From a virus: a DNA stretch of 64,000 nt. Every line of letters starts with the position of its first letter. Position 1 is the stretch's first letter. Of this stretch, positions 1 to 64,000 are shown piece by piece. The notes under the pieces were generated by a model. The model was given only the letters and a program-made list of their open reading frames with translations, was not told the origin of the DNA and did no database searches. The translations under genes and the position numbers were made by a program. Location of the stretch: positions 3,829 to 67,828 of the IMG/VR virus record IMGVR_UViG_3300029117_000001. One strand, given 5' to 3'.

Positions 1-7
1 CTGGGGC

Positions 8-394
8 ATGAGCACAGACCTAAAAGCAGCTTTTGAGAAAGTACTTGATATTGCTGAGAAGAATAACGTTTCACAGGAAGAAATGCCGAAAGCTATAGTT
101 GTTATCTCTGATATGGAGATTGATTATAGCGGAAATAAGGACTGGTCTTTCTATGACAAAATGGAAAAGAAATTCCGAAAAGCCGGATATGTTATTCCGA
201 ATATAATTTTCTGGAATGTCGACAGCAGACATGATGTATTTCATGCAGATGCTACAAGAAAAGGTGTGCAGCTTGCAAGTGGCCAGTCGGTAACAGTATT
301 CAAACATGTATTACAGAATCTTGGATATAATCCAATTGAAGCCATGGAAAACACAATCAATTCAGAAAGATACGATTGTATTACGATTGAATAA
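8..394 (+). CDS. hypothetical protein, C-terminal portion; ORF stays open to the window edge, so it is probably 5'-truncated by the window
   Basis: Open frame from nt 2; no recognisable catalytic motif; possibly an alpha/beta (vWA-like) fold judging from the IIFWNV and VVISDMEID segments. Inference only. Confidence 0.35.
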   Translation: MSTDLKAAFEKVLDIAEKNNVSQEEMPKAIVVISDMEIDYSGNKDWSFYDKMEKKFRKAGYVIPNIIFWNVDSRHDVFHADATRKGVQLASGQSVTVFKHVLQNLGYNPIEAMENTINSERYDCITIE

Positions 395-447
395 AATAAA
401 GTGAAACTCAACTCAGTTTTGCATAAAACTGACCGTGACAGGCGGCA

Positions 448-516
448 CGGAATGTAGCTCAGGTGGAAGAGTGCGCTACAAATGCGAGGTCACAGGTTCG
501 AATCCTGCCATTCCGA
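448..516 (+). tRNA. tRNA-like element, irregular (69 nt)
   Basis: 7-bp acceptor stem CGGAATG/CATTCCG, D-arm TAGCTCAGGTGGAAGAGT close to consensus, T-arm ACAGG-TTCGAAT-CCTGC and a discriminator A. Only 18 nt are left for the anticodon arm plus variable loop (a 3-bp stem CGC/GCG around loop TACAAAT), so the element is too short for a canonical tRNA and the anticodon is ambiguous. Confidence 0.4.
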
Positions 517-781
517 TTCCAATGAACTGCAATCATTGGAAAAATTTCTTTTTCTTTTACCTTGTTTCGGTTTCCAGTACTCCACGTTGGGTGGCAAGTT
601 ACGGTTCGAGTCCGTGTACTGGAATTTTTGTTTTGATGAGAGAATATGGAAAGAAAAGATTATTGTTGCACATGCAAATGGTACGAACTGGAAGAAGGTG
701 TCTGCTGTAATGGCGACAGTGAACATTGTGCAGGTTTTAGATGTCTTGATGACAGTTGCGAATGTTGGGAGGGCGTAGGAA

Positions 782-1147
782 ATGGGAAAACGGAAGATTA
801 TTTATATAGCAGTCGATCATAAAGATGCAGATTATTTTCTAATAAAATTATTTAATAAAATACATAACAAAACACCGATAGTGCAGCTCAATAGGAAAAC
901 GTTTATTTTGGAAACGGAAACATGTATTGTAGGGACTTTCATTATTAATTCACCTCATAGAACAAAAACACTTCGTGGCGCTGCTAGTTATTTCTTACAA
1001 AGTGACAAACCGTTTGAAATGCGGATAAGTAGAATTAATGAACTATATAATTCTTTACAATATAAAAATTTATGGCTTGAAATCAATGCGAAGGAAATTA
1101 CAGAAGAACAGCTTATTAAACTACTGATATACGGAGATGTGGAATGA
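782..1147 (+). CDS. hypothetical early protein
   Basis: ORF with upstream GGAGGG; no recognisable motifs. Confidence 0.4.
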   Translation: MGKRKIIYIAVDHKDADYFLIKLFNKIHNKTPIVQLNRKTFILETETCIVGTFIINSPHRTKTLRGAASYFLQSDKPFEMRISRINELYNSLQYKNLWLEINAKEITEEQLIKLLIYGDVE

Positions 1148-1308
1148 AAGTATTCGGCAAAGAAATCAAAGACGAATGTTCCAGATGCGGAAATATCCTT
1201 GAGTGTGAATTGTTCCGTCAGGGACATGGAATAAAGCAGGAACGTGAGAATATAGCAAAGATGATCGAGTGCCAGATGAATCACAGGAAAGGTAGGGAAA
1301 AATAAATT

Positions 1309-1593
1309 ATGGAAAATGATTTATTGTTACGATACAAACGTAAATGTCCACTTTGTGGAGGAACGGTAATCAATACAGGAGTGGATATCTTTGGCGGTGA
1401 CGTAGATGCTGCAGGTTTGAGAACTGATGCAGAATGGATTTGTACAAACTGCAAAACTGAATTTAATAGTGAATTTTATCTCGAATCTGATAGGATTAAG
1501 ACAATTTATAACGCAAAGGCCACATTACTTGATAAAAAAGATTGTCAGCCTAACGTTCTTGGAGAATTAAACACTAATAGAGGAATATGGTGA
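1309..1593 (+). CDS. small zinc-ribbon protein (CPLCGG ... CTNCK)
   Basis: Two CxxC pairs; RBS AAAGGTAGGGA upstream. Confidence 0.45.
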   Translation: MENDLLLRYKRKCPLCGGTVINTGVDIFGGDVDAAGLRTDAEWICTNCKTEFNSEFYLESDRIKTIYNAKATLLDKKDCQPNVLGELNTNRGIW

Positions 1594-1599
1594 TATAAA

Positions 1600-1809
1600 A
1601 TGATTAAAATTTTAGTTCCTGGAACATTAAAAAGAATAAATTGCGGAAAATGCGGAGCAGTGTTGCAGTACGATGAAAAAGAAGATGTTAAAGAAGAATG
1701 CATAGAAAAAATGTTTTCTACAAATATGCCATCTGGACGTGGACGTAAGCAGAAATATATCATATGCCCACAGTGCAAGAATAAAATAGTTACGTGGTCT
1801 ACAAGATAG
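1600..1809 (+). CDS. small zinc-ribbon protein (CGKCG ... CPQCKNK)
   Basis: Two CxxC pairs; RBS GGTGA upstream. Confidence 0.45.
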   Translation: MIKILVPGTLKRINCGKCGAVLQYDEKEDVKEECIEKMFSTNMPSGRGRKQKYIICPQCKNKIVTWSTR

Positions 1810-1822
1810 AGGGAGTGTTGTC

Positions 1823-2164
1823 ATGAGAATTGAAGATTTGAAGAGCTGGACAGTAGATCAGTTGAAAGAAGAGATTGTTCGTCTGGCTGATGAGAGAGAA
1901 TCAAAGCAACATGAGATTTTAGACAAGGATAATAAAATCAACGAGCTTCAGGCTGAACTGGATAAAATGTGCGCTTATAATAACGAGTTAAAAAGACAGG
2001 TGGACGAAAAGGCAGATGCACCATTTTACGACGAATCTGTAGAAATCGCAAAATATCACAGACAGCATCAGGACGATTGCATTACGATTAATCAGTTACA
2101 TACAACACTTGACGTTCTGATTGACCGATATGCGAATCTGAGAAAGATTCATGGGGTGAGTTGA
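1823..2164 (+). CDS. hypothetical coiled-coil protein
   Basis: RBS AGGGAG 7 nt upstream; heptad-like E/K/L-rich sequence. Confidence 0.45.
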   Translation: MRIEDLKSWTVDQLKEEIVRLADERESKQHEILDKDNKINELQAELDKMCAYNNELKRQVDEKADAPFYDESVEIAKYHRQHQDDCITINQLHTTLDVLIDRYANLRKIHGVS

Positions 2165-2168
2165 TGTT

Positions 2169-2450
2169 ATGGATAATCAAATTACTGTTAGCAAATTATT
2201 AAATATACTTGATGGCCTTTTACAGAGTGGCTTTGGAGATGCACCTGTGTTCTTAGGCGAAAATTATCCGCTGTTAGAAGATTCAATAAGCGTTAATCTG
2301 TGTGAAAACAAGCTACACATTAGGAATACATATTATGATGAAAAAATGGCAGAAGCAATGAGAAAAGCTATTAATGGTATGGAAGATGTACATAGAACAT
2401 ATATAGCAGATTGTTACAAAGCTGGAAGAGGAATAGACATAAAGGAGTGA
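2169..2450 (+). CDS. hypothetical protein
   Basis: ORF with RBS GGGGTGAG. Confidence 0.4.
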   Translation: MDNQITVSKLLNILDGLLQSGFGDAPVFLGENYPLLEDSISVNLCENKLHIRNTYYDEKMAEAMRKAINGMEDVHRTYIADCYKAGRGIDIKE

Positions 2451-2456
2451 GAAAGC

Positions 2457-2747
2457 ATGAAAGATAATGCATATTTACTTAGTAGCCCTTGGATAGAAGC
2501 CGTTCAAAGCATATATCTTTCTTCAGGAGCGTTTAAAACATGCATTGCTTCGTATAAAAACAATTATCTTAAAATGCATGGAAAACGCAAAATAAGACAG
2601 ATTGCCGGAAGAAAGAGAAAGAGGAAGTTTCACAATCAATTCAGCGATAATGTAAGAAGCAAAATGAGAATTTATCTTAAACGGAAACGTAAAGGCATTA
2701 AGCATAAAAAGAATAGGAGAAATAATGAGTATCAAATCAGCATTTGA
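2457..2747 (+). CDS. highly basic (K/R-rich) small protein
   Basis: Strong RBS AAGGAGTGA; the C-terminal half is about 40% Lys/Arg; overlaps the next gene by 23 nt. Confidence 0.35.
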   Translation: MKDNAYLLSSPWIEAVQSIYLSSGAFKTCIASYKNNYLKMHGKRKIRQIAGRKRKRKFHNQFSDNVRSKMRIYLKRKRKGIKHKKNRRNNEYQISI

Positions 2748-2958
2748 ATCTGAGGGGATAGATTTCTCTCAGGTAATGAATCCACCAGAGCCGTGGGACG
2801 GACGGGCATTAATAAAGAATATCAATGGCAAACTGTGGTATTGCTGTCCCTTTTGCGAGAAGAAAGCACTTCTGATTAGCCCAGAGACAAAAATTCGGCA
2901 TCTTAAATTGAAGTGCAAGGGAAGTAACTGCAAGAAAGAGTTTGAGGTGAATGTATGA
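2725..2958 (+). CDS. zinc-finger protein (CCPFCEKK ... CKGSNCKK)
   Basis: RBS AGGAGAAATA upstream; Cys4 pattern. Confidence 0.4.
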   Translation: MSIKSAFESEGIDFSQVMNPPEPWDGRALIKNINGKLWYCCPFCEKKALLISPETKIRHLKLKCKGSNCKKEFEVNV

Positions 2959-3536
2959 GAATTGTGGTTAAAAGGATTCCGATTGAGATCATCGAACTTG
3001 GAATAGAAACATATGCGCAGATTGATATCGAGGAAATTCTTCTTATATCTTATCCGCCAATTACAAAGACCGTTTTAAAATTTTATACTGAGTACATTGC
3101 GTTTGAATTCCAAAAGGAATATTCAGTAAAAATAAAAAATGATGATGCAGTGATAAAATGTTATAGGGGAAACACTTTGAACACTTTCATTCAGAAAGAC
3201 GCAGGTGAAAGAACTGTTGCTGAATGGCGCAAGGTTATATCGCATTCAGAAAACACTCCGTACATTGTTAAAGCTATTGATTCTATAAAAGTGCCTGATA
3301 AAGATGTTATTAAAACAGTTGCCAGCAATGCGGAAGAACTTCAAAAGACTAAACCTGTGGAAGCGGACGAACTTTCGGAAGAAACCAAGTTTAGAATTTA
3401 TAAATTAATTGTAAATGAAATTGGAAAGCATTTTTACAATTGCGAGATGCGTATGTCATATAAAGACTTTATACTTGTTGAGGATTGCATCAGAAAAGTT
3501 TTGCAAGGAGAACAAGATGAACGCAAAACGGATTAA
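2955..3536 (+). CDS. hypothetical protein
   Basis: RBS GAGGTGA; ends with TAA immediately followed, in the same frame, by the ATG of the SPFH gene. Confidence 0.4.
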   Translation: MRIVVKRIPIEIIELGIETYAQIDIEEILLISYPPITKTVLKFYTEYIAFEFQKEYSVKIKNDDAVIKCYRGNTLNTFIQKDAGERTVAEWRKVISHSENTPYIVKAIDSIKVPDKDVIKTVASNAEELQKTKPVEADELSEETKFRIYKLIVNEIGKHFYNCEMRMSYKDFILVEDCIRKVLQGEQDERKTD

Positions 3537-4298
3537 ATGTCCGTTGGAATCGAGCAGTCTTATCTTACATCTGAGGATAAGGGCGATTCTCCAAAAGATG
3601 AAAGTTTCAAGACACCAACGGCAGATGGAAAATCGCTTCAAGTCGACCTTGAATTTTCTTATAAATTCGATCAGAGCAGAGTAACTGATGTATTTACTCA
3701 GTTCAAAGGTCAATCCGGGGAATCTGTGAAAAATACTTTTATTAAGCCTAAGATGAAAGCATGGACGCAGGAAGTAACTGCGAAGTATCCAGTAACAGAT
3801 GTTTTCGGTGATAAACGCCAGGAACTGAATGAAGCACTTGACGAATATCTTAAGCAGAAGTTTGAGCCATACGGAATTATTATTGATACAGTAAACTTTA
3901 CTTCCATTTCCACTGATGATGAAACACAGGCTGCAATCCAAAAGAAGGTAAATGCACAGCAAGAATTAGAACTTGCTAACATTGAAGCTAAAACAGCCAA
4001 AGTACAAGCTGATAAAGATAAAGAAGTTGCACTGATTGCTGCTGAAAAGGAAAAGGAGAAAGCATCTATCCAAGCGGAACAGGCCAAAATTGATGCAGAA
4101 GGTAAAGCTGAAGCTATTAAGATTAAAGCAGAAGCTGAAGCAGAAGCAAATAGAAAAATCGCAGAATCTCTTACTCCCGAACTGATTGAAAAACAGAAAA
4201 TTGATAAATGGAATGGTGAAGTACCAAAAATTCAAGGAAGTAACACTTCTACTATCGTAGATACAAGAGATATGACAGCTGATGAGAATGCTGAATAA
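3537..4298 (+). CDS. SPFH/band-7 (prohibitin/flotillin/YqiK-like) domain protein; appears to lack the N-terminal membrane anchor
   Basis: The segment TADGKSLQVDLEFSYKFDQSRVTDVF resembles the conserved SPFH core (TKDNLxVxVDAVVxYRI); a long Ala/Glu/Lys-rich coiled coil (AEKEKEKASIQAEQAKIDAEGKAEAIKIKAEAEAEA) is typical of this family. Weak RBS. Confidence 0.55.
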   Translation: MSVGIEQSYLTSEDKGDSPKDESFKTPTADGKSLQVDLEFSYKFDQSRVTDVFTQFKGQSGESVKNTFIKPKMKAWTQEVTAKYPVTDVFGDKRQELNEALDEYLKQKFEPYGIIIDTVNFTSISTDDETQAAIQKKVNAQQELELANIEAKTAKVQADKDKEVALIAAEKEKEKASIQAEQAKIDAEGKAEAIKIKAEAEAEANRKIAESLTPELIEKQKIDKWNGEVPKIQGSNTSTIVDTRDMTADENAE

Positions 4299-4327
4299 TA
4301 AGTAAAACAGTCAAGAGAGCCACACGA

Positions 4328-4373
4328 GAGCCAGACTAAATCCTAAAAAGAAAGGAGGTCTGGCTCTATTTTT
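4328..4373 (+). terminator. terminator-like hairpin immediately upstream of terL, with the terL RBS inside the loop
   Basis: Perfect 9-bp stem GAGCCAGAC/GTCTGGCTC with a 21-nt loop containing AAAGGAGG, followed by TATTTTT and then the terL ATG. Confidence 0.45.
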
Positions 4374-6068
4374 ATGGGAAAAATTACAGAAGGCTCGCTT
4401 GAATGGTATCGGGCAGTGCTGAATCAGATTATCAGTAGTGACATGACAATCTATCAAAATCAAAAAGATTGCCTTGATTTGCTCTTAAATATGAATATTG
4501 ACCTTCCTTTCAACAAGAACCAAGAATCACGGAAAATGGCTATGAAAGTAAGTCAATACTCACATAACATAGCAGAGAAGTGTGCCGCATTAACTGGAAG
4601 TGGTAATTTTGACGATATCTATTGGCAGTATTTGCTACTGGAAGCACCACATTTATTTGAAAGTTACTTGCTTTATATGGAAAAAAATAGACCGGACAGC
4701 AAGAAATTTTATATTCCACGAAAAAAAACACTGCATGTGGTAGCCAAAGACCTACAAGATTTGGAAGAAAGAAAGATAGAGTTTTACGGCTTATCACTTC
4801 CAAGCCGTGTTGGAAAATCCACTATGTGTATTTTCTTTATGTCATGGATAATGGGAAAAAGACCGAATAGTCATAGCGCCATGGGTGGTCATTCTGGAAA
4901 ACTGGCAAAAGGATTTTACGGAGAACTTCTTAACCTCATTAATACACAGGAATACAACTACAGTGAAATTTTTCCGCAATCGAAACTTCAAAAACAGAGT
5001 GCTGATGATTTTGAAATAAACCTGGACAAACCAGACCGATTTGCAACAATGACTTGCCGTGGTATTGAAGGTACTTGGACAGGTGCCGTTGATATTTCTT
5101 CTGATGGGTATTTGTACGTGGATGACCTTGTAAGAGATAGGCAACATTCATTAAGCCCTACCCGATTGGAAAATACATATCAAGAATATCTGAACAAGAT
5201 GGTTGACCGTAAGATTGATGGTGCAAGAGAACTTATGGTTGGAACCAGATGGAATTTATATGACCCTCTTGGAAAAATCGAGAAGCTAAATCGGGATAAT
5301 CCAATGTATCGGTTTAGAAAAATTCCAGCTTTGAACGATGATGGTGAATCCAATTTCGATTATGAGTATGGCGTTGGATTTTCAACAAAATATTATGTTG
5401 ATATGAAAGCTAGGCTAGACGCTAACGAATGGGAAGCTAAATATCAGCAAAAGCCCTTCTTGCGTGAAGGAATTGTGTTTGCAGCTGATGAATTGAGATA
5501 TTATAACGGCGTTCTTCCAGAAGGTGGATTTGTTAAAAATGTTTCTGCTTGCGATGTTGCGTGGGGTGGTGGCGATAGCTTATCAATGCCAGTGGGTGCA
5601 GAATACGAAAATGGAGATGTATATATTTATGATTGGATTTTTAGCACAGCACCAAAAGAAGGAACATTGCCATTAGTTGTTGGAAGAATCATGGGAAATA
5701 ATATTCAATCCATTAATTTTGAAGCAAATAATGGTGGAGATATGTATGCCTATTATGTAAACGAACGCTTGAAAGAACATAAATACGCTTGCAGCACGAC
5801 AAGTACAAAAGCACCTTCAAAACAAGCAAAAAAAGAAAAAATAAATCAATATTCCGGGGATGTTAAGCAAAATTTTATATTTTTGGCTCCGAAATATCAA
5901 GATAAACAGTATCAAAAGGCTATGGATGAATTAACTACATTCGTCTATATTGGTGATAATGAACATGATGACGCTGCCGATGGAGTTACGCAGCTTGCAA
6001 TAACGCTTGCCGGCAAAAGATTTGCAGAAGTAAAAGCAACCAAAAATTTTATGTGGGGAAGGAGATAG
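4374..6068 (+). CDS. terL: terminase large subunit
   Basis: 564 aa; Walker A-like P-loop GLSLPSRVGKST; C-terminal acidic nuclease-type residues (VGDNEHDDAADGV); lies upstream of the portal gene. Confidence 0.85.
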   Translation: MGKITEGSLEWYRAVLNQIISSDMTIYQNQKDCLDLLLNMNIDLPFNKNQESRKMAMKVSQYSHNIAEKCAALTGSGNFDDIYWQYLLLEAPHLFESYLLYMEKNRPDSKKFYIPRKKTLHVVAKDLQDLEERKIEFYGLSLPSRVGKSTMCIFFMSWIMGKRPNSHSAMGGHSGKLAKGFYGELLNLINTQEYNYSEIFPQSKLQKQSADDFEINLDKPDRFATMTCRGIEGTWTGAVDISSDGYLYVDDLVRDRQHSLSPTRLENTYQEYLNKMVDRKIDGARELMVGTRWNLYDPLGKIEKLNRDNPMYRFRKIPALNDDGESNFDYEYGVGFSTKYYVDMKARLDANEWEAKYQQKPFLREGIVFAADELRYYNGVLPEGGFVKNVSACDVAWGGGDSLSMPVGAEYENGDVYIYDWIFSTAPKEGTLPLVVGRIMGNNIQSINFEANNGGDMYAYYVNERLKEHKYACSTTSTKAPSKQAKKEKINQYSGDVKQNFIFLAPKYQDKQYQKAMDELTTFVYIGDNEHDDAADGVTQLAITLAGKRFAEVKATKNFMWGRR

Positions 6069-6071
6069 AAT

Positions 6072-6494
6072 ATGATGACTGCAACTCAATATTTACGCCA
6101 GATTGAAAATTATGATAACAGAATCAAAAACAAGCTTATCGAAGAAGAACAGCTCATTTCTCTTTCCACAAGTGTATCTGCAATTCCTGTTGGAGAAAAG
6201 GTACAAACTTCTGTAAAACGTGATCCGATGGGAGACATGATTGCGAAGATATTTGATCTGCGAGAAGAGATTTCAGAAATGATATCTGAATTTTTACAAA
6301 AAAGACAAGAAATAGTCCGAACTATAGAACAGGTTGAAGATCCATTACTATATGACATATTATTTAAGCACTATGTTGAGTACAAATCTTTGGTTCGCAT
6401 TGCAGATGAGATGGGTTATTCAGAGATTCACATTAAAAAAAAGCATTTAAAAGCCATAGCAGAAATAAAAAAGATAAAAGGTTTCGAAAGATGA
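6072..6494 (+). CDS. ArpU/RinA-like (sigma-70 region 4-like HTH) putative late transcriptional activator
   Basis: 140 aa; the C-terminus YDILFKHYVEYKSLVRIADEMGYSEIHIKKKHLKAIAEI has the sigma region 4 HTH pattern; size matches the ArpU/RinA family. Placement after terL is atypical. Confidence 0.4.
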   Translation: MMTATQYLRQIENYDNRIKNKLIEEEQLISLSTSVSAIPVGEKVQTSVKRDPMGDMIAKIFDLREEISEMISEFLQKRQEIVRTIEQVEDPLLYDILFKHYVEYKSLVRIADEMGYSEIHIKKKHLKAIAEIKKIKGFER

Positions 6495-6517
6495 TACCGA
6501 AGTATACTGAAAAATAC
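6493..6517 (+). promoter_or_regulatory. copy A of a 25-nt recurring motif GATACC-N-GTATACTGAA-N-ATAC
   Basis: GATACCGAAGTATACTGAAAAATAC; near-identical copies at 18247 and 31787, all at gene boundaries and all followed by a hairpin-T structure. Confidence 0.4.
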
Positions 6518-6545
6518 TTTTAATATGTGTAGAATATAAAGTAGA

Positions 6546-6579
6546 GCATTGGATTAAAATATCCAGTGCTTTTTATTTT
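6546..6579 (+). terminator. intrinsic terminator-like hairpin upstream of the portal gene
   Basis: GCATTGGAT/ATCCAGTGC stem (one G-U pair) followed by TTTTTATTTT. Confidence 0.5.
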
Positions 6580-6588
6580 GCAGAAAGG

Positions 6589-8085
6589 ATGGTTCGGCTC
6601 GTGAGAAATACAATGAATTTTGTAGATTTATGCCGAGGTGATTTCGGGCGAAAAGTAGCCTACACAGGCGTTGACCGAATCACTCCACAAAATGTAGTAA
6701 AAGTAGTATCAGATACAATTGGCATACATAATAAAAATCGAACATTGATTGATTACTTGTATCGGTACATGAAAGGCGATCAGCCAATATTGTACCGAAA
6801 TAAAATAGTCCGTCCAGAAGTTAATAACAGAGTGGTTGAAAATCACGCATTTGAAACCGTGAAGTTTAAAGCTGGACAGATTTGCGGGGAACCAATCCAA
6901 TATGTATGTAAAAAGAAAAATGCAGATAAAAAAATAAATGAGCAAGTTGATTTGCTGAATGATTATCTTGATGAAGCCAATGCAGATGCAAGAAACATCC
7001 AGAGAGCAATATACCAAAGTGCAACAGGAACTTCTTATAAGGCTATTCTGAAAGAAGAGGACTGGACAGAAAACGGAGATTTACCGCCGTTTAGAATCTT
7101 TATTCCGTATCCTGGTGATTGTTACATTGTATATTCGCAGAGGAACGGAAAACCAATGCTGTCCGTTCAGATTTTGAAGGATGAAGATGAGCAACAATAC
7201 TACTTATGTTATTCAAAGAACCAGTTTTTCAAAATCACGAATGGAAAAGTAACCGAATATGGAATCAACGGTTTTGGTGGGATTCCTATTGTTGAATGCC
7301 CGAATAATCATGACAGACTTTCGGACGTTGAAATTGCAATCACATTATTTGATGCAATCAACAAATACCAGTCTGATAGATTAAATGGCGTTGAACAGTT
7401 TGTGCAAGCCTTTATGAAGTTCAAGAACTGCGAGGTAGATGAAAACGAGTTTTTGAAAATGGTAAAACTTGGTGCCATCTCTGTAAAAGATACTGGAAAT
7501 GGCTGTCAGTCGGATGTTGAACTGATGACCGCTGAATTGAATCAATCAGAGAGCCAGGTTGCAAAGGATGATATCTACAATAACATGCTGATTGTGGAAG
7601 CAATGCCAAACCGCCAAAGCAATAGCGGAGGGGATACAGGAAATGCTGTATACCTTCGTAATGGATGGGACTTCGCAGAAAGAGATGCAAAATTGGTAGA
7701 AGCATTTACCAAGGAAGCTGAAAAGGAATCTGCTAGAATTATTCTGAATATTATCCGTGGTACATCAAATGATGTTAATATCTCAACCCGAGATTTTGAT
7801 GTAAAGATAACCAGAAACCCAACAGACAATATGCTTGTAAAAGCACAGGCACTTGATTATCTGTTTAAAAATAAAATTCATCCGCTTATTGCACTGATTA
7901 CTTGCGGTTTATTTAGTGATCCGCAGAAAGTCTACGAAATGAGTTTACCGTATCTGGGAACTATTTACCCGGAACTGGCAGACCCGGAAGCGGAAATGCA
8001 GAAAGCACAGCAATTACTTGACGGAAAGTTTCAAAATCCGTCCAAAACAGAACCAATGGCAAATTCTCCATCTAACGAAGAATGA
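6589..8085 (+). CDS. portal protein (SPP1 gp6-like family)
   Basis: 498 aa; gene order terL-portal-scaffold-capsid; the N-terminal region resembles SPP1-type portals. The exact start is uncertain (GTG at 6601 is an alternative). Confidence 0.8.
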   Translation: MVRLVRNTMNFVDLCRGDFGRKVAYTGVDRITPQNVVKVVSDTIGIHNKNRTLIDYLYRYMKGDQPILYRNKIVRPEVNNRVVENHAFETVKFKAGQICGEPIQYVCKKKNADKKINEQVDLLNDYLDEANADARNIQRAIYQSATGTSYKAILKEEDWTENGDLPPFRIFIPYPGDCYIVYSQRNGKPMLSVQILKDEDEQQYYLCYSKNQFFKITNGKVTEYGINGFGGIPIVECPNNHDRLSDVEIAITLFDAINKYQSDRLNGVEQFVQAFMKFKNCEVDENEFLKMVKLGAISVKDTGNGCQSDVELMTAELNQSESQVAKDDIYNNMLIVEAMPNRQSNSGGDTGNAVYLRNGWDFAERDAKLVEAFTKEAEKESARIILNIIRGTSNDVNISTRDFDVKITRNPTDNMLVKAQALDYLFKNKIHPLIALITCGLFSDPQKVYEMSLPYLGTIYPELADPEAEMQKAQQLLDGKFQNPSKTEPMANSPSNEE

Positions 8086-8250
8086 ACCAAATTTCGATTA
8101 TTTAAGGAGTTTTAGAGAAATCTAAGGCTTCTTTTTTAATACCCAAAATCAAATAAATTGCAACAGCCCGTGAGCGTAAATCGGGTACAGACCATGTGCG
8201 GAGCGAACCGTGTTGAAAAAGCGTATTGGACTGGAAGAAAGGAGATTTCA

Positions 8251-8898
8251 ATGACAAGAGAACAGGCAAAACAGGCACTTATCGGTATGGGAGTTGCAGA
8301 ACCTTCCGAGGAACAGGTTTCTAAGCTTCTTGATTCTATTTCTGCTGAAACTAAGAAAGAGAAAGACAAAAATGTTTCTCTGAAGGAAAAAGCTGAAAAA
8401 GCAGATTCCCTGGAAAAAGAGTTGGAAGATTTGAAAAAGCAGAACATGACCGAAGCAGAACGGCTAGAAGCTGAACGCAAGAAAGAAAAGGAAGCAGTGG
8501 ATAAGGAGTTAGCTGATTTGAAAGCTGCGCTTGCAGAATCCAACAAAAAAGCCCTTACCAGTGAAATTACTTCTATGTTCGCAAATGCAGGACTTTCAAC
8601 CGAAACATACGCGAGTGCTATTAAAGCATACGCATCTGCACCGTATGAGAAACCAGAAGATGCAATGAAAGAAGTCGAAACTTTTGTTAAGGGAGTTTCC
8701 GAAGCAAATAAAACAGCACTTGATACCGCAAAAGCAGCTTGGGAGAAAGAAGCATTGGAAAATACTCCTAATCCAGGAGGCGGTAGCGGTGGCAAACAGG
8801 AAAAAACTAGTAAAGCGTCTGAGTACGCTAAACAGTATTCGGCACGCATGAACCCAGATGCAAAACCGGCTGATGATAATGCACCAGCTAATTTCTAA
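8251..8898 (+). CDS. head scaffolding protein
   Basis: Strong RBS GAAAGGAG 7 nt upstream of ATG 8251; Glu/Lys/Ala-rich coiled coil throughout; sits between the portal and capsid genes. Confidence 0.6.
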   Translation: MTREQAKQALIGMGVAEPSEEQVSKLLDSISAETKKEKDKNVSLKEKAEKADSLEKELEDLKKQNMTEAERLEAERKKEKEAVDKELADLKAALAESNKKALTSEITSMFANAGLSTETYASAIKAYASAPYEKPEDAMKEVETFVKGVSEANKTALDTAKAAWEKEALENTPNPGGGSGGKQEKTSKASEYAKQYSARMNPDAKPADDNAPANF

Positions 8899-8917
8899 GA
8901 AAAGGAGATTTTAAAAC

Positions 8918-9262
8918 ATGGCTTTCATGAAAATTAAGCAGTACGAATCTACCCCGAATATCCTTGAATCTGAGGTAGGACTTGTACTCAAAACTTACAC
9001 AGCAGATCAGACAAATGCAGTTGCAGTTAATGACAGAAAAATTATTAAGGCAGGTTCCGTATACCCAACAAACGCAACCGGCGCAAAAGGTCTTGTGTTT
9101 GAAGATGTGGATATGACAGACGATGAGAAGCGTCCAATTTCCGTTATTGTTGCCGGACGTGTCCTAGAAGACCGACTTCCCGCAACTGTTGACACAACTG
9201 CAAAAACTGAATTACAGGCACTTGGAATTGTGTTTGTAGAAGAAACCGAAGTTGTATTTTAA
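8918..9262 (+). CDS. head decoration protein (lambda gpD-like, ~114 aa)
   Basis: Size and position immediately upstream of a lambda gpE-like major capsid gene mirror the lambda D-E gene pair. Inference from synteny. Confidence 0.45.
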   Translation: MAFMKIKQYESTPNILESEVGLVLKTYTADQTNAVAVNDRKIIKAGSVYPTNATGAKGLVFEDVDMTDDEKRPISVIVAGRVLEDRLPATVDTTAKTELQALGIVFVEETEVVF

Positions 9263-9277
9263 GGAGGATAATAAGCA

Positions 9278-10312
9278 ATGGCATACAATGTATTAGAAGC
9301 AATCAGCGAGGAAGAAAGACTTAATTTCTCCCAGAATTTCTCTGTTAAAAGACCTGGAATCCTTGATACCATTTTCCCGGATGTAAAAACAGATTACTGG
9401 AAGGCTGAATACTACAGACTTATGAGCGGACAGCGGCTTCCGGAAATCGCATTTGTACATGCCCTTGACACCGAAGCAGAAATCGGTTCCAGACCTGGTT
9501 TTGAAAAGGTGTTGACCGAGAAACTTCTCATTAAAAGGAAGCTCAATCAGTCCGAGAGCTTACAACAGGCTATCGAGAACGGTGTACCAGATAATGAGGA
9601 ACTTACAGACTTTGTATTCGATGACGCGACAAACCTTTTTGAGGCCGTCCTTGCCAGAACCAAAGTTATGAAAGGCCAGGCACTGTCTACTGGAAAACTT
9701 GTTATCAAAGAAAACAAAGTGGACATGACTATTGATTTTGGAGTTCCGTCTGAATTAAAAATTACCATTACAGACTGGTCTAAACCAGATTCTGATATTA
9801 TGGGTGATATTCAGAAAATGGTTCAGCTTGCAGAAGATGGCGGATATGTTGTCAATAAGGCAATTACCTCTCTTAAAATGATTAACAACATGAGAAACAA
9901 CACCGGAATGCAGACCGCAGTTCTTGGAGCTGCAAATAAACGTCTTCTGACGAAACAGGAGCTTGCGAACCTTCTCATGCAGGAGTACGGAATTACAATT
10001 GATCGCTGTGACGAAAAGTTCCGTTACAGAAGCAAAGGCATTGTTAAAACAGGTAGATATTTCAAAGAAGATGTATTTACCCTGTATGAATCTAACCAGG
10101 ATGGTTCTTTTGGTACTGGACTTTGGGGCGCAACACCAGAGGAAAAAGAGTACCGTCAGTTCATTCAGCAGCAAAACCGTTCCTTTATTACCATGTCCAT
10201 GTGGGCTACGCCAGATCCAGTTGCAGTATGGACGAAAGCTTCTGGAATGTTCATCCCGGTTGTACCGAAAGCAAACGGCGGTATCGTGATCGGTACCAAG
10301 GCGGGGGAATAA
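9278..10312 (+). CDS. major capsid protein (lambda gpE-like family)
   Basis: 344 aa, which matches lambda gpE (341 aa); lies downstream of the scaffold and decoration genes; strong RBS AAGGAGGA. Confidence 0.75.
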   Translation: MAYNVLEAISEEERLNFSQNFSVKRPGILDTIFPDVKTDYWKAEYYRLMSGQRLPEIAFVHALDTEAEIGSRPGFEKVLTEKLLIKRKLNQSESLQQAIENGVPDNEELTDFVFDDATNLFEAVLARTKVMKGQALSTGKLVIKENKVDMTIDFGVPSELKITITDWSKPDSDIMGDIQKMVQLAEDGGYVVNKAITSLKMINNMRNNTGMQTAVLGAANKRLLTKQELANLLMQEYGITIDRCDEKFRYRSKGIVKTGRYFKEDVFTLYESNQDGSFGTGLWGATPEEKEYRQFIQQQNRSFITMSMWATPDPVAVWTKASGMFIPVVPKANGGIVIGTKAGE

Positions 10313-10520
10313 ACGGGCATAGTCTCGATGAAAGCAGCCAGTCACCATCTGTAGCAAGTGCTTACAATGAATCAATACATAAGTATACAGAAAGCGAGTT
10401 GTCTAATATGACTGTATCTCAGTTAAGACAACTCGCAAGTGATAACGGCTATGCCCTGACAGCAACTAATAAGGCTGGAATAATATCAGAGATTTTATCT
10501 CAGCAAAGGTAGGTGATTAA

Positions 10521-10841
10521 ATGGACGAACAGCTTATAGAGGACTTGACAAATTATCTTGAAGATGATGAAGAAACTGCGAGGATGATTCCTCTTTCAGC
10601 AAAGAGGGCTATTCGTTCATTTAAGAAGAAAAGGAATTATCCTTCATCTTACAGTGATGAGAAAATAAATTCCGATATGGAAAACTGCTATGATTGCATT
10701 TTTGATTTGGCTCTTTTCTTTCTGGTGAAACAGGGAGCTGAATTTCAAGGATCACATTCCGAATCTTCTGTAAACAGAAATTGGACTTCTGAAACTGAAA
10801 TATATGTAAATCATGGTGTTTTTCCATTTATCGGATTCTAA
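10521..10841 (+). CDS. head-tail connector protein (gp6-like)
   Basis: 106 aa; the acidic N-terminus MDEQLIEDLTNYLEDDEETARMIPLSAKRAI fits the Phage_connect_1 pattern; position just after the capsid gene. Confidence 0.5.
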   Translation: MDEQLIEDLTNYLEDDEETARMIPLSAKRAIRSFKKKRNYPSSYSDEKINSDMENCYDCIFDLALFFLVKQGAEFQGSHSESSVNRNWTSETEIYVNHGVFPFIGF

Positions 10842-10948
10842 GATGGTGTGTGCGTGATACGTCAATCCTCCCACGTATCGCAGGGGTGCTTCAAATTAGG
10901 TGGGTAGAAGCAATATCTAAAAAATGGGAGTGATGGAAAGGAATAGCG

Positions 10949-11260
10949 ATGGGATGTGAACACGAGTGTATCAACGAACACCGCTTGGAAGAATTGGAAA
11001 ATGCCGTCCGTGAGATGAAAGAAAAGCATTCCAAAAGGGATGAAGGCTTTTTTAATCGTATCAATGCGCTAGAACAGAAAATTGCTTTATACAACAACGA
11101 TCTGGGACACATCAAAGATACAGTTGACGAAATGAACGACAATTTAAAAGCACTCATGGAAAAACCAGGAAAATTACAGGACAAAATTATTGCTTATGTC
11201 ATAACTGGCATAATCGGTATTATTTTAGGCTTTGCCCTTAAAGGCATTTTCCCGGTGTAA
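10949..11260 (+). CDS. XhlA-like protein (coiled-coil N-terminus plus C-terminal transmembrane helix)
   Basis: Leucine-zipper-like N-terminus, then AYVITGIIGIILGFALKGIFPV as a single C-terminal TM helix. The architecture matches haemolysin XhlA-type lysis-associated proteins. Confidence 0.45.
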   Translation: MGCEHECINEHRLEELENAVREMKEKHSKRDEGFFNRINALEQKIALYNNDLGHIKDTVDEMNDNLKALMEKPGKLQDKIIAYVITGIIGIILGFALKGIFPV

Positions 11261-11291
11261 TATTGATTCCACTAACAGGGAGGACGGTGGA

Positions 11292-11531
11292 ATGGATAAT
11301 TATAAAGACTTTTCGGAAGATGAAAGAATCTTCTATTTGCGTGAAGCTGGATTTGATTCCAGAGAAAAAGAGTTATTCCGATTGCGTGTTTACGAAGAAA
11401 AAACACTTGCAGAAGCTTCAGAAATCATGGGTTACAGCACAAGAACAGTAGACCGCATAAACAGAAAATTAAAGAAGAAAATTATGAAAGTCGCCCCGAT
11501 GTATTGTCGGGGCTTTTCTTTGTATTCATAA
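11292..11531 (+). CDS. sigma-70 region 4-like HTH protein (candidate late regulator)
   Basis: RBS AGGGAGGACGGTGGA; LAEASEIMGYSTRTVDRINRKLKKKI is a classic sigma region 4 / LuxR-type HTH. Confidence 0.5.
   Translation: MDNYKDFSEDERIFYLREAGFDSREKELFRLRVYEEKTLAEASEIMGYSTRTVDRINRKLKKKIMKVAPMYCRGFSLYS
11492..11522 (+). terminator. rho-independent terminator
   Basis: GCCCCGA-GTATT-TCGGGGC hairpin followed by TTTTCTTT; overlaps the 3' end of the preceding CDS. Confidence 0.6.
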
Positions 11532-11621
11532 AATGTGGCGTATTTATGGCGTTATCATGGCGTGTTAATCAACCTCTTATTATTGTAAAATATAGTTATA
11601 AAAACAAGGGAGGTTTGAGAT

Positions 11622-12119
11622 ATGCAGTATGGTAATCCGTATTTTGCGCAACCATTTCAACAAATACAGCCGTATCAAGATAGATTAGCACAATTACAGA
11701 ATAGTTATCAGCAGGCAATGCCATACGGACAGGCACAGATTCAGCAACCAATACAACAAATGCCACAAGTGCCACAAATCCCCATGTTGCAAGGGCAGAT
11801 GGTTGATGGCATTGATACCGTAAAGGCAAAAGACGTAGATATGTCTGGAAACCCTGTCTATTATCCAAAAACAGATGGAACAGAAATATATAGAAAACAA
11901 TTACAGGCAGATGGAAGAAGTAGAATTTTTGTTTATCGACTTATAAATCCGGAAGAACAACAGCAACCAAAGGTAGAAGAAAAACAGATTGACATAGAAG
12001 CTATGTTTAATCAACTTCGGAACGATGTTTGTTCTGAGATTTCCGAAATAAAGAGTATGTTCCCGACCCAAATGTCGGGAACATCGGAACCAAGGCAGAA
12101 TGGAGGTAAACAGAGATGA
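11622..12119 (+). CDS. Gln/Pro-rich low-complexity protein
   Basis: RBS AGGGAGG; the N-terminus is dominated by Q/P/Y repeats (QPFQQIQPYQ, QIQQPIQQMPQVPQIPMLQGQ). Confidence 0.45.
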   Translation: MQYGNPYFAQPFQQIQPYQDRLAQLQNSYQQAMPYGQAQIQQPIQQMPQVPQIPMLQGQMVDGIDTVKAKDVDMSGNPVYYPKTDGTEIYRKQLQADGRSRIFVYRLINPEEQQQPKVEEKQIDIEAMFNQLRNDVCSEISEIKSMFPTQMSGTSEPRQNGGKQR

Positions 12120-12361
12120 ATTTTAGTCCAAACGCCATGATGAAAAAGCAATTTGAGAAAATGATTACTCAGAGGTTCGGAAGTGTTGATAACATGATGA
12201 ACGATATGAGCAAATTTGCAGGAAATAATCCAACATTAAAAAATGCGTTGGATTTATATAAAAAAGGTGACGCAAGTCAATTGCATCAAATCCAACAGAA
12301 TGTTTTTGAAGAAAAGCATTTATCTCCAGATGGAATTATACAGAAATTCCTTGGATTATAA
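12116..12361 (+). CDS. hypothetical small protein
   Basis: ORF whose start overlaps the upstream stop (ATGA overlap). Confidence 0.35.
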   Translation: MNFSPNAMMKKQFEKMITQRFGSVDNMMNDMSKFAGNNPTLKNALDLYKKGDASQLHQIQQNVFEEKHLSPDGIIQKFLGL

Positions 12362-12457
12362 CACTTCCCCATAATTGGGTGATTAAGAATCGCTACAATT
12401 TGGGACGACAGCCGCGGATGTCTCCTATTGTAAATAAAATTTAAGGAGACTAAAAAC

Positions 12458-13264
12458 ATGATGAATGGTTCAAATTACAGCCTTAGCGACATTGCAGCTG
12501 CTACAGGCTCTAATAACCGTGCAAATGACATGTGGGGCGGCGATGGTTTTTCCCTTATCTGGCTTGTCCTTATTTTCGCAATCTTCGGCTGGGGCGGTTT
12601 CGGCGGCTTTGGCGGCTGGGGTGGCAATGGTGGAAACGGTACAAATGGTGCAGGTTTCCAAGGATGGGCTACCCGTTCAGATATTAATGAGGAATTCGCC
12701 CTTAATGATATTCAGAATGGTATCAGAGGTATTCAGCAGGGTATCTGTGACAGCACATATTCTCTTAACAATACCATGCAGAGTGGCTTTAATGGTATGA
12801 ATGTTGGAATGCTTCAGGGCTTCAACGGCGTTCAGCAGGCAATCAATGCTGATACTGTAGCCGGTATGCAGAATACCAACGCATTACAGTCTCAGTTAGC
12901 AAACTGTTGCTGTGAAACAAGAGAAGCAATCCAGGGCATCAATTATAACCTTGCTACCAACACTTGTGCTCTCCAGAACACAATGAACAACAATACCAGA
13001 GATCTTCTGGAAAACCAGAACAGCAACACAAGAGCAATCCTTGACTTCTTGACTAACGATAAGATTGCAACATTACAGGCAGAGAACTCTGATCTGAAAC
13101 GTGCTGCATCCCAGGATCGCCAGTCTGCATTGCTTACAACAGAGATGTATGCACAGGCTCAGAGATTAATCAATGCAATCAACCCGGCTCCGATTCCTGC
13201 ATTCCAGGTTCCAGCTCCATATGCATACGCAGGATGTAATACATATGGTAACGGTTGTTGCTAA
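12458..13264 (+). CDS. Gly/Asn/Gln-rich membrane-anchored low-complexity protein with a C-terminal Cys cluster
   Basis: RBS AAGGAGA; one TM helix (LIWLVLIFAIFGW) followed by GGFGGFGGWGGNGGNGTNG (YjcZ-like glycine run); N/Q-rich repeats; CCC and a C-terminal GCC; its own terminator downstream. Confidence 0.5.
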   Translation: MMNGSNYSLSDIAAATGSNNRANDMWGGDGFSLIWLVLIFAIFGWGGFGGFGGWGGNGGNGTNGAGFQGWATRSDINEEFALNDIQNGIRGIQQGICDSTYSLNNTMQSGFNGMNVGMLQGFNGVQQAINADTVAGMQNTNALQSQLANCCCETREAIQGINYNLATNTCALQNTMNNNTRDLLENQNSNTRAILDFLTNDKIATLQAENSDLKRAASQDRQSALLTTEMYAQAQRLINAINPAPIPAFQVPAPYAYAGCNTYGNGCC

Positions 13265-13296
13265 GTAACTCACCCTTAGAGGTTGACTAAATTCTA

Positions 13297-13330
13297 AGAG
13301 GTGGGTTGCGGCTCACCTCTTATTTTGATT
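13297..13330 (+). terminator. rho-independent terminator
   Basis: AGAGGTG-10 nt-CACCTCT hairpin followed by TATTTTGATT. Confidence 0.6.
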
Positions 13331-13343
13331 GAGAGGTAGAAAT

Positions 13344-13769
13344 ATGAGTTGTAAAAATGTTTGTAAGCTCTGCAACCGTCTTGTAATAAGCCAAGCTGTT
13401 GCGTTTACAGGAGGTAATCTTGTAATCACACTCCCAGCAGGCAGTTACAACAATGGAGAGAAATATTGTATTGTTGTTGCACAAAGTATACCAGAAGCCA
13501 CTACAATTACTGCTCCGGTAATGATTCAGATAGGAACAGGAACAACTTTGTATCCGCTAGAAAATCGTTGCTGTGCACAGATTACGGCTTGTGGAATAAG
13601 AACCAGAACGAAGTACGCAACCAGAGTAGCTACAAGTGCAACTGGCGGAGTATTCAAGATGTTAGGAAATCCGGCTTGTAGTCCGAGCAACAATTTGAAA
13701 GCAATTAATGGTACAGCCCCAACGACAGAAGCACCTGTTACGCAGGCTGTTAGAAAGGGGGCACTGTAA
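13344..13769 (+). CDS. Cys-containing Thr/Ala-rich hypothetical protein
   Basis: RBS GAGAGGTAGAA; 11 Cys including CKNVCKLC and CCAQITAC. Confidence 0.45.
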   Translation: MSCKNVCKLCNRLVISQAVAFTGGNLVITLPAGSYNNGEKYCIVVAQSIPEATTITAPVMIQIGTGTTLYPLENRCCAQITACGIRTRTKYATRVATSATGGVFKMLGNPACSPSNNLKAINGTAPTTEAPVTQAVRKGAL

Positions 13770-14401
13770 TGCATAAAGTTGCAATGGAAATGGGAAAATG
13801 GGCTATGGAAAAAGCCAAAACACATGGCTTTGATAATCTCAGTGCTCAAGACTGGGACGATCTGAAAGACTGCATGGAAGTAGTAAAATGTGCGATTTGC
13901 GCTGATAAGGATTACAGAATCGTAGAAGCTATGGACGAATGCGAACAGGAAGAAAAGTATCTTGGACGCATGGGATATGACCGTTACCGCTATTCAAATG
14001 GGCGTTTCGCTCCAAAAGGTAGGGGAACCAGAAAAGGATATAGACCGTATCTGTATATGCAGGATGATGACTGGATGGATGAGTATTTAAACAATCCAGA
14101 GTTTGAGCGCAATATGTACCGCATGGGATATCATCCAGATCGTAGTGATATGGAAAATGATGGTATGAATATGAATTGGAAGAAATCCAGATATGGCGAA
14201 TCCTATGATAGATACGATGAGAATCGTAGGCACTATCATGATTCCAAAGATACGGAATCCAAAAGAAAAATGGATGATTCCATGAAGGAGTATACGTCTG
14301 ACATTATCCGTAATCTCACGGAAATGTGGTCAGATGCAGATGCAACGCTCAGACAGTCAATGAAAACTGACCTGACCAGACTTGTACAGCAGATGAACTA
14401 G
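13769..14401 (+). CDS. Arg/Tyr/Asp/Met-rich charged hypothetical protein
   Basis: Start overlaps the upstream stop; unusual composition (RYRYSNGR, RKGYRPYLYMQDDDWMDEY); followed by a terminator. Confidence 0.45.
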   Translation: MHKVAMEMGKWAMEKAKTHGFDNLSAQDWDDLKDCMEVVKCAICADKDYRIVEAMDECEQEEKYLGRMGYDRYRYSNGRFAPKGRGTRKGYRPYLYMQDDDWMDEYLNNPEFERNMYRMGYHPDRSDMENDGMNMNWKKSRYGESYDRYDENRRHYHDSKDTESKRKMDDSMKEYTSDIIRNLTEMWSDADATLRQSMKTDLTRLVQQMN

Positions 14402-14420
14402 AGCAATAAATGAATTAAGT

Positions 14421-14456
14421 CCTTGTCGCAAATTAATGCGGCAGGGGCTTTTTTCG
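14421..14456 (+). terminator. terminator-like hairpin
   Basis: CCTTGTCGC ... GCGGCAGGGG imperfect stem followed by CTTTTTTCG. Confidence 0.5.
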
Positions 14457-14477
14457 TAGAAAGGATGGTAATAAACC

Positions 14478-14864
14478 ATGCTACGAAAATTTTACATGAA
14501 TGGGGATTTATGGAGAGTGCAGTTTGTTCCATCACAAGATGATGTTTTAATTGACCGTACAGGAAACAGAACACTTGGAGTATCGGATTATTCCACCCAT
14601 ATTATTTCGATTGCGAATAACCTACATGGAGAACTTTTGAACCGTGTATTTATCCATGAGTTAGGACATTGTGTAATGTTCAGCTATGGATTACTGCCAG
14701 AGCTTCACCGCATGACCAAGAAACGATATTGGGTGGATGCAGAGGAATTTGTATGCAATATTCTGGCAGACTACGGACAGTTTGTTATTAGAACAACAAG
14801 AGATATTTTGGGAAACAAATTTACATACGTTTCGCCTGTTGGAATGGAAAGGATGACTGCATGA
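14478..14864 (+). CDS. small HEXXH zinc-metallopeptidase-like protein
   Basis: HELGHC motif (HExxH); 128 aa; RBS AAAGGATGG. Confidence 0.5.
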   Translation: MLRKFYMNGDLWRVQFVPSQDDVLIDRTGNRTLGVSDYSTHIISIANNLHGELLNRVFIHELGHCVMFSYGLLPELHRMTKKRYWVDAEEFVCNILADYGQFVIRTTRDILGNKFTYVSPVGMERMTA

Positions 14865-15178
14865 GAGTATTAAGATTTATTGTAAATAATCAAAGAATTT
14901 ATCCAGATCCGAAGTGTGATTTCTCTGGACTGGTAAAGGGCACGACTGGATATCTTAAAGCATTGTTTATCTTTTCTCCAGAGTGGAACGGATGTAAAAC
15001 AGCTGCTTCATTTTGGAGAATGGAAAAAGAATACCCAGTAATACTGAAAAACAATCAATGTGAAATTCCGCCAGAAGCCCTTACTTGGGATTATTTTTCT
15101 GTATCTGTCACCGGAGTGAAAGATAACGGAAAATACATTATAACTACTGGTAAAACCAAAGTATCACAGAGGGGGTAG
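14861..15178 (+). CDS. hypothetical protein
   Basis: ORF overlapping the upstream stop by 4 nt (translational coupling). Confidence 0.4.
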   Translation: MRVLRFIVNNQRIYPDPKCDFSGLVKGTTGYLKALFIFSPEWNGCKTAASFWRMEKEYPVILKNNQCEIPPEALTWDYFSVSVTGVKDNGKYIITTGKTKVSQRG

Positions 15179-15181
15179 AAC

Positions 15182-17293
15182 ATGGCAACAGCACTTGATT
15201 TACTTATGAGCGCAAAAGAAGATGTTAATTTTCTTTCTGAAGAATCCGATATATGCACAATTGACGATAAGACAAGGGCTATTTTCGTGCCCTCTACAAT
15301 CGTAGTTTGTGGGGTGCAATCTGACAAGAATGCAGAACGTATTAAATTTTCATGTCCCAAAATTGTAGGAGATAATCTTGATTTATCCAAATTTTCAGTC
15401 AGAATTAACTTCGAAAACGTAAGCAGTGTGGATTTTAATGTTTCTATCAAAGACCAATACATTTGTGATGATGTAGCTGTAGATGGCGAAAATGTAACTT
15501 TTTCTTGGTTGATTGGAAGAAATGCAGCAAGGTATATGGGAACGGTACGTTTTATTGTTTGCGCTGTTAAAACGGATTCCGATTCAAATATTAGTGTTGA
15601 ATGGAATACCACAATAGCGGAAGTACCAGTGCTAGAGGGTATCGAGATTGATCAACCACAGATAGGAAAGGAAGAAAAAGATGTTATAAATCAGCTTTTG
15701 GAGCTTACTAAAAACACATCTTCGGAAGCTGTTCAAAATGTAAATTCCGCAAAAGAACAAGCTATTAAGGACATCCAGAGTGTATCACAGCCAGACACTA
15801 CATTGACTATAGAAGGTGGGCTTGCAGAAGCAAAAGCAACGGGAGAAGCTATTGGTTCGCTAAGGGAAGATATAGAGTATTTTAAAGATGATGTTACCAA
15901 AGCATTTAACGTGACTGAAAATCTATATAACCCACATTCATTTACAAATACAAAGGGTGTAGCATTAACTATTGCTGATGGTACAGAGTACGCAGATTCT
16001 ACAACAGTAAATGCAATTACAACTGGATATTTTGACACAAATGAGGGGGATGTATGGAGGTTTTATAGATGGAATACAGCCAAGGATAATATATATGAGC
16101 TGGAAGTAATAGTGCATTGGTTTGATGAAAATGGAAAGTATATAAGCGGTGCAATTATAACTGGTGATGTAACAGCACCTATAAACGCTAGACGTTTACG
16201 TTTTACAGAAAAATTCACATTACTATATCCGACGTTAGATGTAATGGTTACTAAAAATTATTCGTTTGGTGTAAATGGTTATGTCCCGTATGGTATTACG
16301 CAGTTAAAAGAAACATTCTTGCCAAGAGAAAAAGTATATGAACAAGTGCATAGAAACGGAACACTTCATAGCGGTGATTCATGGGTATTGGAAAATAATA
16401 ATATTATGGCAAGAAAGGTGTTTGTTTTAAGTGGAATTGTAAACTCATTTTCAACACTTGAAATGGGGCATGGTACTAAAACAAATTCTCCGTCAAGTTG
16501 GATGGTTGTGGATAATGAAAATATTACAGTATACTCAACACCTACCAACAAAGTAACACTTGCACACGGATTAACTATTAAAAACACAATTCAGATTATA
16601 ATTGAAGTGGGCGCAAACTATAAGGCAAAAATTACATTATTATCTAATGGAGAAAAATACAATACAGAGCAAGATTGGGACGGAAACATTGGAAATATTT
16701 TTGTAAATAGTGTTAATACAGAATTAGTAAATTGCGCCGTATCTTGGACTTGCAAAAATTATTCTTCAACAATATGGGCATATGGAGATAGCTATTTCGG
16801 TATGACAAATAAGGCACGTTGGATTGCTCAGTTGTTAAGTAATGGATATGGTACAGATATGCTAATTGACGGTTATCCCGGTAGAGGTTCTGATGACGCG
16901 TATAATTCATTACAAACTGCATTAAAACATGGCAAACCAAAATATATATTATGGGCTATGGGTATGAATAAACCCGATAATGAATCATCTGTTAATGAGA
17001 ACTGGAATAATAGATTTAATGATGTAAAGAAGCTGTGTAAAGAAAATGATATAACACTTATCGGGTGCACAATTCCGAATACACCAACACAGTTTAATAG
17101 CTACAAAAATAACGTTGTTAGAAATGCAGGAATTAAATATATAGATTTCGCAAAATCAGTGGGTGCTGAACACAAGGGAGATTCGTGGTATGACGGTATG
17201 CTGTCGGGTGATAATGTACACCCTACGGAAAAAGGTGCTATAACATTATATTTACAAGCATTAGCAGATTTTCCAGAATTGGCGAACACTTAA
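15182..17293 (+). CDS. 703-aa virion-associated protein with a C-terminal SGNH/GDSL hydrolase (esterase) domain; candidate neck-passage or whisker protein
   Basis: C-terminal block I GDSY (IWAYGDSYFG), a Gly block, and block V DNVHP (DxxH) define an SGNH hydrolase. The N-terminal ~480 aa are unknown and likely beta-rich. Sits between the head and tail genes. Confidence 0.65.
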   Translation: MATALDLLMSAKEDVNFLSEESDICTIDDKTRAIFVPSTIVVCGVQSDKNAERIKFSCPKIVGDNLDLSKFSVRINFENVSSVDFNVSIKDQYICDDVAVDGENVTFSWLIGRNAARYMGTVRFIVCAVKTDSDSNISVEWNTTIAEVPVLEGIEIDQPQIGKEEKDVINQLLELTKNTSSEAVQNVNSAKEQAIKDIQSVSQPDTTLTIEGGLAEAKATGEAIGSLREDIEYFKDDVTKAFNVTENLYNPHSFTNTKGVALTIADGTEYADSTTVNAITTGYFDTNEGDVWRFYRWNTAKDNIYELEVIVHWFDENGKYISGAIITGDVTAPINARRLRFTEKFTLLYPTLDVMVTKNYSFGVNGYVPYGITQLKETFLPREKVYEQVHRNGTLHSGDSWVLENNNIMARKVFVLSGIVNSFSTLEMGHGTKTNSPSSWMVVDNENITVYSTPTNKVTLAHGLTIKNTIQIIIEVGANYKAKITLLSNGEKYNTEQDWDGNIGNIFVNSVNTELVNCAVSWTCKNYSSTIWAYGDSYFGMTNKARWIAQLLSNGYGTDMLIDGYPGRGSDDAYNSLQTALKHGKPKYILWAMGMNKPDNESSVNENWNNRFNDVKKLCKENDITLIGCTIPNTPTQFNSYKNNVVRNAGIKYIDFAKSVGAEHKGDSWYDGMLSGDNVHPTEKGAITLYLQALADFPELANT

Positions 17294-17341
17294 CTAAAGA
17301 GGGCTTTAGTTAAGCAACCAAATTTAAGAAAGAGAGGAAAT

Positions 17342-17734
17342 ATGAGAGGATTAGTCCGTCAAAAGCAAAAAGTATATTGGTCACGAATTACTGAAAAAAC
17401 AAAAGGATTAGACCGTATTAAAGTTTATGAGAAACCAGTTCTATACTCTTTTTCTGTATCATCTACAGCCGGAACACCAGAAGAAATTGCAGCCGGAATA
17501 GTGCCAGATTATGACAGGTATATTACAAGCTTTAATCGAAATTTTCATCCACAGGAAGCGGACATATTTTGGATAGATAGAATTCCACAAATAAGCGAGG
17601 ACGGAAGCCTTATTTTGAGCAAAGATGGAGAACCCACAGTATTGCCAGATTACACGCTAAAGAAGATTTTAGACACACAAAAAGGCAATATTGCCAGATA
17701 CGGAATTTCTAAAAGAGGAAACGAAAATGGGTAA
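17342..17734 (+). CDS. hypothetical protein (possible head-tail joining protein)
   Basis: RBS AGAGAGGAAA; size and position fit a head-closure or adaptor protein. Synteny only. Confidence 0.35.
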   Translation: MRGLVRQKQKVYWSRITEKTKGLDRIKVYEKPVLYSFSVSSTAGTPEEIAAGIVPDYDRYITSFNRNFHPQEADIFWIDRIPQISEDGSLILSKDGEPTVLPDYTLKKILDTQKGNIARYGISKRGNENG

Positions 17735-18242
17735 GACAATAAAGTGTACCTTATCACAGAAATCAATCCAAAAAGCTATTGATGAAATAAAAAATTATCA
17801 AAAATCTTTAAGGAACAAAAATGAAATTTTCATAAAAAGATTATGTGAATTAGGGATTCCAGTTATTGACCAAAATATTTTGGCAGCACAAGGCGATTCC
17901 GATAAGAACCACAATACTTACATCAAAATTAACAGTTTTGGGGACTATGCAGAAGCCCACTTAATATGTGAAGGAATAGACCTTTTGTTTATAGAGTTCG
18001 GTGCAGGTATTCACTACAATGGTGCATCCGGTTCTAGTCCGCACCCAAAAGGAGAAGAATTTGGTTATACAATTGGTTCTTACGGACAAGGAAAAGGAAA
18101 AAACGATTCCTGGGTATATATTTCTGATTCCGGCGAATGGGTACGTTCTTACGGTACAGAAGCTACAATGCCAATGTATAAGGCAAGCGTAGAAATCATT
18201 CAGAATATCCGCAAAATTGCCAAAGAGGTATTCTATTCCTAA
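17727..18242 (+). CDS. hypothetical protein (possible neck protein)
   Basis: ATG 17727 overlaps the upstream gene; synteny only. Confidence 0.35.
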   Translation: MGKTIKCTLSQKSIQKAIDEIKNYQKSLRNKNEIFIKRLCELGIPVIDQNILAAQGDSDKNHNTYIKINSFGDYAEAHLICEGIDLLFIEFGAGIHYNGASGSSPHPKGEEFGYTIGSYGQGKGKNDSWVYISDSGEWVRSYGTEATMPMYKASVEIIQNIRKIAKEVFYS

Positions 18243-18246
18243 AGAA

Positions 18247-18272
18247 GATACCATAATATACTGAATGATACC
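18247..18272 (+). promoter_or_regulatory. copy B of the 25-nt recurring motif
   Basis: GATACCATAATATACTGAATGATACC, followed by the inverted copy GGTATCATT, which forms a hairpin. Confidence 0.4.
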
Positions 18273-18317
18273 AATTAATTATGGTATCATTACAGTGTTA
18301 AATTGTAGCATAAAATG

Positions 18318-18353
18318 CAATGCGTTCACTATGAAGGTGGGCGCATTTTTTAT
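18318..18353 (+). terminator. terminator-like hairpin upstream of gene 18369
   Basis: AATGCG-17 nt-CGCATT followed by TTTTTAT. Confidence 0.35.
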
Positions 18354-18368
18354 TGTGAGGTGACAGAT

Positions 18369-18770
18369 ATGCCAGACACAATAGAATCTCCTGTATTAGA
18401 AGTTTTTTCAAGATGGGGAGCGGCTGTTTCTAAGATTACCGGCGCAGACAATTATTCCATGGACGGAAGCGAAACAAATGCTTCTGGCAAAAAAGCATAT
18501 GCACAGCTTTATATGCTCGGAAATCCAATTACGAGAGGTGACCTCGAAGGAGATGAATGCGCAACAATGCCATCATTTCAAGTAAACTGCTTCACGTCTG
18601 GGAGCAAAGCACTAACCAGAGTGTATGAATTGGACAAGATAAGTCACAAAACTATGGTGAGCATGGGATTCCGCCGCACATACGGACCGGAACCCATGTT
18701 TTTTGGTGACAGTGGAATCAAAAAGCTTGTTAGTCGATACAGCCGGATATATACAGGAAAATTACTTTGA
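18369..18770 (+). CDS. hypothetical protein (possible tail-completion protein)
   Basis: RBS GGTGACAGATATG; synteny only. Confidence 0.35.
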   Translation: MPDTIESPVLEVFSRWGAAVSKITGADNYSMDGSETNASGKKAYAQLYMLGNPITRGDLEGDECATMPSFQVNCFTSGSKALTRVYELDKISHKTMVSMGFRRTYGPEPMFFGDSGIKKLVSRYSRIYTGKLL

Positions 18771-18828
18771 AACCAATGAACGCATAGACGTTCTTTTTTT
18801 ATGCTTAAAACGAAAGCGAGGTGAGATT

Positions 18829-19122
18829 ATGGATCAGATTTTAAGCTATGTAAAGCCAGAATTACTTGTTGTCGTTGTATTTCTTTATTTCATCGGAGAA
18901 ATTATTAAAAAGTCAGAGAATATTTCTGACAAATTTATTCCAATGATTTTAGGAATTCTTGGTGTATTAATTTGCGGTCTTTATGTTTTTGCAACATCTA
19001 CGATTTCCGGTTCACAGGAAGTTGCAATGGCGCTGTTTACTGCAATTACACAAGGAATTATCGTTGCTGGATTAAGTACTTATGTAAATCAGCTTATTAA
19101 GCAGTCTGGAAAAGAAGAGTAG
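18829..19122 (+). CDS. holin-like small membrane protein (two TM helices)
   Basis: RBS GCGAGGTGAG; 97 aa with two hydrophobic helices (LLVVVVFLYFIGEII; ILGILGVLICGLYVFA) and a charged C-terminus. Confidence 0.45.
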   Translation: MDQILSYVKPELLVVVVFLYFIGEIIKKSENISDKFIPMILGILGVLICGLYVFATSTISGSQEVAMALFTAITQGIIVAGLSTYVNQLIKQSGKEE

Positions 19123-19197
19123 AAAGGCGGTGATCCGCTATCTCCCGGCACTGGGTTACGTGCATAAAACTTGAATTAAAGAAAGGAGCCTATCAAA

Positions 19198-19728
19198 ATG
19201 GCAGATTTAACAACACTTGGCGTAACTTTTCATTACGGTGTTGAAACCGCTAAAGGAACAAAGCCAACTGCATTCACATGGTTAAAAAGATGTAGTTCCA
19301 TCGGTGGAATTTCTCTTGATACAGAACAGATTGACGTATCAGCTCTTGAAGACTTCATTACACAGTATGCGTCCGGTAGACAGGATACTGGCGGTACTTG
19401 GGATGTAACCTTCAACCTTAACGCTGATGTTATCACAGCATTAAAGAAGCTTATGACTGATGCGGCAACAGGAAAGCCAAAAGGATTTAGAGTTTGGTTT
19501 GAAGTTGTATTTCCAGACCTCGCTGATGCATTTTTTGTTATCGCAGACCCCGGAAAAAACATTCCATTGTCTGATATTGGACAGAATGAAGCAGCAACAA
19601 TTCCGCTATCTCTTATTATCCAAGAATATAAAGGCCTTGATACAAAAGTTGTTTCCGAAGAACTTGCACAGGCTTTAGACATCGCAAAAGCAGTAGCAGA
19701 TTCCACAGGTGCAATGGCACTCAGCTAA
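19198..19728 (+). CDS. major tail protein
   Basis: 176 aa; strong RBS AAAGGAGCC; directly upstream of the chaperone pair and TMP (conserved siphovirus order). Confidence 0.6.
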   Translation: MADLTTLGVTFHYGVETAKGTKPTAFTWLKRCSSIGGISLDTEQIDVSALEDFITQYASGRQDTGGTWDVTFNLNADVITALKKLMTDAATGKPKGFRVWFEVVFPDLADAFFVIADPGKNIPLSDIGQNEAATIPLSLIIQEYKGLDTKVVSEELAQALDIAKAVADSTGAMALS

Positions 19729-19753
19729 TAAAATATATCGGGAGGATTATAAA

Positions 19754-20182
19754 ATGGTAACTTTTAATGTACATGGAAAAGAATATAAGGTTGTATTTGG
19801 ATACGGACTTCTTACAAAAACAGATGTGCTGGACAAGGTACAGGGAATTACAGATGGAAAAGAGAGAAGCCTTCAGAAGATGATTTCTCTTCTCCCGGAA
19901 CTGCTTCTTGCCGGACTTCAAAAGAAGCACAAGGAAGAGTTTGGGTATGAAAGTGATTCTGAAAAAGAAGCTGTTCTTAATAAAGTCTGTGACCTTTTGG
20001 ATGATTACGAAGATGAAGGAACTGAGGAAAATCCGAAAAGCGGATTTGATTTATACCAACTTCTCGACAAAGAATTGGAGAAAAATGGTTTTTTATCCGG
20101 TCTGCTGAATGCAGTAGCAGAAGCACAGGCAGTGGAGAAGAACGCAACGAAGATTTCACAGGATCACAAAAAGAAAAATTAA
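19754..20182 (+). CDS. tail assembly chaperone (gpG-like)
   Basis: RBS GGGAGGATTATAAAATG; acidic C-terminal region; position between the major tail protein and TMP. Confidence 0.5.
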   Translation: MVTFNVHGKEYKVVFGYGLLTKTDVLDKVQGITDGKERSLQKMISLLPELLLAGLQKKHKEEFGYESDSEKEAVLNKVCDLLDDYEDEGTEENPKSGFDLYQLLDKELEKNGFLSGLLNAVAEAQAVEKNATKISQDHKKKN

Positions 20183-20253
20183 CATTTCGAGAAGTTGTTT
20201 ACCAAGAGATTCTTCCTTTATACCTCTCTATTGGCGTATCTAAAGAAGAATTT

Positions 20254-20577
20254 ATGGATTCTACACCAGCTGAATTAAAACCTTATCTCGAAGCTGAAAA
20301 GATACGTCAAAAGAGAAGAGACGCTGAGCTTTGGCAAGCGGGCATTTATGAAACATCAGCCACATTCACAGCTGTTGCAAATGCTTTAATGGGAAAAAAA
20401 TCCAAGGCAGAGTATTTGAAAAAACCTTTACTGGAATCAGCAGAGGAAGAAAAGCGTAAACAGGAAGGTATACTTTCCGAAGAAGAAAAGAAAAAACAGA
20501 GAAATGCACTTTTGGCAAGCTTGCAACTCATGCAGGCGAACTTTGAGCTTAACCATGAAAAGGGCAGGCAGGATTAA
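20254..20577 (+). CDS. second tail-chaperone-region protein (gpT-like position)
   Basis: Lys/Glu-rich; lies between gpG-like gene and TMP. No obvious slippery-site fusion to the upstream ORF. Confidence 0.4.
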   Translation: MDSTPAELKPYLEAEKIRQKRRDAELWQAGIYETSATFTAVANALMGKKSKAEYLKKPLLESAEEEKRKQEGILSEEEKKKQRNALLASLQLMQANFELNHEKGRQD

Positions 20578-20603
20578 CACTCTTGTCTGCCCTTTATTTT
20601 TTT
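20562..20603 (+). terminator. terminator-like hairpin immediately upstream of the TMP start
   Basis: GGGCAG-19 nt-CTGCCC followed by TTTATTTTTTT; the stop codon of the preceding CDS lies in the loop. Confidence 0.5.
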
Positions 20604-20626
20604 GTAAAAAAGGAGGGACAAATAAA

Positions 20627-23600
20627 ATGGCTGACAATACCATTGATACCCTTGATATACAAATTAGCAGTAGTACAGAAAAAGCAGTACGTGCGCTGAC
20701 TAATCTTTCAAACAAACTCACAGAAGTTAATTCCGCATTAAGCGGAGTTAATACAAACGGATTACGTAGTTGTGTAAGGGAGCTTGGAAAACTAAAAGAA
20801 CTTGATATAGGGAAAATGACAAGCATTGCTGATGGAATTGGAAAATTCTCAAATTCCATAAAGACAATGGGCGGAGTAGATTATAAAGGCTCTGGTCTGA
20901 ATGCAGTTATAAACTCAATAAACAGACTTAGCCAGGTTGATGTTAGTGGATTTGATTCTGGGAAACTCGGAGAAATAATCCATAAATTATCAGGCTTATC
21001 GGAAATACCAGATGTATCTACCAGTGTTAATCGCTTTGTCAATTCAATGGCTAGATTAGCCAATTCCGGTGAATATATTGCGAATGTATCAGCTGAATTG
21101 CCTGGGCTTGGAAGAAATCTTAAATCAATTGTAGAGAGTTTTACGAGCGTTGGCGATATATCTGAACCTGTAAATAGGTTAGTTCAGTCTATTGCACAAT
21201 TGGCAAGCTCTGGAAATAAAATCGGACAAACGTCAAGCCAACTTGGAACCCTAGCAAAGGAAGTATTATCTTTCTTTGACGTGATGAAAACTGCACCTAA
21301 AATCAGTGATAACACAATCCGAATGACGGAAGCACTGGCAAAGTTGGCTAATGCAGGGGGAAAGGTAAATTCCGCTACAAATTCTATATCCAGTGCGTTT
21401 TCTAAATTATCATCTGCAACATCTAGCCTTGGTAATATTGTTAGTAAAACTTCTTCTATAATTGGAACCGGGGTAAAAGGCATTATTGGATGGTTTCAAC
21501 GTCTCGGGAATAGTAGTTCTGGAATTAAAACCGCTTCTTTTAATCTCGGAAATTTGCTTAAAACTGCTATCGGTTTTAAGGCTATTCGTGGTCTGGCAAA
21601 TTTAGGAAAAAGTGCAATTGGTTTTGGCTCTGCTATTACAGAAATCGAAAATGTTGTAGATGTTTCCTTTGGAAGCATGGCAGATGAAGCCTACAAATTT
21701 GCTTCTACGGCCAAAGAACAATTTGGATTATCAGAATTGGCAGCAAAGCAATATTCTGGAACCATGATGGCAATGATGAAATCATCTGGTGTTGCGCAAG
21801 ATGCAGCTTCTAAAATGTCAATTTCTCTTGCTGGATTAGCCGGGGATATTGCATCATTTTACAACATTGATACAGATACTGCTTTTCAGAAAATACGCTC
21901 TGGAATTTCCGGGGAAATTGAGCCTTTAAGACAATTGGGTATTAATTTATCCGTTGCAAATATGGAGGCTTATGCTCTTTCAAGGGGAATTACAACATCT
22001 TATAATGCAATGTCTCAAGCTGAAAAAGTTGCTCTTCGATACAACTATTTAATGTCAGTTACAGGAGATGTGCAAGGAGATTTCGCAAGGACATCTGGCA
22101 CCTGGGCGAACCAGGTTCGTTTGCTCACTCTTAACTTCCAGTCACTTTCCGCAGTAATTGGGCAAGGATTGATTGCCGGCATTCTTCCTGCTATTCAAGC
22201 TCTTAATGCACTTATGTCAAAACTTATGCAAGCTGCGAATGTGTTCCGTAACTTCATGTATGTATTGATGGGAAAGAAACTAAAAGGCTCGCAGAGTGGA
22301 GTTAGTGATATCGTATCTAATTTAGGTGGTATAGAAACAGCTGGTGATGACGCATCTTCTGGGCTTGATGACGCTACATCATCTGCTAAGAAACTGAAAA
22401 AGGCACTTTCCGTATTGCCATTCGACCAATTGAATCAGCTTACCGATAATTCCGATAATTCTGGAACTGCATCTAAAAGTCTTGGTTCTGGACTTGGAGA
22501 TTTGGCAGATAGTTTTTCTGGAATACAAGATTCACTGGATGAAGTTTTGACTGTTGATGAAACACCAATTAATAAATGGGCTTCTAAAATTAGAAAGGCA
22601 TTTATCAATAAAGACTGGCAGGGGCTAGGCTTTACTATTGCAGATATGATAAATGTTGGAATGGAGAAAATATACGAAGTTATTAATTGGAATAATGTTG
22701 GCCCGAAAATAACTGAATTTGTAAATGCTTTTACAACAGCATTTAATTCCATGGTTAGCGGAATTGATTTCGACTTAATGGGAAGAATGCTTGGAGCTGG
22801 AATTAACACGGCAGTAAATACCCTAAACCTGTTGCTCGGAGAGGGAGGAATAGATTTTTCCGGAATAGGGGCAAAACTGTCTCAACTTTTAAAAGGTGCT
22901 ATAAAGGAAATTGACTGGACAGGTCTTGGAAACTTAATTGGGAACAGTTTTATGGCATCTTGGAAAATGCTTTCTGGCTTTGTAAAGGATATGTCTAAAA
23001 AGGATGGTGCTGGAATTACTGGATGGGGTAAGCTTGGCACTGCTATTGGAAAAGCCTTAAATGGTGCAATAAAAAAGATAGACATGAACACAATTGCAGA
23101 TGCACTTTCTGGTTTATTAAACGGAGCGTTCGAAAGCTTAAAATCATTTACAGAAACATTTAATTGGGATGATCTCGCAACCAAGATAAGAGATGGAATC
23201 GCTAAATTCATCAAAGAAACAAACTGGAAAGAAAATGGACAGGCTCTTGGAGATTTTATATCTCACCTGTGTACCGCATTAAAAGATTCTCTCACTACAG
23301 ACACATTCTATGAGTTCGGACAAGGAGTTGGAACATTCCTTGGTGAATTGCCATGGGGTGAAATCCTTAGTACAGCAGCTGATCTGCTATTAACTGGCCT
23401 TACCAGTGCATTAAACGGATTATTCGATGGATTAGAGGAAAAGCACCCGATAGCCGGACATATTGCAGAATGGCTTACAAAAGCATTTATTGCAGTAAAA
23501 ATAGCAAATATCACAGGTATCAGTACTCTTGTTGGTTCACTTGTGGGACATATTGCGAGTAAAATAGCTGAAAAGAAAAACGCTGAAATGATTGCTGAAA

Positions 23601-25303
23601 AATTAGCAGATGTACTTGGAGATGGCACAAGTGGAGCAAAAGAAGCAATAAAAGATTTAGGGGATGCGGCAGGTTCTTCAAGCAGTAAATTTGGCTCTCT
23701 TGCTAAAGCACTTGGCCCTCTTGTAGGTGAAGCTGGACTTATCGTGGCAGTAGGAGTAGCTGCAGCTGGCGCAACCTCTCAATTGGCTGGTCTTGTTGAA
23801 ACCATGCAAGGCGGTAATGGTGTTGGAACCACATTTGGCAATACCATGAATAACTTCATTCAAACTTTACAGAGAAGAGGTGATATTCTTTCTGGATCAG
23901 CAGAGGAAATTTGGCAGTTAAAAGAAAGCCTTGAGCAAGAAGGGATGACCGCCGAGGATAAGGCAAAAGCAACACAACAATTGATTGACAAGTTGGGAGA
24001 AATGGGGGTTACATCCGACCAGGCAGAGCAAGCATTTTCTCAATTAAACCAGAAAGGTCTTATTACGGACGACATGTTTAAAATATTGTCTGATTCTATT
24101 AAAACATTGGATGATAAAACAACAAATATGTCTGGAAGTATTGACCTTAGTAAACAGTCGATTGATGATTTGTATGACACTGTTCTTCCACAATTGCAAA
24201 CACAGTTAGGACTTAGCGCAGATGAAATGGTTTCTCTTGATACAGCATTAATGGAAGCTGAAAATTCTGGTGGCACTGCACAGGATGCATTTGATAATAT
24301 CATGGCGCGCGCCAAGGAACTCGGAATCAATACAGAATCTGTAGCAAAGATTTTTGCACAAGTATTCCCAGATTCCGTGAAAGAGATGGAAACTAAGACG
24401 AAAACCTCTATCAGCAGTACAAATACTTTTGTAAAAACTGGAATGGGAAGCATATCCAAAGCTACAGGAACTGCAATGTCTGGAATTCAAACAGCAACTG
24501 AGAAAGCTATGTCTGCCGCACAGACAAAAGTAAAAACTTCCACAGAAAATATTAGTTCTGATTCTAAAACAAACTGGGGAAATTCCGCAAGTGCTGTATC
24601 GACAGCTCTCGGAACCATGGACACCGATACAAAAGATGTAATGGGTAAGGTTATGACAACCATTCAAAGTTATTGGTCTTCTGTTCTAATCAATACAAAC
24701 CAGATTTGGGAAAAGGCTTCTGGTAAAGTTGACACGGAAACTGGGAAAATGAAATCTTATACAGAAACCAATTTGTCTGGGATTTCGGATAAAATTAAAA
24801 GGCTATTTAATGTTAATCTTACATCAATTGGTCGGGAAACTGCTCAATCATTCGCTGATGGCATGAAACAAGTACATTTACCAACTCTGACTTATTATAT
24901 TTCAGAGTGGAGAAAACATGATCTTGGCGGTGGAAGAACCAGTTCTACACCAGTTTACAAGCCTAATTGGTATGCCAAAGGTGGTCTTTTCAATGGCGCA
25001 CAGGTAATTGGTATCGGTGAAGCCGGTTCCGAAGCCGTTCTTCCACTGGAAAATCCACGAACCATGAAGAAGATCGCAGACAGCATTGTTTCCAGTTCGG
25101 ACGGAAGCATGGGACTTACAAAAGAAGAAATGACAAAAGCAGTAGCCCAGGGAGTCGCAATGGCAATGAGCATGAACAGCGGAACCAAAAATCCGCAATA
25201 CATTATGAACAGCATTATTCTGGACGGAAACGAGATTGCAAAGGCTGTGACCAAAGCCCAGAATGATACGGATAGCCGTTTCAAACCATCCCCGGCATAT
25301 TGA
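20627..25303 (+). CDS. tail tape measure protein (1559 aa)
   Basis: RBS AAAAAGGAGGGAC; very long Ala/Gly/Ser-rich alpha-helical protein; conserved C-terminal motif AKGGLFNGAQVIGIGEAGSEAVLPLEN. Confidence 0.85.
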   Translation: MADNTIDTLDIQISSSTEKAVRALTNLSNKLTEVNSALSGVNTNGLRSCVRELGKLKELDIGKMTSIADGIGKFSNSIKTMGGVDYKGSGLNAVINSINRLSQVDVSGFDSGKLGEIIHKLSGLSEIPDVSTSVNRFVNSMARLANSGEYIANVSAELPGLGRNLKSIVESFTSVGDISEPVNRLVQSIAQLASSGNKIGQTSSQLGTLAKEVLSFFDVMKTAPKISDNTIRMTEALAKLANAGGKVNSATNSISSAFSKLSSATSSLGNIVSKTSSIIGTGVKGIIGWFQRLGNSSSGIKTASFNLGNLLKTAIGFKAIRGLANLGKSAIGFGSAITEIENVVDVSFGSMADEAYKFASTAKEQFGLSELAAKQYSGTMMAMMKSSGVAQDAASKMSISLAGLAGDIASFYNIDTDTAFQKIRSGISGEIEPLRQLGINLSVANMEAYALSRGITTSYNAMSQAEKVALRYNYLMSVTGDVQGDFARTSGTWANQVRLLTLNFQSLSAVIGQGLIAGILPAIQALNALMSKLMQAANVFRNFMYVLMGKKLKGSQSGVSDIVSNLGGIETAGDDASSGLDDATSSAKKLKKALSVLPFDQLNQLTDNSDNSGTASKSLGSGLGDLADSFSGIQDSLDEVLTVDETPINKWASKIRKAFINKDWQGLGFTIADMINVGMEKIYEVINWNNVGPKITEFVNAFTTAFNSMVSGIDFDLMGRMLGAGINTAVNTLNLLLGEGGIDFSGIGAKLSQLLKGAIKEIDWTGLGNLIGNSFMASWKMLSGFVKDMSKKDGAGITGWGKLGTAIGKALNGAIKKIDMNTIADALSGLLNGAFESLKSFTETFNWDDLATKIRDGIAKFIKETNWKENGQALGDFISHLCTALKDSLTTDTFYEFGQGVGTFLGELPWGEILSTAADLLLTGLTSALNGLFDGLEEKHPIAGHIAEWLTKAFIAVKIANITGISTLVGSLVGHIASKIAEKKNAEMIAEKLADVLGDGTSGAKEAIKDLGDAAGSSSSKFGSLAKALGPLVGEAGLIVAVGVAAAGATSQLAGLVETMQGGNGVGTTFGNTMNNFIQTLQRRGDILSGSAEEIWQLKESLEQEGMTAEDKAKATQQLIDKLGEMGVTSDQAEQAFSQLNQKGLITDDMFKILSDSIKTLDDKTTNMSGSIDLSKQSIDDLYDTVLPQLQTQLGLSADEMVSLDTALMEAENSGGTAQDAFDNIMARAKELGINTESVAKIFAQVFPDSVKEMETKTKTSISSTNTFVKTGMGSISKATGTAMSGIQTATEKAMSAAQTKVKTSTENISSDSKTNWGNSASAVSTALGTMDTDTKDVMGKVMTTIQSYWSSVLINTNQIWEKASGKVDTETGKMKSYTETNLSGISDKIKRLFNVNLTSIGRETAQSFADGMKQVHLPTLTYYISEWRKHDLGGGRTSSTPVYKPNWYAKGGLFNGAQVIGIGEAGSEAVLPLENPRTMKKIADSIVSSSDGSMGLTKEEMTKAVAQGVAMAMSMNSGTKNPQYIMNSIILDGNEIAKAVTKAQNDTDSRFKPSPAY

Positions 25304-25328
25304 TTTTTGACTGATTGTGTGGTATAAT
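25300..25328 (+). promoter_or_regulatory. sigma-70-type promoter with extended -10
   Basis: -35 TTGATT (25300-25305), 17-nt spacer, TGgTATAAT (25320-25328). Confidence 0.45.
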
Positions 25329-25364
25329 TTCTTCAATGAAGAAGTACACACGGTCTTGATTTTT

Positions 25365-25440
25365 GAGCCGCTAAGAAGAAATTAATATTTCTCAATTTTG
25401 AGAAATTTTTTGTCTTACTTGGCGGCTCTTTTTTATTTTA
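25365..25440 (+). terminator. long hairpin plus T-run between TMP and the HNH-fusion gene
   Basis: GAGCCGC ... GCGGCTC stem enclosing the inner palindrome GAAATTAATATTTC, followed by TTTTTTATTTT. Confidence 0.4.
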
Positions 25441-25565
25441 ACCGTTAATTTTGGTAAAACCAACAGGCTAGACCGATCATCGAAAAGCGGAAATGCCTTG
25501 CCGCCTGCCTGTTGATTTACATACAGTTCAAGGCACTCTTTTATACGAAAGGCAGGTATCAATCT

Positions 25566-26783
25566 ATGGCAAGAAAACCACTTAGCAAGAAAATCAGATT
25601 TGAAGTATTCAAAAGAGACAAATTCACATGTCAATACTGTGGAAGAATGTCACCAGACGTAATTTTGGAAGTAGACCATATTGAGCCAGTAGCAGAGGGC
25701 GGGGATAATGAGATTACAAATTTAATTACTTCGTGCCGCGACTGCAATAGAGGGAAGGGCAAAACTAGAATTTTAGATTCCAAAGCAATATCGTTTCAAC
25801 AGGAAGCATTAAAAGATCTTGCAGAGAAAAAAGAACAGTTGGAAATGATTGCTGAATGGAAGAAAGAGCTACTTGATTATGATAATATGGCAGTAAACAT
25901 GCTAACGGAATATTTTGAACAATTGACAGGGTGTGATGTAAACGATAACGGACGTAAGGAAATAGGAATATGGTTAAAAAGATTTTCAGCAGATAAAATT
26001 ATGGAAGCAATGGAAAAATCTGTAAAATCATATTGTAAAGAATTTTCGTACGATGAAATTGTAATGGCATTTTCAAAAATACCAGGAGTGTGTATTAATC
26101 ACTCAAAGGGGGATAATAAGTCAAAGTATTATTTTAATTATATAAAAAAAGTTTTAACATCACGAGGAATAGAGTTCAATCCGAAACTTTTAAAATATTA
26201 TGTTGAAACATATTTGATTACAGAAGAAGATTTTGCAGCGGAAAAGAAAAGTAAACGGTATTTAAAAATATTTGTTTCATATCTACACCCCAGATTTGAT
26301 AAAGATAAATTTGCTCAAAACTATATGATGGATAAATGCTTTGTTGGGATCGCTGATATTGACGGAGAAAAGAGCATAGAAAATCTTAAATATGGGCTTG
26401 ATTTAGAAAACAAAGGTTATTTCTTTTCAGATAGATACTCTCCGAAAAATAGAGTTAGTTTGATTCCTTATCTCAATGGCTTTACAGAACTGTTAAGAGA
26501 ATATTATAGAGAATATTATCAAACATATAATGAGCCTCATCCTGTTTTAACTACCGAACAGGGATTAAGGCTTTTAAATCATTATGCGTCAAATAAATAT
26601 TGGGCGAACTGTGTTACAAAAGAAGACTATTGTAATATGTTTTCAATGCTTAAATTGAGTAAAGAATATGGTTGGAAGGAGCAAATGCCAGAAGCTATGT
26701 TTACAAGTGGTGGTACTATTTGTGACGAGAAAATTGCAGAATATGAAAGCGAGGAAAGAAAAAAGCATGATTTTCGACCTTAA
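25566..26783 (+). CDS. HNH endonuclease domain fused to a ~330-aa uncharacterised C-terminal domain
   Basis: N-terminus FEVFKRDKFTCQYCG ... EVDHIEPVAEGGDNEITNLITSCRDCNRGKG is a canonical HNH (H-N-H with a Cys4 zinc site); the remaining ~330 aa have no recognisable motif. Confidence 0.6.
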   Translation: MARKPLSKKIRFEVFKRDKFTCQYCGRMSPDVILEVDHIEPVAEGGDNEITNLITSCRDCNRGKGKTRILDSKAISFQQEALKDLAEKKEQLEMIAEWKKELLDYDNMAVNMLTEYFEQLTGCDVNDNGRKEIGIWLKRFSADKIMEAMEKSVKSYCKEFSYDEIVMAFSKIPGVCINHSKGDNKSKYYFNYIKKVLTSRGIEFNPKLLKYYVETYLITEEDFAAEKKSKRYLKIFVSYLHPRFDKDKFAQNYMMDKCFVGIADIDGEKSIENLKYGLDLENKGYFFSDRYSPKNRVSLIPYLNGFTELLREYYREYYQTYNEPHPVLTTEQGLRLLNHYASNKYWANCVTKEDYCNMFSMLKLSKEYGWKEQMPEAMFTSGGTICDEKIAEYESEERKKHDFRP

Positions 26784-26799
26784 TGTTTTGCTGTGTAAA

Positions 26800-26900
26800 A
26801 ACTGTAACATTACAGTAACGTTACAGTAACGGTATAGAATAAGAAATAGAAATAGAATTAGATTAAGATATAGATTTAGATTAAGAAAAAGAGAAAGAAT
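26800..26900. repeat. tandem/low-complexity repeat block
   Basis: TTACAGTAACG tandem duplication containing the 10-bp palindrome GTAACGTTAC, followed by AGAATAAGAAATAGAAATAGAATTAGATTAAGATATAGATTTAGATTAAGAAAAAGAGAAAGAA. Confidence 0.5.
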
Positions 26901-26975
26901 TATATTTTGAATAATATCTAACGATATTATTATGTCAGATAAATCTGACGCAGAATGGGACAGGGAGGACACACT

Positions 26976-27419
26976 ATGATATTTTGGCTATCAGTAATCA
27001 TTTTTGCGGTTGGCGTTGTTATTCTGATTGGAAATAGAATAGGCGAATCTTTAAGCTACGAATATGAGTATTCAAGTGTGAGTGGATTTATATTGTCTTT
27101 TGGCGTGGTAATTTCTTTCATCAGTGTAGTATGGTTCCTGGTAGCCGGATTGATTTTATTTCTCACCAAAACCAATGTTACCGCCACCAGACAGGCAAAT
27201 GCCGAGAAATACAAAGCATTGACTTACAAACTGGAAAGTGAAGCTTGCCGAGATCAATTCGGACTTCTAAACAAAGAAATTATTGACGAGGTACAGAGAT
27301 GGAATGTAAAAGTAACTTACTACAAAGCAATGGAGGATAACTTCTGGATTGGAATTTATTATCCAGATGTGTACGGTGATCTTGGAACGATTGATTATGA
27401 GACATATGAGGGTAATTAA
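26976..27419 (+). CDS. integral membrane protein (2-3 TM helices)
   Basis: RBS CAGGGAGGA 6 nt upstream of ATG 26976; hydrophobic helices IFWLSVIIFAVGVVILI and ILSFGVVISFISVVWFLVAGLILFL. Confidence 0.45.
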   Translation: MIFWLSVIIFAVGVVILIGNRIGESLSYEYEYSSVSGFILSFGVVISFISVVWFLVAGLILFLTKTNVTATRQANAEKYKALTYKLESEACRDQFGLLNKEIIDEVQRWNVKVTYYKAMEDNFWIGIYYPDVYGDLGTIDYETYEGN

Positions 27420-27538
27420 TTGACATGATAAAATAATCAAATTCGTTTCAAAACCTCTCGCCCGATAAAATATAGGCACAAGCCAAGAAAATTGATTTTT
27501 TAGAAAAGAAATTAATTAATTGTGGAGAATTAAAACAT

Positions 27539-27697
27539 ATGAGCAAAATAGGAACAGAACTTCCAACAGAATATTCAGACCGTTTTGATAAATTGCGCCA
27601 AAATCGGGCTGAGATGAGTTTTTACAAATATGGCACAGCAAAGGATAATTTCGGGGAGAAAGTGCCGGAGTTGCCGGAACACCAATTAATCAGCTGA
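27539..27697 (+). CDS. small hypothetical protein (52 aa)
   Basis: Short ORF with a weak RBS; below the ORF-track cutoff. Confidence 0.2.
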   Translation: MSKIGTELPTEYSDRFDKLRQNRAEMSFYKYGTAKDNFGEKVPELPEHQLIS

Positions 27698-27713
27698 AGG
27701 AGAAGTGGTATTG

Positions 27714-27929
27714 ATGGATTTCAAGCAGACTTACTTTTCCATCTGGCAGGAAATATGGAACCTCCACAAGAAGTATGCCTTTATCTCAAAGGACGATATT
27801 GCTAAGTGGGAAAATCTCACCATGGAAGCAAGCCGGATTCACGATAAATACGCTGATTCTTTCGGTGCGAAATTTGCCGAAGCACTTTTGTTTGCCGTAA
27901 CTGCGGAAATTGATAGAAAAGCGAAATAG
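27714..27929 (+). CDS. hypothetical small protein
   Basis: RBS GAAGGAGAAG; a GTG at 27705 is an alternative start. Confidence 0.35.
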   Translation: MDFKQTYFSIWQEIWNLHKKYAFISKDDIAKWENLTMEASRIHDKYADSFGAKFAEALLFAVTAEIDRKAK

Positions 27930-27992
27930 TGCTTTCGGAATGCGTCCCAAAGTGGTACAATGTGGGTATCAAATATTGGGAGGTACGTATGT

Positions 27993-28919
27993 ATGAAGAA
28001 AGTAAAAAGAGTTATTGCTGCTGCAACCGTGATGGCGAGTTTGGTGACTGTGACACCTGTCATGGCGTTTAAGTGGGAAATCGGACAAAAGGAAGAAACT
28101 AAAGAAACAACACAAATAGAACCAGCAACAGAAGAAGAAACAGAAGCGGTATTTTCTGTATGCAAGGATTTGTGGGAAGACTTGGAATTGAAAACTTATA
28201 AAATGAGCCATTCAGAGATATTTGGAGATTCTGATGATTCTGCGGATACAGAAATCCACTACGAAGATGTAATCAAAAAAATATATTCAGAAAAAATTAA
28301 TGATTATCCAGACTTTTCAATGGGAGACAAGGTAAAAATAAATGGATATGTGTTACAGACCATAGAGCTTCCGACAGAACAAGAATGGCAAGCAAATAGT
28401 GTTAATAAGGCTGGCGCATATCGTGTTGAAATTTCAATTGATAATTCTATAACATATACAGGATATGATGAATTTGCAATGTTCGTAAGAAGCAATAACT
28501 CAAATGTATTAAAACTACAGGTGGGAGATTACGTTACTGTTGAGGGAATATTTTTAAAACCAGATTCAATTTCTGCGCAAGATTATATATATGATTGCAC
28601 TATCTCAAAATGCGAAGATACACCACAAGTACCGCTTGGAAAGAAAAATGCGCTGAAAGAAGCTATAGATTATTTAGATATAAATTCGTTTTCTTATAAT
28701 GGAATAATTCAGCAACTGAAATTTTCACAATATACAGATGAAGAAGCTAAATATGCAGCAGACTTTTGTGGAGCAAGTTGGAATAGACAAGCTGAAAAAT
28801 CTGCTAAAAGTTATTTGGATATTACAAGTTTTTCAAGAGATGGGCTGATTCAGCAATTGGAATTTGATGGATTTACTTCTGAACAGGCAGAGTATGGGGT
28901 CACTCAAGTAGGGTATTAA
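27993..28919 (+). CDS. secreted Ltp-repeat protein (superinfection-exclusion lipoprotein Ltp family of S. thermophilus phage TP-J34)
   Basis: Signal peptide MKKVKRVIAAATVMASLVTVTPVMA; two C-terminal repeats (AIDYLDINSFSYNGIIQQLKFSQYTDEEAKYAADF / SYLDITSFSRDGLIQQLEFDGFTSEQAEYGV) match the Ltp repeat signature. No lipobox Cys is present. Confidence 0.6.
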   Translation: MKKVKRVIAAATVMASLVTVTPVMAFKWEIGQKEETKETTQIEPATEEETEAVFSVCKDLWEDLELKTYKMSHSEIFGDSDDSADTEIHYEDVIKKIYSEKINDYPDFSMGDKVKINGYVLQTIELPTEQEWQANSVNKAGAYRVEISIDNSITYTGYDEFAMFVRSNNSNVLKLQVGDYVTVEGIFLKPDSISAQDYIYDCTISKCEDTPQVPLGKKNALKEAIDYLDINSFSYNGIIQQLKFSQYTDEEAKYAADFCGASWNRQAEKSAKSYLDITSFSRDGLIQQLEFDGFTSEQAEYGVTQVGY

Positions 28920-28926
28920 AATGATT

Positions 28927-28958
28927 AGGCTAGGGATTTCTCCCTAGCCTTTATTTTA
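28927..28958. terminator. bidirectional terminator between convergent genes
   Basis: Perfect AGGCTAGGGA/TCCCTAGCCT hairpin followed by TTATTTTAG. Confidence 0.55.
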
Positions 28959-29852
28959 GTTCATCCAATTATATGTGTAAGAATCATTAACATATACTTC
29001 AAATTTATCTGGCGTTATTGTATCGTAATTCCTATCATGAGGGAATCTAAATTCAAGATAAGCAGTTGAACCAGGATTTTCAACGTGAGCAAATTGATAA
29101 TCATATCCAACTATTCTTCCATCTTTGTAAAATACGACTGCAATAGTTGTGTAAGAGTTTCTTTTTCCATTATTAGTTACTTTTACCATAACATTTCCAG
29201 CTCCAAAATTAGCTGAATAGTGTATTCCGGAATTGTTCAAAATAAGGCTTGAAGAAGCCTTTTCAATTTTTAAATTAACTTTGAAAGAATCCCAGGTCTT
29301 GTCAGCGTTCCAACCTTGAAGCGCACATTTTGAATGTGGAGCAAAAGCGTATATACTATCAGAATCTGTTCCAATCATAGAACCATTCAAAAAATAAACA
29401 AACTCAACTCTAACACGTACTGCATAATCATAATGATTTTCAAGAATTGCCACCGCTCCATACGGTGTAGATTCTGCATGATATGTAACAATATTCTTCT
29501 TACCGCTACTGTTAGTGCTAGGATTTCCTCCAAAACCACCATTGCCGTTAGAAACCTTTTTCACGGTAACTTTACAAGTGTATTTCTTTTTGCCGACCTT
29601 TGCAGTAATCGTTGCGGATCCTTTTTTCTTAGCTTTTACTCGTCCTTTAGAAGATACCGTTGCAACAGACTTCTTGCTACTTGTCCATTTTACTTTTCTT
29701 TTTGTTCCAGTCACTTTTAATTGTAATGTTTGCCCGACTTTTAAAGTGGCTTTTTTCTTGTTGATTTTGCCAGCCGCCGATACTGGAACTGCCATACAGA
29801 CAATCAGTAACATTATGGTCAAAACTGCCAGTAACTTTTTGGATTTTTTCAT
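28956..29852 (-). CDS. secreted Big_2 (bacterial Ig-like group 2) domain protein
   Basis: Minus strand; RBS GGGAGGAAAACGC; signal peptide MKKSKKLLAVLTIMLLIVCMAVPVSA; KATLKVGQTLQLKVTGTKRKVKWTSSKKSVATVSSKGRVKAKKKGSATITAKVGKKKYTCKVTV is a Big_2 fold signature. Confidence 0.6.
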   Translation of the reverse strand: MKKSKKLLAVLTIMLLIVCMAVPVSAAGKINKKKATLKVGQTLQLKVTGTKRKVKWTSSKKSVATVSSKGRVKAKKKGSATITAKVGKKKYTCKVTVKKVSNGNGGFGGNPSTNSSGKKNIVTYHAESTPYGAVAILENHYDYAVRVRVEFVYFLNGSMIGTDSDSIYAFAPHSKCALQGWNADKTWDSFKVNLKIEKASSSLILNNSGIHYSANFGAGNVMVKVTNNGKRNSYTTIAVVFYKDGRIVGYDYQFAHVENPGSTAYLEFRFPHDRNYDTITPDKFEVYVNDSYTYNWMN

Positions 29853-29934
29853 ATGCGTTTTCCTCCCTAAATCAGTATGATATACATATTTTACCACTCC
29901 AAAATGAATAGTGGAATAGGAAATTTGAAAAAAA

Positions 29935-29962
29935 TAACGATTCATCAAAATGACGAATCGTC
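29935..29962. other. 11-bp-stem palindrome; terminator-like for minus-strand transcripts
   Basis: ACGATTCATCA-AAA-TGACGAATCGT (one mismatch); on the minus strand it is followed by a T-run. Confidence 0.35.
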
Positions 29963-30053
29963 AGTAAAAAAAACTGTCGTGAATTTCAAGACGGTTAATA
30001 GCTGTTCCACAAATTTATGGAGCTGTTTTTTCACAAAAAAATGAAAAATACTC

Positions 30054-30103
30054 TTGACATTGTACGTACAAACTGATATATTAAAGATGTACAAAATGTA
30101 CAC
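30054..30103 (+). promoter_or_regulatory. promoter with TGTACA-type operator repeats
   Basis: -35 TTGACA, palindrome TGTACGTACA in the spacer, -10 TATATT, then the direct repeats TGTACAAAATGTACA. Confidence 0.5.
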
Positions 30104-30125
30104 ACAATCTGAAAGGAGTGATAAA

Positions 30126-30302
30126 ATGTCTCCCAAAATGGGGCAAAAGTTGAAGGACAATCCTAGAAACGTAAGATTGGAAGTCAGACTTACACAGGAA
30201 GAAAATGCACTATTGGAAGAATGTGCAAAAAGACTTCAAGTCACAAAGACAAAAGTTATCACAAAGGGAATCGAATTAGTAGATAAAGATTCTCGCAACT
30301 GA
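30126..30302 (+). CDS. small ribbon-helix-helix-like regulator
   Basis: RBS AAAGGAGTGATAAAATG; 58 aa; NVRLEVRLTQEENALLEECAKRL fits an RHH (CopG/Arc-like) beta-alpha-alpha fold. Confidence 0.4.
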   Translation: MSPKMGQKLKDNPRNVRLEVRLTQEENALLEECAKRLQVTKTKVITKGIELVDKDSRN

Positions 30303-30426
30303 AAAACAGCCGTAGCACCGACCAAAGCACAAACGACTGTTTAAGCAACCAGAAGTCTCACATCTGGTAATCAATATCTTATCATTTGTGAGACTTCTTT
30401 TCAAGAGAAAAGGAGTATTTTTTTAT

Positions 30427-31188
30427 ATGAACGAAATCACAATTAACACAGCAAACCGGACACCTATCGAAATCGCACTTGGAATTGATGAAGAGGGCAT
30501 GACTACTGCCAGAAAGTTATATGCCTTTTTAGAATTGGATTCTAGCAATTATTCAAGATGGTGCAAGAGCAACATTACAGGAAATGAATTTGCAGAGGAA
30601 AACGTTGATTATTGGGCATTCGTCATTAATGACGAGACGCCGACAGGTGGTGTTATTCAGAGAGAAGATTACAAGCTTTCTGCCAGCTTTGCAAAGAAAC
30701 TTTCTATGCAGTCAAAGAGTGCCAAAGGTGAACAAGCCAGACAATATTTTCTCAAAGTAGAGGACAAATTAAAAGAAACAGTTCGCCACCCAGTACCAAT
30801 GACCATCCCCGAACAGATTCAGCTTCTAGCACAGGGAAACGTAGAACTGAATAAGCGGATTGACGATATTCAGACAGAGTTTGAGACTTTGAAAATGGAT
30901 TTGCCGATTCTCCCGATTGAAGCGGAGAAAATCACGGAAGCCGTAAAGAGAAAAGGAACGCTGGTACTTGGTGGCAAGGAATCCAATGCTTACAATAGCC
31001 GTTCCATTCGCCAGAAGGTTTACAGTAACATTCATTCCAATCTGCGCTACCAGTTCCAGGTCAAAAGCTACAAGGCAATTAAGAGAAGCCAGGTAGAACA
31101 GGCAGTCAAGATTATTGGAGAATACAAACCGCCAGTTTTCTTGAAGAATGAGATTGATACAGAAAATGCACAGCAGAGATTCTTTTAA
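30427..31188 (+). CDS. phage antirepressor (AntA-like N-terminal domain plus ORF6C C-terminal domain)
   Basis: RBS AAAGGAG; domain pattern typical of AntA/AntB antirepressors with a C-terminal ORF6C-type region. Confidence 0.55.
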   Translation: MNEITINTANRTPIEIALGIDEEGMTTARKLYAFLELDSSNYSRWCKSNITGNEFAEENVDYWAFVINDETPTGGVIQREDYKLSASFAKKLSMQSKSAKGEQARQYFLKVEDKLKETVRHPVPMTIPEQIQLLAQGNVELNKRIDDIQTEFETLKMDLPILPIEAEKITEAVKRKGTLVLGGKESNAYNSRSIRQKVYSNIHSNLRYQFQVKSYKAIKRSQVEQAVKIIGEYKPPVFLKNEIDTENAQQRFF

Positions 31189-31224
31189 TTAGATTTTTAC
31201 AGGGATACACAGGAGGAAAATAAA

Positions 31225-31476
31225 ATGACAGAAAATATGGATAGAGAAGACGCAATGTTCGAAGTAGAGGACACTATTGATAAAATCAAGTTTCTTTTGG
31301 ACGATTTCATGGAACAGTATGGATTTAATAGCACAGAAAAAATGGACGAACTGAAAAAATGGCAGTTTGCATATAACAAGCAATTTATGACAATGAAATT
31401 GTTGATTTTATGCGATTATGCCAATAAAGCAAGACAGAAATTTAAGGCTCTTGAATCTATGGAGCAGAAAGCGTGA
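31225..31476 (+). CDS. hypothetical protein
   Basis: RBS ACAGGAGGAAAATAAAATG. Confidence 0.4.
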   Translation: MTENMDREDAMFEVEDTIDKIKFLLDDFMEQYGFNSTEKMDELKKWQFAYNKQFMTMKLLILCDYANKARQKFKALESMEQKA

Positions 31477-31480
31477 TCGT

Positions 31481-31777
31481 ATGGCAAATAGAATCCAGTT
31501 CAATGACTTTCAGAAAAAGAGTGTGTACGCCAAGTGCAACGGAAAATGTGCGATATGCGGTAAGCCTGTCAAATTCAAGAAAATGACAATCGACCACATT
31601 ATGCCGTTGTCTCGTGGCGGCACAAATGATATTAAGAATCTGCAACTGGCGTGTAAGCGTTGCAACAGCATGAAGAGTAACATGACAATGGATGATATGA
31701 TGGGGCAGATTTCCGAGATTTTGAAGTATAACCGCAAACAGAAGTTGATTAGAGTGTTGGGAGGAATTATAGAATGA
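31481..31777 (+). CDS. HNH endonuclease
   Basis: CNGKCAICGKP ... DHIMPLSRGGTNDIKNLQLACKRCNSMK: HNH with a Cys4 site. Confidence 0.65.
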   Translation: MANRIQFNDFQKKSVYAKCNGKCAICGKPVKFKKMTIDHIMPLSRGGTNDIKNLQLACKRCNSMKSNMTMDDMMGQISEILKYNRKQKLIRVLGGIIE

Positions 31778-31786
31778 TACCATAGT

Positions 31787-31811
31787 ATACTGAATGATAC
31801 TTTCAACGTAT
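31787..31811 (+). promoter_or_regulatory. copy C of the 25-nt recurring motif, followed by an extended -10
   Basis: GATACCATAGTATACTGAATGATAC, then TGtTATAAT at about 31817-31825, then a hairpin plus T-run before the Rha gene. Confidence 0.4.
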
Positions 31812-31913
31812 GTTATAATATAAAATCATAATAAGCAAATTTTAAAGCGTTTACCTTTTGGGGTAGGCGCTTTTTTGTTGCCAAAAAATAAATCATAAAG
31901 GAGATATGAATTT

Positions 31914-32573
31914 ATGCTGGTAGAAATCGTTGGAAAAAGATACGAAGAGAAACTTATTACAACAAGTCTGAAAGTTGCAGAGGTTTTTGAGAAAGAACAT
32001 AAGAATGTTCTACAATCAATTGAAAATCTCGTGGCTGATAATTCAGCTGCCAAATTTTTTCAACTTACAACATATAAGAACCGTGGAAAAGAATATCCAA
32101 TGTACGAAATGGATAGAGATGGTTTTTCCTTGCTCGTAATGGGCTTTACTGGTGAAAAAGCCTTACAATGGAAAATTAAGTATATTGAAGCCTTCAACAA
32201 GATGGAAAGCGAGTTAAAACGCTTATATACAGAACGCCAGCAATGGCAAATTGAACGTGACAAGGGTGTTGTTATTCGGCATATCCTCACAGATACAATT
32301 AAGATGAAAATAACAGAAAGCCCAAATAAGAGATTTGCTTATCCAAATTATACAAATCTGATTTATCGCAATTTGTTCGGAAAGACAGCAAAAGAGCTTG
32401 AAAGTGATTATGGAGTAAAAGCAAAAGAGAATCTTAGAGATTTCTTCACAGGTGATGACTTGGCGAAAGTTCAGAGTATGGAAATGCTTGTAAGTAGCCT
32501 TATTAATTGCGGATGGGGATATCAGCAAATTAAAGAATTTATCCGAAGCGAAGCAACAAAAATGATTGCATGA
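31914..32573 (+). CDS. phage regulatory protein Rha
   Basis: N-terminus TTSLKVAEVFEKEHKNVLQSIENL is the Rha family signature; RBS AAAGGAGATATG. Confidence 0.7.
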   Translation: MLVEIVGKRYEEKLITTSLKVAEVFEKEHKNVLQSIENLVADNSAAKFFQLTTYKNRGKEYPMYEMDRDGFSLLVMGFTGEKALQWKIKYIEAFNKMESELKRLYTERQQWQIERDKGVVIRHILTDTIKMKITESPNKRFAYPNYTNLIYRNLFGKTAKELESDYGVKAKENLRDFFTGDDLAKVQSMEMLVSSLINCGWGYQQIKEFIRSEATKMIA

Positions 32574-32583
32574 GGGTTTGCAT

Positions 32584-32949
32584 ATGGCAGAAGTATTTCT
32601 TAAAGTGGATGGGGTAGCATTGCCCTGTCCTTCTTCTTTTACATGGGGATTACAGGATATATCGGCATCAGAATCCGGCAGAACAGACGATACGACCATG
32701 CATAAAAATAGAGTTGGACAGAAACGAAAGCTGTCTGTAGGTTGGAATGGTCCAGACTGGGACACTGCTTGCAAAATTATACAGGCAGTAAATCCAGAGT
32801 ACATACAGGTCACATATCCAGACTTGCTATCTGCAAATAAGCACGAAACCAGAACATTTTATGTTGGTGACAGGGAATCACCATTTAAGTGCTGGTGGGT
32901 TGGAAATGAGCGCATGGAAGGACTTAGTTTTGACTTTATCGAGAGGTAA
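32584..32949 (+). CDS. tail component (distal tail protein-like position; 122 aa)
   Basis: Immediately precedes the large tail-fibre gene with a 3-nt gap; function assigned by synteny only. Confidence 0.35.
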   Translation: MAEVFLKVDGVALPCPSSFTWGLQDISASESGRTDDTTMHKNRVGQKRKLSVGWNGPDWDTACKIIQAVNPEYIQVTYPDLLSANKHETRTFYVGDRESPFKCWWVGNERMEGLSFDFIER

Positions 32950-32952
32950 GAT

Positions 32953-35900
32953 ATGCGAAATTTATCAACGGAATTTAAAGAACAACAGAATAGTGGGAAC
33001 CGTAACTATCTGAAATATGCAGATTTTACCTTTACGGACGGAAGTACATTATCCATTACCGACAAAGACTTATGGTCTAACGGCTTCAAGTTTGAGGATG
33101 CAGTATCACAAAATGGTTCCTTTGATATTGGCGCAGCTATTATAAATAAGCTGACACTGCAGATCAACAACTTTTCTGGCAAGTACACAGATTACATCTG
33201 GGATGGAGCAAGGGTTGTTTGCCATATTGGGCTTGAATTATCTACTGGTATTGAAAAAATCCGTATCTGTACTATGACGGTAACAGATGCTCCATATCAA
33301 AGCACTGCAATTATCAGCCTAACTTGCGAAGATTCAATGCGATTATTTGATCGCGATTATTCAGAAAGTAAACTGACTTATCCGGCAACAAGATTACAAA
33401 TCATCCAGGATGCTTGCGAGGTGTGCGGAGTAACACTTCAATCTACAAGGTTTGATAATGATGATTTTGTGATTCAGAATCGACCAGACGATAGTAGCAT
33501 TACTTTCCGACAGGTAATTGCATGGGTAGCGCAGATGGGCTGCCAGTGGGCGAAATGTGACGAATATGGTCGCTTATGCTTTGGATGGTATGAACGTGAA
33601 GTCCCGGATAATTTTTATGATTTGGTGGAAACTCCATGGAAAGATATTGAAGGGAAAGACATCTTAGATACTACCGGCGCACAGATTATCACTGTTATGC
33701 AAAAGGGTATTACAGCCATAGATACAAATGGATTCACACCATGGCTGTACGATGCTGAAATAACAGGTGTAAAAGTTACAGAATACGTTGAAAATTCTTC
33801 TAAAAATGAAGCAAAAACATATCAGTCGGGGAAATCTGGCTATGTTATCGAAATCAGTGATAATAAGCTAATCCAAGAGGGCTCCGGGGAGAAAATCTGC
33901 CAGATTATCGCAGACAGGTGCGTGGGGCTAAAATTCAGACCATTTACCACAGGAGCATTGACTAATATAGCATGGGAAGCTGGTGACACCATTGCAATTT
34001 CTGATAGAAATGGAAAACAGTACAAGAGCTTCCTAACTTCTGTTACTTTGAATCCAGGCGCATTTGAGCAACTTGAGTGCAGTGCTAAAAGCGTATCTAG
34101 GAATAAGCAAAAGCAGTATACACTAAGCCAACAGGTGCAAGCCGAAAGTAAAAAAAACTTAAAAGATGAACGCACCGCAAGAGAAAAGGCAATTGAAGAA
34201 TTGTCTCAAAGATTGTCTGAATCTTCCGGTACATATACTACTGTGGAAACACAGCCGGACGGAAGCAACATCTATTATCTTCATAATAAGCCGCAGTTAT
34301 CCGATTCTGACATTATATGGAAAATGACTGCGGAAGCGTGGGCTGTGTCTACAGATGGTGGACAACATTGGAATGGTGGTATGACGGTTGATGGTGATGT
34401 AATTGCCAGAATCCTTACTGCCACAGGCGTTAATGCTGACTGGATTAATACAGGAACTATTAAAGCAATTGACAAAGACGGAAATACAACTTTCCTGGTT
34501 GATGTAACAACAGGAAGGGTTGTTATTAATGCAGACTCAGTACAAATCAAGGGAAAAGATGTTAATGCAATTGCAAAGGAAAAAGCAGAAACAGAAGTAA
34601 ATAATTTTATAAGCAATACATACACAACTGATATCAATAATTTACAGTCTCAAATCGACGGACAGATTGAGACTTTTTTTTATGACTATGAGCCAACCTT
34701 ACAGAATATTCCGGCTTCTGGATGGACTACAAATGAAGAACGAAAGAAACACGAGGGCGACTTATTTTACTGGAAATCCAAGGGATATGCGTACCGTTTT
34801 ATGCAAGATGGGGCAACTTGGAAATGGCAATTAGTACAAGATACCGATATCACGTTAGCACTTGCTGCCGCAGAAAAAGCACAGGACACAGCAGATCATA
34901 AGCGTAGAGTATTCGTCGTTCAGCCAGAGCCACCTTATGACATTGGAGACTTATGGACACAAGGCTCTAATGGTGATTTGATGAGATGTAAAGTTGCCAG
35001 AGCAAGCGGTTCTTATTCAGAGGATGATTGGGAAAAAGCTTCAAAGTATACAGACGACTCTACTTTTAATGCTTTCTTGGATGGTGTTTTCAAAGATACA
35101 ATAAACAGTCTTAAAACACAGATTGATGGGAAAATTGAAACCTGGTATCAGCCAAACGACCCTTCTATTAAATGGAAAAAAACAGAGGAATATCCGTGGT
35201 GTGATATTGATGGAAACAAGATTCTGGATGAATCCGGGAATGAAATTGTCTTGGTGTGGGAATCAGAGAAAGTAGAACATGAAGGCGACCTTTGGCACAA
35301 TACCTCTGATAACACACAATGGATTTTTAAATCTGGTATTTGGCAACCACAATCCATACCAAATGAGCTGTTAGACAAGATAGATGGGAAGTCATCTGTC
35401 TATATGGTCCAGCCAAAACCGCCATATTACAAAGGTGACATGTGGGTAACCACGAACAATGAAGGGAAGGCTTCTCTCAAAACATCAACAGTAAATCGGG
35501 TTAGTGGAGCGTTTGATGCTTCTGATTGGATTGATTTCAAGTATGCAGACAAAGACGATATCAAAAATGCAATTGACAATTACGATACCAGTCTTGGGCA
35601 AGACGAAGTATTTAATAAGCTCACAAAAGGCGGCACTGAACAGGGAATCTATATCGAAGATGGAAAAGTATACATCAATGCAAAATATATTCTGGCTGGA
35701 TTGCTTGCCGGTGAGAGAATTAACGGTAGAGGATTAAAAGTCATTGATGATAACAAGGACGTAACCTTAGAAATCGACAGCAAAGGAAATGTCATTCTAG
35801 CTCCAAAAACTTTTTCCTTACAAGGCAAAACAGTAAAGGAAATTGCAGATTCTTCTGCCAGCACCGCAGTTTCTGGACAGACACAAGCCGATATTTTCAA

Positions 35901-37578
35901 CAAACTTACCAATGGCGGCAAGGCACAGGGGATTTACTTGGATGAAAATGGAAATGTCTATGTAAATGGTGAATACGTGCAAGCCAAAGGAATTAGGGTT
36001 GTTGATGGAAATGGAAAAACCACTTTTTCCATTGACAAAACCACTGGTGCAGTAACAATAGCAGCTTCACAGTTTACATTAGGAGATAAAAGCGTTACTG
36101 ATATAGCACAGGAAGAAGTCGTAAAACAAGTCCAAGATATTACATCGGACAATATTATTAAAGGCTATTATCTAACAGAACAAAATGTTAAAGATTATTG
36201 GTCTACACAGAGTGCATATACATATGAGTATGGAGTTCAGGATGTAGATGGCGGTAAAAATGCAATCAAAATAAACGGAACTGGAGCACAATTTGGAACG
36301 AAAAATTATAAGCCAATAAAAGTTACTGGAAATTATACTTTTTCGTTTTGGATAAAAACTAGTGTTGCAACAAAAGTATATGTGTATCTTGGAAGTAAAA
36401 CAATATTAAATGCTAAAACTACAACTGAATGGAAAAGACTGCAAGTAACAACAACTTTATCTAGCTTACCAAATGATAGTTTAAACAGTTTGAGAATCTT
36501 GACATCATCAGTTGGGTCTAGCGTAAAATTTGATACCTATATTTACATGCCAAAGCTTGAATATGCTTACACAAATGAACAAGTGTTCAATATGCTTACA
36601 AACAACGGTGCAATAAAGGGCATGTACATGGAAAATGGAGAATTGTATTTTTCATTCACCTATGCACATGGAGGTACATTGAAACTTGGCGGTTCAAATA
36701 ACGGGAACGGATTACTTTCCATTCTGAATGCAAGTGGCACACAGGTTGGATATATTGACAATACAGGTGTTCATTTTAACCAAGGTGAATTTTCTGGAAA
36801 TTTGAAGTCTAATACTGGTGAAATTGGAAGCTGGATAATTGATAAGACCAACGGTATTCTAAAATCGAAAGATGGAGGAATTATACTGGATGCAAATAAC
36901 AGTAAAATTTATGCCGTTGTACCGACTGGACATACTGGGACTGAGATATCAAAAGAAAAAATTGTTTCTGGAGATGCGAACTTTTCCAGTGCAACCATTG
37001 GGGAAGGAATCATAGGAGAAAATGTTGGTTCTTGGTTTAAAACAGGAAATTCGTTTAATGGCGATAATAGTGCAGAACTAAATATCGAACAATATTTTCA
37101 CGTTACAAGTAGATCATTTGAATTACCGGCATTAGACAAAGTTTCATCTGGCGGTCACTTGGTATTTAAATCAGACGGATTGACAGTGGCTTGTACACTT
37201 TCCTCTTCTAAAAGATACAAAGTTCTTGGAAATAAGATAACAGAGAATGATATAGAGAACCTTTACAATATTAATCCTGTTTGGGCGAAATATAAGAATG
37301 AGTTAATAGCAAAAGATGATGAACGGTACGACACATATATGCCAATGTTCATTGCAGAAGATGTAGAAAAATGGTTTCCAATAGCAACAGACCACAGAAA
37401 CGGGATGGCAGAAGACTGGAACCAAAAAATTATGATTCCATCCATGTTCGCCATGATAAAATTTAATCATGAGAAGATAAAGGAGCTTAAATCTGAAAAT
37501 GAAGAATTGAAATCTGAATTAAAAAGCATTAAAGAAGAGCTTGAGGAAATCAAAAAATTGTTAAACAAATCAATATAA
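32953..37578 (+). CDS. tail fibre / host-specificity protein (1541 aa)
   Basis: The N-terminal ~400 aa resemble siphovirus tail-associated proteins; long beta-rich middle with repeated segments (KLTxGGxxQGIYxxxxGxVYxN occurs twice); C-terminal coiled coil IKELKSENEELKSELKSIKEELEEIKKLL; terminator follows. Confidence 0.7.
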   Translation: MRNLSTEFKEQQNSGNRNYLKYADFTFTDGSTLSITDKDLWSNGFKFEDAVSQNGSFDIGAAIINKLTLQINNFSGKYTDYIWDGARVVCHIGLELSTGIEKIRICTMTVTDAPYQSTAIISLTCEDSMRLFDRDYSESKLTYPATRLQIIQDACEVCGVTLQSTRFDNDDFVIQNRPDDSSITFRQVIAWVAQMGCQWAKCDEYGRLCFGWYEREVPDNFYDLVETPWKDIEGKDILDTTGAQIITVMQKGITAIDTNGFTPWLYDAEITGVKVTEYVENSSKNEAKTYQSGKSGYVIEISDNKLIQEGSGEKICQIIADRCVGLKFRPFTTGALTNIAWEAGDTIAISDRNGKQYKSFLTSVTLNPGAFEQLECSAKSVSRNKQKQYTLSQQVQAESKKNLKDERTAREKAIEELSQRLSESSGTYTTVETQPDGSNIYYLHNKPQLSDSDIIWKMTAEAWAVSTDGGQHWNGGMTVDGDVIARILTATGVNADWINTGTIKAIDKDGNTTFLVDVTTGRVVINADSVQIKGKDVNAIAKEKAETEVNNFISNTYTTDINNLQSQIDGQIETFFYDYEPTLQNIPASGWTTNEERKKHEGDLFYWKSKGYAYRFMQDGATWKWQLVQDTDITLALAAAEKAQDTADHKRRVFVVQPEPPYDIGDLWTQGSNGDLMRCKVARASGSYSEDDWEKASKYTDDSTFNAFLDGVFKDTINSLKTQIDGKIETWYQPNDPSIKWKKTEEYPWCDIDGNKILDESGNEIVLVWESEKVEHEGDLWHNTSDNTQWIFKSGIWQPQSIPNELLDKIDGKSSVYMVQPKPPYYKGDMWVTTNNEGKASLKTSTVNRVSGAFDASDWIDFKYADKDDIKNAIDNYDTSLGQDEVFNKLTKGGTEQGIYIEDGKVYINAKYILAGLLAGERINGRGLKVIDDNKDVTLEIDSKGNVILAPKTFSLQGKTVKEIADSSASTAVSGQTQADIFNKLTNGGKAQGIYLDENGNVYVNGEYVQAKGIRVVDGNGKTTFSIDKTTGAVTIAASQFTLGDKSVTDIAQEEVVKQVQDITSDNIIKGYYLTEQNVKDYWSTQSAYTYEYGVQDVDGGKNAIKINGTGAQFGTKNYKPIKVTGNYTFSFWIKTSVATKVYVYLGSKTILNAKTTTEWKRLQVTTTLSSLPNDSLNSLRILTSSVGSSVKFDTYIYMPKLEYAYTNEQVFNMLTNNGAIKGMYMENGELYFSFTYAHGGTLKLGGSNNGNGLLSILNASGTQVGYIDNTGVHFNQGEFSGNLKSNTGEIGSWIIDKTNGILKSKDGGIILDANNSKIYAVVPTGHTGTEISKEKIVSGDANFSSATIGEGIIGENVGSWFKTGNSFNGDNSAELNIEQYFHVTSRSFELPALDKVSSGGHLVFKSDGLTVACTLSSSKRYKVLGNKITENDIENLYNINPVWAKYKNELIAKDDERYDTYMPMFIAEDVEKWFPIATDHRNGMAEDWNQKIMIPSMFAMIKFNHEKIKELKSENEELKSELKSIKEELEEIKKLLNKSI

Positions 37579-37606
37579 AGAGGGTGAGAAATCATCCTCT
37601 TTTTTA
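37579..37606 (+). terminator. rho-independent terminator
   Basis: AGAGG-12 nt-CCTCT followed by TTTTTT. Confidence 0.55.
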
Positions 37607-37652
37607 TGAATCAAATATTAAAACAAACCTATAATTAAAGGAGGGCAACAAC

Positions 37653-38102
37653 ATGCCAAAATGGACAGAATACACATCAAAAGATACATTAGCGGATAAT
37701 GACGAAGTAATGCTGTATGACGCAACTGCGAGAGCAAACAAGCGCGGACTGATGAGCAAATTTTGGGATTATGTCGTGGATAAAATGTCAACGGCTGTTA
37801 TCAGTAAATTGGAAACGGAAAACAAGACAATTATTGGGGCACTTAACACATTAAATAGTGAAAGCTCAATAAGTCTTTGTAAGGTGATCTCTGGTGAAAA
37901 TACGTTTTCTTCGGAATTAAAAGGAAAATCATACAAAGCTATTATTGGATTCTTTTATGAACCATCCGACAATCCTTTTTCTTTTGGAAGTGGGTATTTT
38001 ATTGCTTTTCAAGCAACATATCTACAAGAAGCCAGCAGTTTTGTTATTATTGGGGCTAGCCTCACTGGAATAATTGAAAATAAATTTGTTAAGTTAAAAT
38101 GA
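37653..38102 (+). CDS. hypothetical protein
   Basis: RBS AAAGGAGGGCAACAACATG. Confidence 0.4.
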   Translation: MPKWTEYTSKDTLADNDEVMLYDATARANKRGLMSKFWDYVVDKMSTAVISKLETENKTIIGALNTLNSESSISLCKVISGENTFSSELKGKSYKAIIGFFYEPSDNPFSFGSGYFIAFQATYLQEASSFVIIGASLTGIIENKFVKLK

Positions 38103-38337
38103 TGAATGTCATAAAATCACATGATCTTTATCCCAATCTTTTTCATATCGAGCAACGGAGGAATTCTTTGGCTGGATTATTAACTCAAATAATTGCTACA
38201 AGGTTATTTAAAAGTACTAATAAAAATAGGATTGGAATATATATCGCATTCAAAAATTAGTGAAAAGTATCACCGCTGCTCGATATGAAAAAAGGTGTAT
38301 GGACTAAAATTGTGTAATAGTGAAGCTCGAATGTTTA

Positions 38338-38598
38338 AAGTAATGTTTTCCAGTCACTCCATGTACCATTTGTGGTATCCATTCTGACACCAATTTTCCC
38401 ATTATATGTCGAATAAAATTGGACGCTTCTATTTAAGGAACATTTAATAGTGACAATTGTTGAATATCCTAATGGATATCCGTAGGAATTAGAATCATTT
38501 GCGCACATGGAAATGCCAATTGGATAATCTATTGGTAGAGTATCTGCCGTGTATTCTTTGATTTTTAGTATTTTGTTCGAAAACTGGCAATCACTATT
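38338..38598 (-). pseudogene. start-less C-terminal remnant of a receptor-binding/tail-fibre-like protein
   Basis: An 87-codon stop-free frame on the minus strand in AT-rich DNA with no start codon (the only internal ATG lies deep inside). Translation ends ...GKIGVRMDTTNGTWSDWKTLL. Confidence 0.3.
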
Positions 38599-38798
38599 TT
38601 ATGTGTTAGAGAGCTGCGGAAATTATAGCCTCCTTATCACGGTACAGCTATACTTGTGGTAAGGAGGTGATGTCATTATGACAGAGAATTTAATCATGGT
38701 AGGTATATTGTATAAAAAGTTTATGTTAAAGAGCATCCCATTTGGGGTGCTTTTTATTATGCACTTTTTTAACCTCAACAATGAAAGGAGAACATACA

Positions 38799-39604
38799 TG
38801 AATATCAATACCTCATTAATCAGCAACAACAACAGCTACGCCGGACAGACACCTCTGTATATTGTCATCCACAATACGGATAATACCGCCAAGACAGCAG
38901 ATGCCAAGGCACACGCCACCGCACAGCATAACGGCAATTTTCATGGCTATTCAGCCCACGTATTCGTTGATGATAAATCAGCATACCAAGCTTTGCCGTA
39001 TAATCGTGGAGCATGGCACGTTGGCGTAAATTACGGCAGTAAGCTTTTTGGAACTATAAACAATCACAACTCTATCGGGATTGAAATGTGCATGAATGCC
39101 GGTTACAACTACGAAAAGGCATTCCAAAATACAGTTGATGTATGTAAGAAGCTTATGAAAAAATACGGCATTCCGGCAAGCCGAGTTGTTCAGCACTACG
39201 ATGTTTGCGCTAAGAATTGTCCTTCCGTTATCCGTGGAAAGGGTGACTGGAATAGATTTAAGAAGCTTATTTCCAGTGAAACCGTGACAGTTCCAACCAC
39301 AAAGCCGACAGTAAAGATTGACAAGTATTACCGTGTCCGCAAGACCTGGAAGGATTCCAAGAGCCAGATCGGGGCGTACAAGTCACTCAAAAATGCAAAG
39401 AAAGCTTGCAAAGCCGGTTATTCTGTTTTTGATTGGAATGGAAAAGCTGTGTATTCCGTGACTGCAAAGAAAAGTGTAGCCAAGGTAGCAAAAGAGGTAA
39501 TTAACGGCGAGTGGGGGAACGGACAAGATAGACGAGACCGCCTGGAAGCTGCCGGCTACAACTACGCAGAAGTGCAGAAAAAAGTCAATGAATTACTGAA
39601 ATAA
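38799..39604 (+). CDS. endolysin: N-acetylmuramoyl-L-alanine amidase (Amidase_2/PGRP fold) with a C-terminal cell-wall-binding region
   Basis: PLYIVIHNTDNTA ... GYSAHVFVDD ... HYDVCAKNCP are amidase_2 zinc and catalytic motifs; C-terminal INGEWGNGQDRRDRLEAAGYNYAEVQKKVNELL is the lysin C-terminal motif. Strong RBS GAAAGGAG. An in-frame alternative start at 38678 adds a 40-aa hydrophobic extension. Confidence 0.8.
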
Positions 39605-39609
39605 TAATA

Positions 39610-39631
39610 CTCCCGGGGCTTTCCCCGGGAG
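39610..39631. terminator. bidirectional terminator hairpin between convergent genes
   Basis: CTCCCGGGG-cttt-CCCCGGGAG perfect stem. Confidence 0.5.
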
Positions 39632-40333
39632 TTACTTAAATGTCGTATATTCTTCAAATTCGTTTCTTATTTTTGCAAAGTCTTTTCTTCTGATAGGCAC
39701 AGTATTTCCAGAAAACATAAGGAACGAAGTGTTTATTTCTTTTACCTCGTCCATGTTTATTATGTAGCTCTGGTGACACCTCAAGAATCTGGAATCCAGT
39801 AATTCTTCAATATCGGATAGTTTACATCGTTCCGTATAAACTATACCGCAAGTGCAGTGGATAATGATGTATTTGTTTCGGCTCTCAATATATTCGATAT
39901 TTTGAAACTCCACCCGATGAATAAAGTCTTTTCCTTTTATCATAAGAGTGCTTTTGCTGATATGTTCCAGAGCATGATTGAAAGCACTATACATTCTGCC
40001 GTTTTCAGAACCTTTTATGATATAGTGTACCGGGAGTATATCAAGAGCTTCAAAAACATACTCTTTGTGGGCTGTCCAGAAAATAATATTTCCATTATAG
40101 CCATTTAATCTCAATTCCTTTGCGACTTCAATTCCATTTTCTTCTTTCAAAACGATATCCAAAACCACAATATCATACCACTCGCCATCTGCCACATCAT
40201 CAATAAGCGGCTGCCCTTTATCATACGGAGTAATCAATGCTTTTATATCACCATTTCGTTTGAGAAAATTATTAATCCGATGCATAAATATATCAATCTG
40301 GATTTCGCTATCATCACATATTGCAATTCTCAT
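39632..40333 (-). CDS. LytTR-family response regulator (receiver plus LytTR DNA-binding domain), orphan
   Basis: Receiver motifs MRIAICDDS and IVVLDIVL (acidic pocket) with K at the FWTAHKEY position; C-terminal LytTR domain (FIHRVEFQNIEYIESRNKYIIIHC ... LRCHQSYIINMDEV). No adjacent histidine kinase. Confidence 0.8.
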   Translation of the reverse strand: MRIAICDDSEIQIDIFMHRINNFLKRNGDIKALITPYDKGQPLIDDVADGEWYDIVVLDIVLKEENGIEVAKELRLNGYNGNIIFWTAHKEYVFEALDILPVHYIIKGSENGRMYSAFNHALEHISKSTLMIKGKDFIHRVEFQNIEYIESRNKYIIIHCTCGIVYTERCKLSDIEELLDSRFLRCHQSYIINMDEVKEINTSFLMFSGNTVPIRRKDFAKIRNEFEEYTTFK

Positions 40334-40356
40334 TCAAATCATCTCTTTTCACGTAA

Positions 40357-40386
40357 AATTCGCCACCAGAGGTGCTAATTTCGCCA
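40357..40386. promoter_or_regulatory. LytTR box: imperfect 9-bp direct repeats with a 12-bp spacer
   Basis: AATTCGCCA-ccagaggtgcta-ATTTCGCCA between the divergent response-regulator gene and gene 40464. Confidence 0.5.
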
Positions 40387-40463
40387 TTTCCTGTGTGATT
40401 GTATATTTTTTGATACAATGTTATTGTAATACATTAAGATGATAGTGTAAAGGGGGTGGATTC

Positions 40464-40820
40464 ATGGAGAAACATAAAAAAATCATAATTGTGTTTATAC
40501 TGATATTCGTGCAGGCGTTCTTGATTCAATACGTTTACTTCCGCCCGGAGCGTAGTATTATCTTTGGGAGGGGTAAAACTATCGCAATTGCAAAAGCAGA
40601 GGTAAAACAGGTTGTCCATGAGCGCTATAAATCCCTCGCTGACAAGCATCCAGCCCCTTTATTTCTATCTACATATATAACGAATGAAAAGTACCAAAAT
40701 CACAATATCTATACTGAAAAAATCATAATTTGCAATAATATCGAGGAAAAGCAACTTGCCAGAAAGGATTTAAGCGGAGATGATTCCATTCCAGTATATA
40801 GTTATGAAAACATGATATAA
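40464..40820 (+). CDS. small secreted/membrane-anchored protein
   Basis: RBS AAAGGGGGTGGATTCATG; N-terminal hydrophobic segment IIIVFILIFVQAFLIQYVYF. Confidence 0.45.
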   Translation: MEKHKKIIIVFILIFVQAFLIQYVYFRPERSIIFGRGKTIAIAKAEVKQVVHERYKSLADKHPAPLFLSTYITNEKYQNHNIYTEKIIICNNIEEKQLARKDLSGDDSIPVYSYENMI

Positions 40821-40971
40821 TTTAATAAGCAGGAACAAATGTTTGGAATATTGGGAGGGATTTACGTGGATTACAAGAAAGAAATTATTGAGATTATTGA
40901 AAAAATGCACAACATAACTTTTATTGCGATGATTCATGCGTTTGCGAAAAAATTATATCAAAAGGAAAAAG

Positions 40972-41006
40972 GGCAGGAGAGTTAATCTCCTGCCTCATTT
41001 TATTTT
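40972..41006. terminator. terminator
   Basis: GGCAGGAG-agttaat-CTCCTGCC followed by TCATTTTATTTT. Confidence 0.5.
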
Positions 41007-41350
41007 ACAAAACGTTCCATAAATTTCCAAAAAAGTTCTTTATCCTCTCTGGAAAGCTGATAATATTTCATTATTGCCTCTTTCGCTTTTATATCGTCAG
41101 TAGATATAGAAGCGCATATATTACTGAATTCTATATCTTCTTTTTTTTGCGGATCTCCTTCACCAGTACGAAGCCATTTTTCATCAACCCCATATTTTTG
41201 ACAAATAAGTGCGATTACTCCATCTGATGGAGTACGCCTGCCAGCTTCATAACTTGATACGTTAGAAAATGGTATTCCTAAATCATCCGAAAAATCCTTT
41301 TGAGTTTTAAAACCTAATATTTTTCGTAATTCTTTTAAACGTTCTTTCAA
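41000..41350 (-). CDS. XRE-family HTH transcriptional repressor (prophage repressor candidate)
   Basis: LKELRKILGFKTQKDFSDDLGIPFSNVSSYEAGRRTP is a canonical XRE/Cro-cI HTH; divergent from the early rightward promoter. Confidence 0.7.
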   Translation of the reverse strand: MKERLKELRKILGFKTQKDFSDDLGIPFSNVSSYEAGRRTPSDGVIALICQKYGVDEKWLRTGEGDPQKKEDIEFSNICASISTDDIKAKEAIMKYYQLSREDKELFWKFMERFVK

Positions 41351-41380
41351 TTAGAATCACCTCCTTTTCACATCCTTATT

Positions 41381-41486
41381 GTACACCAAAAGAAAGTTAA
41401 AATCAATATAAAAATGTACAAAGTACAAATTTATGCTTGACATAGAATGCACTTAGTGATATATTATGATTGTACAAAGTACAAAA
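41381..41486. promoter_or_regulatory. lysogeny switch region: divergent promoters with repeated TGTACAAAGTACAA operators
   Basis: TGTACAAAGTACAA at 41415 and 41471, TTGTACACC at 41381; -35 TTGACA (41437) and -10 TATATTAT (about 41461). Confidence 0.55.
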
Positions 41487-41504
41487 AGAAAGGAAGTGAA
41501 TATA

Positions 41505-41659
41505 TGAAAATGTTTGAAAGAAACGATGTAGAGGATGGAAAGCGTATTGCTGATATTTTTGCTACATTATCAGAAGAAAACAAGAACATGGCAATCGTTT
41601 ATCTGTCAGCATTGCGAGATAAGGAAATTGCTGATTCAAGTAAAAGAGAGAGTTCTTAA
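41505..41659 (+). CDS. small early protein (51 aa)
   Basis: RBS AAAGGAAGTGAATATATG; first gene of the rightward early transcript. Confidence 0.35.
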
Positions 41660-41670
41660 TGGAGGGACGA

Positions 41671-41942
41671 TGAAAACATCAAAAGTTGAAATCAGACAGG
41701 TAGAAGGAGAAAAAGGAATTTATACCGAAATTCTGATTGACGGTCATAAGCTTGAGGGAGTAAGAAGTTTTGAATTAAAACAGGGAATTGGTGATTGCGT
41801 TCCTATTCTTTCCATTGATCTGAATGCTTTAAATTTATCCACGGACTTGCAGATGTTGCAGGTGAACCAGAAAGGTATCGGGGAAATTGAGGGAATCAAG
41901 TTTAAAAGCTCACCAAGGATGCTGAAATTTCAAGCAGAATAG
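41671..41942 (+). CDS. hypothetical protein
   Basis: RBS TAATGGAGGGACGATG; a hairpin GGCTCTC ... GAGAGCC follows. Confidence 0.4.
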
Positions 41943-42267
41943 GCTCTCATATTTCAGAGAGCCAAACAGAATTATTTTGAAGCTTTTAAAATGGAACATT
42001 GTTTCGGATTTGAACAACATCCAGTTTTGCTTGCATAATTACACTTAATTCGACCTATTGTGTAATTAGGCGTCAAATCATCCAATGATCCAGTATTAAT
42101 GAGAGAAGCTTCAATGGAATAATTTTTGTTCTGCTTATCGCAGAAACCATTAAATACCAATAATCATCACCTCCCTTCTTATAGGGAGTATAACACAAGA
42201 AAGGAGGAAAATCATAGACGATTTAGTTTATCTTCAGAATGAAGAAGCTGTCTGTGATAGTTTACAG

Positions 42268-42891
42268 GTGGCTGAGAAATTTGGGAAAAGACATGACAAA
42301 CTCATTTCCGAAATTGAAAGAATGTATTCTGATTTGATTGGAAAAGGGTGTGCTCAAAATGGTGGAGACCCCTTATTTATTAAAAGCAGTTATGTACATC
42401 CTCAAAATAAACAGACTTATCCATTTTATATAATGAATAGGGATGGATTTTCTTTACTAGTAATGGGATTTACAGGGAAAGAAGCCCTTGAATGGAAATT
42501 GCAATACATAAAAGCTTTTAACCAGATGGAGAATTTCATTCGTGAGAAATCAACCCAGGTTTGGATTGAAACCAGAAAAGCCGGGAAACTTACCAGAAAG
42601 GCAGAAACCGATACTATTCAGAAACTTGTTGAATACGCCAAAGTACAGGGAAGCAGTCATGCAGAAATGCTTTACATGACATATTCCAAATTAGCAAACA
42701 AGATGGCTGGAATCAATAAGAGAGATGAAGCTACGGTAATGCAACTCAACAATCTGTCCTTGATGGAAAATATTATCTTACATGAAATTGATCTCGGAAT
42801 CATGCAAGAAAAACATTATAAGGAAATCTACAAAGATTGCAAGAAGAGATTGGAGACAGTTAAAGATTTGGCTTATCTGGAAGCGGTTTGA
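42268..42891 (+). CDS. phage regulatory protein Rha (second paralog); start ambiguous
   Basis: VAEKFGKRHDKLISEIERM ... DGFSLLVMGFTGKEALEWKLQYIKAFNQME parallels the Rha at 31914. The conserved Rha N-terminus continues in-frame upstream (IDDLVYLQNEEAVCDSLQ) back to an ATA codon 6 nt after GGAGG, with no ATG. Confidence 0.55.
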   Translation: MAEKFGKRHDKLISEIERMYSDLIGKGCAQNGGDPLFIKSSYVHPQNKQTYPFYIMNRDGFSLLVMGFTGKEALEWKLQYIKAFNQMENFIREKSTQVWIETRKAGKLTRKAETDTIQKLVEYAKVQGSSHAEMLYMTYSKLANKMAGINKRDEATVMQLNNLSLMENIILHEIDLGIMQEKHYKEIYKDCKKRLETVKDLAYLEAV

Positions 42892-43474
42892 GAGGAAAAT
42901 TCATAAGGAGGTGGGAAGATTACAATTATCAAATTTAAAAATGGGGAAACAATCGAAATTCCGTGCGTGTTCCCGGATGATATTGTGAAACCAGATATTA
43001 GAGATCAACTGATGCGCTTAGAATGGGATGATGGGGGAAAACAATATTGCTTGAAGTTTAACCCAGTAGATGTGCTCTATGTAAAAGAGATTACATAAAG
43101 CACACCAGATAATTATCTAACTGATGGGTATTCTGTTGCAGTTGCTTTTCCAACTTTGACAGGTTCTTTGCTTAAAAAGGTAAGAAATTCATCGTTGTAT
43201 GCGTGGTACAATTTAAGAATTTCTTTTGAACCAGAACCTCCTTTAAGGAGATTATAACATAAGAATTACTATAAGAAAATTTGTGAGAGGTTGAACAGAT
43301 AATGAAAAAGAAAATCGGAAATAGTATGCGTATTCCAAAAAGTTTCCGTGGACAAATAGTGGATGTGAAACCATACCATGAAGAAGGAAGGACTGTATGG
43401 ACGTTTTGGCTGTTTGGTGAAAAATGGATAGCTTTTGAAAATTGGATTTTTGATGAAAATTGGAAAGGAGACTA

Positions 43475-44248
43475 ATGAACGAATTACAGATTTTTAATTC
43501 TCCAGAGTTCGGAGATATTCGAACAGTAATGGTTGAAAACGAACCAATGTTTTGTTTATCTGATGTTTGCAGAGCGTTGGAGATAACAAATGTTGGAAAT
43601 GTAAAACAACGGTTATCCGAAAAGGGTATCCGTACTATGGATACCCTTACAAAAGGTGGAAACCAGAAACTTCTGTACATCAATGAAGCTAATTTGTACA
43701 AAACAATATTCCAAAGCCGAAAAGAATCAGCACAACGTTTTACAGATTGGGTGACAGATGAAGTCCTACCATCCATCCGAAAGAACGGTGGTTACATTTT
43801 AGGACAAGAAACTCTTTCTGATGAAGAATTGATGACGAAAGCAATTCTGGTAGCGCAGAAGAAAATCGCAGAGAGAGACAAGATTATCGAAAAGCAAAGA
43901 CTAAAAATTGAAGCAGACAAGCCGAAAACGATCTTTGCCGATGCAGTATCAACCAGCCACACTTCAATCCTTATTGGAGACCTCGCAAAGTTAATTTGTC
44001 AGAACGGTATCCAGACAGGACAGAAGAGATTATTCCAGTGGATGCGAGAAAATGGATATCTGATGAAGTTTGGTGCAAGTTACAATATGCCAATGCAGAG
44101 ATACATTGAACAAGGGCTATTTGAAGTTAAGGAATCCAGTGTTCAGAATCCAGACGGAAGTGTTCGAGTAACGAGAACCACAAAAGCTACTGGAAAAGGG
44201 CAACTGTATTTTATCAATAAGTTTCTTGGAAATGAAATGGCAAGTTAA
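43475..44248 (+). CDS. antirepressor with a BRO-N domain and a KilA-C-type C-terminal domain
   Basis: N-terminus LQIFNSPEFGDIRTVMVENEPMFCLSDVCRALEI is a BRO-N signature; the C-terminal region matches KilAC-type antirepressors. Confidence 0.65.
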   Translation: MNELQIFNSPEFGDIRTVMVENEPMFCLSDVCRALEITNVGNVKQRLSEKGIRTMDTLTKGGNQKLLYINEANLYKTIFQSRKESAQRFTDWVTDEVLPSIRKNGGYILGQETLSDEELMTKAILVAQKKIAERDKIIEKQRLKIEADKPKTIFADAVSTSHTSILIGDLAKLICQNGIQTGQKRLFQWMRENGYLMKFGASYNMPMQRYIEQGLFEVKESSVQNPDGSVRVTRTTKATGKGQLYFINKFLGNEMAS

Positions 44249-44322
44249 AAGAAAAAGAAATTCTTCCAGTCATTGAGATGTTGGAAGAAACAGCATAAAT
44301 AAAAACAAGGAGGAAAAATAGC

Positions 44323-44604
44323 ATGATTAAATTCGAAAACGGTTTAGTTAACATTTCTGGTAAAGGGATTGATATTCTTTCAGAGTATGCAGTTATTACC
44401 CATGAAATTAAAGAGATGTTCGTAAAGGATGGTGGAGAAGAGGAAGAAGTAAAAGAGCAGCTTAGACATTCGTTCGAGCATGGCCTTATGAACGAGGAAG
44501 AACTTGACAAGCGGTTTATTGAAGCTATGAAAGATCCTGGTTTAGTAGGAATGTTAATTGGAGCAGCTGGGCTTTCGTTATTATTCGGTCAGAAGGACAA
44601 GTAG
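44323..44604 (+). CDS. hypothetical protein whose 3' end abuts or overlaps the left end of the IS
   Basis: RBS AAGGAGGAAAAATAGCATG. Confidence 0.4.
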   Translation: MIKFENGLVNISGKGIDILSEYAVITHEIKEMFVKDGGEEEEVKEQLRHSFEHGLMNEEELDKRFIEAMKDPGLVGMLIGAAGLSLLFGQKDK

Positions 44605-44605
44605 A

Positions 44606-45760
44606 TTGCTGAAGAGTTTCAAGACAGAGATCGACCCTACCAAAGAGCAGAAGACCAAAATACATAAGACAATCGGCACATGCAGATATATTTATAATTT
44701 TTACCTGTTTCATAATAAAGAACGTTATGATGCCGGCAAAAGATTTATGAGTGGCAAGGCGTTCAGTGTATGGCTGAATAATGAGTATCTTCCGAATCAT
44801 CCAGAATATTCATGGATCAGAAAGGTCAGTTCCAAATCAGTAAAGAATGCGATCGAAAATGCATGCACAGCGTTTTTAAGATTTTTTCATCATCAGAGCG
44901 GTTTTCCAAGATATAAGAAAAAAGGAAGATCTGATGTGAAAATGTATTTTGTAAGGAATAATCCAAAAGACTGTTTTTGCGAAAGGCACAGGATCAAGAT
45001 TCCTACACTTGGATGGGTAAGGCTGAAAGAAAAAGGGTATCTCCCGACATCTAAGGATGGATATGTGATCCGAAGTGGAGCAGTTTCTATGAAAGCAGGA
45101 AGATATTATGTTTCTGCGCTTATCGAAGTACCAGCACCGGAAGTGGGTAAAAATTTCAGTGATGGGATCGGGATCGATCTGGGGATTAAGGATCTGGCTA
45201 TTGTGTCGAATGGAACTATATACAGAAATATCAATAAAACCGCACAGATCAGAAAACTTGAGAAACAATTAAGACGGGGACAGCGAAAGCTTTCCAGCAA
45301 ATCTGAAAATTTAAAGAAAGGAGAGTTCACTCAAAGAGCAAATATACGAAAACAAAAGCTCAAGGTACAGAAACTTTATCACCGGATGGAAAATATCCGT
45401 ACAGATCATATAAATAAGGCAATATCTGAGATTGTGAAAACCAAGCCGTCTCACATAACGATTGAGGATCTGAACGTATCCGGGATGATGAAGAACCGGA
45501 ATCTCTCAAAAGCAGTTGCGTCACAAAAATTCTATGAATTCCGGATGAAACTGAAAGCAAAATGTGCAGAATATGGAATCGAACTGAGGGTAGTTGATAG
45601 GTGGTATCCATCTTCAAAGATCTGTCATTGTTGTGGATGTATCAAAAAAGATCTGAAACTTTCGGACAGGATCTACAGATGTGTATGCGGTTATACTGAA
45701 GACAGAGATTTCAATGCAGCACTGAATCTGAGGGATGCTAAGACTTACGAAATTGCATGA
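44606..45760 (+). CDS. tnpB: TnpB (RuvC-like RNA-guided nuclease of IS200/IS605 family)
   Basis: LLKSFKTEIDPTKEQ N-terminus typical of TnpB; RuvC-I GIDLGIKDLA, RuvC-II ITIEDLNVSGM, zinc finger CHCCGC ... CVCGY, RuvC-III DRDFNAALN. TTG start at 44606 inferred; an in-frame ATG at 44558 is the alternative. Confidence 0.8.
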   Translation: MLKSFKTEIDPTKEQKTKIHKTIGTCRYIYNFYLFHNKERYDAGKRFMSGKAFSVWLNNEYLPNHPEYSWIRKVSSKSVKNAIENACTAFLRFFHHQSGFPRYKKKGRSDVKMYFVRNNPKDCFCERHRIKIPTLGWVRLKEKGYLPTSKDGYVIRSGAVSMKAGRYYVSALIEVPAPEVGKNFSDGIGIDLGIKDLAIVSNGTIYRNINKTAQIRKLEKQLRRGQRKLSSKSENLKKGEFTQRANIRKQKLKVQKLYHRMENIRTDHINKAISEIVKTKPSHITIEDLNVSGMMKNRNLSKAVASQKFYEFRMKLKAKCAEYGIELRVVDRWYPSSKICHCCGCIKKDLKLSDRIYRCVCGYTEDRDFNAALNLRDAKTYEIA

Positions 45761-45935
45761 TCTCGCAAGCGTAAGTATGTACCGAAGGCTATTTCGGGAA
45801 TTAACGACTGTGGAGTGTACTTAGGATCTGTGAGTAGAGATAACTTCGGTTACTTAAAAACATACACGAAGAAACAGTAAGCGGTATTCGTGAGAATCCG
45901 CATTATCTCGATGTGAGTATGTTTGATCACATTTT
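45650..45935 (+). ncRNA. candidate TnpB omega-RNA (right-end RNA)
   Basis: Inferred from position (3' end of tnpB plus downstream stem-loops CCGAAGGCTATTTCGGG and GCGGTATTC ... GAATCCGC). Confidence 0.3.
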
Positions 45936-45937
45936 GA

Positions 45938-46135
45938 GTGGCAGGACTAAGCATGGGAGAAACTAAGAGTACAGATTATATTCCAGAGAACGTCAATGAA
46001 GAATATGCACTTCTGGTTGGAAGATTAAAGGCATTTGAAGCTTGGGCGAATAATGTGAGAGATTATGATTTCACAAAGGACATGGCATTCAGAATGCTTG
46101 GGCTTGATGTAGAAAAACAAACAAAAGCAGATTAA
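45938..46135 (+). CDS. hypothetical small protein immediately right of the IS
   Basis: GTG or ATG (45953) start; a hairpin GTGTCC ... GGACAC follows. Confidence 0.3.
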   Translation: MAGLSMGETKSTDYIPENVNEEYALLVGRLKAFEAWANNVRDYDFTKDMAFRMLGLDVEKQTKAD

Positions 46136-46581
46136 GTGTCCTGGAAGGTGCGGACACACCAACCAGGACGGTATCTAACTAAGAATGAGTTAGTTAAATA
46201 CAGGATTATTATAACACAACCTCCTGTATTTGACAAACAAAAATATAACAGGAGGACTTTTTATGCAAAAAAATGGCGAAAATCAGCCACTTTCCAGCGA
46301 AATCATTGCTGATCTGGAAGAAAAGCTGATGGCAAGAAATGTAATTATCGCTATTCTGGCAGCTGCACTTGCAGTAACCACATCCAGAAGAAAGTGAGGA
46401 CAAAATGAAAGAGGTGGTAAATGCAATAGGAGAAATATTTGTAGGAATAGGGATGTTTGCAGTGATATTCTTCATCGCATGGATTCTTACATCATTTGAT
46501 GTTATCGGGGTGTTCTTCGTATCAACAGTCTTATTCTTAATGGTGTTTCTTCCTATTATATTAGAAATGGAGGAAAAGTAA

Positions 46582-47199
46582 ATGCAAAGATTAAATAAAG
46601 TAAGATTATCCGGCAGAGCCGGGGAAATAGTATTTAGCCACGAACATTACGGAAGATACTATTACAAATTCATGCTGACAGTTATTCGTAAAAGCGGTGC
46701 AGTAGATATGTTTCCAATCGTTATAGAAGATTCCGTTGTGCGTGATAATGATTACAACGGAAAAGAAGTTGTGGTAACAGGAGCAATCAGAAGCATGGAC
46801 ACTTCTAAAAATCCAAATAAGCACCACAATGTTAGTTATATCGCAGCTGATGAAGTAGAAATCCTGGATGAACAGGTTCCAGATGGCGATATAAACAAAG
46901 TAGAGTTTATTGCCAGAAGTTGCACGAAAGAGCCATATGCAAAACTTACATCAGTAACGCACAGAAAAGTTTCAAATCTTTTTGTAGCAATTCCAAGAGA
47001 GTATTCAGAAAGAGCGGATTTTATTCGCTGTACTTTATGGGGAAAAGGTGCTGATCTGGCGGTAGAGGTTAAAAGAAATGATTACATTAAAGTAACTGGC
47101 AGGTTAATGAGCCGTGATGTTTATGTTAATGGGGAAGAAACGGAAAGTGTATATGAGATTTCCGTAAAAGAAATGGAGAAATTGGAGGATGAAGAATAA
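46582..47199 (+). CDS. SSB-like protein with two OB folds (paralog 1)
   Basis: N-terminus NKVRLSGRAGEIV ... and C-terminal ADFIRCTLWGKGADLAVEVKRNDYIKVTGRLMSRDVY ... ESVYEISV parallel the E. coli SSB segment [37 protein letters not shown] ... TEVVV. Two such units are present per polypeptide. Confidence 0.5.
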   Translation: MQRLNKVRLSGRAGEIVFSHEHYGRYYYKFMLTVIRKSGAVDMFPIVIEDSVVRDNDYNGKEVVVTGAIRSMDTSKNPNKHHNVSYIAADEVEILDEQVPDGDINKVEFIARSCTKEPYAKLTSVTHRKVSNLFVAIPREYSERADFIRCTLWGKGADLAVEVKRNDYIKVTGRLMSRDVYVNGEETESVYEISVKEMEKLEDEE

Positions 47200-47851
47200 T
47201 AAGAATAAAGTTCAGATGTATGGCGTAATAATGGATATTCAGCCAGGAACGTTTTTCAAGGACGGAGAAAAATTCGTAAGATTCTATATTGGTGCAAAGC
47301 GTACCAGTGGGAACGTAGATTTGCTTCCAGTAATTGTTGAAGAAAAGCAGACGGAAGGCTTAAAGATTGGAAAACACGTCTATGTTGAAGGAAGATACAG
47401 TTCTTCAAACAAACATGAAAGTGGAAAGTCACATTTGATTCTTAAAATCAAAGCGGAAACAATCTGGTGTGGAGATGGTGATGGGAGTGCAGAAGGTGAA
47501 AACAAAATCATTCTGGAAGGTTATCTTTGCAAGCCTCCTATTTACCGCAGAACACCAAGAGGAAAAGAAATCTGTGATTTGATGATTGCTTGCAATGAAT
47601 ATGACTTGCGAAGAACAGATTATATCCCATGTATAGCATGGTGGAAAGAAGCCAGAGAAGCTGCTGATTTCAAGGTTGGAGATTTCGTAAAAATAATCGG
47701 AAGAATCCAGAGCCGGATTTATCATAAAAAATTATCTGGTGATGAAGTAGAGCTTAGAACTGCATATGAGGTATCAATAGGGAGGATAATCGAGCATGAA
47801 GGTGGAAGTAAAAAAGATTTCGTTGGAGAATTACAAGAAGTTTCCGAGTAA
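47189..47851 (+). CDS. SSB-like protein with two OB folds (paralog 2)
   Basis: TDYIPCIAWWKEAREAADFKVGDFVKIIGRIQSRIYHKK ... AYEVSI is the same pattern; overlaps its neighbours on both sides. Confidence 0.5.
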   Translation: MKNNKNKVQMYGVIMDIQPGTFFKDGEKFVRFYIGAKRTSGNVDLLPVIVEEKQTEGLKIGKHVYVEGRYSSSNKHESGKSHLILKIKAETIWCGDGDGSAEGENKIILEGYLCKPPIYRRTPRGKEICDLMIACNEYDLRRTDYIPCIAWWKEAREAADFKVGDFVKIIGRIQSRIYHKKLSGDEVELRTAYEVSIGRIIEHEGGSKKDFVGELQEVSE

Positions 47852-49823
47852 GTCTGTAGATTTGTTTCCAAGAACAGAGATTTCTGGCAGAAACAGAGAA
47901 GGAAAATCCACATTGCAGGACGCATATTTGGACGTTCTGACAGGAAAGATGGCAAATGGTACAGAACCGACTTCTATTAGAAGAAAAGAAAATGGCTTGG
48001 AAGTGCCAAAAGTTGATGTTATAAGAGAGCTTACGCTTGCGATTGATGGAAAAGAAAAAGTGATCCGCAAAATCACAAAACAGAAGTGGAGAAAACCGAG
48101 GGGACAATCCGAAGAGGTGTTCGATGGAAATGAAACTTCTTATGAAATTGACGGATTCCCGGCTAAATCAAAGGATTATACCGAGTTCATCCAGTCAATA
48201 GCAGAACCTTCAACGCTTCTGATGTGCAGTAACCCAAAACCATTTCTGGACACATTGCAGAAGTCAACAGCAGAATCCAGAAAGGTACTGGAAAAGATGT
48301 CTGGTTTTGATATTGCACAGTTTATGGAAGAAAATCCACAGTACGCTCATGTGGAAGAAATCACAAAAGGGCATTCCGTAGAGGATACCTTGAAGAAGCT
48401 CCGAAAGGAACTGAATGCACAGAAGAAAAAGGTGGATGCCAAAAACACGGAGATTGCATATGAAACCAATCGAAGCATTGAAGCAGAAGATACTTCCTCC
48501 CTAGAATCCAAAAAACAGGAGCTTAATGCGGAGCTTTCCAAACTGGAAGAACAGGAAAAGATTCTTGAAGATTCAGCAAAAGGCTATGACAGCCTTACAT
48601 ATGAAATCCGAGGGCTGAAATCTTCCAGGGATGGACTTGTTAGCAAGGCAGATAATGAGCTGAAAGACAAGAAAGCAGCCATTATGAATGTGTATTATGA
48701 CCTTGCAAAAAATAAAATTGAAAAAGAATCAGCTATCCGAATGTTGGGAATGGAACTGGACAACCACATAAGAGCTGGGCAACAGGCGAAAGCTGACTTG
48801 GATAGAGCCAGACAGGACTATCCGAGAATCAAAGAAATGGAGTGGGATGATTCTGAACTGAAAGCTATTGAAGCTGAAACATTCAATGATTCTGATACTA
48901 TTTGCCCTACCTGTGGACAAGAGCTGCCAGAAGAACAAGTTTCCGAATTGAGAGCTTCCTTTGAAGAAAAGAAGAAGTTTAGAATTGAAAATGAATTAAC
49001 CAAAAAGCAAAACTGGGAATCAGCAAAACAGAACCAGTTGAAAGGAACTTGTGATCTTGGAAATTCTGCTGCTGCAAAATTAAAGAAAACTAACGAGGAA
49101 ATCAACAAATTACAGTCGGAAATCGGCGCAGCACAGGATGAAGTTGATGAACTTACTAAGCAGATTGAGGAAGAACAGTCCAAATTTACGGAGCTTCCAG
49201 AATCTGTAGATATGACAAATGATGAAGAATATCTTGCAGTTACAGTGAGAATTGCAGAACTTGAAGAGAAACTGAAATCATTTGATGATGTTACTGGAAA
49301 GAAACAGGAATTAAGAATGCAGATCAGCAATGTTATGAAACAGATTTCCAATGTGGATGCAGACATTAAGATTGCACAGGCAGCAGTCACAGAGAAAGAA
49401 AAGCGAGTAGCCGAACTGAATGAGGAACTGAAAAGCCTTGGACAGGTACAAGCTGATATTGAAAAGAACATTGATACCGTTCTTAACTTCTCAATCCAGA
49501 AGAATAAGGCACTGGCAGAGAAAATCAATCCATTTTTCCATCATTTTCAGTTCAGTTTCCTTGATTACACGATTGAGGGAAATCCAGTGGAGACTTGCAA
49601 GATGATCTGCAATGGAATTGATTACAACAGCGGATTGAATCATTCAGATAAGATTCTGTGTGAGGTCGATTTACTGAATGGATTACAGGAAATGAATGGG
49701 CTGAATATGCCGATTTGGATTGATGATTCGGAGAGCATTGATAAAAGCAGAATCCCTGTATTAGACAGGCAAATGATCGTACTAAGAGTGACGGACGATG
49801 ATTTGAGAGTGAGAAAAATTTAA
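47796..49823 (+). CDS. SbcC/Rad50/SMC-like ATPase (recombination/repair)
   Basis: Walker A GRNREGKST at the N-terminus; about 400 aa of coiled coil; a central Cys-x2-Cys zinc-hook-like motif (ICPTCGQELPEEQ); C-terminal signature and Walker B/D-loop region (LNMPIWIDDSESID). Confidence 0.65.
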   Translation: MKVEVKKISLENYKKFPSKSVDLFPRTEISGRNREGKSTLQDAYLDVLTGKMANGTEPTSIRRKENGLEVPKVDVIRELTLAIDGKEKVIRKITKQKWRKPRGQSEEVFDGNETSYEIDGFPAKSKDYTEFIQSIAEPSTLLMCSNPKPFLDTLQKSTAESRKVLEKMSGFDIAQFMEENPQYAHVEEITKGHSVEDTLKKLRKELNAQKKKVDAKNTEIAYETNRSIEAEDTSSLESKKQELNAELSKLEEQEKILEDSAKGYDSLTYEIRGLKSSRDGLVSKADNELKDKKAAIMNVYYDLAKNKIEKESAIRMLGMELDNHIRAGQQAKADLDRARQDYPRIKEMEWDDSELKAIEAETFNDSDTICPTCGQELPEEQVSELRASFEEKKKFRIENELTKKQNWESAKQNQLKGTCDLGNSAAAKLKKTNEEINKLQSEIGAAQDEVDELTKQIEEEQSKFTELPESVDMTNDEEYLAVTVRIAELEEKLKSFDDVTGKKQELRMQISNVMKQISNVDADIKIAQAAVTEKEKRVAELNEELKSLGQVQADIEKNIDTVLNFSIQKNKALAEKINPFFHHFQFSFLDYTIEGNPVETCKMICNGIDYNSGLNHSDKILCEVDLLNGLQEMNGLNMPIWIDDSESIDKSRIPVLDRQMIVLRVTDDDLRVRKI

Positions 49824-50005
49824 ATAAAAAGTCAAAAAGCATAGGTGCCGTTGTATGGCAATGAAAGTTGCCACTATACCAAAATATATGATTGTAAAGA
49901 ACGAAAAATCAAAGAACATCTAAATACAAAAAATCAACGAATAACACAGTATAGAACAATTCTCATTGCTATACACAGGCACCTATGCAGAAACAGGAGG
50001 GGAAA

Positions 50006-50452
50006 ATGCTAACAGCAACATGGGGAAAACATTTTTTCAAAGCGGATGCTACAAAATGTGCTTCTGAAATCATGGAAATTTGCGATCAGATGGAATCTGC
50101 TACACCACAGCAGATTCTTGAAAAAGCAAGGGATGAAAGCACAGAATTACATAAATGCTTCACATGGGATGATTCCATAGCAGCTGAAAAATACAGAATC
50201 CACGAAGCCAGACAGATTATTTGTCAGTTAAAAATCGTGGAACAGGATATTGATGATAAGCCAAAGCCGACAGCAATTCGAGTGTTTTACAAGACAGATG
50301 GGAAAAGCGGATACAAGCCAACACAGCTTATTTTAAAACAGCCAGATGAATACGAAGCACTTTTAGAGCGTTGCCGGAATGAACTTCTGTCAGTGAAGCA
50401 GAAATACCAGAATATTTCCGAATACGAAGAAGTTTGGGAATTGATTAATTAA
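50006..50452 (+). CDS. hypothetical protein
   Basis: RBS AAACAGGAGGGGAAAATG. Confidence 0.4.
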   Translation: MLTATWGKHFFKADATKCASEIMEICDQMESATPQQILEKARDESTELHKCFTWDDSIAAEKYRIHEARQIICQLKIVEQDIDDKPKPTAIRVFYKTDGKSGYKPTQLILKQPDEYEALLERCRNELLSVKQKYQNISEYEEVWELIN

Positions 50453-51478
50453 ATATTGAGGCCGCTACTGTGCTGATATGCCTACAGGAGTAGGAAGAAA
50501 TCAAACTATATTATGGCACATTATATTGCTAAATAGGACAATACATAATATCACAGAGCACAGCAAAACACCTTATTCTTGTAGGGACATGAGTGCAGTA
50601 GCGGCGAAATTCCTACGTTGATATGCCTGTAAAACAGGCAAGTAAAGTACAGGAAAAAACAGAACGCCACAAGACAACACAGGATAGTTCGAAACAGAAT
50701 ATTCGCTTGATTTTACAGGTTTATGAGCGTAGGAAACCACAGCATTTATCAGTCTGCATAAGCGGAACAAAACTTCACGAAAGTATAACACAGTAAAAAA
50801 GACAAAAGAATAGCATATGACATTGCAGAATACTTTCACTGTTTATGCAGAGCGACAAGTGTTGTGACACTTAATAAAAAATAGCATATGAAACTATAGG
50901 AAATAAAACGGAAGAACAACAGATTACACACAGCACTTACCGGATGGGCTGTTTTGTAGGCGGTATAAATCGTCAAGACAGAACACTACAGTACAACACA
51001 ATACAAAACACAACATATGACTTTTATATCGTCTATAAAGCAGCCCTCTAAAATCTGAATATTGGGTAGGTGACATGAGATGTCACAGCAAAGAACAGGA
51101 TAGCACATTATATTACAAAACAAGACATTACAGAACACTTCATGTTACCTACCGAGTATTCAACACCAAGTGTATTTAGTTGGCAGTAGAAACTGTCATA
51201 ATAGGAAACCATAAAATCTTATATGTGAGAACAAAATAATACAGTAAACAATAGCACAACACAAGACAAGCTTTCTACTGCTTGCTAAGTGCATTTGGAG
51301 TTTGCACAAAGATTTAAGCGGATTATTTCGCAGAACAGAAAATTGTAGCACAGTTAAGAATAGTACAATATAGAACAAGATAGCACAAAACATTAATTGT
51401 ATATTGTAAATAATCCGTTTAAGTGTTTGTACAAACAAAAACTATAAATAAAATCATTTGTTTTAGGAGGAAAACAAC
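50453..51478. repeat. ~1 kb ORF-poor, A+C-rich non-coding region with many iteron-like repeats (candidate origin or regulatory hub)
   Basis: Recurrent (A/G)ATAG(N)ACAA motifs (AGGATAGCACA, GAATAGTACAATATAGAACAAGATAGCACAAAAC, ATAGCATATGA twice), perfect palindrome GTGACATGAGATGTCAC, flanking inverted repeat GGCCGCTACTGTGC/GCAGTAGCGGC; G-poor on the + strand. Confidence 0.55.
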
Positions 51479-52156
51479 ATGGCAAAAAACATCACAATCG
51501 AACCTTTAAAGGAAACTACATTAAGAGTTGAGTTAATCGGGGACACAGACCTCATTCTTCACAAGAGAAGCCGCTACTACGAACAGGCTGAATGCTTCAA
51601 GCAGTCCAAAGACAAGGGCTTCAAAATGCCAGCTATTTACAATCAGCCCAAGAATGTTTGGGAGGGATTAATCACTGGTATTCACTGGGAGAAACCGATT
51701 AATTTCCATGATGAAGATATTTCCCTTTACACAGAGGAAGAGTGGAAAGATTACATGGCAAACAACAGACCTTGCATTCTTACTCAGGCATTCAAGAAGT
51801 CATTCACAGAAACATTTATTACTTTCTTCAAGGATTCTACAGGAAAGAAAGGAACAGATATTAAGCGTTCTCTTTCAATCGAAGGCTCTATTTGCCCGGT
51901 AAACTTTGAATCTGTTGAGGTAGTAAATAAGATCGTTCCGACCTCTGGAATCAGTGCAAGCCCGGTTCTTTGTAGCAGCAATGTGTTCCATAATTGGCGA
52001 ACCACCATTGAGGTATCTTGCCCGGACATTGTATTTCCATATGAGACAGTATTACAGCTGATTGAAACCAGCGGAAAGTACATCGGAATCGGAACACAGA
52101 GAGCAAATGGAAACGGAAGATATCACATCAACCCGGACAATGTAACAATCATTTAA
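51479..52156 (+). CDS. hypothetical protein (225 aa)
   Basis: Strong RBS AGGAGGAAAACAACATG; no recognisable motif. Confidence 0.45.
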   Translation: MAKNITIEPLKETTLRVELIGDTDLILHKRSRYYEQAECFKQSKDKGFKMPAIYNQPKNVWEGLITGIHWEKPINFHDEDISLYTEEEWKDYMANNRPCILTQAFKKSFTETFITFFKDSTGKKGTDIKRSLSIEGSICPVNFESVEVVNKIVPTSGISASPVLCSSNVFHNWRTTIEVSCPDIVFPYETVLQLIETSGKYIGIGTQRANGNGRYHINPDNVTII

Positions 52157-52458
52157 TTAGGTAACTATCGGTGGTATATGAATCCGAATAAAGTCGGAAA
52201 ACAACAAACCGAACTAATCGAAAGAACAGGATAGAACAATACAGTACATAAAAAACATTTATCCTGTTTCATATGTCACTGAGCATAACTCTTGGGTGCA
52301 TTCACGGTGGATTAAATTCTTATCAGAATAGGACACTATAACAAACGAGACAATATTAGAGAATAGAACAAAATATAGCAAAACATATCACAAACTGATT
52401 TTGACCCACTTTGTATGCACCTAAGAGAAAAATATAAAAAAGAAAAAGGAGAATTAAA

Positions 52459-53406
52459 ATGGCAGGAAAAACACAGTTAGCAACAACAGGAGAACAACAG
52501 GCGGCAATTGTAATTAACAACTCATTCATTGATGGATTGGTTAAGCAGCTTGAAAAAAAATGCGAATATGGTCTTTCGTTCCCAAAAGACTACAACCTAA
52601 GCAATGCGCTCATGGGGGCGTATCTGATTCTGAAAGAAACAAAAGACAGAAATAATAAGCCAATTCTGGAATCTTGCACATCCACAAGCATTGCAAACAG
52701 TCTTATGAACATGGCAACACTTGGTCTTTCAGTGCAGAAAAAGCAAGGATATTTTATTTCTTACGGAAATCAGTGTCAGTTCCAGAGGTCTTACTTCGGA
52801 AACATTACAATAGCCAGAAGATACGGAATGAAAGATATTCACGCCGAGATCATCTACCAAGGAGATAAGTTCAAATACCACATTGAAGATGGAAACAAGG
52901 TACTTGATTCCCACGAACAGGACTTTATGAATATTGATAATGATAAAATTCTTGGCGCATATGCAGTAGTGCTGATGGAAGATGGAACAAAGCATTTGGA
53001 AGTAATGAACATGAAGCAGATCAAACAATCTTGGTTACAGGGCTATGGGTACAAAGAAAACGGCAATGGAACGCATCAGAAATTCACTGACCAGATGGCA
53101 AAGAAAACAGTTATCAATCGTGCATTAAAGCAGATTATCAACAGCCACGGTGATGTTTTTGTACAGGAAGCTGACGAGAATACAGAGGATATTCCAAAAC
53201 AGGATATTATTGAACAAGACGTTGCTTATGAAATTAGTGAGAACGCAAACACAGAAGAATTCATTCCACAACCAGAAGTAATCGAAGAAAAGCCAAAGCA
53301 GCCAACCGTAGCCGAAACCGTAAAAACAACAGAGAAAGAACCAGTTCCGGCAGCAGAGCCAGTGGAAACAGAAATTCCGTCATTTATGAGCCAGGAGGAA
53401 ATGTAG
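52459..53406 (+). CDS. recT: RecT-family single-strand annealing recombinase
   Basis: Central region ILGAYAVV ... QMAKKTVINRALK characteristic of RecT/Red-beta; acidic C-terminal tail; strong RBS AAAAGGAGAATTAAAATG. Confidence 0.7.
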   Translation: MAGKTQLATTGEQQAAIVINNSFIDGLVKQLEKKCEYGLSFPKDYNLSNALMGAYLILKETKDRNNKPILESCTSTSIANSLMNMATLGLSVQKKQGYFISYGNQCQFQRSYFGNITIARRYGMKDIHAEIIYQGDKFKYHIEDGNKVLDSHEQDFMNIDNDKILGAYAVVLMEDGTKHLEVMNMKQIKQSWLQGYGYKENGNGTHQKFTDQMAKKTVINRALKQIINSHGDVFVQEADENTEDIPKQDIIEQDVAYEISENANTEEFIPQPEVIEEKPKQPTVAETVKTTEKEPVPAAEPVETEIPSFMSQEEM

Positions 53407-53582
53407 GATGGAAACTTCCACAATTGTGCTTATTATTTTGCTTTCAATAGCACTTTTGGGATGGATAGTAACTTTTATTCGAAAAAATGAATACAATCGA
53501 ACCAATTTAATTATTCTTTTAAATGTTATTACATATGTGGTACTCATTATAATCCGACTTACAATGTAAAAGGAGAGTCAAA

Positions 53583-53858
53583 ATGAAGCATAAATGTATT
53601 AAGACAGCAGTATTAGTCACAGGGGCTATAGCAATCATAATGTTTAGTGGTTGTTCTTCCTGTAGCAGATCATTAAAATCACTATCCAGTGATATTGACG
53701 GCGGTCTGAACCGTACCGTAACTGTTTACGATTACAACGGCGGTAAAATTAAGTCCTGGTCTGGAAAGTTTGATGTTTCCGAATCAGAGAATGAAGTTTA
53801 CTTTGATGATTCTGACGGAAAAAGAGTTATTATCCATGGCGGTATTGTAGTGAATTAG
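53583..53858 (+). CDS. small lipoprotein
   Basis: Signal peptide with lipobox MFSG-C (LVTGAIAIIMFSGCSS); strong RBS. Confidence 0.45.
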   Translation: MKHKCIKTAVLVTGAIAIIMFSGCSSCSRSLKSLSSDIDGGLNRTVTVYDYNGGKIKSWSGKFDVSESENEVYFDDSDGKRVIIHGGIVVN

Positions 53859-53881
53859 GAAAACTAGGAGGGATAATAGTT

Positions 53882-54481
53882 ATGAATGAAATTTTAAAGA
53901 AAGCAAAAGAACGGGTTGAACTTTTAGAGAAGCAGGAGAAAAGTGGGAAAATCAAATTATCAGAGTTGAACCCTGGTGATGTATTCCAAACTACAGGTAA
54001 AAGAAAATACAAAGTGTTGGAACAGTATGAAAATACCACCAAGATAGTTTCTTTTGACCTTGTAAAAGAAAATGTAAAATTCGGGGATAATGCAGATTAT
54101 TTAGAGTCTGAATTAAAAGAACTTTGTGACACGGAAATTTTAGCGAATTTTGAAGAGGAATTTGGTGCGGAGAATATTGAAACACATGAAGCAGATCTTA
54201 TTACGGTCGACGGTCAGAATACAGGCGTTTCGGTGAAATGTAAAATCAGACCTCTTACATTTGATGAAGCAAGAAAATATACGGAATTAACTCCGAACAA
54301 AAAACTTAATGACTGGTATTGGACATGTACATCTTGGTCAACAAAAGAACGCGGATGGAGTAGCGTTGCCGTTGTTTCCTCCTCGGGTAGCGTCAGCTAC
54401 TTTAACCGCATCAGTGACATCGGTGTTCGCCCAGTTTGTATCTTAAAATCTAATCTCTTTGTATCTAAAGTGGAGGAATAA
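53882..54481 (+). CDS. DGR target protein 1 (DUF1566 / C-type-lectin-fold variable protein) carrying VR1
   Basis: C-terminus ...WYWTCTSWST ... SVAVVSSSGSVSYFNRISDIGVRPVCI; the DNA at 54368-54442 is homologous to the TR with differences mostly at TR adenines. Confidence 0.7.
   Translation: MNEILKKAKERVELLEKQEKSGKIKLSELNPGDVFQTTGKRKYKVLEQYENTTKIVSFDLVKENVKFGDNADYLESELKELCDTEILANFEEEFGAENIETHEADLITVDGQNTGVSVKCKIRPLTFDEARKYTELTPNKKLNDWYWTCTSWSTKERGWSSVAVVSSSGSVSYFNRISDIGVRPVCILKSNLFVSKVEE
54368..54442 (+). repeat. DGR variable repeat 1 (VR1)
   Basis: 75-bp homolog of the TR; about 9 differences, 8 of them at TR adenines and one T-to-C, plus a 3' IMH-like divergence. Confidence 0.7.
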
Positions 54482-54483
54482 AA

Positions 54484-55080
54484 ATGAAAAAAGATTTGAA
54501 ATATTTTGAGACAGAAATAAAAAGAATTACAGAGGAATTCGAGGATTACAAAAAGAAACACATGGGCACTCCGAAACCCGGGGAAGTGGTTGAAATTTCC
54601 GGTATGGAATGGATAATACTGGACAAGCTTCCGGATGGATATTTTGCAATTTTAAATAGTTTTTATGGTAAAACAAGAATGTTTGATTCAGATTCCAGCA
54701 ATTGGAAAGAAAGTTCTTTAAGAGAAGAATTAAACACATCATTTTTAGAAAAAATTAATACGCCTTTCGATGGAAATGCAGTTGTTGAATTTGACCGTAA
54801 CCTGTTGGCATTGGACGGGCAGACTGAATATGGAACTTGTAGAGATAAGATTTCACTCTTAACCGTGGATGAATACAGAAAATACAGGAAATATTTGCCA
54901 AATATGGATAAATGGTGGTGGCTTATTACACCATGGAGTACACCTTACAATGATTATTTTAAGAGCGTAGCCGTTGTTTCCTCCTCGGGTTACGTCGACT
55001 ACGGTAACTGCTACGATGTCTGCGGTGTTCGCCCAGTTTGTATCTTTTCCTCTTCAATCTTTGAATCAGACGAGGATTAA
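54484..55080 (+). CDS. DGR target protein 2 (DUF1566 / C-type-lectin-fold variable protein) carrying VR2
   Basis: Paralog of target 1; C-terminus KWWWLITPWST ... SVAVVSSSGYVDYGNCYDVCGVRPVCIF; VR2 at 54970-55044. Confidence 0.75.
   Translation: MKKDLKYFETEIKRITEEFEDYKKKHMGTPKPGEVVEISGMEWIILDKLPDGYFAILNSFYGKTRMFDSDSSNWKESSLREELNTSFLEKINTPFDGNAVVEFDRNLLALDGQTEYGTCRDKISLLTVDEYRKYRKYLPNMDKWWWLITPWSTPYNDYFKSVAVVSSSGYVDYGNCYDVCGVRPVCIFSSSIFESDED
54970..55044 (+). repeat. DGR variable repeat 2 (VR2)
   Basis: Every VR2/TR difference in the body of the repeat (about 11) maps to a TR adenine (A to T or G); the 3'-terminal CAACCTG/CAGTTTG difference looks like IMH versus IMH*. Confidence 0.8.
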
Positions 55081-55082
55081 TA

Positions 55083-55454
55083 ATGGCAAATGAAGATTTA
55101 CAGGTGATAATAAAAGCCAAGCAGTTAGCAAAGCACACGCTTATAGTAACCAGTAACGCGAGGAGATATCCTAAGAAATTCAGATTTTCTTTAGTTGATA
55201 AAATGAAGAACAAATCGCTCGAAATACACGCTAAGCTCTTTGAAGCCAATCGAACAAATTTGAAAGATTATAAGAGAGAAAGGCTAGAATTACAGACAAA
55301 AGCAATTACATATTGTGATGAACTTCTCTTTTATATAGAGCTTTCATACGAGCTTAATATCATTAATTCGGGAAGTATGGAGACATGGTCGAAAATGGTT
55401 ACAGATATTAAGCATATGGCGATTGCTTGGAGAACAAAAGACAGAAACAGATGA
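55083..55454 (+). CDS. avd: DGR accessory variability determinant (Avd-like small basic helical protein)
   Basis: 123 aa, basic, predicted helical; located between the VR gene and the TR exactly as in Bordetella phage BPP-1 (mtd-avd-TR-brt). Confidence 0.6.
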   Translation: MANEDLQVIIKAKQLAKHTLIVTSNARRYPKKFRFSLVDKMKNKSLEIHAKLFEANRTNLKDYKRERLELQTKAITYCDELLFYIELSYELNIINSGSMETWSKMVTDIKHMAIAWRTKDRNR

Positions 55455-55478
55455 TTTTTATAGGTTATGCGTTGTAGA

Positions 55479-55553
55479 GCCGTTGTTTCCTCCTCGGGTA
55501 ACGTCAACAACAATAACTGCAACAATGACAACGGTGTTCGCCCAACCTGTATC
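55479..55553 (+). repeat. DGR template repeat (TR)
   Basis: Adenine-rich (AACGTCAACAACAATAACTGCAACAATGACAAC) non-coding copy of the VRs, 24 nt after avd and 95 nt before the RT gene. Confidence 0.8.
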
Positions 55554-55648
55554 ACAGGCAGACAGAGTAAGCAGAAAGCTGAAATCCGAATAGATACAAG
55601 CAAATGCATAACCTTTCCGCAATGGATAAATATAAAGGAACAAAATAA

Positions 55649-56695
55649 ATGGATAAAGAAATTGTGGCAAATTTTGAAAACTTGTATTCATCTTACAAAC
55701 GAGTTAAGGCAGATAAGAAATTCAATTCCGGCACTGCCAGGTTTTCTATTATGGCGTTGGAAGGAATCCAAACATTGAAGGAACAATTGGAAAATCAAAC
55801 GTATTCCATAGCACCGTATAATAAATTCAAAATATATGAGCCGAAAGAACGCATCATAGAATCGTGTTCTTTCAAAGACAAGACGGTACAGAGATGCTTT
55901 TCAGACTACATTCTTACGCCGAAATTAAATAATATTTTTATAAAATGGAACACAGCAGGACAAATCGGAAAAGGTCATTATATGGCAATGGATGGTCTGC
56001 GAGATCATATGTTGGAATTTTACAGTAAAAATGGTTTAAATGGCTGGATTGTAAAATGCGATATTCGTAAATATTTTTACAGCATAGATCATGAAATCAT
56101 GAAAGACGTGGTGGATTACTATTTTGATGATGAATTTACAGTATGGTTAAATCATCTATTTATTGACAGCGCCGAAAATCCAGGACTTCCACTTGGAAAT
56201 CAAGTTAATCAGAAATACGCTTTACTGTTACTGCATTCGTTGGATCAAATGATAACAATTGAATACGGAATACAGCATTACGGAAGGTATAATGATGATT
56301 TCTATGTGATTTGTAAAAGTAAAGAAGAAGCCAGAGAAATACTTGAAGCTATCCGGATTATGACCGAAAGCCTTAAAATACAATTGAATACTAAATCACA
56401 GATTGTGCCATTTAGAATGGGATTGTGCTATCTTGGCTTTCACCATTATGTAACCTCCGATGGGAAATATATTAGAAAACTTCGAGGAGATAAAAAAAGA
56501 AAAACACACAGGAAGATTCGAAATTGGATTAGAGCTGTGAATAATGGCGAAATGACAGAAGAAAAATTTCAAGAAAAATATAATGCGTGTAAAAACAATA
56601 TGCTGCATGGGAATTGTATTAAATTATGCCACAGCATGGATTTGGATGTTAAGAAAAGAATGAAAAGAGGTGATGAAAAATGTTCATGCGAGTAG
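55649..56695 (+). CDS. DGR reverse transcriptase
   Basis: Motif-by-motif parallel to BPP-1 bRT: FKIYEPKERIIESCSFKDKTVQRC (compare FLVYEPKPRLISALEFKDRLVQHA), KCDIRKYFYSIDHE (KSDFSKFFPSIDRA), GLPLGNQVNQ (GIPIGSLTSQ, the DGR-specific replacement of QGxxxSP), RYNDDFYV (RYMDDIVV, YxDD), MGLCYLGFHHY (RGINFLGYRIW). Confidence 0.85.
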   Translation: MDKEIVANFENLYSSYKRVKADKKFNSGTARFSIMALEGIQTLKEQLENQTYSIAPYNKFKIYEPKERIIESCSFKDKTVQRCFSDYILTPKLNNIFIKWNTAGQIGKGHYMAMDGLRDHMLEFYSKNGLNGWIVKCDIRKYFYSIDHEIMKDVVDYYFDDEFTVWLNHLFIDSAENPGLPLGNQVNQKYALLLLHSLDQMITIEYGIQHYGRYNDDFYVICKSKEEAREILEAIRIMTESLKIQLNTKSQIVPFRMGLCYLGFHHYVTSDGKYIRKLRGDKKRKTHRKIRNWIRAVNNGEMTEEKFQEKYNACKNNMLHGNCIKLCHSMDLDVKKRMKRGDEKCSCE

Positions 56696-57447
56696 TAAAC
56701 ACAGGAAGTACCCATGGAAACTGCTATGTTCTGAAATCAAACACAGGAGAAATACTTCTTCTGGACTGCGGATGCAGATACAAAGACATTCTAAGAGCTA
56801 TTGATTACAGAACAAGTGATGTTTCTGGCGTATTGCTTAGTCATGAGCATGGAGATCACATCAAATCATTTCGGGAACTGATGAACGCCGGCATTCAGAT
56901 TTACACCAATGATGAAACCGTGGAACATCTGCAAATCATCACTGGTGAGCTGATGAAAGGTGTTCCAGAGAAAAGACCATTTCGGGTTGGCTCGTTTACA
57001 GTAATACCGTTCTATTTGCCACATACTACAAGGGACAAGGATACAGGGCAACTTATTCCGTGTTTCAATTATGGGTATATCGTGGAACATAAAGAGATGG
57101 GAAAGCTGTTGTATATGACAGACTTTGAGTTTTGCCGATACAATTTCAAGGCAATGCGACTGAACCACTTGGTTATTGAGTGCAACTATTGTGGAGAATT
57201 GGTTGACAAAACAGCCGAAAATTACACGCACAGGCTTAAAGGGCATTGTTCATTAGATACTTGCAAAAGCTTAGTAAATACGAACCATACGGCAGCATTA
57301 CGGACAGTAACATTGGTGCATTTGAGTAATGAAGCAGCTGACCCGGAACAGATTTTGAGGGAGATACAAGAAACGTCTGGTGCTGATGCACTCGTCCATA
57401 TCGCAACACCCGGGTTAGAAGTTAATTTGGACTTATGTCCATTTTGA
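56680..57447 (+). CDS. metallo-beta-lactamase-fold hydrolase (possible phage recombination or processing nuclease)
   Basis: HxHxDH motif LSHEHGDHIK plus downstream His/Asp residues; overlaps the RT stop by 16 nt (translational coupling). Confidence 0.65.
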   Translation: MFMRVVNTGSTHGNCYVLKSNTGEILLLDCGCRYKDILRAIDYRTSDVSGVLLSHEHGDHIKSFRELMNAGIQIYTNDETVEHLQIITGELMKGVPEKRPFRVGSFTVIPFYLPHTTRDKDTGQLIPCFNYGYIVEHKEMGKLLYMTDFEFCRYNFKAMRLNHLVIECNYCGELVDKTAENYTHRLKGHCSLDTCKSLVNTNHTAALRTVTLVHLSNEAADPEQILREIQETSGADALVHIATPGLEVNLDLCPF

Positions 57448-57459
57448 AAGGAGAAATAG

Positions 57460-57735
57460 ATGGTATCAATTGACTTAAAAGATTGGAAAGAAGTAACAAA
57501 AGGAATTTATGTAAATCCAATTTCTGCAAACGCAGCTTATGAAATCCATATTAAATACTGGGATATGAAAACAGATATTCTTTCCGCAAATGCAGAACTT
57601 TATATTGTAGGAGATTGGCACGAAAAAGATGGAAGAAACATCAGAGAAAGGGAAATACTGCTTGATTCTGCATCTGTTATGGCTTGCCTTGGAAAAGCGA
57701 TTGAAGATGATAAGGAAAACAATTCGACTGAATGA
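57460..57735 (+). CDS. hypothetical protein
   Basis: RBS AAAGGAGAAATAGATG. Confidence 0.35.
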   Translation: MVSIDLKDWKEVTKGIYVNPISANAAYEIHIKYWDMKTDILSANAELYIVGDWHEKDGRNIREREILLDSASVMACLGKAIEDDKENNSTE

Positions 57736-58088
57736 TTGAAAGGAGAAATTTGATGAAACTGTATTTTTACATTCTGGACACGGACAGAAAAACAGATAAA
57801 TGGAATATTTGTCTTGAAGAATGTGAAGTAATAGAAAAACCGAAGACATACAAACCAGTAACTAAATTCCCTGACGGAATCTACTGTTCGTATATAAAAA
57901 AAGAATCAATAGGCAATTTCATTAGCGAATACAGCAAAGTGGTTGTACTAGATGCACCTGATTATCAAAAAGCAAAAGAAGTATTTTTAAAAAAATACGA
58001 TAATGAATTAAACACGCTAAGAGAAAGAATTAATTTCTATGAGGAACTTAAATCAGCGGTTGAAGCAGGAGAGGAGAACTGTAAATGA
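57732..58088 (+). CDS. hypothetical protein
   Basis: Coupled ORF; RBS AAAGGAGAAATTTGATG. Confidence 0.35.
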   Translation: MIERRNLMKLYFYILDTDRKTDKWNICLEECEVIEKPKTYKPVTKFPDGIYCSYIKKESIGNFISEYSKVVVLDAPDYQKAKEVFLKKYDNELNTLRERINFYEELKSAVEAGEENCK

Positions 58089-58408
58089 GCGTATTCAGCG
58101 TACCAGTAACGATTGGTATTAATGAGGAAGAAATTGCAAAGGAAATCCGTAAAAATGTTGAGGACAGGGTAGTTGAAAAAATTACCAAGGAGATTAAAGA
58201 GGTTATTTACGAAAAATCCACATACGGAAGTATGGATACCAATGAGCCGTTGAAAAGAATGGTTCGTATGCAGATTGGAGAAATCTTAGAAAAGAACGAA
58301 AACGTGATCGTACAGGAAGCGGCAAAAGCCTTAGCAGATAAGATGATTAAAACCAAGGCTGTGAAAGAAGCGATAAAAGAAACTATTGAAAAGGTCAAGG
58401 AGGATTAA
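58085..58408 (+). CDS. hypothetical Glu/Lys-rich protein
   Basis: Coupled ORF overlapping the upstream stop. Confidence 0.35.
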   Translation: MSVFSVPVTIGINEEEIAKEIRKNVEDRVVEKITKEIKEVIYEKSTYGSMDTNEPLKRMVRMQIGEILEKNENVIVQEAAKALADKMIKTKAVKEAIKETIEKVKED

Positions 58409-58411
58409 CAC

Positions 58412-58768
58412 ATGAAAATCTTCTTAAAAACACTTGATAAACTGAAAAAGCCAGAACCTTCCGAACAGGAATGTAAGTACGATAAAGGCTGGAATGATGC
58501 AATCAAGAAAGTTGAAGAACTGATTTGTTCCTACAGCTCTGCGGATATGTGGATTCCAACAGATGTGAAGTTACCACCGGAACCAGACAAAGGAGAAAAT
58601 CCGGGAGATTGGAAAGAATATGCAGTTACAATTAATGGAGCTGTTCTTCCGACAAGTCTTACATATTTAGGGGACAGTAAATGGGGAAGTGTAGAAGCAT
58701 ATGGTTTTGCGTATTATCCAGTCATTGCATGGCAACCAATGCCACCAGCTTACAAACCAGGGAGGTAA
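58412..58768 (+). CDS. hypothetical protein
   Basis: RBS AAGGAGGATTAACACATG. Confidence 0.35.
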   Translation: MKIFLKTLDKLKKPEPSEQECKYDKGWNDAIKKVEELICSYSSADMWIPTDVKLPPEPDKGENPGDWKEYAVTINGAVLPTSLTYLGDSKWGSVEAYGFAYYPVIAWQPMPPAYKPGR

Positions 58769-58968
58769 CACCATTGGAAATAACAATCGGAATTGGCACA
58801 GATGAAATTAAAGAAATCATCATGGAGCATATAAAAACAAAAGGATTCAACGTAACGGAAGATGATATTTCCTTTGTTATCGGGAAAGAAGAAATCGTAA
58901 CAGGGAATACAAAGAAAATCAAACACGCACTTATCAGGTGCGACATTCAGATTGAGAGGTGATAAATT

Positions 58969-59394
58969 GTGAATATTGTTATTCTTTCTGGAAGATTAAC
59001 TGCTGATCCAGATATCAGAATGGGAACGAATGACACAAAAATTGCAAGATATATTTTGGCTGTAGAGAGAAGAGTAAAAAAGAACACGGAAAGAAAATCT
59101 GACTTTATCACTTGCGTATGTCTTGGGAAAAATGCAGAATTCGCAGAGAAATATCTTAAAAAAGGCACGAAAGTAAATGTGCGTGGAGAATGGCAGACTG
59201 GAAACTATACAAATAAAAATGGTGAAAAAGTCTACTCAAATGATTGCCTTGTTGCAGAACATGAATTTGCAGAAAGAAAAAGCCAGTCACCACAGACACA
59301 GGAAACAGATACACGACCAGTACCACCGCCAGAACCTAGTTTCATGGATGTGCCGGATTTAGGCGGTATGGAAGATGAATTTCCGTTTAGTTAG
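58969..59394 (+). CDS. ssb: single-stranded DNA-binding protein
   Basis: MNIVILSGRLTADPDIR ... DFITCVCLGKNAEFAEKYLKKGTKVNVRGEWQTGNY is the canonical SSB OB fold; acidic C-terminal tip MEDEFPFS (DDIPF-like); GTG start. Confidence 0.8.
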   Translation: MNIVILSGRLTADPDIRMGTNDTKIARYILAVERRVKKNTERKSDFITCVCLGKNAEFAEKYLKKGTKVNVRGEWQTGNYTNKNGEKVYSNDCLVAEHEFAERKSQSPQTQETDTRPVPPPEPSFMDVPDLGGMEDEFPFS

Positions 59395-59403
59395 GAGAAA
59401 ACT

Positions 59404-60030
59404 ATGGTAGAAGTTGCTGTTTATGATGCGCTTAGAAAAATGGTTAATTCCGAAATTGAAGAATGGCAGCCTTTACTTACATTAAAAAGCAGTAAAGACG
59501 CAAAGACATATGCCAATGGGAAGAACAAAAATTTCAGAATGAAGGAATACTGTATTAATTGGTATATGGCGTTGAATTTTAATCCATGGAGCATAAGAAC
59601 CGACAAAGCAAAAGCTTATTACTGGTTTCATGAAAATGGAAAATATATTCTTCAATTATGGCTGAAAGATACATACAAAACTATTTCTAATGCAATTAGC
59701 AATAGCAATTCATTTGACGACTTATTTAATAGCTATTTAGGATGGTTCAATCAAAAAAGAATGGAAACGAGGAAGAAAATGGAAAATCAGTTAAAAGAAA
59801 CTACCAATAGTAAACTCGCTGAAATGAAAATCCCTCATTCTCATGGTGGAGTTGCAAATCTTCTTAAAGTTTTAACAAATACTATGAAAATGCAGGGAGC
59901 GGATATCCGTAGCATTGCAAAAGTACAATATGCTATTTGTAAGCAAGCTGGAATCTATATCCCGGATGAATTCATTGAAGATGTTGCAGTTGCTATGGAA
60001 TGCGAAAATCCAGATGTTTTAGATAATTAG
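59404..60030 (+). CDS. hypothetical protein
   Basis: RBS AGGAGAAAACTATG. Confidence 0.4.
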   Translation: MVEVAVYDALRKMVNSEIEEWQPLLTLKSSKDAKTYANGKNKNFRMKEYCINWYMALNFNPWSIRTDKAKAYYWFHENGKYILQLWLKDTYKTISNAISNSNSFDDLFNSYLGWFNQKRMETRKKMENQLKETTNSKLAEMKIPHSHGGVANLLKVLTNTMKMQGADIRSIAKVQYAICKQAGIYIPDEFIEDVAVAMECENPDVLDN

Positions 60031-60038
60031 AGGTATAC

Positions 60039-61412
60039 ATGAAAGATTTAATTATAGATTGCTTTGCCGGGGGCGGCGGCGCATCCGTAGGCATTGAAAT
60101 GGCCCTTGGTAGACCTGTAGACATAGCAATTAACCATGATCCAGATGCAATTCTAATGCATAAGACTAATCATCCCGGAACACTGCATCTGACAGAAGAC
60201 ATTTTCAAAGTAGATTTGCAGAAATATGTCGGAAACCAGCACGTAGCGTTGATGTGGGCTTCACCAGATTGTACAAGCCATTCAAAAGCAAAAGGCGGTC
60301 AGCCAAGGAAACAGGGGCTTCGCATTCTTCCGTGGTCTGTATATAAGCACGCAAAAGCAATTCTCCCAGATGTAATTATTATGGAGAACGTGGAAGAAAT
60401 ACAACAATGGGGGCCATTGGACGAGAAAGGACATCCGATTAAGGAAAGAGCTGGCGAAGATTATCGAAAATTCATTTCAGCAATGGAAAATATTGGTTAT
60501 GAATTTGACAGCCGAGAACTGGTAGCTGCTGATTACGGAGCACCAACTACAAGAAAACGTTGGTATGCGGTGTTTCGCAGGGATGGAAAGCAGATAATAT
60601 GGCCAAAGCCTACTCATAATCGTTTTGGCGAAGATGGATTGAAGCCATATGAACAGTGCGGAGACTACATTGATTGGTCGGACTTAGGAAAAAGTATATT
60701 TGAACGCCCTAAACCATTGGCAGAAGCAACGCAGAAACGTATCGCAAATGGAATCAAGAAATATATCGTTGATAATCCAGATCCTTACATTGTGCAGAGT
60801 AAAGATGCACTGGCGTTTATCATTCAGTATCATGGGGAAACCAGGAAAGGCGATTCCAGAGGGCAGTTGTTAACCGAACCAATTAAGACTATTGATACCT
60901 CAAATAGGTATGGACTTGTGACAGCTTTTATCACGAAATATTACAAGACTGGAATCGGTCAAGGCTGTGATGAGCCATTGCATACAATAACCACATCGCC
61001 CGATCACTTCGGGGTAATATCTGCATTTCTGGTCAAGTATTATGGGACAGGATGCGGACAGGTGCTTAATGAGCCACTCGGAACTATCACCACAAAAGAC
61101 AGATTCGGTCTAGTAAACGTTCTGGTTGATATCCATGGAGAGAAATACATTATTTCAGATATCTTTCTCAGAATGCTAAAGCCAGAAGAACTGAAGGTGA
61201 TGCAGGGATTCCCGAAAGATTACATTATTGATCGGGATTACAAGTGGAGAGATTACCCGATTGCGAAACAAGTAGCAAGAATCGGAAATAGTGTGGTTCC
61301 GGTTATGGCAGAAGCACTTGTGAAAGCAAATTGTCCGTATCTGAAAATTGGAGAACGCAAAGTTGCACCGATGATTTATATGCAGAATAATGGACAGGTA
61401 GCGTTTGGATAA
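60039..61412 (+). CDS. DNA (cytosine-5)-methyltransferase-like protein with a non-canonical motif IV
   Basis: Motif I DCFAGGGG, motif VI ENV (IIMENVEE), motif X GNSV (GNSVVPVMAEAL), Q..GFP motif; the expected PCQ catalytic motif is replaced by ASPDCTSHS. Confidence 0.65.
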   Translation: MKDLIIDCFAGGGGASVGIEMALGRPVDIAINHDPDAILMHKTNHPGTLHLTEDIFKVDLQKYVGNQHVALMWASPDCTSHSKAKGGQPRKQGLRILPWSVYKHAKAILPDVIIMENVEEIQQWGPLDEKGHPIKERAGEDYRKFISAMENIGYEFDSRELVAADYGAPTTRKRWYAVFRRDGKQIIWPKPTHNRFGEDGLKPYEQCGDYIDWSDLGKSIFERPKPLAEATQKRIANGIKKYIVDNPDPYIVQSKDALAFIIQYHGETRKGDSRGQLLTEPIKTIDTSNRYGLVTAFITKYYKTGIGQGCDEPLHTITTSPDHFGVISAFLVKYYGTGCGQVLNEPLGTITTKDRFGLVNVLVDIHGEKYIISDIFLRMLKPEELKVMQGFPKDYIIDRDYKWRDYPIAKQVARIGNSVVPVMAEALVKANCPYLKIGERKVAPMIYMQNNGQVAFG

Positions 61413-61425
61413 AAGGAGTGATTAA

Positions 61426-61845
61426 ATGGTACAAACAGGACAGATTATTTATTTTAGCAATCAGAAAATGATGTGCTTTGATGTTGAATCCATTGAGGAT
61501 ATTACTGAACCGCCAGAACAAATAGAAACTACATCGGTTTATGGCGAGACAAGAACGTATGCGCCGGCAATAATGAATCCAACAACTCTTTACGTTACTG
61601 GAAAGGAAATTGTAAAACTTGATCCAACAACCATGAAACGCATTGCCAGATATAATCTTGAAGAAGAGAATAAATCTCTTTTAGAAGAAATCGCAGAAAG
61701 AAAAAAGGTTATTGATGATCTTGAACAGAAAGAACAGGTTTTGCGTGACAGGTTCAAAAAAGCAATATCTACTTTCAAAGAAATTATGGAACATGGTTAC
61801 AGTGAAGATGATGACGAAGATGAGTATGAGAGTGAATGGGAGTGA
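61426..61845 (+). CDS. hypothetical protein with a strongly acidic C-terminus
   Basis: RBS AAAGGAGTGATTAAATG; C-terminus SEDDDEDEYESEWE. Confidence 0.4.
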   Translation: MVQTGQIIYFSNQKMMCFDVESIEDITEPPEQIETTSVYGETRTYAPAIMNPTTLYVTGKEIVKLDPTTMKRIARYNLEEENKSLLEEIAERKKVIDDLEQKEQVLRDRFKKAISTFKEIMEHGYSEDDDEDEYESEWE

Positions 61846-61851
61846 TACCGG

Positions 61852-62442
61852 GTGAATTATAAAAAACTTAGGCAGGCAAAAGCTATTGAAACAACGAACC
61901 GAAAAAGACTTCTGAAAATTAATCCGAAGCTTGATGATGGGAGCGGAATATATTTTCTAACCAGAACTGATGAAAATGGAATCCCATACTTTTATATAGG
62001 CCAGGCAGTACATATAATTCAGAGGATGTGTTCCCACCTTACTGGGTATCAACACATAGACCTCTCAATCAAGAAAAGAGGGTTTTACAGTGAAGAGAAT
62101 CCTTTTGGGTGGAAAATAAATTTTATCCATTATCCAGTAGAACAGCTTGATAAAATGGAACAATACTGGATATTAGAGTATACCAAAAAAGGATATCAAT
62201 GCAGATATAACAAAACCTCTGGGAGCCAAGGGGAAGGGAAAGAAAAAATCAATGAATTTCGGCCGGCAAAAGGATATAGAGATGGAATCCAACAGGGGAA
62301 AATAACCCTTGCAAGAGAACTAAAACACATCATTGATACTCACTTAAATGTATCAATCAGACCAGAAAAAGCAAATAATAAAGTATCTATTAAGGCGTTG
62401 GAAAAATTCAACGACTTACTCAATGAAGAAAATTATCACTGA
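61852..62442 (+). CDS. GIY-YIG nuclease domain protein
   Basis: GIYFLTRTDENGIPYFYIGQA (GIY-11 aa-YIG) followed by conserved R (RMCSH) and E (WILEY). Confidence 0.6.
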   Translation: MNYKKLRQAKAIETTNRKRLLKINPKLDDGSGIYFLTRTDENGIPYFYIGQAVHIIQRMCSHLTGYQHIDLSIKKRGFYSEENPFGWKINFIHYPVEQLDKMEQYWILEYTKKGYQCRYNKTSGSQGEGKEKINEFRPAKGYRDGIQQGKITLARELKHIIDTHLNVSIRPEKANNKVSIKALEKFNDLLNEENYH

Positions 62443-62544
62443 TTCTAACACACCAGTAGTTCTACTGGCTAAATTCCAAAGATAAAAAATAAAAAAATGA
62501 AAGGAGCTTGCCTTCAGCTGACGTAAGGGTGCACCGGGCTTCTT

Positions 62545-63687
62545 TTGAAAATGAAATTAAAGTGTGAAATATATCGTGATTCTATGCAGAACTATAAAAA
62601 ATACGCAATTCCAAGAGCGCAACTCGTAATTGCTGACGTACCATATTGCATAGGCAGCAATTTCTATGGTAGTAGATGTGATTGGTATATTAATGGAGAC
62701 AACAAGAACGGTGAAAGCAAATTAGCCGGGAAAGCAGCATTTAACTCTGACTTCAATTTCAACCTGTATGAATACTTCCATTTCTGCTCGAAAATGTTGA
62801 AGAAGGAGCCTAAAAAGGCAGGAGCAAGAGGAAGAAGTTCAGATGCACCATGCATGATAGTGTTCTGTTCATTTGAACAAATTCAAACTCTGATCAATGC
62901 AGCTGCGAAACATGGCTTTGTTCACTATATACCACTTGTGTTTATCAAAAACTACAGCCCACAGGTGCTTAAAGCAAATATGCGTGTAGTAGGTGCTACG
63001 GAATATGCACTTGTATTCTACAGAGATAAACTTCCAAAATTTAGAAATGGATCACAGACGGATGAAAACGGCAACCGTCTTACAATGTGGAATCTTATTC
63101 CAAGAAAACTAATGCCACCTACCAGAATTGTTCGGTATTGCTGTTCAGAACTGAAAGAAGGTGGGAATCCTAACAGAATGATTGCAACAGGCGTTAGATG
63201 GTCTGAAAGTAGCAAGAGAAGTAATAGAAGCCCATTTGAAGTATTAGGACAGACAGCAAGCAAAAGTATCGGCGTTTCTGATGAGAAAATGCTTATAACC
63301 GATAATGATTGTACTAGAAGATTATTTGAAAATTGCCAGATGAAAGCAAAGACAGTAGTTAATCCAATTATTGACTGGATAGATCAAAATATCTGGCAGT
63401 TCATTGGTGAAAAAGATATTCAGGTATGTGAGCTGTACCAATGCGGATATAATAGGTTAGGTTGCTTAGGCTGTCCGCTTGCATCGAAGAAGCAGAGGGA
63501 AAAGGAAATGTATGATTTCCCAAAATACAAGCAAGCCTATATACGTGCTTTTGACAGAATGATTGAGGAACGCAAGCGGCGCGGAAAAGATGTGAAGTGG
63601 AGCTGTGGTGAAGAAGTTTATCTATGGTGGATGCAAGATAACAACGTAGTTGGTCAGATGGAATTATCTGATTTTATTGAGTATTAA
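62545..63687 (+). CDS. hypothetical protein with an N-terminal DVPY (DPPY-like) motif and a C-terminal Cys cluster; possible DNA-modification enzyme
   Basis: LVIADVPYCIGS resembles amino-methyltransferase motif IV; C-terminus CELYQCGYNRLGCLGCP. No PP-loop SGGKDS seen. Confidence 0.4.
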   Translation: MKMKLKCEIYRDSMQNYKKYAIPRAQLVIADVPYCIGSNFYGSRCDWYINGDNKNGESKLAGKAAFNSDFNFNLYEYFHFCSKMLKKEPKKAGARGRSSDAPCMIVFCSFEQIQTLINAAAKHGFVHYIPLVFIKNYSPQVLKANMRVVGATEYALVFYRDKLPKFRNGSQTDENGNRLTMWNLIPRKLMPPTRIVRYCCSELKEGGNPNRMIATGVRWSESSKRSNRSPFEVLGQTASKSIGVSDEKMLITDNDCTRRLFENCQMKAKTVVNPIIDWIDQNIWQFIGEKDIQVCELYQCGYNRLGCLGCPLASKKQREKEMYDFPKYKQAYIRAFDRMIEERKRRGKDVKWSCGEEVYLWWMQDNNVVGQMELSDFIEY

Positions 63688-63756
63688 AATCATGTACCAA
63701 CTGCACAATAGCATGTCAGTTACTTACATGGGGAAAGTGAGGATGATAAGAGGATG

Positions 63757-64000
63757 GTAATAGGAAAATTAAACCCGATAAATAAAGATGATTTAAAAGT
63801 CGGAGATGTGGTTGGAATTGCAAGAGAAGTACGGTGCGGATGGGGAGCAAGTTTTAGACACGTCATGGTGTATCCGGCAAAAATTATTCGCATAACTCCT
63901 AAACGAACCAAAATCGTAACCGACAAGTTCGGAGAGCACGATAAATATGAGACATTTTACAAATACGATTCCGAAGCTATAAAAGAAAGCAAAATGGCAA
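63757..64000 (+). CDS. partial ORF running off the window end
   Basis: MVIGKLNPINKDDLKVGDVVGIARE ... open to nt 64000; RBS AGGATGG. Confidence 0.3.

Follow-up and report, generated by a model that had tools for sequence, protein, structure and literature searches.

Does this stretch of phage DNA carry a complete diversity-generating retroelement (DGR), and is the element still at work? The window, by which we mean the whole stretch of 64,000 nucleotides that was analysed (from IMG/VR virus record IMGVR_UViG_3300029117_000001), had received a first-pass annotation that read positions 53882 to 56695 as a complete DGR, and named three outcomes that would speak against this: mismatches between repeats that are not enriched at adenines, a reverse transcriptase (RT) that groups with those of group II introns, retrons or Abi systems, and VR segments that are invariant across related genomes. 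All three were looked for, and the opposite was found each time. We put at about 95% the probability that the cassette is a complete, currently active DGR in an uncultured tailed phage of about 80 kb from the human gut, its activity being what we infer from the comparison of assembled genomes.

The cassette and its repeats

The elements of the cassette, all on the + strand, are the following:

53882..54481, +: target gene 1, 199 aa, a small DUF6273-like protein with a predicted C-type-lectin fold
54368..54442, +: VR1, at the 3' end of target 1
54422..54442, +: IMH of VR1, GGTGTTCGCCCAGTTTGTATC
54484..55080, +: target gene 2, 198 aa, a DUF6273 protein with a predicted C-type-lectin fold
54970..55044, +: VR2, at the 3' end of target 2 (aa 163-187)
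55024..55044, +: IMH of VR2, same sequence as the IMH of VR1
55083..55454, +: avd accessory gene, 123 aa, basic
55479..55553, +: template repeat (TR)
55533..55553, +: IMH*, the 3' end of TR, GGTGTTCGCCCAACCTGTATC
55649..56695, +: reverse transcriptase of DGR type, 348 aa

The order target-target-avd-TR-RT and the paralogy of the two targets (33% identity, E = 1e-26) are as first annotated. So are the spacings: TR is intergenic, begins 24 nt past the avd stop (55454) and lies 95 nt upstream of the RT start (55649), and each VR is read in frame, at the 3' end of its ORF. A mechanical ORF, 55467-55778, also spans TR, but it overlaps the start of RT. The cassette is compact: 2.8 kb in all, with a 75-nt TR and a 95-nt spacer.

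The 75-nt repeat occurs three times, in register. When each adenine of TR is replaced by N, the resulting pattern matches exactly three sites in the 64 kb, namely VR1, VR2 and TR, and it found no match in any of 100 dinucleotide-preserving shuffles.

The surroundings of the cassette form a recombination/replication module: a RecT gene stands on one side, and genes for an MBL hydrolase and for SSB on the other, the gene directly after RT encoding the MBL-fold hydrolase. The tail genes are about 16 kb away, and none is adjacent. We found no copy of the RT in the 185,579 GTDB species genomes searched, and no close relative of the phage among the GenBank phages searched; among TerL matches to phages whose host is named, the best is that of Clostridium phage Maintenon (41.5% identity). 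Counts of promoters and terminators were no higher than chance.

Mismatches between TR and the VRs

Mismatches were counted separately in the repeat body, defined as positions 1-64 of the 75-nt repeat, and at the 3' end. VR2 differs from TR at 13 positions: the ten within the body each fall on a TR adenine (Fisher p = 1.3e-7), exactly as first claimed, and A>G, C>T and C>T follow at 55545-55547. VR1 has 12 differences, nine of them at TR adenines. It shares the three 3' differences of VR2, and in its body eight differences fall at adenines and one does not (p = 4e-5). This exception, a T>C at TR position 55518, had escaped the first-pass annotation, so that its claim of an adenine-specific pattern holds fully for VR2 and with one exception for VR1. 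Taken together, 18 of the 19 body differences are at TR adenines.

The 3' end follows another rule. Both VRs carry the same 21-mer, ending in ...CCCAGTTTGTATC, while TR has ...CCCAACC/AACA... in its place and ends in ...CCCAACCTGTATC. The exact 21-mer is found in 110 of 144 related VRs, the difference between TR and VRs at 55545-55547 is fixed family-wide, and among the 144 VRs and 80 TRs one chimera alone breaks the distinction. The proposed opposition of IMH and IMH* is thus found in the window and in its family.

Read in the frame of the VRs, TR contains eight AAY codons and one GAC codon. For each target it could encode about 1e10 different proteins, with no stop codon among them.

Variation among related phages

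The family sample consists of 80 related IMG/VR phage loci that carry the cassette or variants of it, with 144 VRs pooled; the related contigs number at least 127. The TR-RT unit is present in all 80 loci, and the layout target-target-avd-TR-RT with at least two VR-like matches in 74. Over the pooled VRs, 1498 of the 1596 body mismatches are at TR adenines and 98 at other bases (odds ratio 73); the enrichment is strong in the window and in its relatives alike. The substitutions are 789 A>G, 626 A>T and 83 A>C, and 53% of the TR adenines are changed, a value near the 52% reported for misincorporation by bRT in vitro (PMC7826257).

Could this variability come from recombination or gene conversion between paralogues, or from ordinary diversifying selection, without any RT? 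The repeats do recombine: duplications, deletions and VR/TR chimeras occur among the relatives, which have between one and three tandem targets. However, such processes would not confine 94% of the differences to adenine positions of a non-coding TR, nor keep TR invariant while both VRs vary, and the mixture of A>G, A>T and rare A>C, at about 53% per adenine, fits RT misincorporation. We consider this explanation very improbable. The varying number of targets also bears on the contrast first drawn with BPP-1: the two tandem targets are indeed present, but they are nothing unusual in this family. The closest homologue of target 2 belongs to a cluster of 665 member sequences at 90% identity.

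The invariance of TR is most visible in 19 relatives that share an identical TR, and whose VRs all differ. Nucleotide diversity is 0.22-0.23 at both VRs (0.23 at VR2 among relatives with identical TR) and 0 in TR; in the target genes outside the VRs, it stays at 0-0.03 over most of the length. Between the window and its closest relative, L001, a single base in 2590 has changed outside the repeats, against 14 of 75 in VR1, 1 of 75 in VR2 and none of the 75 in TR. The VRs are thus hypervariable even in near-identical genomes, and the disparity between VR1 and VR2 suggests that VR1 was rewritten very recently, and independently of VR2.

It might still be conjectured that the DGR, inherited by descent, is now inactive in this genome, and that the VR differences record past activity only. 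The T>C of VR1, at a non-adenine position, is common to no relative, and some relatives hold decayed cassettes: L006 has a fusion of VR1 and TR with target 2 and avd deleted, L061 has lost its targets, and VR2 of L013 is frameshifted. Against this, the four ORFs of the window, its TR, its IMH/IMH* pair and its spacer are intact, and identical or nearly so to those of the relatives. Moreover, 14 changes in VR1 next to a single one in 2590 bases point to retrohoming within a very short time of divergence. We hold inactivity to be distinctly unlikely; the adenine bias of the family and the comparison with L001 argue for an active element.

Reverse transcriptase and Avd

Judged by its matches, the RT belongs to the DGR clade. 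Its best match in the PDB is bRT of phage BPP-1 (8ub7, E = 1e-23 over residues 6-296), and group II intron RTs follow at 6e-10; it also matches phrog_1423 (E = 9.5e-82) and RVT_1 (E = 5.5e-10). Among GenBank phages, the nearest RTs are those of nd12, nd4, Brigit, Lelie and Toutatis, at 33-37% identity, and all of them belong to DGRs. The motif GLPLGNQVNQ (aa 179-188) and a YxDD box are present as first noted, but both are variants: with respect to the signature [I/V/L]GxxxSQ, which stands in place of QGxxxSP, the stretch LGNQVNQ keeps L, G and Q and has N for S, and the box reads YNDD (214-217), not YMDD. The N is found throughout the family, while related DGR RTs have SQ. Residues R68 and L182 align with R74 and I181 of bRT.

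The avd gene was also correctly identified upstream of TR: its product matches phrog_3206, 'Avd protein of DGR', with E = 6e-23. The match to the NCBIfam model DivGenRetAVD (E = 1.4e-9) scores 38 bits under a cut-off of 80, and those to Pfam bAvd and 23S_rRNA_IVP are each below cut-off as well. The protein has 24 K+R for 15 D+E.

An RT of some other system, be it a group II intron, a retron or an Abi/DRT defence RT, could conceivably lie near a repeat by chance. General models do respond to the protein: NCBIfam gives 98.7 bits for group II intron RT and 44 bits for Drt3a, and PADLOC RT/DRT models match down to 1e-30. Yet the NCBIfam scores are far under their cut-offs of 300 and 200, bRT leads the solved relatives by 13 orders of magnitude, the protein has neither a maturase nor an endonuclease domain, the Rfam search returned neither intron nor retron RNA, and an avd gene and TR stand directly upstream of an RT whose nearest phage relatives are all from DGRs. 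A chance association of this kind is hardly credible.

The diversified proteins

The targets had been described as DUF1566 proteins, which turns out to be mistaken. The Pfam domain is DUF6273 (PF19789): target 2 scores 28.3 bits, above the gathering threshold of 23.5, and target 1, its clear paralogue, falls slightly under it with 20.8 bits. DUF6273 matches all 35 family members at E <= 1, and DUF1566, the Lcl C-terminal domain (PF07603), none of the 35. Target 1 also matches phrog_9958 (E = 1.5e-25).

Neither Avd nor target 2 nor the target profile had a meaningful match among PDB sequences. A first model of the target, built on a shallow alignment of 35 close homologues, was unusable (pLDDT 43.8); the usable one rests on an alignment of 149 sequences that includes distant DUF6273 proteins. 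It predicts the C-type-lectin fold that had been proposed, in which a beta-hairpin and a loop carry the variable residues. The targets are small, single-domain proteins, and their sole extra element is an N-terminal helix.

By analogy with BPP-1, these are most likely phage ligand- or receptor-binding proteins, with a role in the virion or in receptor binding that is putative, since the cassette sits in the recombination/replication module, away from the tail genes. It is also conceivable, though unlikely, that the diversified proteins are neither tail nor receptor-binding proteins and act as soluble binders, either within the host cell during infection or after release. Their ligands could then be, for example, surface factors or factors of host defence. 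That proposal leans on the early-module position and on the small size and single domain of the targets.

The RNA around TR

The flanks of TR, read as RNA, contain the following elements:

55462..55473, +: 5' strand of a Stop-like duplex that brackets TR, pairing over 12 bp with 55603-55614
55546..55558, +: small RNA hairpin, CCUGU-AUC-ACAGG, across the TR/spacer boundary
55554..55648, +: TR-RT spacer, 95 nt, with hardly any variation in the family
55560..55586, +: conserved spacer core, AGACAGAGUA-[AGC AGAA(A) GCU]-GAAAUC, which aligns to the conserved 5' core of RT-2
55603..55614, +: partner strand of the Stop-like duplex, in the spacer, AAUGCAUAACCU
55616..55636, +: short stem-loop, UCC-GCAAU-GGA, then an A-rich run, UAAAUAUAAA

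The 12-bp duplex is the longest helix between the upstream flank of TR and the spacer, and the homologous helix is again the longest in all 11 loci tested, from eight lineages, with different, covarying sequences. Its 9-bp core (55462-55470 with 55606-55614) is 100% paired in the family, with three wobble-compatible changes. Length of contiguous helix was used as the test in place of RNAduplex z-scores against shuffled flanks, which were uninformative because long spacers permit sprawling duplexes. On these grounds we regard the helix as the analogue of the avd:Sp 'cPRT Stop' duplex of BPP-1. In BPP-1 RNA, duplex, stem-loop and adenosines come in the same order (bioRxiv 10.1101/2023.10.23.563531), which is also seen in relatives of the window; the stem of the stem-loop is invariant in the family.

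The small hairpin has modest support from covariation: in 7 of 20 family sequences, one C-G pair is replaced by A-U, a compensatory change. The GAGUA-hairpin-GAAA core, with a covarying stem, could also be read by eye in the spacers of nd12, Brigit and Lelie. A template:primer duplex between UGUAUC (55548-55553) and GAUACA (55593-55598) was rejected: it is broken and uncompensated in most family members, which have TGGATC.

No counterpart was found, in the 3' spacer, of the long stem-loop that binds RT: the RT-2 positions for such a domain are absent, and the spacer ends 22 nt past the short stem-loop, mostly with the A-rich run and a ribosome-binding site. Within the 5' coding region of RT, nothing convincing appeared beyond a weak consensus structure of -9.55 kcal/mol. 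The more modest reading is that this family may run on a minimal DGR RNA, with a 95-nt spacer lacking the stem-loop that is essential in BPP-1. As a whole, the TR region has the folding energy of shuffles (z = -0.29). The same is true of the 3' flanks of the VRs (z = +1.07 and -0.60), where we looked for a DNA hairpin or cruciform and found no significant one, unlike in BPP-1.

A proposed mechanism

By analogy with BPP-1, an RT-Avd complex would bind a transcript that runs from the end of avd through the 75-nt TR and the 95-nt spacer. The segment just upstream of TR would pair with the spacer into the Stop-like duplex, followed by the stem-loop and the adenosines, and cDNA synthesis would probably be cis-primed from a spacer adenosine near 55596-55602. 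The RT would copy TR faithfully save at adenines, and the cDNA would take the place of the homologous VR, at the 3' end of one or other of the tandem paralogous targets, in a direction set by the 21-nt IMH, present in the VRs and altered in TR. Nine codons (eight AAY and one GAC) of the hairpin and loop would be rewritten, for about 1e10 variants per target.

Comparison with known systems

This DGR is of a kind already known: gut-phage DGRs with small DUF6273 targets have been published for nd4/nd12 (PMC10743442) and for Faecalibacterium phages (PMC11792537). Small lectin-fold targets of this type, two per TR, being already described, the understanding of DGRs is unchanged. The finding adds a clean, well-populated and visibly active example, and pairs of near-identical genomes in which one of two targets has been rewritten are usable for the study of target choice and retrohoming rates. 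Provided that its short spacer suffices, the compact cassette could be of interest to those who engineer DGR-based mutagenesis.

The first-pass annotation saw in the cassette the architecture of BPP-1 (mtd-avd-TR-brt). This stands for the order target, avd, TR, spacer, RT and for bRT as best solved relative of the RT (over the aligned residues 6-296, R74 is kept and I181 is an L); it fails for the hairpin after VR, present in BPP-1 and lacking here. Both systems also share adenine-specific mutagenesis, IMH and IMH* at the 3' ends of the repeats, a VR at the C-terminus of a target with (here predicted) C-type-lectin fold, and a duplex between 5' flank of TR and spacer ahead of stem-loop and adenosines. 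BPP-1 differs by its single Mtd of 381 aa (beta-prism and beta-sandwich) against two tandem targets of 198-199 aa, its TR of 134 nt against 75, its spacer of 140 nt against 95 without counterpart of the intergenic bRT-binding stem-loop, its IGxxxSQ and YMDD motifs against LGxxxNQ and YNDD, and the location of its cassette, at the end of the tail module. The C-terminal domains (DUF1566) of Treponema denticola TvpA and Legionella Lcl have no detectable sequence similarity to the targets of the window.

The spacer resembles the Rfam RNA RT-2 (RF03077; Weinberg et al. 2017, PMC5737381), with a match at 55553-55657 that covers the TR-RT spacer on the strand of RT and aligns the conserved core AGACAnAGUA-hairpin-GAAAUC. 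The match scores 26.1 bits (E = 2e-4 in a search of 351 nt), under the gathering score of 40, so that the spacer is not a member of RT-2 by the Rfam criterion. The spacer lacks the outer stem, and has 4 nt in place of 119 positions of the model, its 3' stem-loop domain. The known DGR of Lelie has a comparable RT-2 match over its TR-RT spacer. The nd12 spacer alone had no match in Rfam, and a search with six loci together gave nothing at E <= 0.1, probably because of its larger search space and stricter filters.

The nearest systems are those of human-gut Bacillota phages with DUF6273 targets: nd4/nd12 (PMC10743442), and Lelie, CP11, Toutatis and Brigit (PMC11792537; bioRxiv 10.1101/2024.10.15.618418). 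Their backbone is unrelated to the window at the DNA level, their cassettes have tail or lysis genes as neighbours and spacers of 165-240 nt, and their RTs have xGxQxSQ and YMDD. They combine a small target with a large Ig-domain 'tentaclin' target downstream of RT, whereas both targets of the window are small paralogues, upstream of avd. In both groups, VR lies at the C-terminus of DUF6273, on a beta-hairpin, the spacer core is shared and the Stop-like duplex occupies the same position. Small DUF6273-only targets with a flanking helix are likewise found in nd4_tgt2, nd12_tgt2 and the small targets of Lelie and CP11, and in these phages, as in the window, one TR serves two targets.

The repeats and their differences

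The diversity-generating retroelement (DGR) contains a 75-nt repeat in three copies that are mutually in register, two in variable repeats (VR1 and VR2) and one in the template repeat (TR):

53882-56695, +, the whole DGR
53882-54481, +, target 1 (199 aa)
54368-54442, +, VR1, in frame at the 3' end of ORF 53882-54481
54484-55080, +, target 2 (198 aa)
54970-55044, +, VR2, in frame at the 3' end of ORF 54484-55080
55083-55454, +, avd (123 aa; phrog_3206 match)
55479-55553, +, TR, intergenic
55649-56695, +, reverse transcriptase (RT; 348 aa; closest solved structure BPP-1 bRT)

The first-pass annotation had placed the TR 24 nt after an Avd-like gene and 95 nt before the RT, and the coordinates agree: it starts 24 nt past the stop of the 123-aa ORF and ends 95 nt ahead of the 348-aa ORF. 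When each TR adenine is replaced by N, the resulting pattern matches three sites in 64 kb, namely VR1, VR2 and the TR, with no further VR found in the window; on 100 dinucleotide-preserving shuffles, the same pattern has no match.

Taking positions 1-64 as the repeat body, which contains 17 TR adenines, and counting the 3' differences apart, VR2 differs from the TR at 10 positions, all 10 at TR adenines as had been claimed (Fisher p = 1.3e-7). VR1 differs at eight adenines and by one T>C at TR 55518 (Fisher p = 4e-5): the earlier description of the repeats is accurate overall, except for this one non-adenine change. Both VRs show the same three differences at the 3' end, A>G, C>T and C>T at 55545-55547. 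Read in the VR frame, the TR holds eight AAC/AAT codons and one GAC, and adenine mutagenesis at these codons is computed to allow some 1e10 different proteins per target, with zero stop codons.

A mechanical ORF of 103 aa (55467-55778, +) starts 12 nt ahead of the TR, ends inside the RT gene, and translates the TR in the frame of the VRs (…AVVSSSGNVNNNNCNNDNGVRPTC…). It is most likely a non-gene, a relic of the derivation of the TR from a target 3' end.

Variation among related phages

Searching IMG/VR with the RT yields at least 127 relatives; 80 loci were kept, with RT identities of 77-100% and mostly on contigs of 75-85 kb. The TR lies 170 nt 5' of the RT in all 80, and in nearly all the distances from the VRs to the TR downstream are about 1111 and 509 nt. 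Among the 19 loci that share the exact TR of the window, the VR1 and VR2 alleles are nearly all distinct, almost only at TR-adenine columns. Nucleotide diversity per 50 nt across these genomes reaches 0.22-0.23 at either VR, falls to 0-0.03 in most of the remaining target-gene sequence, and is 0.0 in the TR.

The sharpest single result for activity is the comparison of the window with the related locus L001. Over the 2.8-kb cassette, they differ at a single position of the 2590 that lie outside the repeats, at 14 of 75 in VR1, at 1 of 75 in VR2 and at none of 75 in the TR. The alignment indicates that the rewriting of VR1 postdates the split between the two, and is independent of VR2. The cluster with the closest target 2 homologue has 665 member sequences at 90% identity.

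Comparing the VRs of each locus to its own TR, for a total of 144 VRs, gives 1498 body mismatches at adenines versus 98 elsewhere (odds ratio 73), with A>G 789 times, A>T 626 and A>C 83. Both the enrichment at adenines and the variability of the VRs across related genomes, proposed earlier as checks, are thus observed. Overall, 53% of TR adenines are changed, a figure close to the 52% at which bRT-Avd misincorporates at adenines in vitro (PMC7826257). In 110 of the 144 VRs the 3' 21-mer is GGTGTTCGCCCAGTTTGTATC, and its TR counterpart reads ...CCCAACC... or ...CCCAACA...; this contrast is the IMH/IMH* distinction throughout the family, as had been suggested for the window.

The VR2 3' end of loci L014-L016, L018 and L019 reads CCCGGCTTG (equivalent to window 55035-55038), a TR/VR hybrid with C as in the TR at 55546, T as in the usual VR at 55547, and the preceding adenine turned to G. 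This suggests that the 3' limit of information transfer can lie within the IMH triplet. The TR copy of L056 resembles a VR at its 3' end (AGTT) and, where two adenines would be, carries a GGC codon; it is apparently a chimera or the product of VR-to-TR conversion.

The cassette is structurally dynamic among relatives. In L006, VR1 is fused to the TR, and target 2 and avd are gone; L061 lacks both targets together with the beginning of avd; there is just one target in L066, and there are three in tandem in L117; the target2-avd-TR segment of L022 is tandemly duplicated; and L013 has a frameshift within VR2. Recombination between VR and TR repeats seems to alter copy number. An IMH scan of IMG/VR matched 120 stretches: in the 80 contigs listed, VRs occur as one to four tandem copies, and none at a remote site.

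Reverse transcriptase, Avd and targets

The closest solved relative of the RT is the bRT of Bordetella phage BPP-1 (8ub7; E = 1e-23, residues 6-296), and the solved matches that follow, group II intron and retron-type RTs, do no better than 6e-10. Among phage families it matches phrog_1423 (9.5e-82), and its nearest counterparts in GenBank phages, at 33-37% identity, belong to nd12, nd4 and the Faecalibacterium phages Brigit, Lelie and Toutatis, all described DGR phages. The affinity to DGR RTs holds on both counts. Assignment to group II, retron or DRT enzymes was rejected: the NCBIfam and PADLOC matches are generic, with NCBIfam scores well under cut-offs.

Residue R68 corresponds to the conserved R74 of bRT, and L182 replaces I181. 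The signature motif of DGR RTs is [I/V/L]GxxxSQ (PMC7826257); the window RT reads LGNQVNQ at this motif and YNDD at the catalytic box, deviations common to the entire family, whereas the nd12, nd4 and Faecalibacterium-phage enzymes have xGxQxSQ and YMDD.

The 123-aa protein is basic, matches phrog_3206 (E = 6e-23) and, under the cut-off, NCBIfam DivGenRetAVD (E = 1.4e-9), and is an Avd.

The two targets are paralogues with 33% identity, both in phrog_9958 (function unknown). They had been described as DUF1566/C-type-lectin proteins: the DUF1566 assignment fails by sequence, with matches in 0 of 35 family members, all 35 matching DUF6273 instead (in Pfam, target 2 is over the cut-off and target 1 slightly under), and the fold stands. 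In the structure model, the variable residues 170-180 sit on a strand and the loop after it, which confirms the modelled lectin fold.

RNA elements around the TR and spacer

55462-55473 with 55603-55614, +, long-range duplex, in which a 12-nt stretch just 5' of the TR can pair with the spacer
55546-55558, +, small hairpin straddling the TR/spacer boundary, with one compensatory pair
55616-55626, +, short stem-loop after the duplex, followed by an A-rich run

Helices joining the 30 nt ahead of the TR to the spacer were compared by length, with 1000 shuffles per locus, for 11 loci that represent 8 lineages: the window family, nd12, nd4, Brigit, Lelie/Toutatis and three uncultured phages. In all 11 the homologous helix is the longest. 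It spans 10-14 bp, with one strand 4-30 nt ahead of the TR and the other 50-78 nt inside the spacer, and CAAAGG, CAAGG or CAAGCA precedes it each time. Its sequence varies by lineage (for example TTATGC/GCATAA, GCGACTC/GAGTCGC, ATGACCT/AGGTCAT), and 1 to 78 of 1000 shuffles reach the observed length, depending on the locus. In the window family, pairing of the core 9 bp is kept throughout (100%), and the three single changes seen there are wobble-compatible. Duplexes of the avd:Sp type are predicted in 207 of 278 DGRs, and the window matches the order of the BPP-1 “cPRT Stop” seen by cryo-EM: avd:Sp duplex, stem-loop, A-minor adenosines (bioRxiv 10.1101/2023.10.23.563531). By analogy with BPP-1, the priming adenosine would be expected a few nt upstream of 55603, at 55596-55602. 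A candidate TR:spacer primer duplex was rejected, as its pairing is not conserved in the family.

The TR-RT spacer matches Rfam RT-2 (RF03077) below threshold (26.1 bits, where the gathering score is 40; E = 2e-4). The match spans exactly 55553-55657 on the RT strand, and in it 119 positions of the model, its 3' stem-loop domain, are reduced to 4 nt; the Lelie spacer gives a comparable, full-length match of 23.2 bits. RT-2 belongs to the RT-associated motifs described by Weinberg et al. 2017, who showed RT-10 to be the BPP-1 spacer and proposed that others act in other DGRs (PMC5737381). In BPP-1, cDNA synthesis is lost on deletion of the long stem-loop that binds bRT. The 95-nt spacer of the window is too short to hold an equivalent. 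No convincing conserved structure was found in the initial 140 nt of the RT ORF, nor any significant hairpin 3' of VR1 or VR2. A minimal spacer RNA in the window family, if true, might raise the interest of the element.

Genomic setting

The window covers the greater part of the genome of a tailed phage, with 37.6% G+C and nearly all genes on the + strand:

448-516, +, tRNA-Cys, anticodon ACA (ARAGORN), partly overlapping a mechanical ORF starting at 482
4374-6068, large terminase
6589-8085, portal
9278-10312, major head protein
20504-25303, tape measure
25512-26783, +, protein with N-terminal HNH endonuclease domain (423 aa), directly 3' of the tape-measure gene
27960-28919, +, superinfection-exclusion/lipoprotein family match (319 aa; phrog_4980, E = 2e-27), between the tape-measure and tail-protein genes
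30388-31188, 42268-42891 and 43460-44248, anti-repressor-like regulators
32953-37578, large tail protein
38678-39604, endolysin
44558-45760, +, transposase (400 aa; phrog_506, E = 1e-109), between the regulatory and recombination modules
46582-47199 and 47189-47851, +, two tandem SSB-like paralogues (phrog_26861/phrog_44), upstream of the SbcC-like gene
47796-49823, SbcC-like protein
52459-53406, RecT
53583-53858, +, small lipoprotein (91 aa; lipoprotein-type signal …FSGCSS…; phrog_2316; borderline DUF5052), directly upstream of target 1
56680-57447, +, MBL-fold hydrolase (phrog_392, E = 3e-56), 16-nt overlap at the RT stop codon
58969-59394, +, canonical SSB, the third SSB-type gene, downstream of the DGR
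60039-61412, DNA methyltransferase

The annotated neighbours thus place the DGR within the recombination/replication module, with some 16 kb separating it from the tail genes. The HNH protein may be a homing endonuclease inside the tail module, and the transposase is probably that of an insertion sequence carried by the phage genome. The hydrolase has a weak, sub-threshold match to anti-Pycsar Apyc1 (E = 5e-4, 19.9 bits for a cut-off of 50). The anticodon of tRNA-Cys is normally GCA. No copy of the RT was found in GTDB species genomes, and no close phage in GenBank, where TerL has at most 51% identity to any other.

Comparison with known systems

The finding is real: the reading as a complete target-target-avd-TR-RT element is supported. 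The element works like the DGR of BPP-1 and has the defining DGR features. It differs in its variant RT signature motif, and in having neither a VR-flanking hairpin nor an intergenic RT-binding stem-loop; to our knowledge, none of these three BPP-1 features is universal among DGRs. In BPP-1, the Faecalibacterium phages and the nd phages, the DGR adjoins tail or lysis genes, whereas that of the window does not. Targets that are not virion proteins, an improbable reading, might raise the interest of the element if true.

Gut-phage DGRs of this kind have already been described, and a specialist would not be surprised. The closest are those with DUF6273 targets, for which two targets per TR, and small DUF6273-only targets with a modelled VR beta-hairpin, have been reported (PMC10743442, PMC11792537, bioRxiv 10.1101/2024.10.15.618418). 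Compared to these, the element of the window lacks an Ig-domain “tentaclin” and has two small paralogous targets arranged in tandem, and it is also distinct in its genomic position, its short spacer and its NQ and YNDD motifs.

Follow-up and report, generated by a model that had tools for sequence, protein, structure and literature searches.

The locus described here lies in a 64,000-nucleotide stretch of viral DNA (hereafter the window) and carries a DGR with two targets, T1 and T2, encoded in tandem, raising the questions of whether both are still being diversified and where their products act. A sequence-only reading of the window had answered that the targets look cytoplasmic and that VR1, at the end of T1, appears older and partly decayed and may no longer be homed. 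We consider it likely that the element is a complete, currently active DGR of a gut Lachnospiraceae phage with two tandem paralogous targets, T1 and T2 being soluble binders that most likely work outside the cell.

Organisation of the cassette

The cassette contains a 76-nt repeat in three copies, two at the ends of the T1 and T2 ORFs and the third, the template repeat (TR), between the genes for an Avd-like protein and the reverse transcriptase (RT). The features of the locus are as follows.

52459..53406, + strand: recT recombinase gene, the upstream neighbour (Pfam RecT, 1.8e-39; NCBIfam TIGR00616, 79.9 bits, above cut-off)
53583..53858, + strand: lipoprotein-like gene, 91 aa, with a signal h-region GAIAIIMF and then SGC (phrog_2316, 8e-15; weak DUF5052)
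53882..54481, + strand: target 1 (T1), 199 aa, whose one domain, DUF6273 with a C-type-lectin fold, follows an N-terminal amphipathic helix
54367..54442, + strand: VR1, T1 residues 162-187, of which 54367-54420 is the mutable part
54421..54442, + strand: IMH of VR1, CGGTGTTCGCCC-AGTTTGTATC, a G+C-rich block followed by the target-specific AGTT
54484..55080, + strand: target 2 (T2), 198 aa, a paralogue of T1 sharing its fold
54969..55044, + strand: VR2, T2 residues 162-187
55023..55044, + strand: IMH of VR2, of the same sequence as the VR1 IMH
55053..55065, + strand: weak, A+T-rich hairpin TTCAA-TCT-TTGAA, 3' of VR2, of doubtful significance
55083..55454, + strand: Avd-like accessory protein, 123 aa (NCBIfam DivGenRetAVD, 1.4e-9)
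55478..55553, + strand: TR, with its IMH* (AACC) at 55532-55553
55554..55648, + strand: TR-RT spacer, conserved in relatives and presumed from its position to be part of the DGR RNA
55649..56695, + strand: DGR RT, 348 aa, with a YNDD catalytic motif (Pfam RVT_1, 5.5e-10; PADLOC RT, 3e-30)
56680..57447, + strand: MBL-fold hydrolase, a conserved downstream neighbour outside the DGR (phrog_392, 3e-56; Pfam Lactamase_B_2; weak Apyc1)

The features by which a DGR is recognised were found here: an RT beside the TR (which ends 95 nt upstream of the RT start), TR/VR differences restricted to adenines, an IMH/IMH* pair and diversification of the VRs. The TR translates as A-V-V-S-S-S-G-N-V-N-N-N-N-C-N-N-D-N-G-V-R-P-T-C-I, with eight AAY codons. 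The putative Avd fits in position and size and matches NF033474 (DivGenRetAVD) at 38 bits against a cut-off of 80, with weak Pfam matches to bAvd and 23S_rRNA_IVP that are below gathering; that its match lies under the curated cut-offs is a point against our overall reading of the locus. The targets had both been given as 199 aa, which is correct for T1 and one residue too long for T2.

The targets and their predicted fold

T1 and T2 are 33% identical and share a family, with matches to phrog_9958 (1.5e-25 for T1 and 9e-52 for T2) and to DUF6273 (PF19789), where T1 at 20.8 bits falls just under and T2 at 28.3 bits above the gathering score of 23.5. We found 4231 homologues of T1, most of them carrying PF19789. 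DUF6273 has been described as a C-type-lectin DGR target domain, and small targets consisting of DUF6273 alone are flanked by short helices (PMC10743442, PMC11792537, 10.1101/2024.10.15.618418). An AF2 model built on a diverse alignment from a representative-profile search (pLDDT 84.2, pTM 0.80) predicts a C-type-lectin-like fold with the VR on a C-terminal surface element; a first run on a shallow alignment of 46 close homologues had given a pLDDT of 47.6 and was discarded. The N-termini had been called coiled-coil-like, and structure prediction does place a single helix of about 21 residues there (5-25), which is too short to be called a coiled coil; the 3-4 hydrophobic spacing is present in T2 and only partial in T1. 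The combination recalls the neck helix and C-type lectin domain of collectins and tetranectin (1HTN), purely as an analogy with no sequence relationship to T1 or T2.

Single-sequence and profile searches of the PDB gave nothing meaningful (best E 0.09-0.5), a BFVD fold search returned other unannotated DUF6273 proteins and nothing else, and blastn of the cassette against GenBank phages gave three short matches at 69-74% identity to unannotated faecal contigs. A Pfam scan of the longer homologues for N-terminal tail-fibre or Ig fusions recovered DUF6273 alone, plus one sub-threshold TIM-barrel match. No Ig-like domain was found in T1 or T2 by Pfam or in the model, and as proteins of 198-199 aa with a C-terminal VR they do not belong to the tentaclins (PMC10743442). 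Unlike Mtd-like tropism determinants, they also have no N-terminal beta-prism and beta-sandwich of the kind that attach the trimer to the tail fibre. T1 and T2 are in this respect without a recognisable virion-anchoring domain, an observation that counts against our main reading.

Adenine-specific substitution and the IMH

Compared with the TR, VR1 is changed at 9 of the 18 TR adenines and at one of the 48 other bases (Fisher p=1e-5), and VR2 at 10 of 18 adenines and at none of the 48 others (p=2e-7). The single non-adenine difference, a T-to-C change (TR 55518, VR1 54407), turns an adenine-free Cys codon from TGC into CGC (Cys176Arg). Both VRs end in CGGTGTTCGCCCAGTTTGTATC where the TR has ...CCCAACCTGTATC, and the 22 nt of the IMH, identical between VR1 and VR2, differ by 3 bases from the IMH* (AACC) of the TR. 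The adenine at the edge of the IMH is never mutated in VR1 among the relatives considered below, and the transfer boundary is therefore placed there.

Scans of the 64-kb window for A-to-N patterns, allowing 3 mismatches, return just VR1, VR2 and the TR, and a DUF6273 profile run over all six frames returns just T1, T2 and the TR frame, which bears out the earlier statement that the 1541-aa tail fibre has no VR. Two motif scans of whole related contigs likewise recovered the tandem targets and the TR and nothing else, and a remote VR, in a tail gene or elsewhere, was rejected as a candidate.

In the mechanism that we propose, the RT, with the Avd-like protein, would copy TR RNA into cDNA and misincorporate opposite template adenines, and this cDNA would replace the mutable stretch (about 55 nt) of VR1 or VR2, targeted by the CGGTGTTCGCCC-AGTTTGTATC element at the 3' end of each. 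The TR would be protected by its own IMH*, which has AACC and not AGTT. In this way nine codons of each target, eight AAY and one GAC, would be re-randomised at its C-terminal tip, with adenine-free Cys, Gly and Val codons staying fixed. The T-to-C change in VR1 could stem from the RT erring at a non-adenine or have arisen by mutation afterwards, and the next homing event would erase it.

A stem-loop or cruciform 3' of the IMH enhances homing in the Bordetella phage BPP-1 and is not universal among DGRs. The TTCAA-TCT-TTGAA hairpin reported after VR2 is present and, at -4.8 kcal/mol (z=-0.15), no better than shuffles. VR1, said to have no obvious one, is followed by a comparably weak counterpart, CTTTG-TATC-TAAAG at 54457-54470 (-1.1 kcal/mol under DNA parameters). 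The hairpin sequences fall in conserved coding tails, NLFVSK and SIFES, with the VR2 hairpin within SIFES, and no compensatory changes or covariation were found in them, so we do not treat them as homing elements. Just 3' of the IMH there are thus only weak, A+T-rich hairpins and, unlike in BPP-1, no convincing G+C-rich one.

Variation of the two VRs among related phages

Whether VR1 is still homed was judged from variation between contigs, using about 33 related IMG/VR phage contigs that share the TR (n=30 for VR1, 28 for VR2 and 28 for the TR). Distinct sequences number 26 of 30 for VR1 and 24 of 28 for VR2, against 3 of 28 for the TR; entropy is confined to TR adenines in both VRs and its intensity is equal. 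Even in pairs of contigs whose 300-nt upstream flanks differ by no more than 3 bases, a median of 12 (VR1) or 11 (VR2) of the 18 adenine sites differ. The TR variants TGT and CACCC (in L015, L026 and L033) have also been copied into VR1. This comparison, which the sequence-only reading had itself suggested, finds both VRs equally diversified, and the claimed decay of VR1 is therefore wrong.

The observations behind that claim are real and have another reading. The T-to-C change is private to the present contig, occurring in 1 of 24 distinct VR1 sequences, and sporadic non-adenine differences are found in both VRs, including VR2 of other contigs. The more divergent 5' junction of VR1 comes down to a single base, 54367, which is T in VR1 and A in both the TR (55478) and VR2; it is a TR-adenine position and varies in both VRs among relatives. 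One non-adenine mismatch or a one-base junction difference in a single genome is uninformative on VR activity, which a population comparison settles cheaply.

Selection on the genes outside the VRs gives the same picture. Their dN/dS (0.17 for T1 and 0.23 for T2) indicates purifying selection, with T1 at least as strongly constrained as T2; the T1 ORF is intact in about 110 relatives, and T1 as a pseudogene was accordingly rejected. More than 120 viral stretches conserve the tandem pair and the IMH, and the pair is also kept in Lachnospiraceae genomes, down to about 41-45% identity. With both genes maintained by selection, neither can be called a decaying duplicate. In several relatives avd-TR-RT is lost and both targets are retained, which suggests that T1 and T2 work without ongoing diversification and is a point against our main reading.

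It is barely credible, in view of these data, that VR1/T1 is an older duplicate, decaying and no longer homed, with VR2 the only live DGR target. Such a history would account for the loss of the templated Cys at 54407, for the want of a clear hairpin 3' of VR1 under DNA parameters and for the C that the TR carries at the IMH edge, which has passed into VR2 in 7 of 28 relatives and into VR1 in 0 of 30. It conflicts with variation in VR1 that equals that of VR2 and occurs only at TR adenines, with the TR-specific non-adenine markers received by VR1, with an IMH identical to that of VR2 and with the intact, constrained T1 ORF; the Cys change itself is confined to one VR1 sequence, and VR2 has its own non-adenine differences elsewhere. 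Read from the variation between contigs, both VRs are in use as live DGR targets.

Genomic setting

Gene order in the window runs from TerL, portal, MCP, tape measure, the 1541-aa tail protein and endolysin to Rha/antirepressors, and then through SSB, SbcC, RecT, T1, T2, Avd, RT and the MBL hydrolase to SSB and a methyltransferase. This map, together with recurring synteny, upholds the earlier placement of the cassette in the early/recombination module and not the tail module. The order SSB-SbcC-(RecT)-T1-T2-Avd-RT-MBL recurs in Lachnospiraceae phages and prophages, with the neighbourhood seen in over 100 related viral loci as well as in Lachnospiraceae MAGs and one isolate, and the targets are sometimes triplicated. 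By this synteny, a large group of temperate siphophages of Lachnospiraceae carries the cassette as a fixed part of its SSB-SbcC-RecT...MBL module. The lipoprotein gene and recT were rightly named as neighbours of the targets, both lying upstream. The lipoprotein slot is a variable accessory site, holding other genes in L040 and L145, and to judge from such relatives the lipoprotein-like gene is not a conserved part of the DGR.

T1 and T2 stand in an operon-like run of early genes in which neither a late promoter nor a terminator was detected around them; this is not the expected place of virion genes and speaks against our main reading. A promoter and terminator scan of 49.8-58.2 kb found promoter-like sites to be scarcer than in shuffles and terminators not in excess, and is therefore silent on transcription units.

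Where the targets may act

By hydropathy heuristics, which are not a proper predictor, T1 and T2 have no signal-peptide h-region or transmembrane segment: within the first 35 residues, hydropathy over 8 residues peaks at -0.05 in T1 and -0.23 in T2, against 2.67 in the neighbouring lipoprotein, and no 19-residue window exceeds 1.0. The earlier observation that signal peptides are missing stands to this extent. Phage virion proteins, Mtd included, are normally without a signal peptide, since their assembly is cytoplasmic and lysis sets them free, and a cytoplasmic location of T1 and T2 is therefore not established. We infer that they are soluble ligand-binding proteins made without export signals, and, by analogy, that their most likely site of action is outside the cell, where they would serve as diversified adhesion or receptor modules; the N-terminal helix could dock them on the virion, or lysis could set them free. 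A receptor-binding role has been put forward for comparable small DUF6273 targets in other gut phages (PMC10743442, PMC11792537). The early-module position would then reflect where the cassette resides, and is not proof of an intracellular role.

The same position invites another explanation, that T1 and T2 are no part of the virion but diversified binders within the cell, expressed together with the early genes and acting in phage-host conflict, for example as an antibody-like repertoire that neutralises variable host defence proteins or excludes competing phages. We think this unlikely, and distinctly unlikely the more specific form in which the pair is a lineage-wide weapon against variable host or rival-phage proteins. 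An intracellular binder would explain the fixed place in a recombination/anti-defence module, kept across deep divergence, and the missing virion-anchoring domain, and would suit proteins with neither signal peptide nor transmembrane segment; the longer homologues have unrecognised N-terminal extensions and not tail or Ig domains, the MBL neighbour weakly resembles Apyc1 (anti-Pycsar), and the second Quimbyvirus DGR target, among defence-related genes, offers a precedent (PMC8008677). However, T1 and T2 match no PADLOC defence model or other known anti-defence family; a PADLOC scan of the targets and their neighbours found no defence-system membership, and the RT matched generic RT models only. 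Expression timing is not given by gene position alone, and the DUF6273/C-type-lectin fold otherwise occurs in surface, secreted or virion proteins (PMC10743442). In addition, the VR has a Cys codon fixed by the TR, and Cys186 is invariant in the family; Cys pairs in related targets have been proposed to form a disulfide (PMC10743442), which here would favour an extracellular protein.

A further alternative makes T1 and T2 moron-like lysogenic-conversion proteins, expressed from the prophage and released by vesicles or subpopulation lysis, to the benefit of the bacterial host through their binding of variable glycans from the environment or the host. Several observations would fit: the phages are temperate and present in Lachnospiraceae genomes, including that of an isolate, a variable accessory slot with a lipoprotein lies directly upstream, and relatives without the RT retain both targets. 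A preprint reports a prophage-encoded DUF6273 tentaclin among the extracellular-vesicle proteins of Faecalibacterium, where no phage particles were visible (10.64898/2026.05.08.723808), but that precedent concerns Ig-domain tentaclins and not small proteins like T1 and T2. The two genes also lie within the lytic early operon, in the same orientation as the replication genes, and no promoter or terminator of their own was detected. We regard this alternative as very unlikely.

Should the targets prove to be virion-bound, gene position would say little about structural role in these phages. If they are not, hypervariation by DGRs would reach past receptor binding in phages, which has so far been suggested only from gene neighbourhood, in Quimbyvirus.

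Comparison with known systems

A close known parallel, the BPP-1 DGR (mtd-avd-TR-brt), shares with this cassette the order target-avd-TR-RT, adenine-specific mutagenic homing, a VR at the C-terminus of a C-type-lectin-fold protein and a G+C-rich 3' IMH with a non-identical IMH* in the TR. It differs in having one target where there are two in tandem here, and in lying at the end of the tail genes and not in a recombination module.

T1 and T2 resemble, by description only, nd4_tgt2 and nd12_tgt2 (PMC10743442) and the small targets of the Faecalibacterium prophages Lelie and CP11 (PMC11792537), in which the DUF6273 C-type-lectin domain makes up nearly the whole protein, with short flanking helices, a C-terminal VR and two VRs per TR; these too come from phages of gut Firmicutes, with receptor binding proposed. 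There, however, the partner is a larger, different protein (an Ig-domain tentaclin or a large target), whereas here the targets are adjacent paralogues of each other. In Quimbyvirus, a Bacteroides phage and so from a different host phylum (PMC8008677), one DGR target likewise lies outside the structural module, among DNA-metabolism or counter-defence genes, and was read as non-structural. Its other target is beside tail fibre genes, with the remote one encoded on the opposite strand, whereas here the two lie by the RT, within the non-structural module, and there is no structural target. The N-terminal DUF6273 of ThomasA, the Thomasclavelia ramosa IgA protease (PDB 9QA6, PMC12402451), belongs to a secreted, sortase-anchored bacterial enzyme of 137 kDa in which the domain is not DGR-diversified and is dispensable for catalysis.

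A large, prevalent group of temperate Lachnospiraceae phages carries two, sometimes three, tandem stand-alone C-type-lectin targets with a DGR in the early recombination module, and in none of them is there a tail-module target. A related prophage is present in the cultured isolate Lachnospira intestinalis CLA-AA-H89B; that copy is without the RT, and offers an experimental route to the function of the targets.

Anatomy of the DGR cassette

A repeat search recovered an element of 75-76 nt in three copies, two of which, the variable repeats VR1 and VR2, end a pair of tandem target genes (T1 and T2), with the third, the template repeat (TR), located between genes for an accessory protein (Avd) and a reverse transcriptase (RT), the arrangement of a diversity-generating retroelement (DGR).

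Components of the DGR cassette
53882-54481, T1 ORF, 199 aa, co-oriented with the adjoining T2
54367-54442, VR1, 3' end of T1
54484-55080, T2 ORF, 198 aa
54969-55044, VR2, 3' end of T2
55083-55454, Avd-like ORF, 123 aa (NCBIfam DivGenRetAVD, 1.4e-9, under the curated cut-off)
55478-55553, TR, non-coding gap between the Avd-like ORF and RT
55649-56695, RT, 348 aa (RVT_1, 5.5e-10; YNDD motif)

The translated TR, G-N-V-N-N-N-N-C-N-N-D-N-G-V-R-P, has the classic AAY-codon design. The last 22 nt are identical in VR1 and VR2 (CGGTGTTCGCCCAGTTTGTATC) and the TR counterpart ends in ...CCCAACCTGTATC, so that by sequence these ends are an IMH/IMH* pair. Upstream of the IMH, 9 of the 18 TR adenines are changed in VR1 as against 1 of 48 other bases (Fisher p=1e-5); in VR2 the counts are 10 of 18 and 0 of 48 (p=2e-7). 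The anatomy, the adenine-specific changes and the IMH/IMH* pair together establish that the DGR and its two targets are real.

Variability of VR1 and VR2

The sequence-only reading had described VR1 as apparently older and partly decayed, a view that, on its own terms, equal variability of the two repeats in population data would refute. Exact matches to a 21-mer taken from the unvarying 5' portion of the repeat identified 39 IMG/VR stretches (some 33 phage contigs, most of 70-84 kb and with the same 602/509-nt spacing), from which VR1, VR2 and TR were extracted via their distinct flanks. Distinct sequences numbered 3 of 28 for the TR, 26 of 30 for VR1 and 24 of 28 for VR2; per-site entropy was limited to TR adenine positions and of equal magnitude in both VRs, with 6-15 adenine substitutions per copy in VR1 and VR2 alike. 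Contig pairs with no more than 3 differences in the 300-nt upstream flank differ at a median of 12 (VR1) and 11 (VR2) of the 18 adenine sites, a turnover in both VRs far above that of the genome. In three related loci (L015, L026 and L033), non-adenine lineage markers of the TR (TGC to TGT, CGCCC to CACCC) are also present in VR1, which directly shows homing from that TR. The two repeats are equally variable among relatives, and VR1 is not decayed. Overall the element is an active DGR of ordinary type whose targets belong to a class already described.

The features that had suggested decay were examined individually. The T-to-C difference exists (TR 55518, VR1 54407) and changes a Cys codon, TGC, normally invariant because it is adenine-free, to CGC (Arg176 of T1). 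This Cys-to-Arg change is found in 1 of 24 distinct VR1 sequences, and sporadic non-adenine differences occur in both VRs of other contigs and have been reported in other gut-phage DGRs (PMC10743442, figure 9 legend). The "more divergent" 5' junction of VR1 is present but amounts to one base, 54367, a TR adenine (55478) that is T in VR1 and A in VR2; across relatives VR1 has A, T or G at this base (-1) and VR2 has A or T, and the base simply belongs to the mutable region. As noted from the sequence, a TTCAA-TCT-TTGAA hairpin lies 3' of VR2 (55053-55065), but its best fold, -4.8 kcal/mol, does not rise above shuffles (z=-0.15), and a comparably weak CTTTG-TATC-TAAAG follows VR1 at 54457-54470. 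Both hairpins lie within coding sequence for conserved C-terminal tails (NLFVSK, SIFES), with no compensatory variation in either among relatives.

At the IMH edge of VR2 (55036-55039 and equivalents), (A/G)GCT replaces AGTT in 7 of 28 relatives, against 0 of 30 for VR1. This is one TR cytosine, sometimes together with a mutated adenine, that has been transferred; the two targets may have slightly different 3' crossover points, or this may be a lineage-inherited state.

Fold and family of the targets

T1 and T2 are paralogues, 33% identical. T2 (28.3) passes the Pfam gathering score of 23.5 for DUF6273 and T1 (20.8) falls just short, with both matching phrog_9958, which has no function assigned. 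Each has more than 4200 homologues in a large protein collection, almost all of about 200 aa and none with an informative name, and the family comprises 1946 clusters at 50% clustering.

An AF2 model of T2 from a diverse 133-sequence alignment reached pLDDT 84.2 and pTM 0.80, an earlier model built from close homologues (pLDDT 47.6) being unusable. In the T2 model a single globular domain follows one N-terminal helix (residues 5-25), and confidence is lowest at hypervariable residues 170-177. Fold comparison gave scores of 6.8 to the C-terminal domain of Legionella Lcl, 6.5 to the Treponema DGR target TvpA, 4.0 to Mtd and 3.9 to TaqVP, with further matches to FGE-like domains and dozens of C-type lectins. 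By these fold matches, T1 and T2 are minimal C-type-lectin-fold DGR targets. Hydrophobic residues in the T2 helix (5, 8, 12, 15, 19 and 22) follow a 3-4 spacing, the pattern in T1 being shorter, and the predicted helix-plus-domain layout is reminiscent of the neck-plus-CTLD of trimeric collectins. Twenty segments of P0284, a 6979-aa protein of the representative library, match the N-terminal two-thirds of the T1/T2 profile, showing the fold in repeated use in a giant and presumably cell-surface protein.

Earlier work on gut phages had identified DUF6273 as a C-lec DGR target domain, with receptor binding, as by Mtd, proposed for a small DUF6273 target (PMC10743442). The Faecalibacterium prophages Lelie and CP11 carry large and small DUF6273 targets (PMC11792537), and Toutatisvirus carries two, some relatives keeping targets without the DGR (10.1101/2024.10.15.618418).

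Genomic position and conservation

PHROG and Pfam scans gave the following gene order.

Module map of the window
4374-6068, TerL
6589-8085, portal
9278-10312, major head protein
20504-25303, tape measure
tape measure to tail protein, moron-rich stretch (HNH, Sie-like lipoprotein, Ig-like protein, antirepressor, Rha)
32953-37578, 1541-aa tail protein
38678-39604, endolysin
endolysin to SSB-like genes, LytTR regulator, Rha/antirepressors, transposase
46582-47851, SSB-like genes
47796-49823, SbcC-like ATPase
52459-53406, recT, upstream of the targets (Pfam 1.8e-39)
53583-53858, 91-aa protein with an unmistakable lipoprotein signal, upstream of the targets
53882-56695, T1, T2, Avd and RT (components listed above)
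56680-57447, MBL hydrolase
58969-59394, SSB
60039-61412, DNA methyltransferase

This order bears out the earlier placement of the DGR, beside recT and a lipoprotein gene, in the early/recombination module rather than the tail module; the tail module lacks a target, and no other VR-like sequence or DUF6273-like domain is present in the whole 64-kb window, the 1541-aa tail protein included.

The IMH motif alone occurs in more than 120 viral stretches among the matches listed, mostly as two hits 602-620 nt apart and in some with three tandem targets. In tblastn comparisons of the window proteins with all fetched loci, the order SSB-SbcC-(RecT)-T1-T2-Avd-TR-RT-MBL-SSB recurs, even where T1 and T2 are down to about 43% identity and RT to 56%, and a more distant NCBI metagenome contig retains it with a CxxCxxCC protein replacing the lipoprotein. 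A scan of reference genomes placed the family in Lachnospiraceae (Dorea, Mediterraneibacter, Roseburia, Faecalimonas and Agathobacter MAGs, and the isolate Lachnospira intestinalis CLA-AA-H89B), again with SSB, SbcC, RecT and MBL neighbours. Position in the early/recombination module is, from synteny, a lineage-wide feature. What is specific to the locus is the tandem pair of paralogous stand-alone targets, the structural module without a target and the fixed recombination-module position in Lachnospiraceae phages.

Of some 250 complete target ORFs collected, nearly all measure 198-205 aa. With the VR excluded, the median Nei-Gojobori dN/dS is 0.17 in the T1 class and 0.23 in the T2 class; purifying selection acts on both scaffolds, and if anything more strongly on T1. 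Eight viral contigs (L006, L024, L032, L034, L080, L083, L087 and L099) have kept both targets and lost RT; in these a 24-48-aa Avd remnant alone adjoins the MBL gene, meaning that TR and RT have been deleted. The L. intestinalis isolate (L145) also keeps both targets, and its full-length Avd match is followed directly by recT, with no match to RT. Targets are retained without ongoing diversification in these RT-less relatives.

Rearrangements between repeats were seen in several relatives. In L019 (1569-1700) the VR1 5' flank is fused straight to TR and its 3' flank, reflecting either deletion of T2 and avd or an assembly chimera. L001 carries three target ORFs in tandem, of which the middle ORF joins a T2 body to a T1 tail, and three IMH hits at target spacing in each of L043, L057+L081 and L095+L102 imply a third tandem target there.

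Site of action of T1 and T2

The proposal that the targets are cytoplasmic drew on their lack of a signal peptide, and a hydropathy heuristic, which is not a proper predictor, indeed revealed no hydrophobic N-terminal stretch and no TM segment in T1 or T2. Phage virion proteins, Mtd included, are likewise synthesised in the cytoplasm and exit through lysis, and this absence is therefore non-discriminating. A putative extracellular ligand-binding role, virion-docked or released at lysis, is most likely: other known contexts of the DUF6273/C-type-lectin fold are surface, secreted or virion proteins (also PMC10743442), and the VR has a templated Cys beside the invariant Cys186.

Large surveys class viral DGR targets as structural or unknown (PMC8144416). 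A non-virion, intracellular role in conflict would fit the conserved early-module position, the lack of a recognisable anchoring domain in T1, T2 or longer homologues, and the precedent of Quimbyvirus, in which a DGR target lies away from the structural module, in the company of DNA-modification and counter-defence genes, and was read as non-structural (PMC8008677); PADLOC, however, did not link T1 or T2 to known defence systems, and we regard such a role as improbable, and one as lysogen-benefit proteins as less probable still. The sequence-only reading was largely accurate in observation, and its interpretation right on location, unproven on localisation and wrong on VR1. Members of this widespread lineage of gut phages carry two or three diversified mini-lectins in their early region.

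Other features of the window

The region from tape measure to 1541-aa tail protein (25512-32573) is filled with accessory genes.

Accessory genes
25512-26783, HNH endonuclease ORF, directly after the tape-measure gene
27960-28919, superinfection-exclusion-like lipoprotein
28956-29948, minus strand, Ig-like (Big_2) protein
30388-31188, anti-repressor
31914-32573, Rha regulator

An Rfam int-alpA RNA (25461-25533, plus strand, 45.4 bits, above gathering) overlaps the start of the HNH endonuclease ORF. Adjoining the endolysin gene on the opposite strand is a phage-encoded two-component response regulator with Response_reg and LytTR DNA-binding domains (39632-40333, minus strand). A 400-aa transposase (44558-45760; phrog_506, 1e-109) has a RAGATH-18 RNA directly downstream (45807-45880, plus strand, 57.7 bits, above the Rfam gathering score), the two together resembling a phage-borne insertion element and its associated structured RNA. 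Three direct repeats of about 47 nt with 64-74% identity (50502-50548, 51089-51135 and 51349-51395), in a non-coding gap of about 1 kb between early-region ORFs of 155 and 225 aa, are possible iterons or operator sites. Between recT and the lipoprotein gene, a 53-aa ORF (53408-53569) consists almost wholly of hydrophobic residues (METSTIVLIILLSIALLGWIVTF...) and resembles a small membrane protein. Finally, the conserved MBL-fold hydrolase after the RT (56680-57447) weakly matches the Pfam model of the anti-Pycsar nuclease Apyc1 (19.9 bits; gathering score 50), and for its orthologues in two related loci (L040/L041) a precomputed Apyc1 match is listed without a weak mark.
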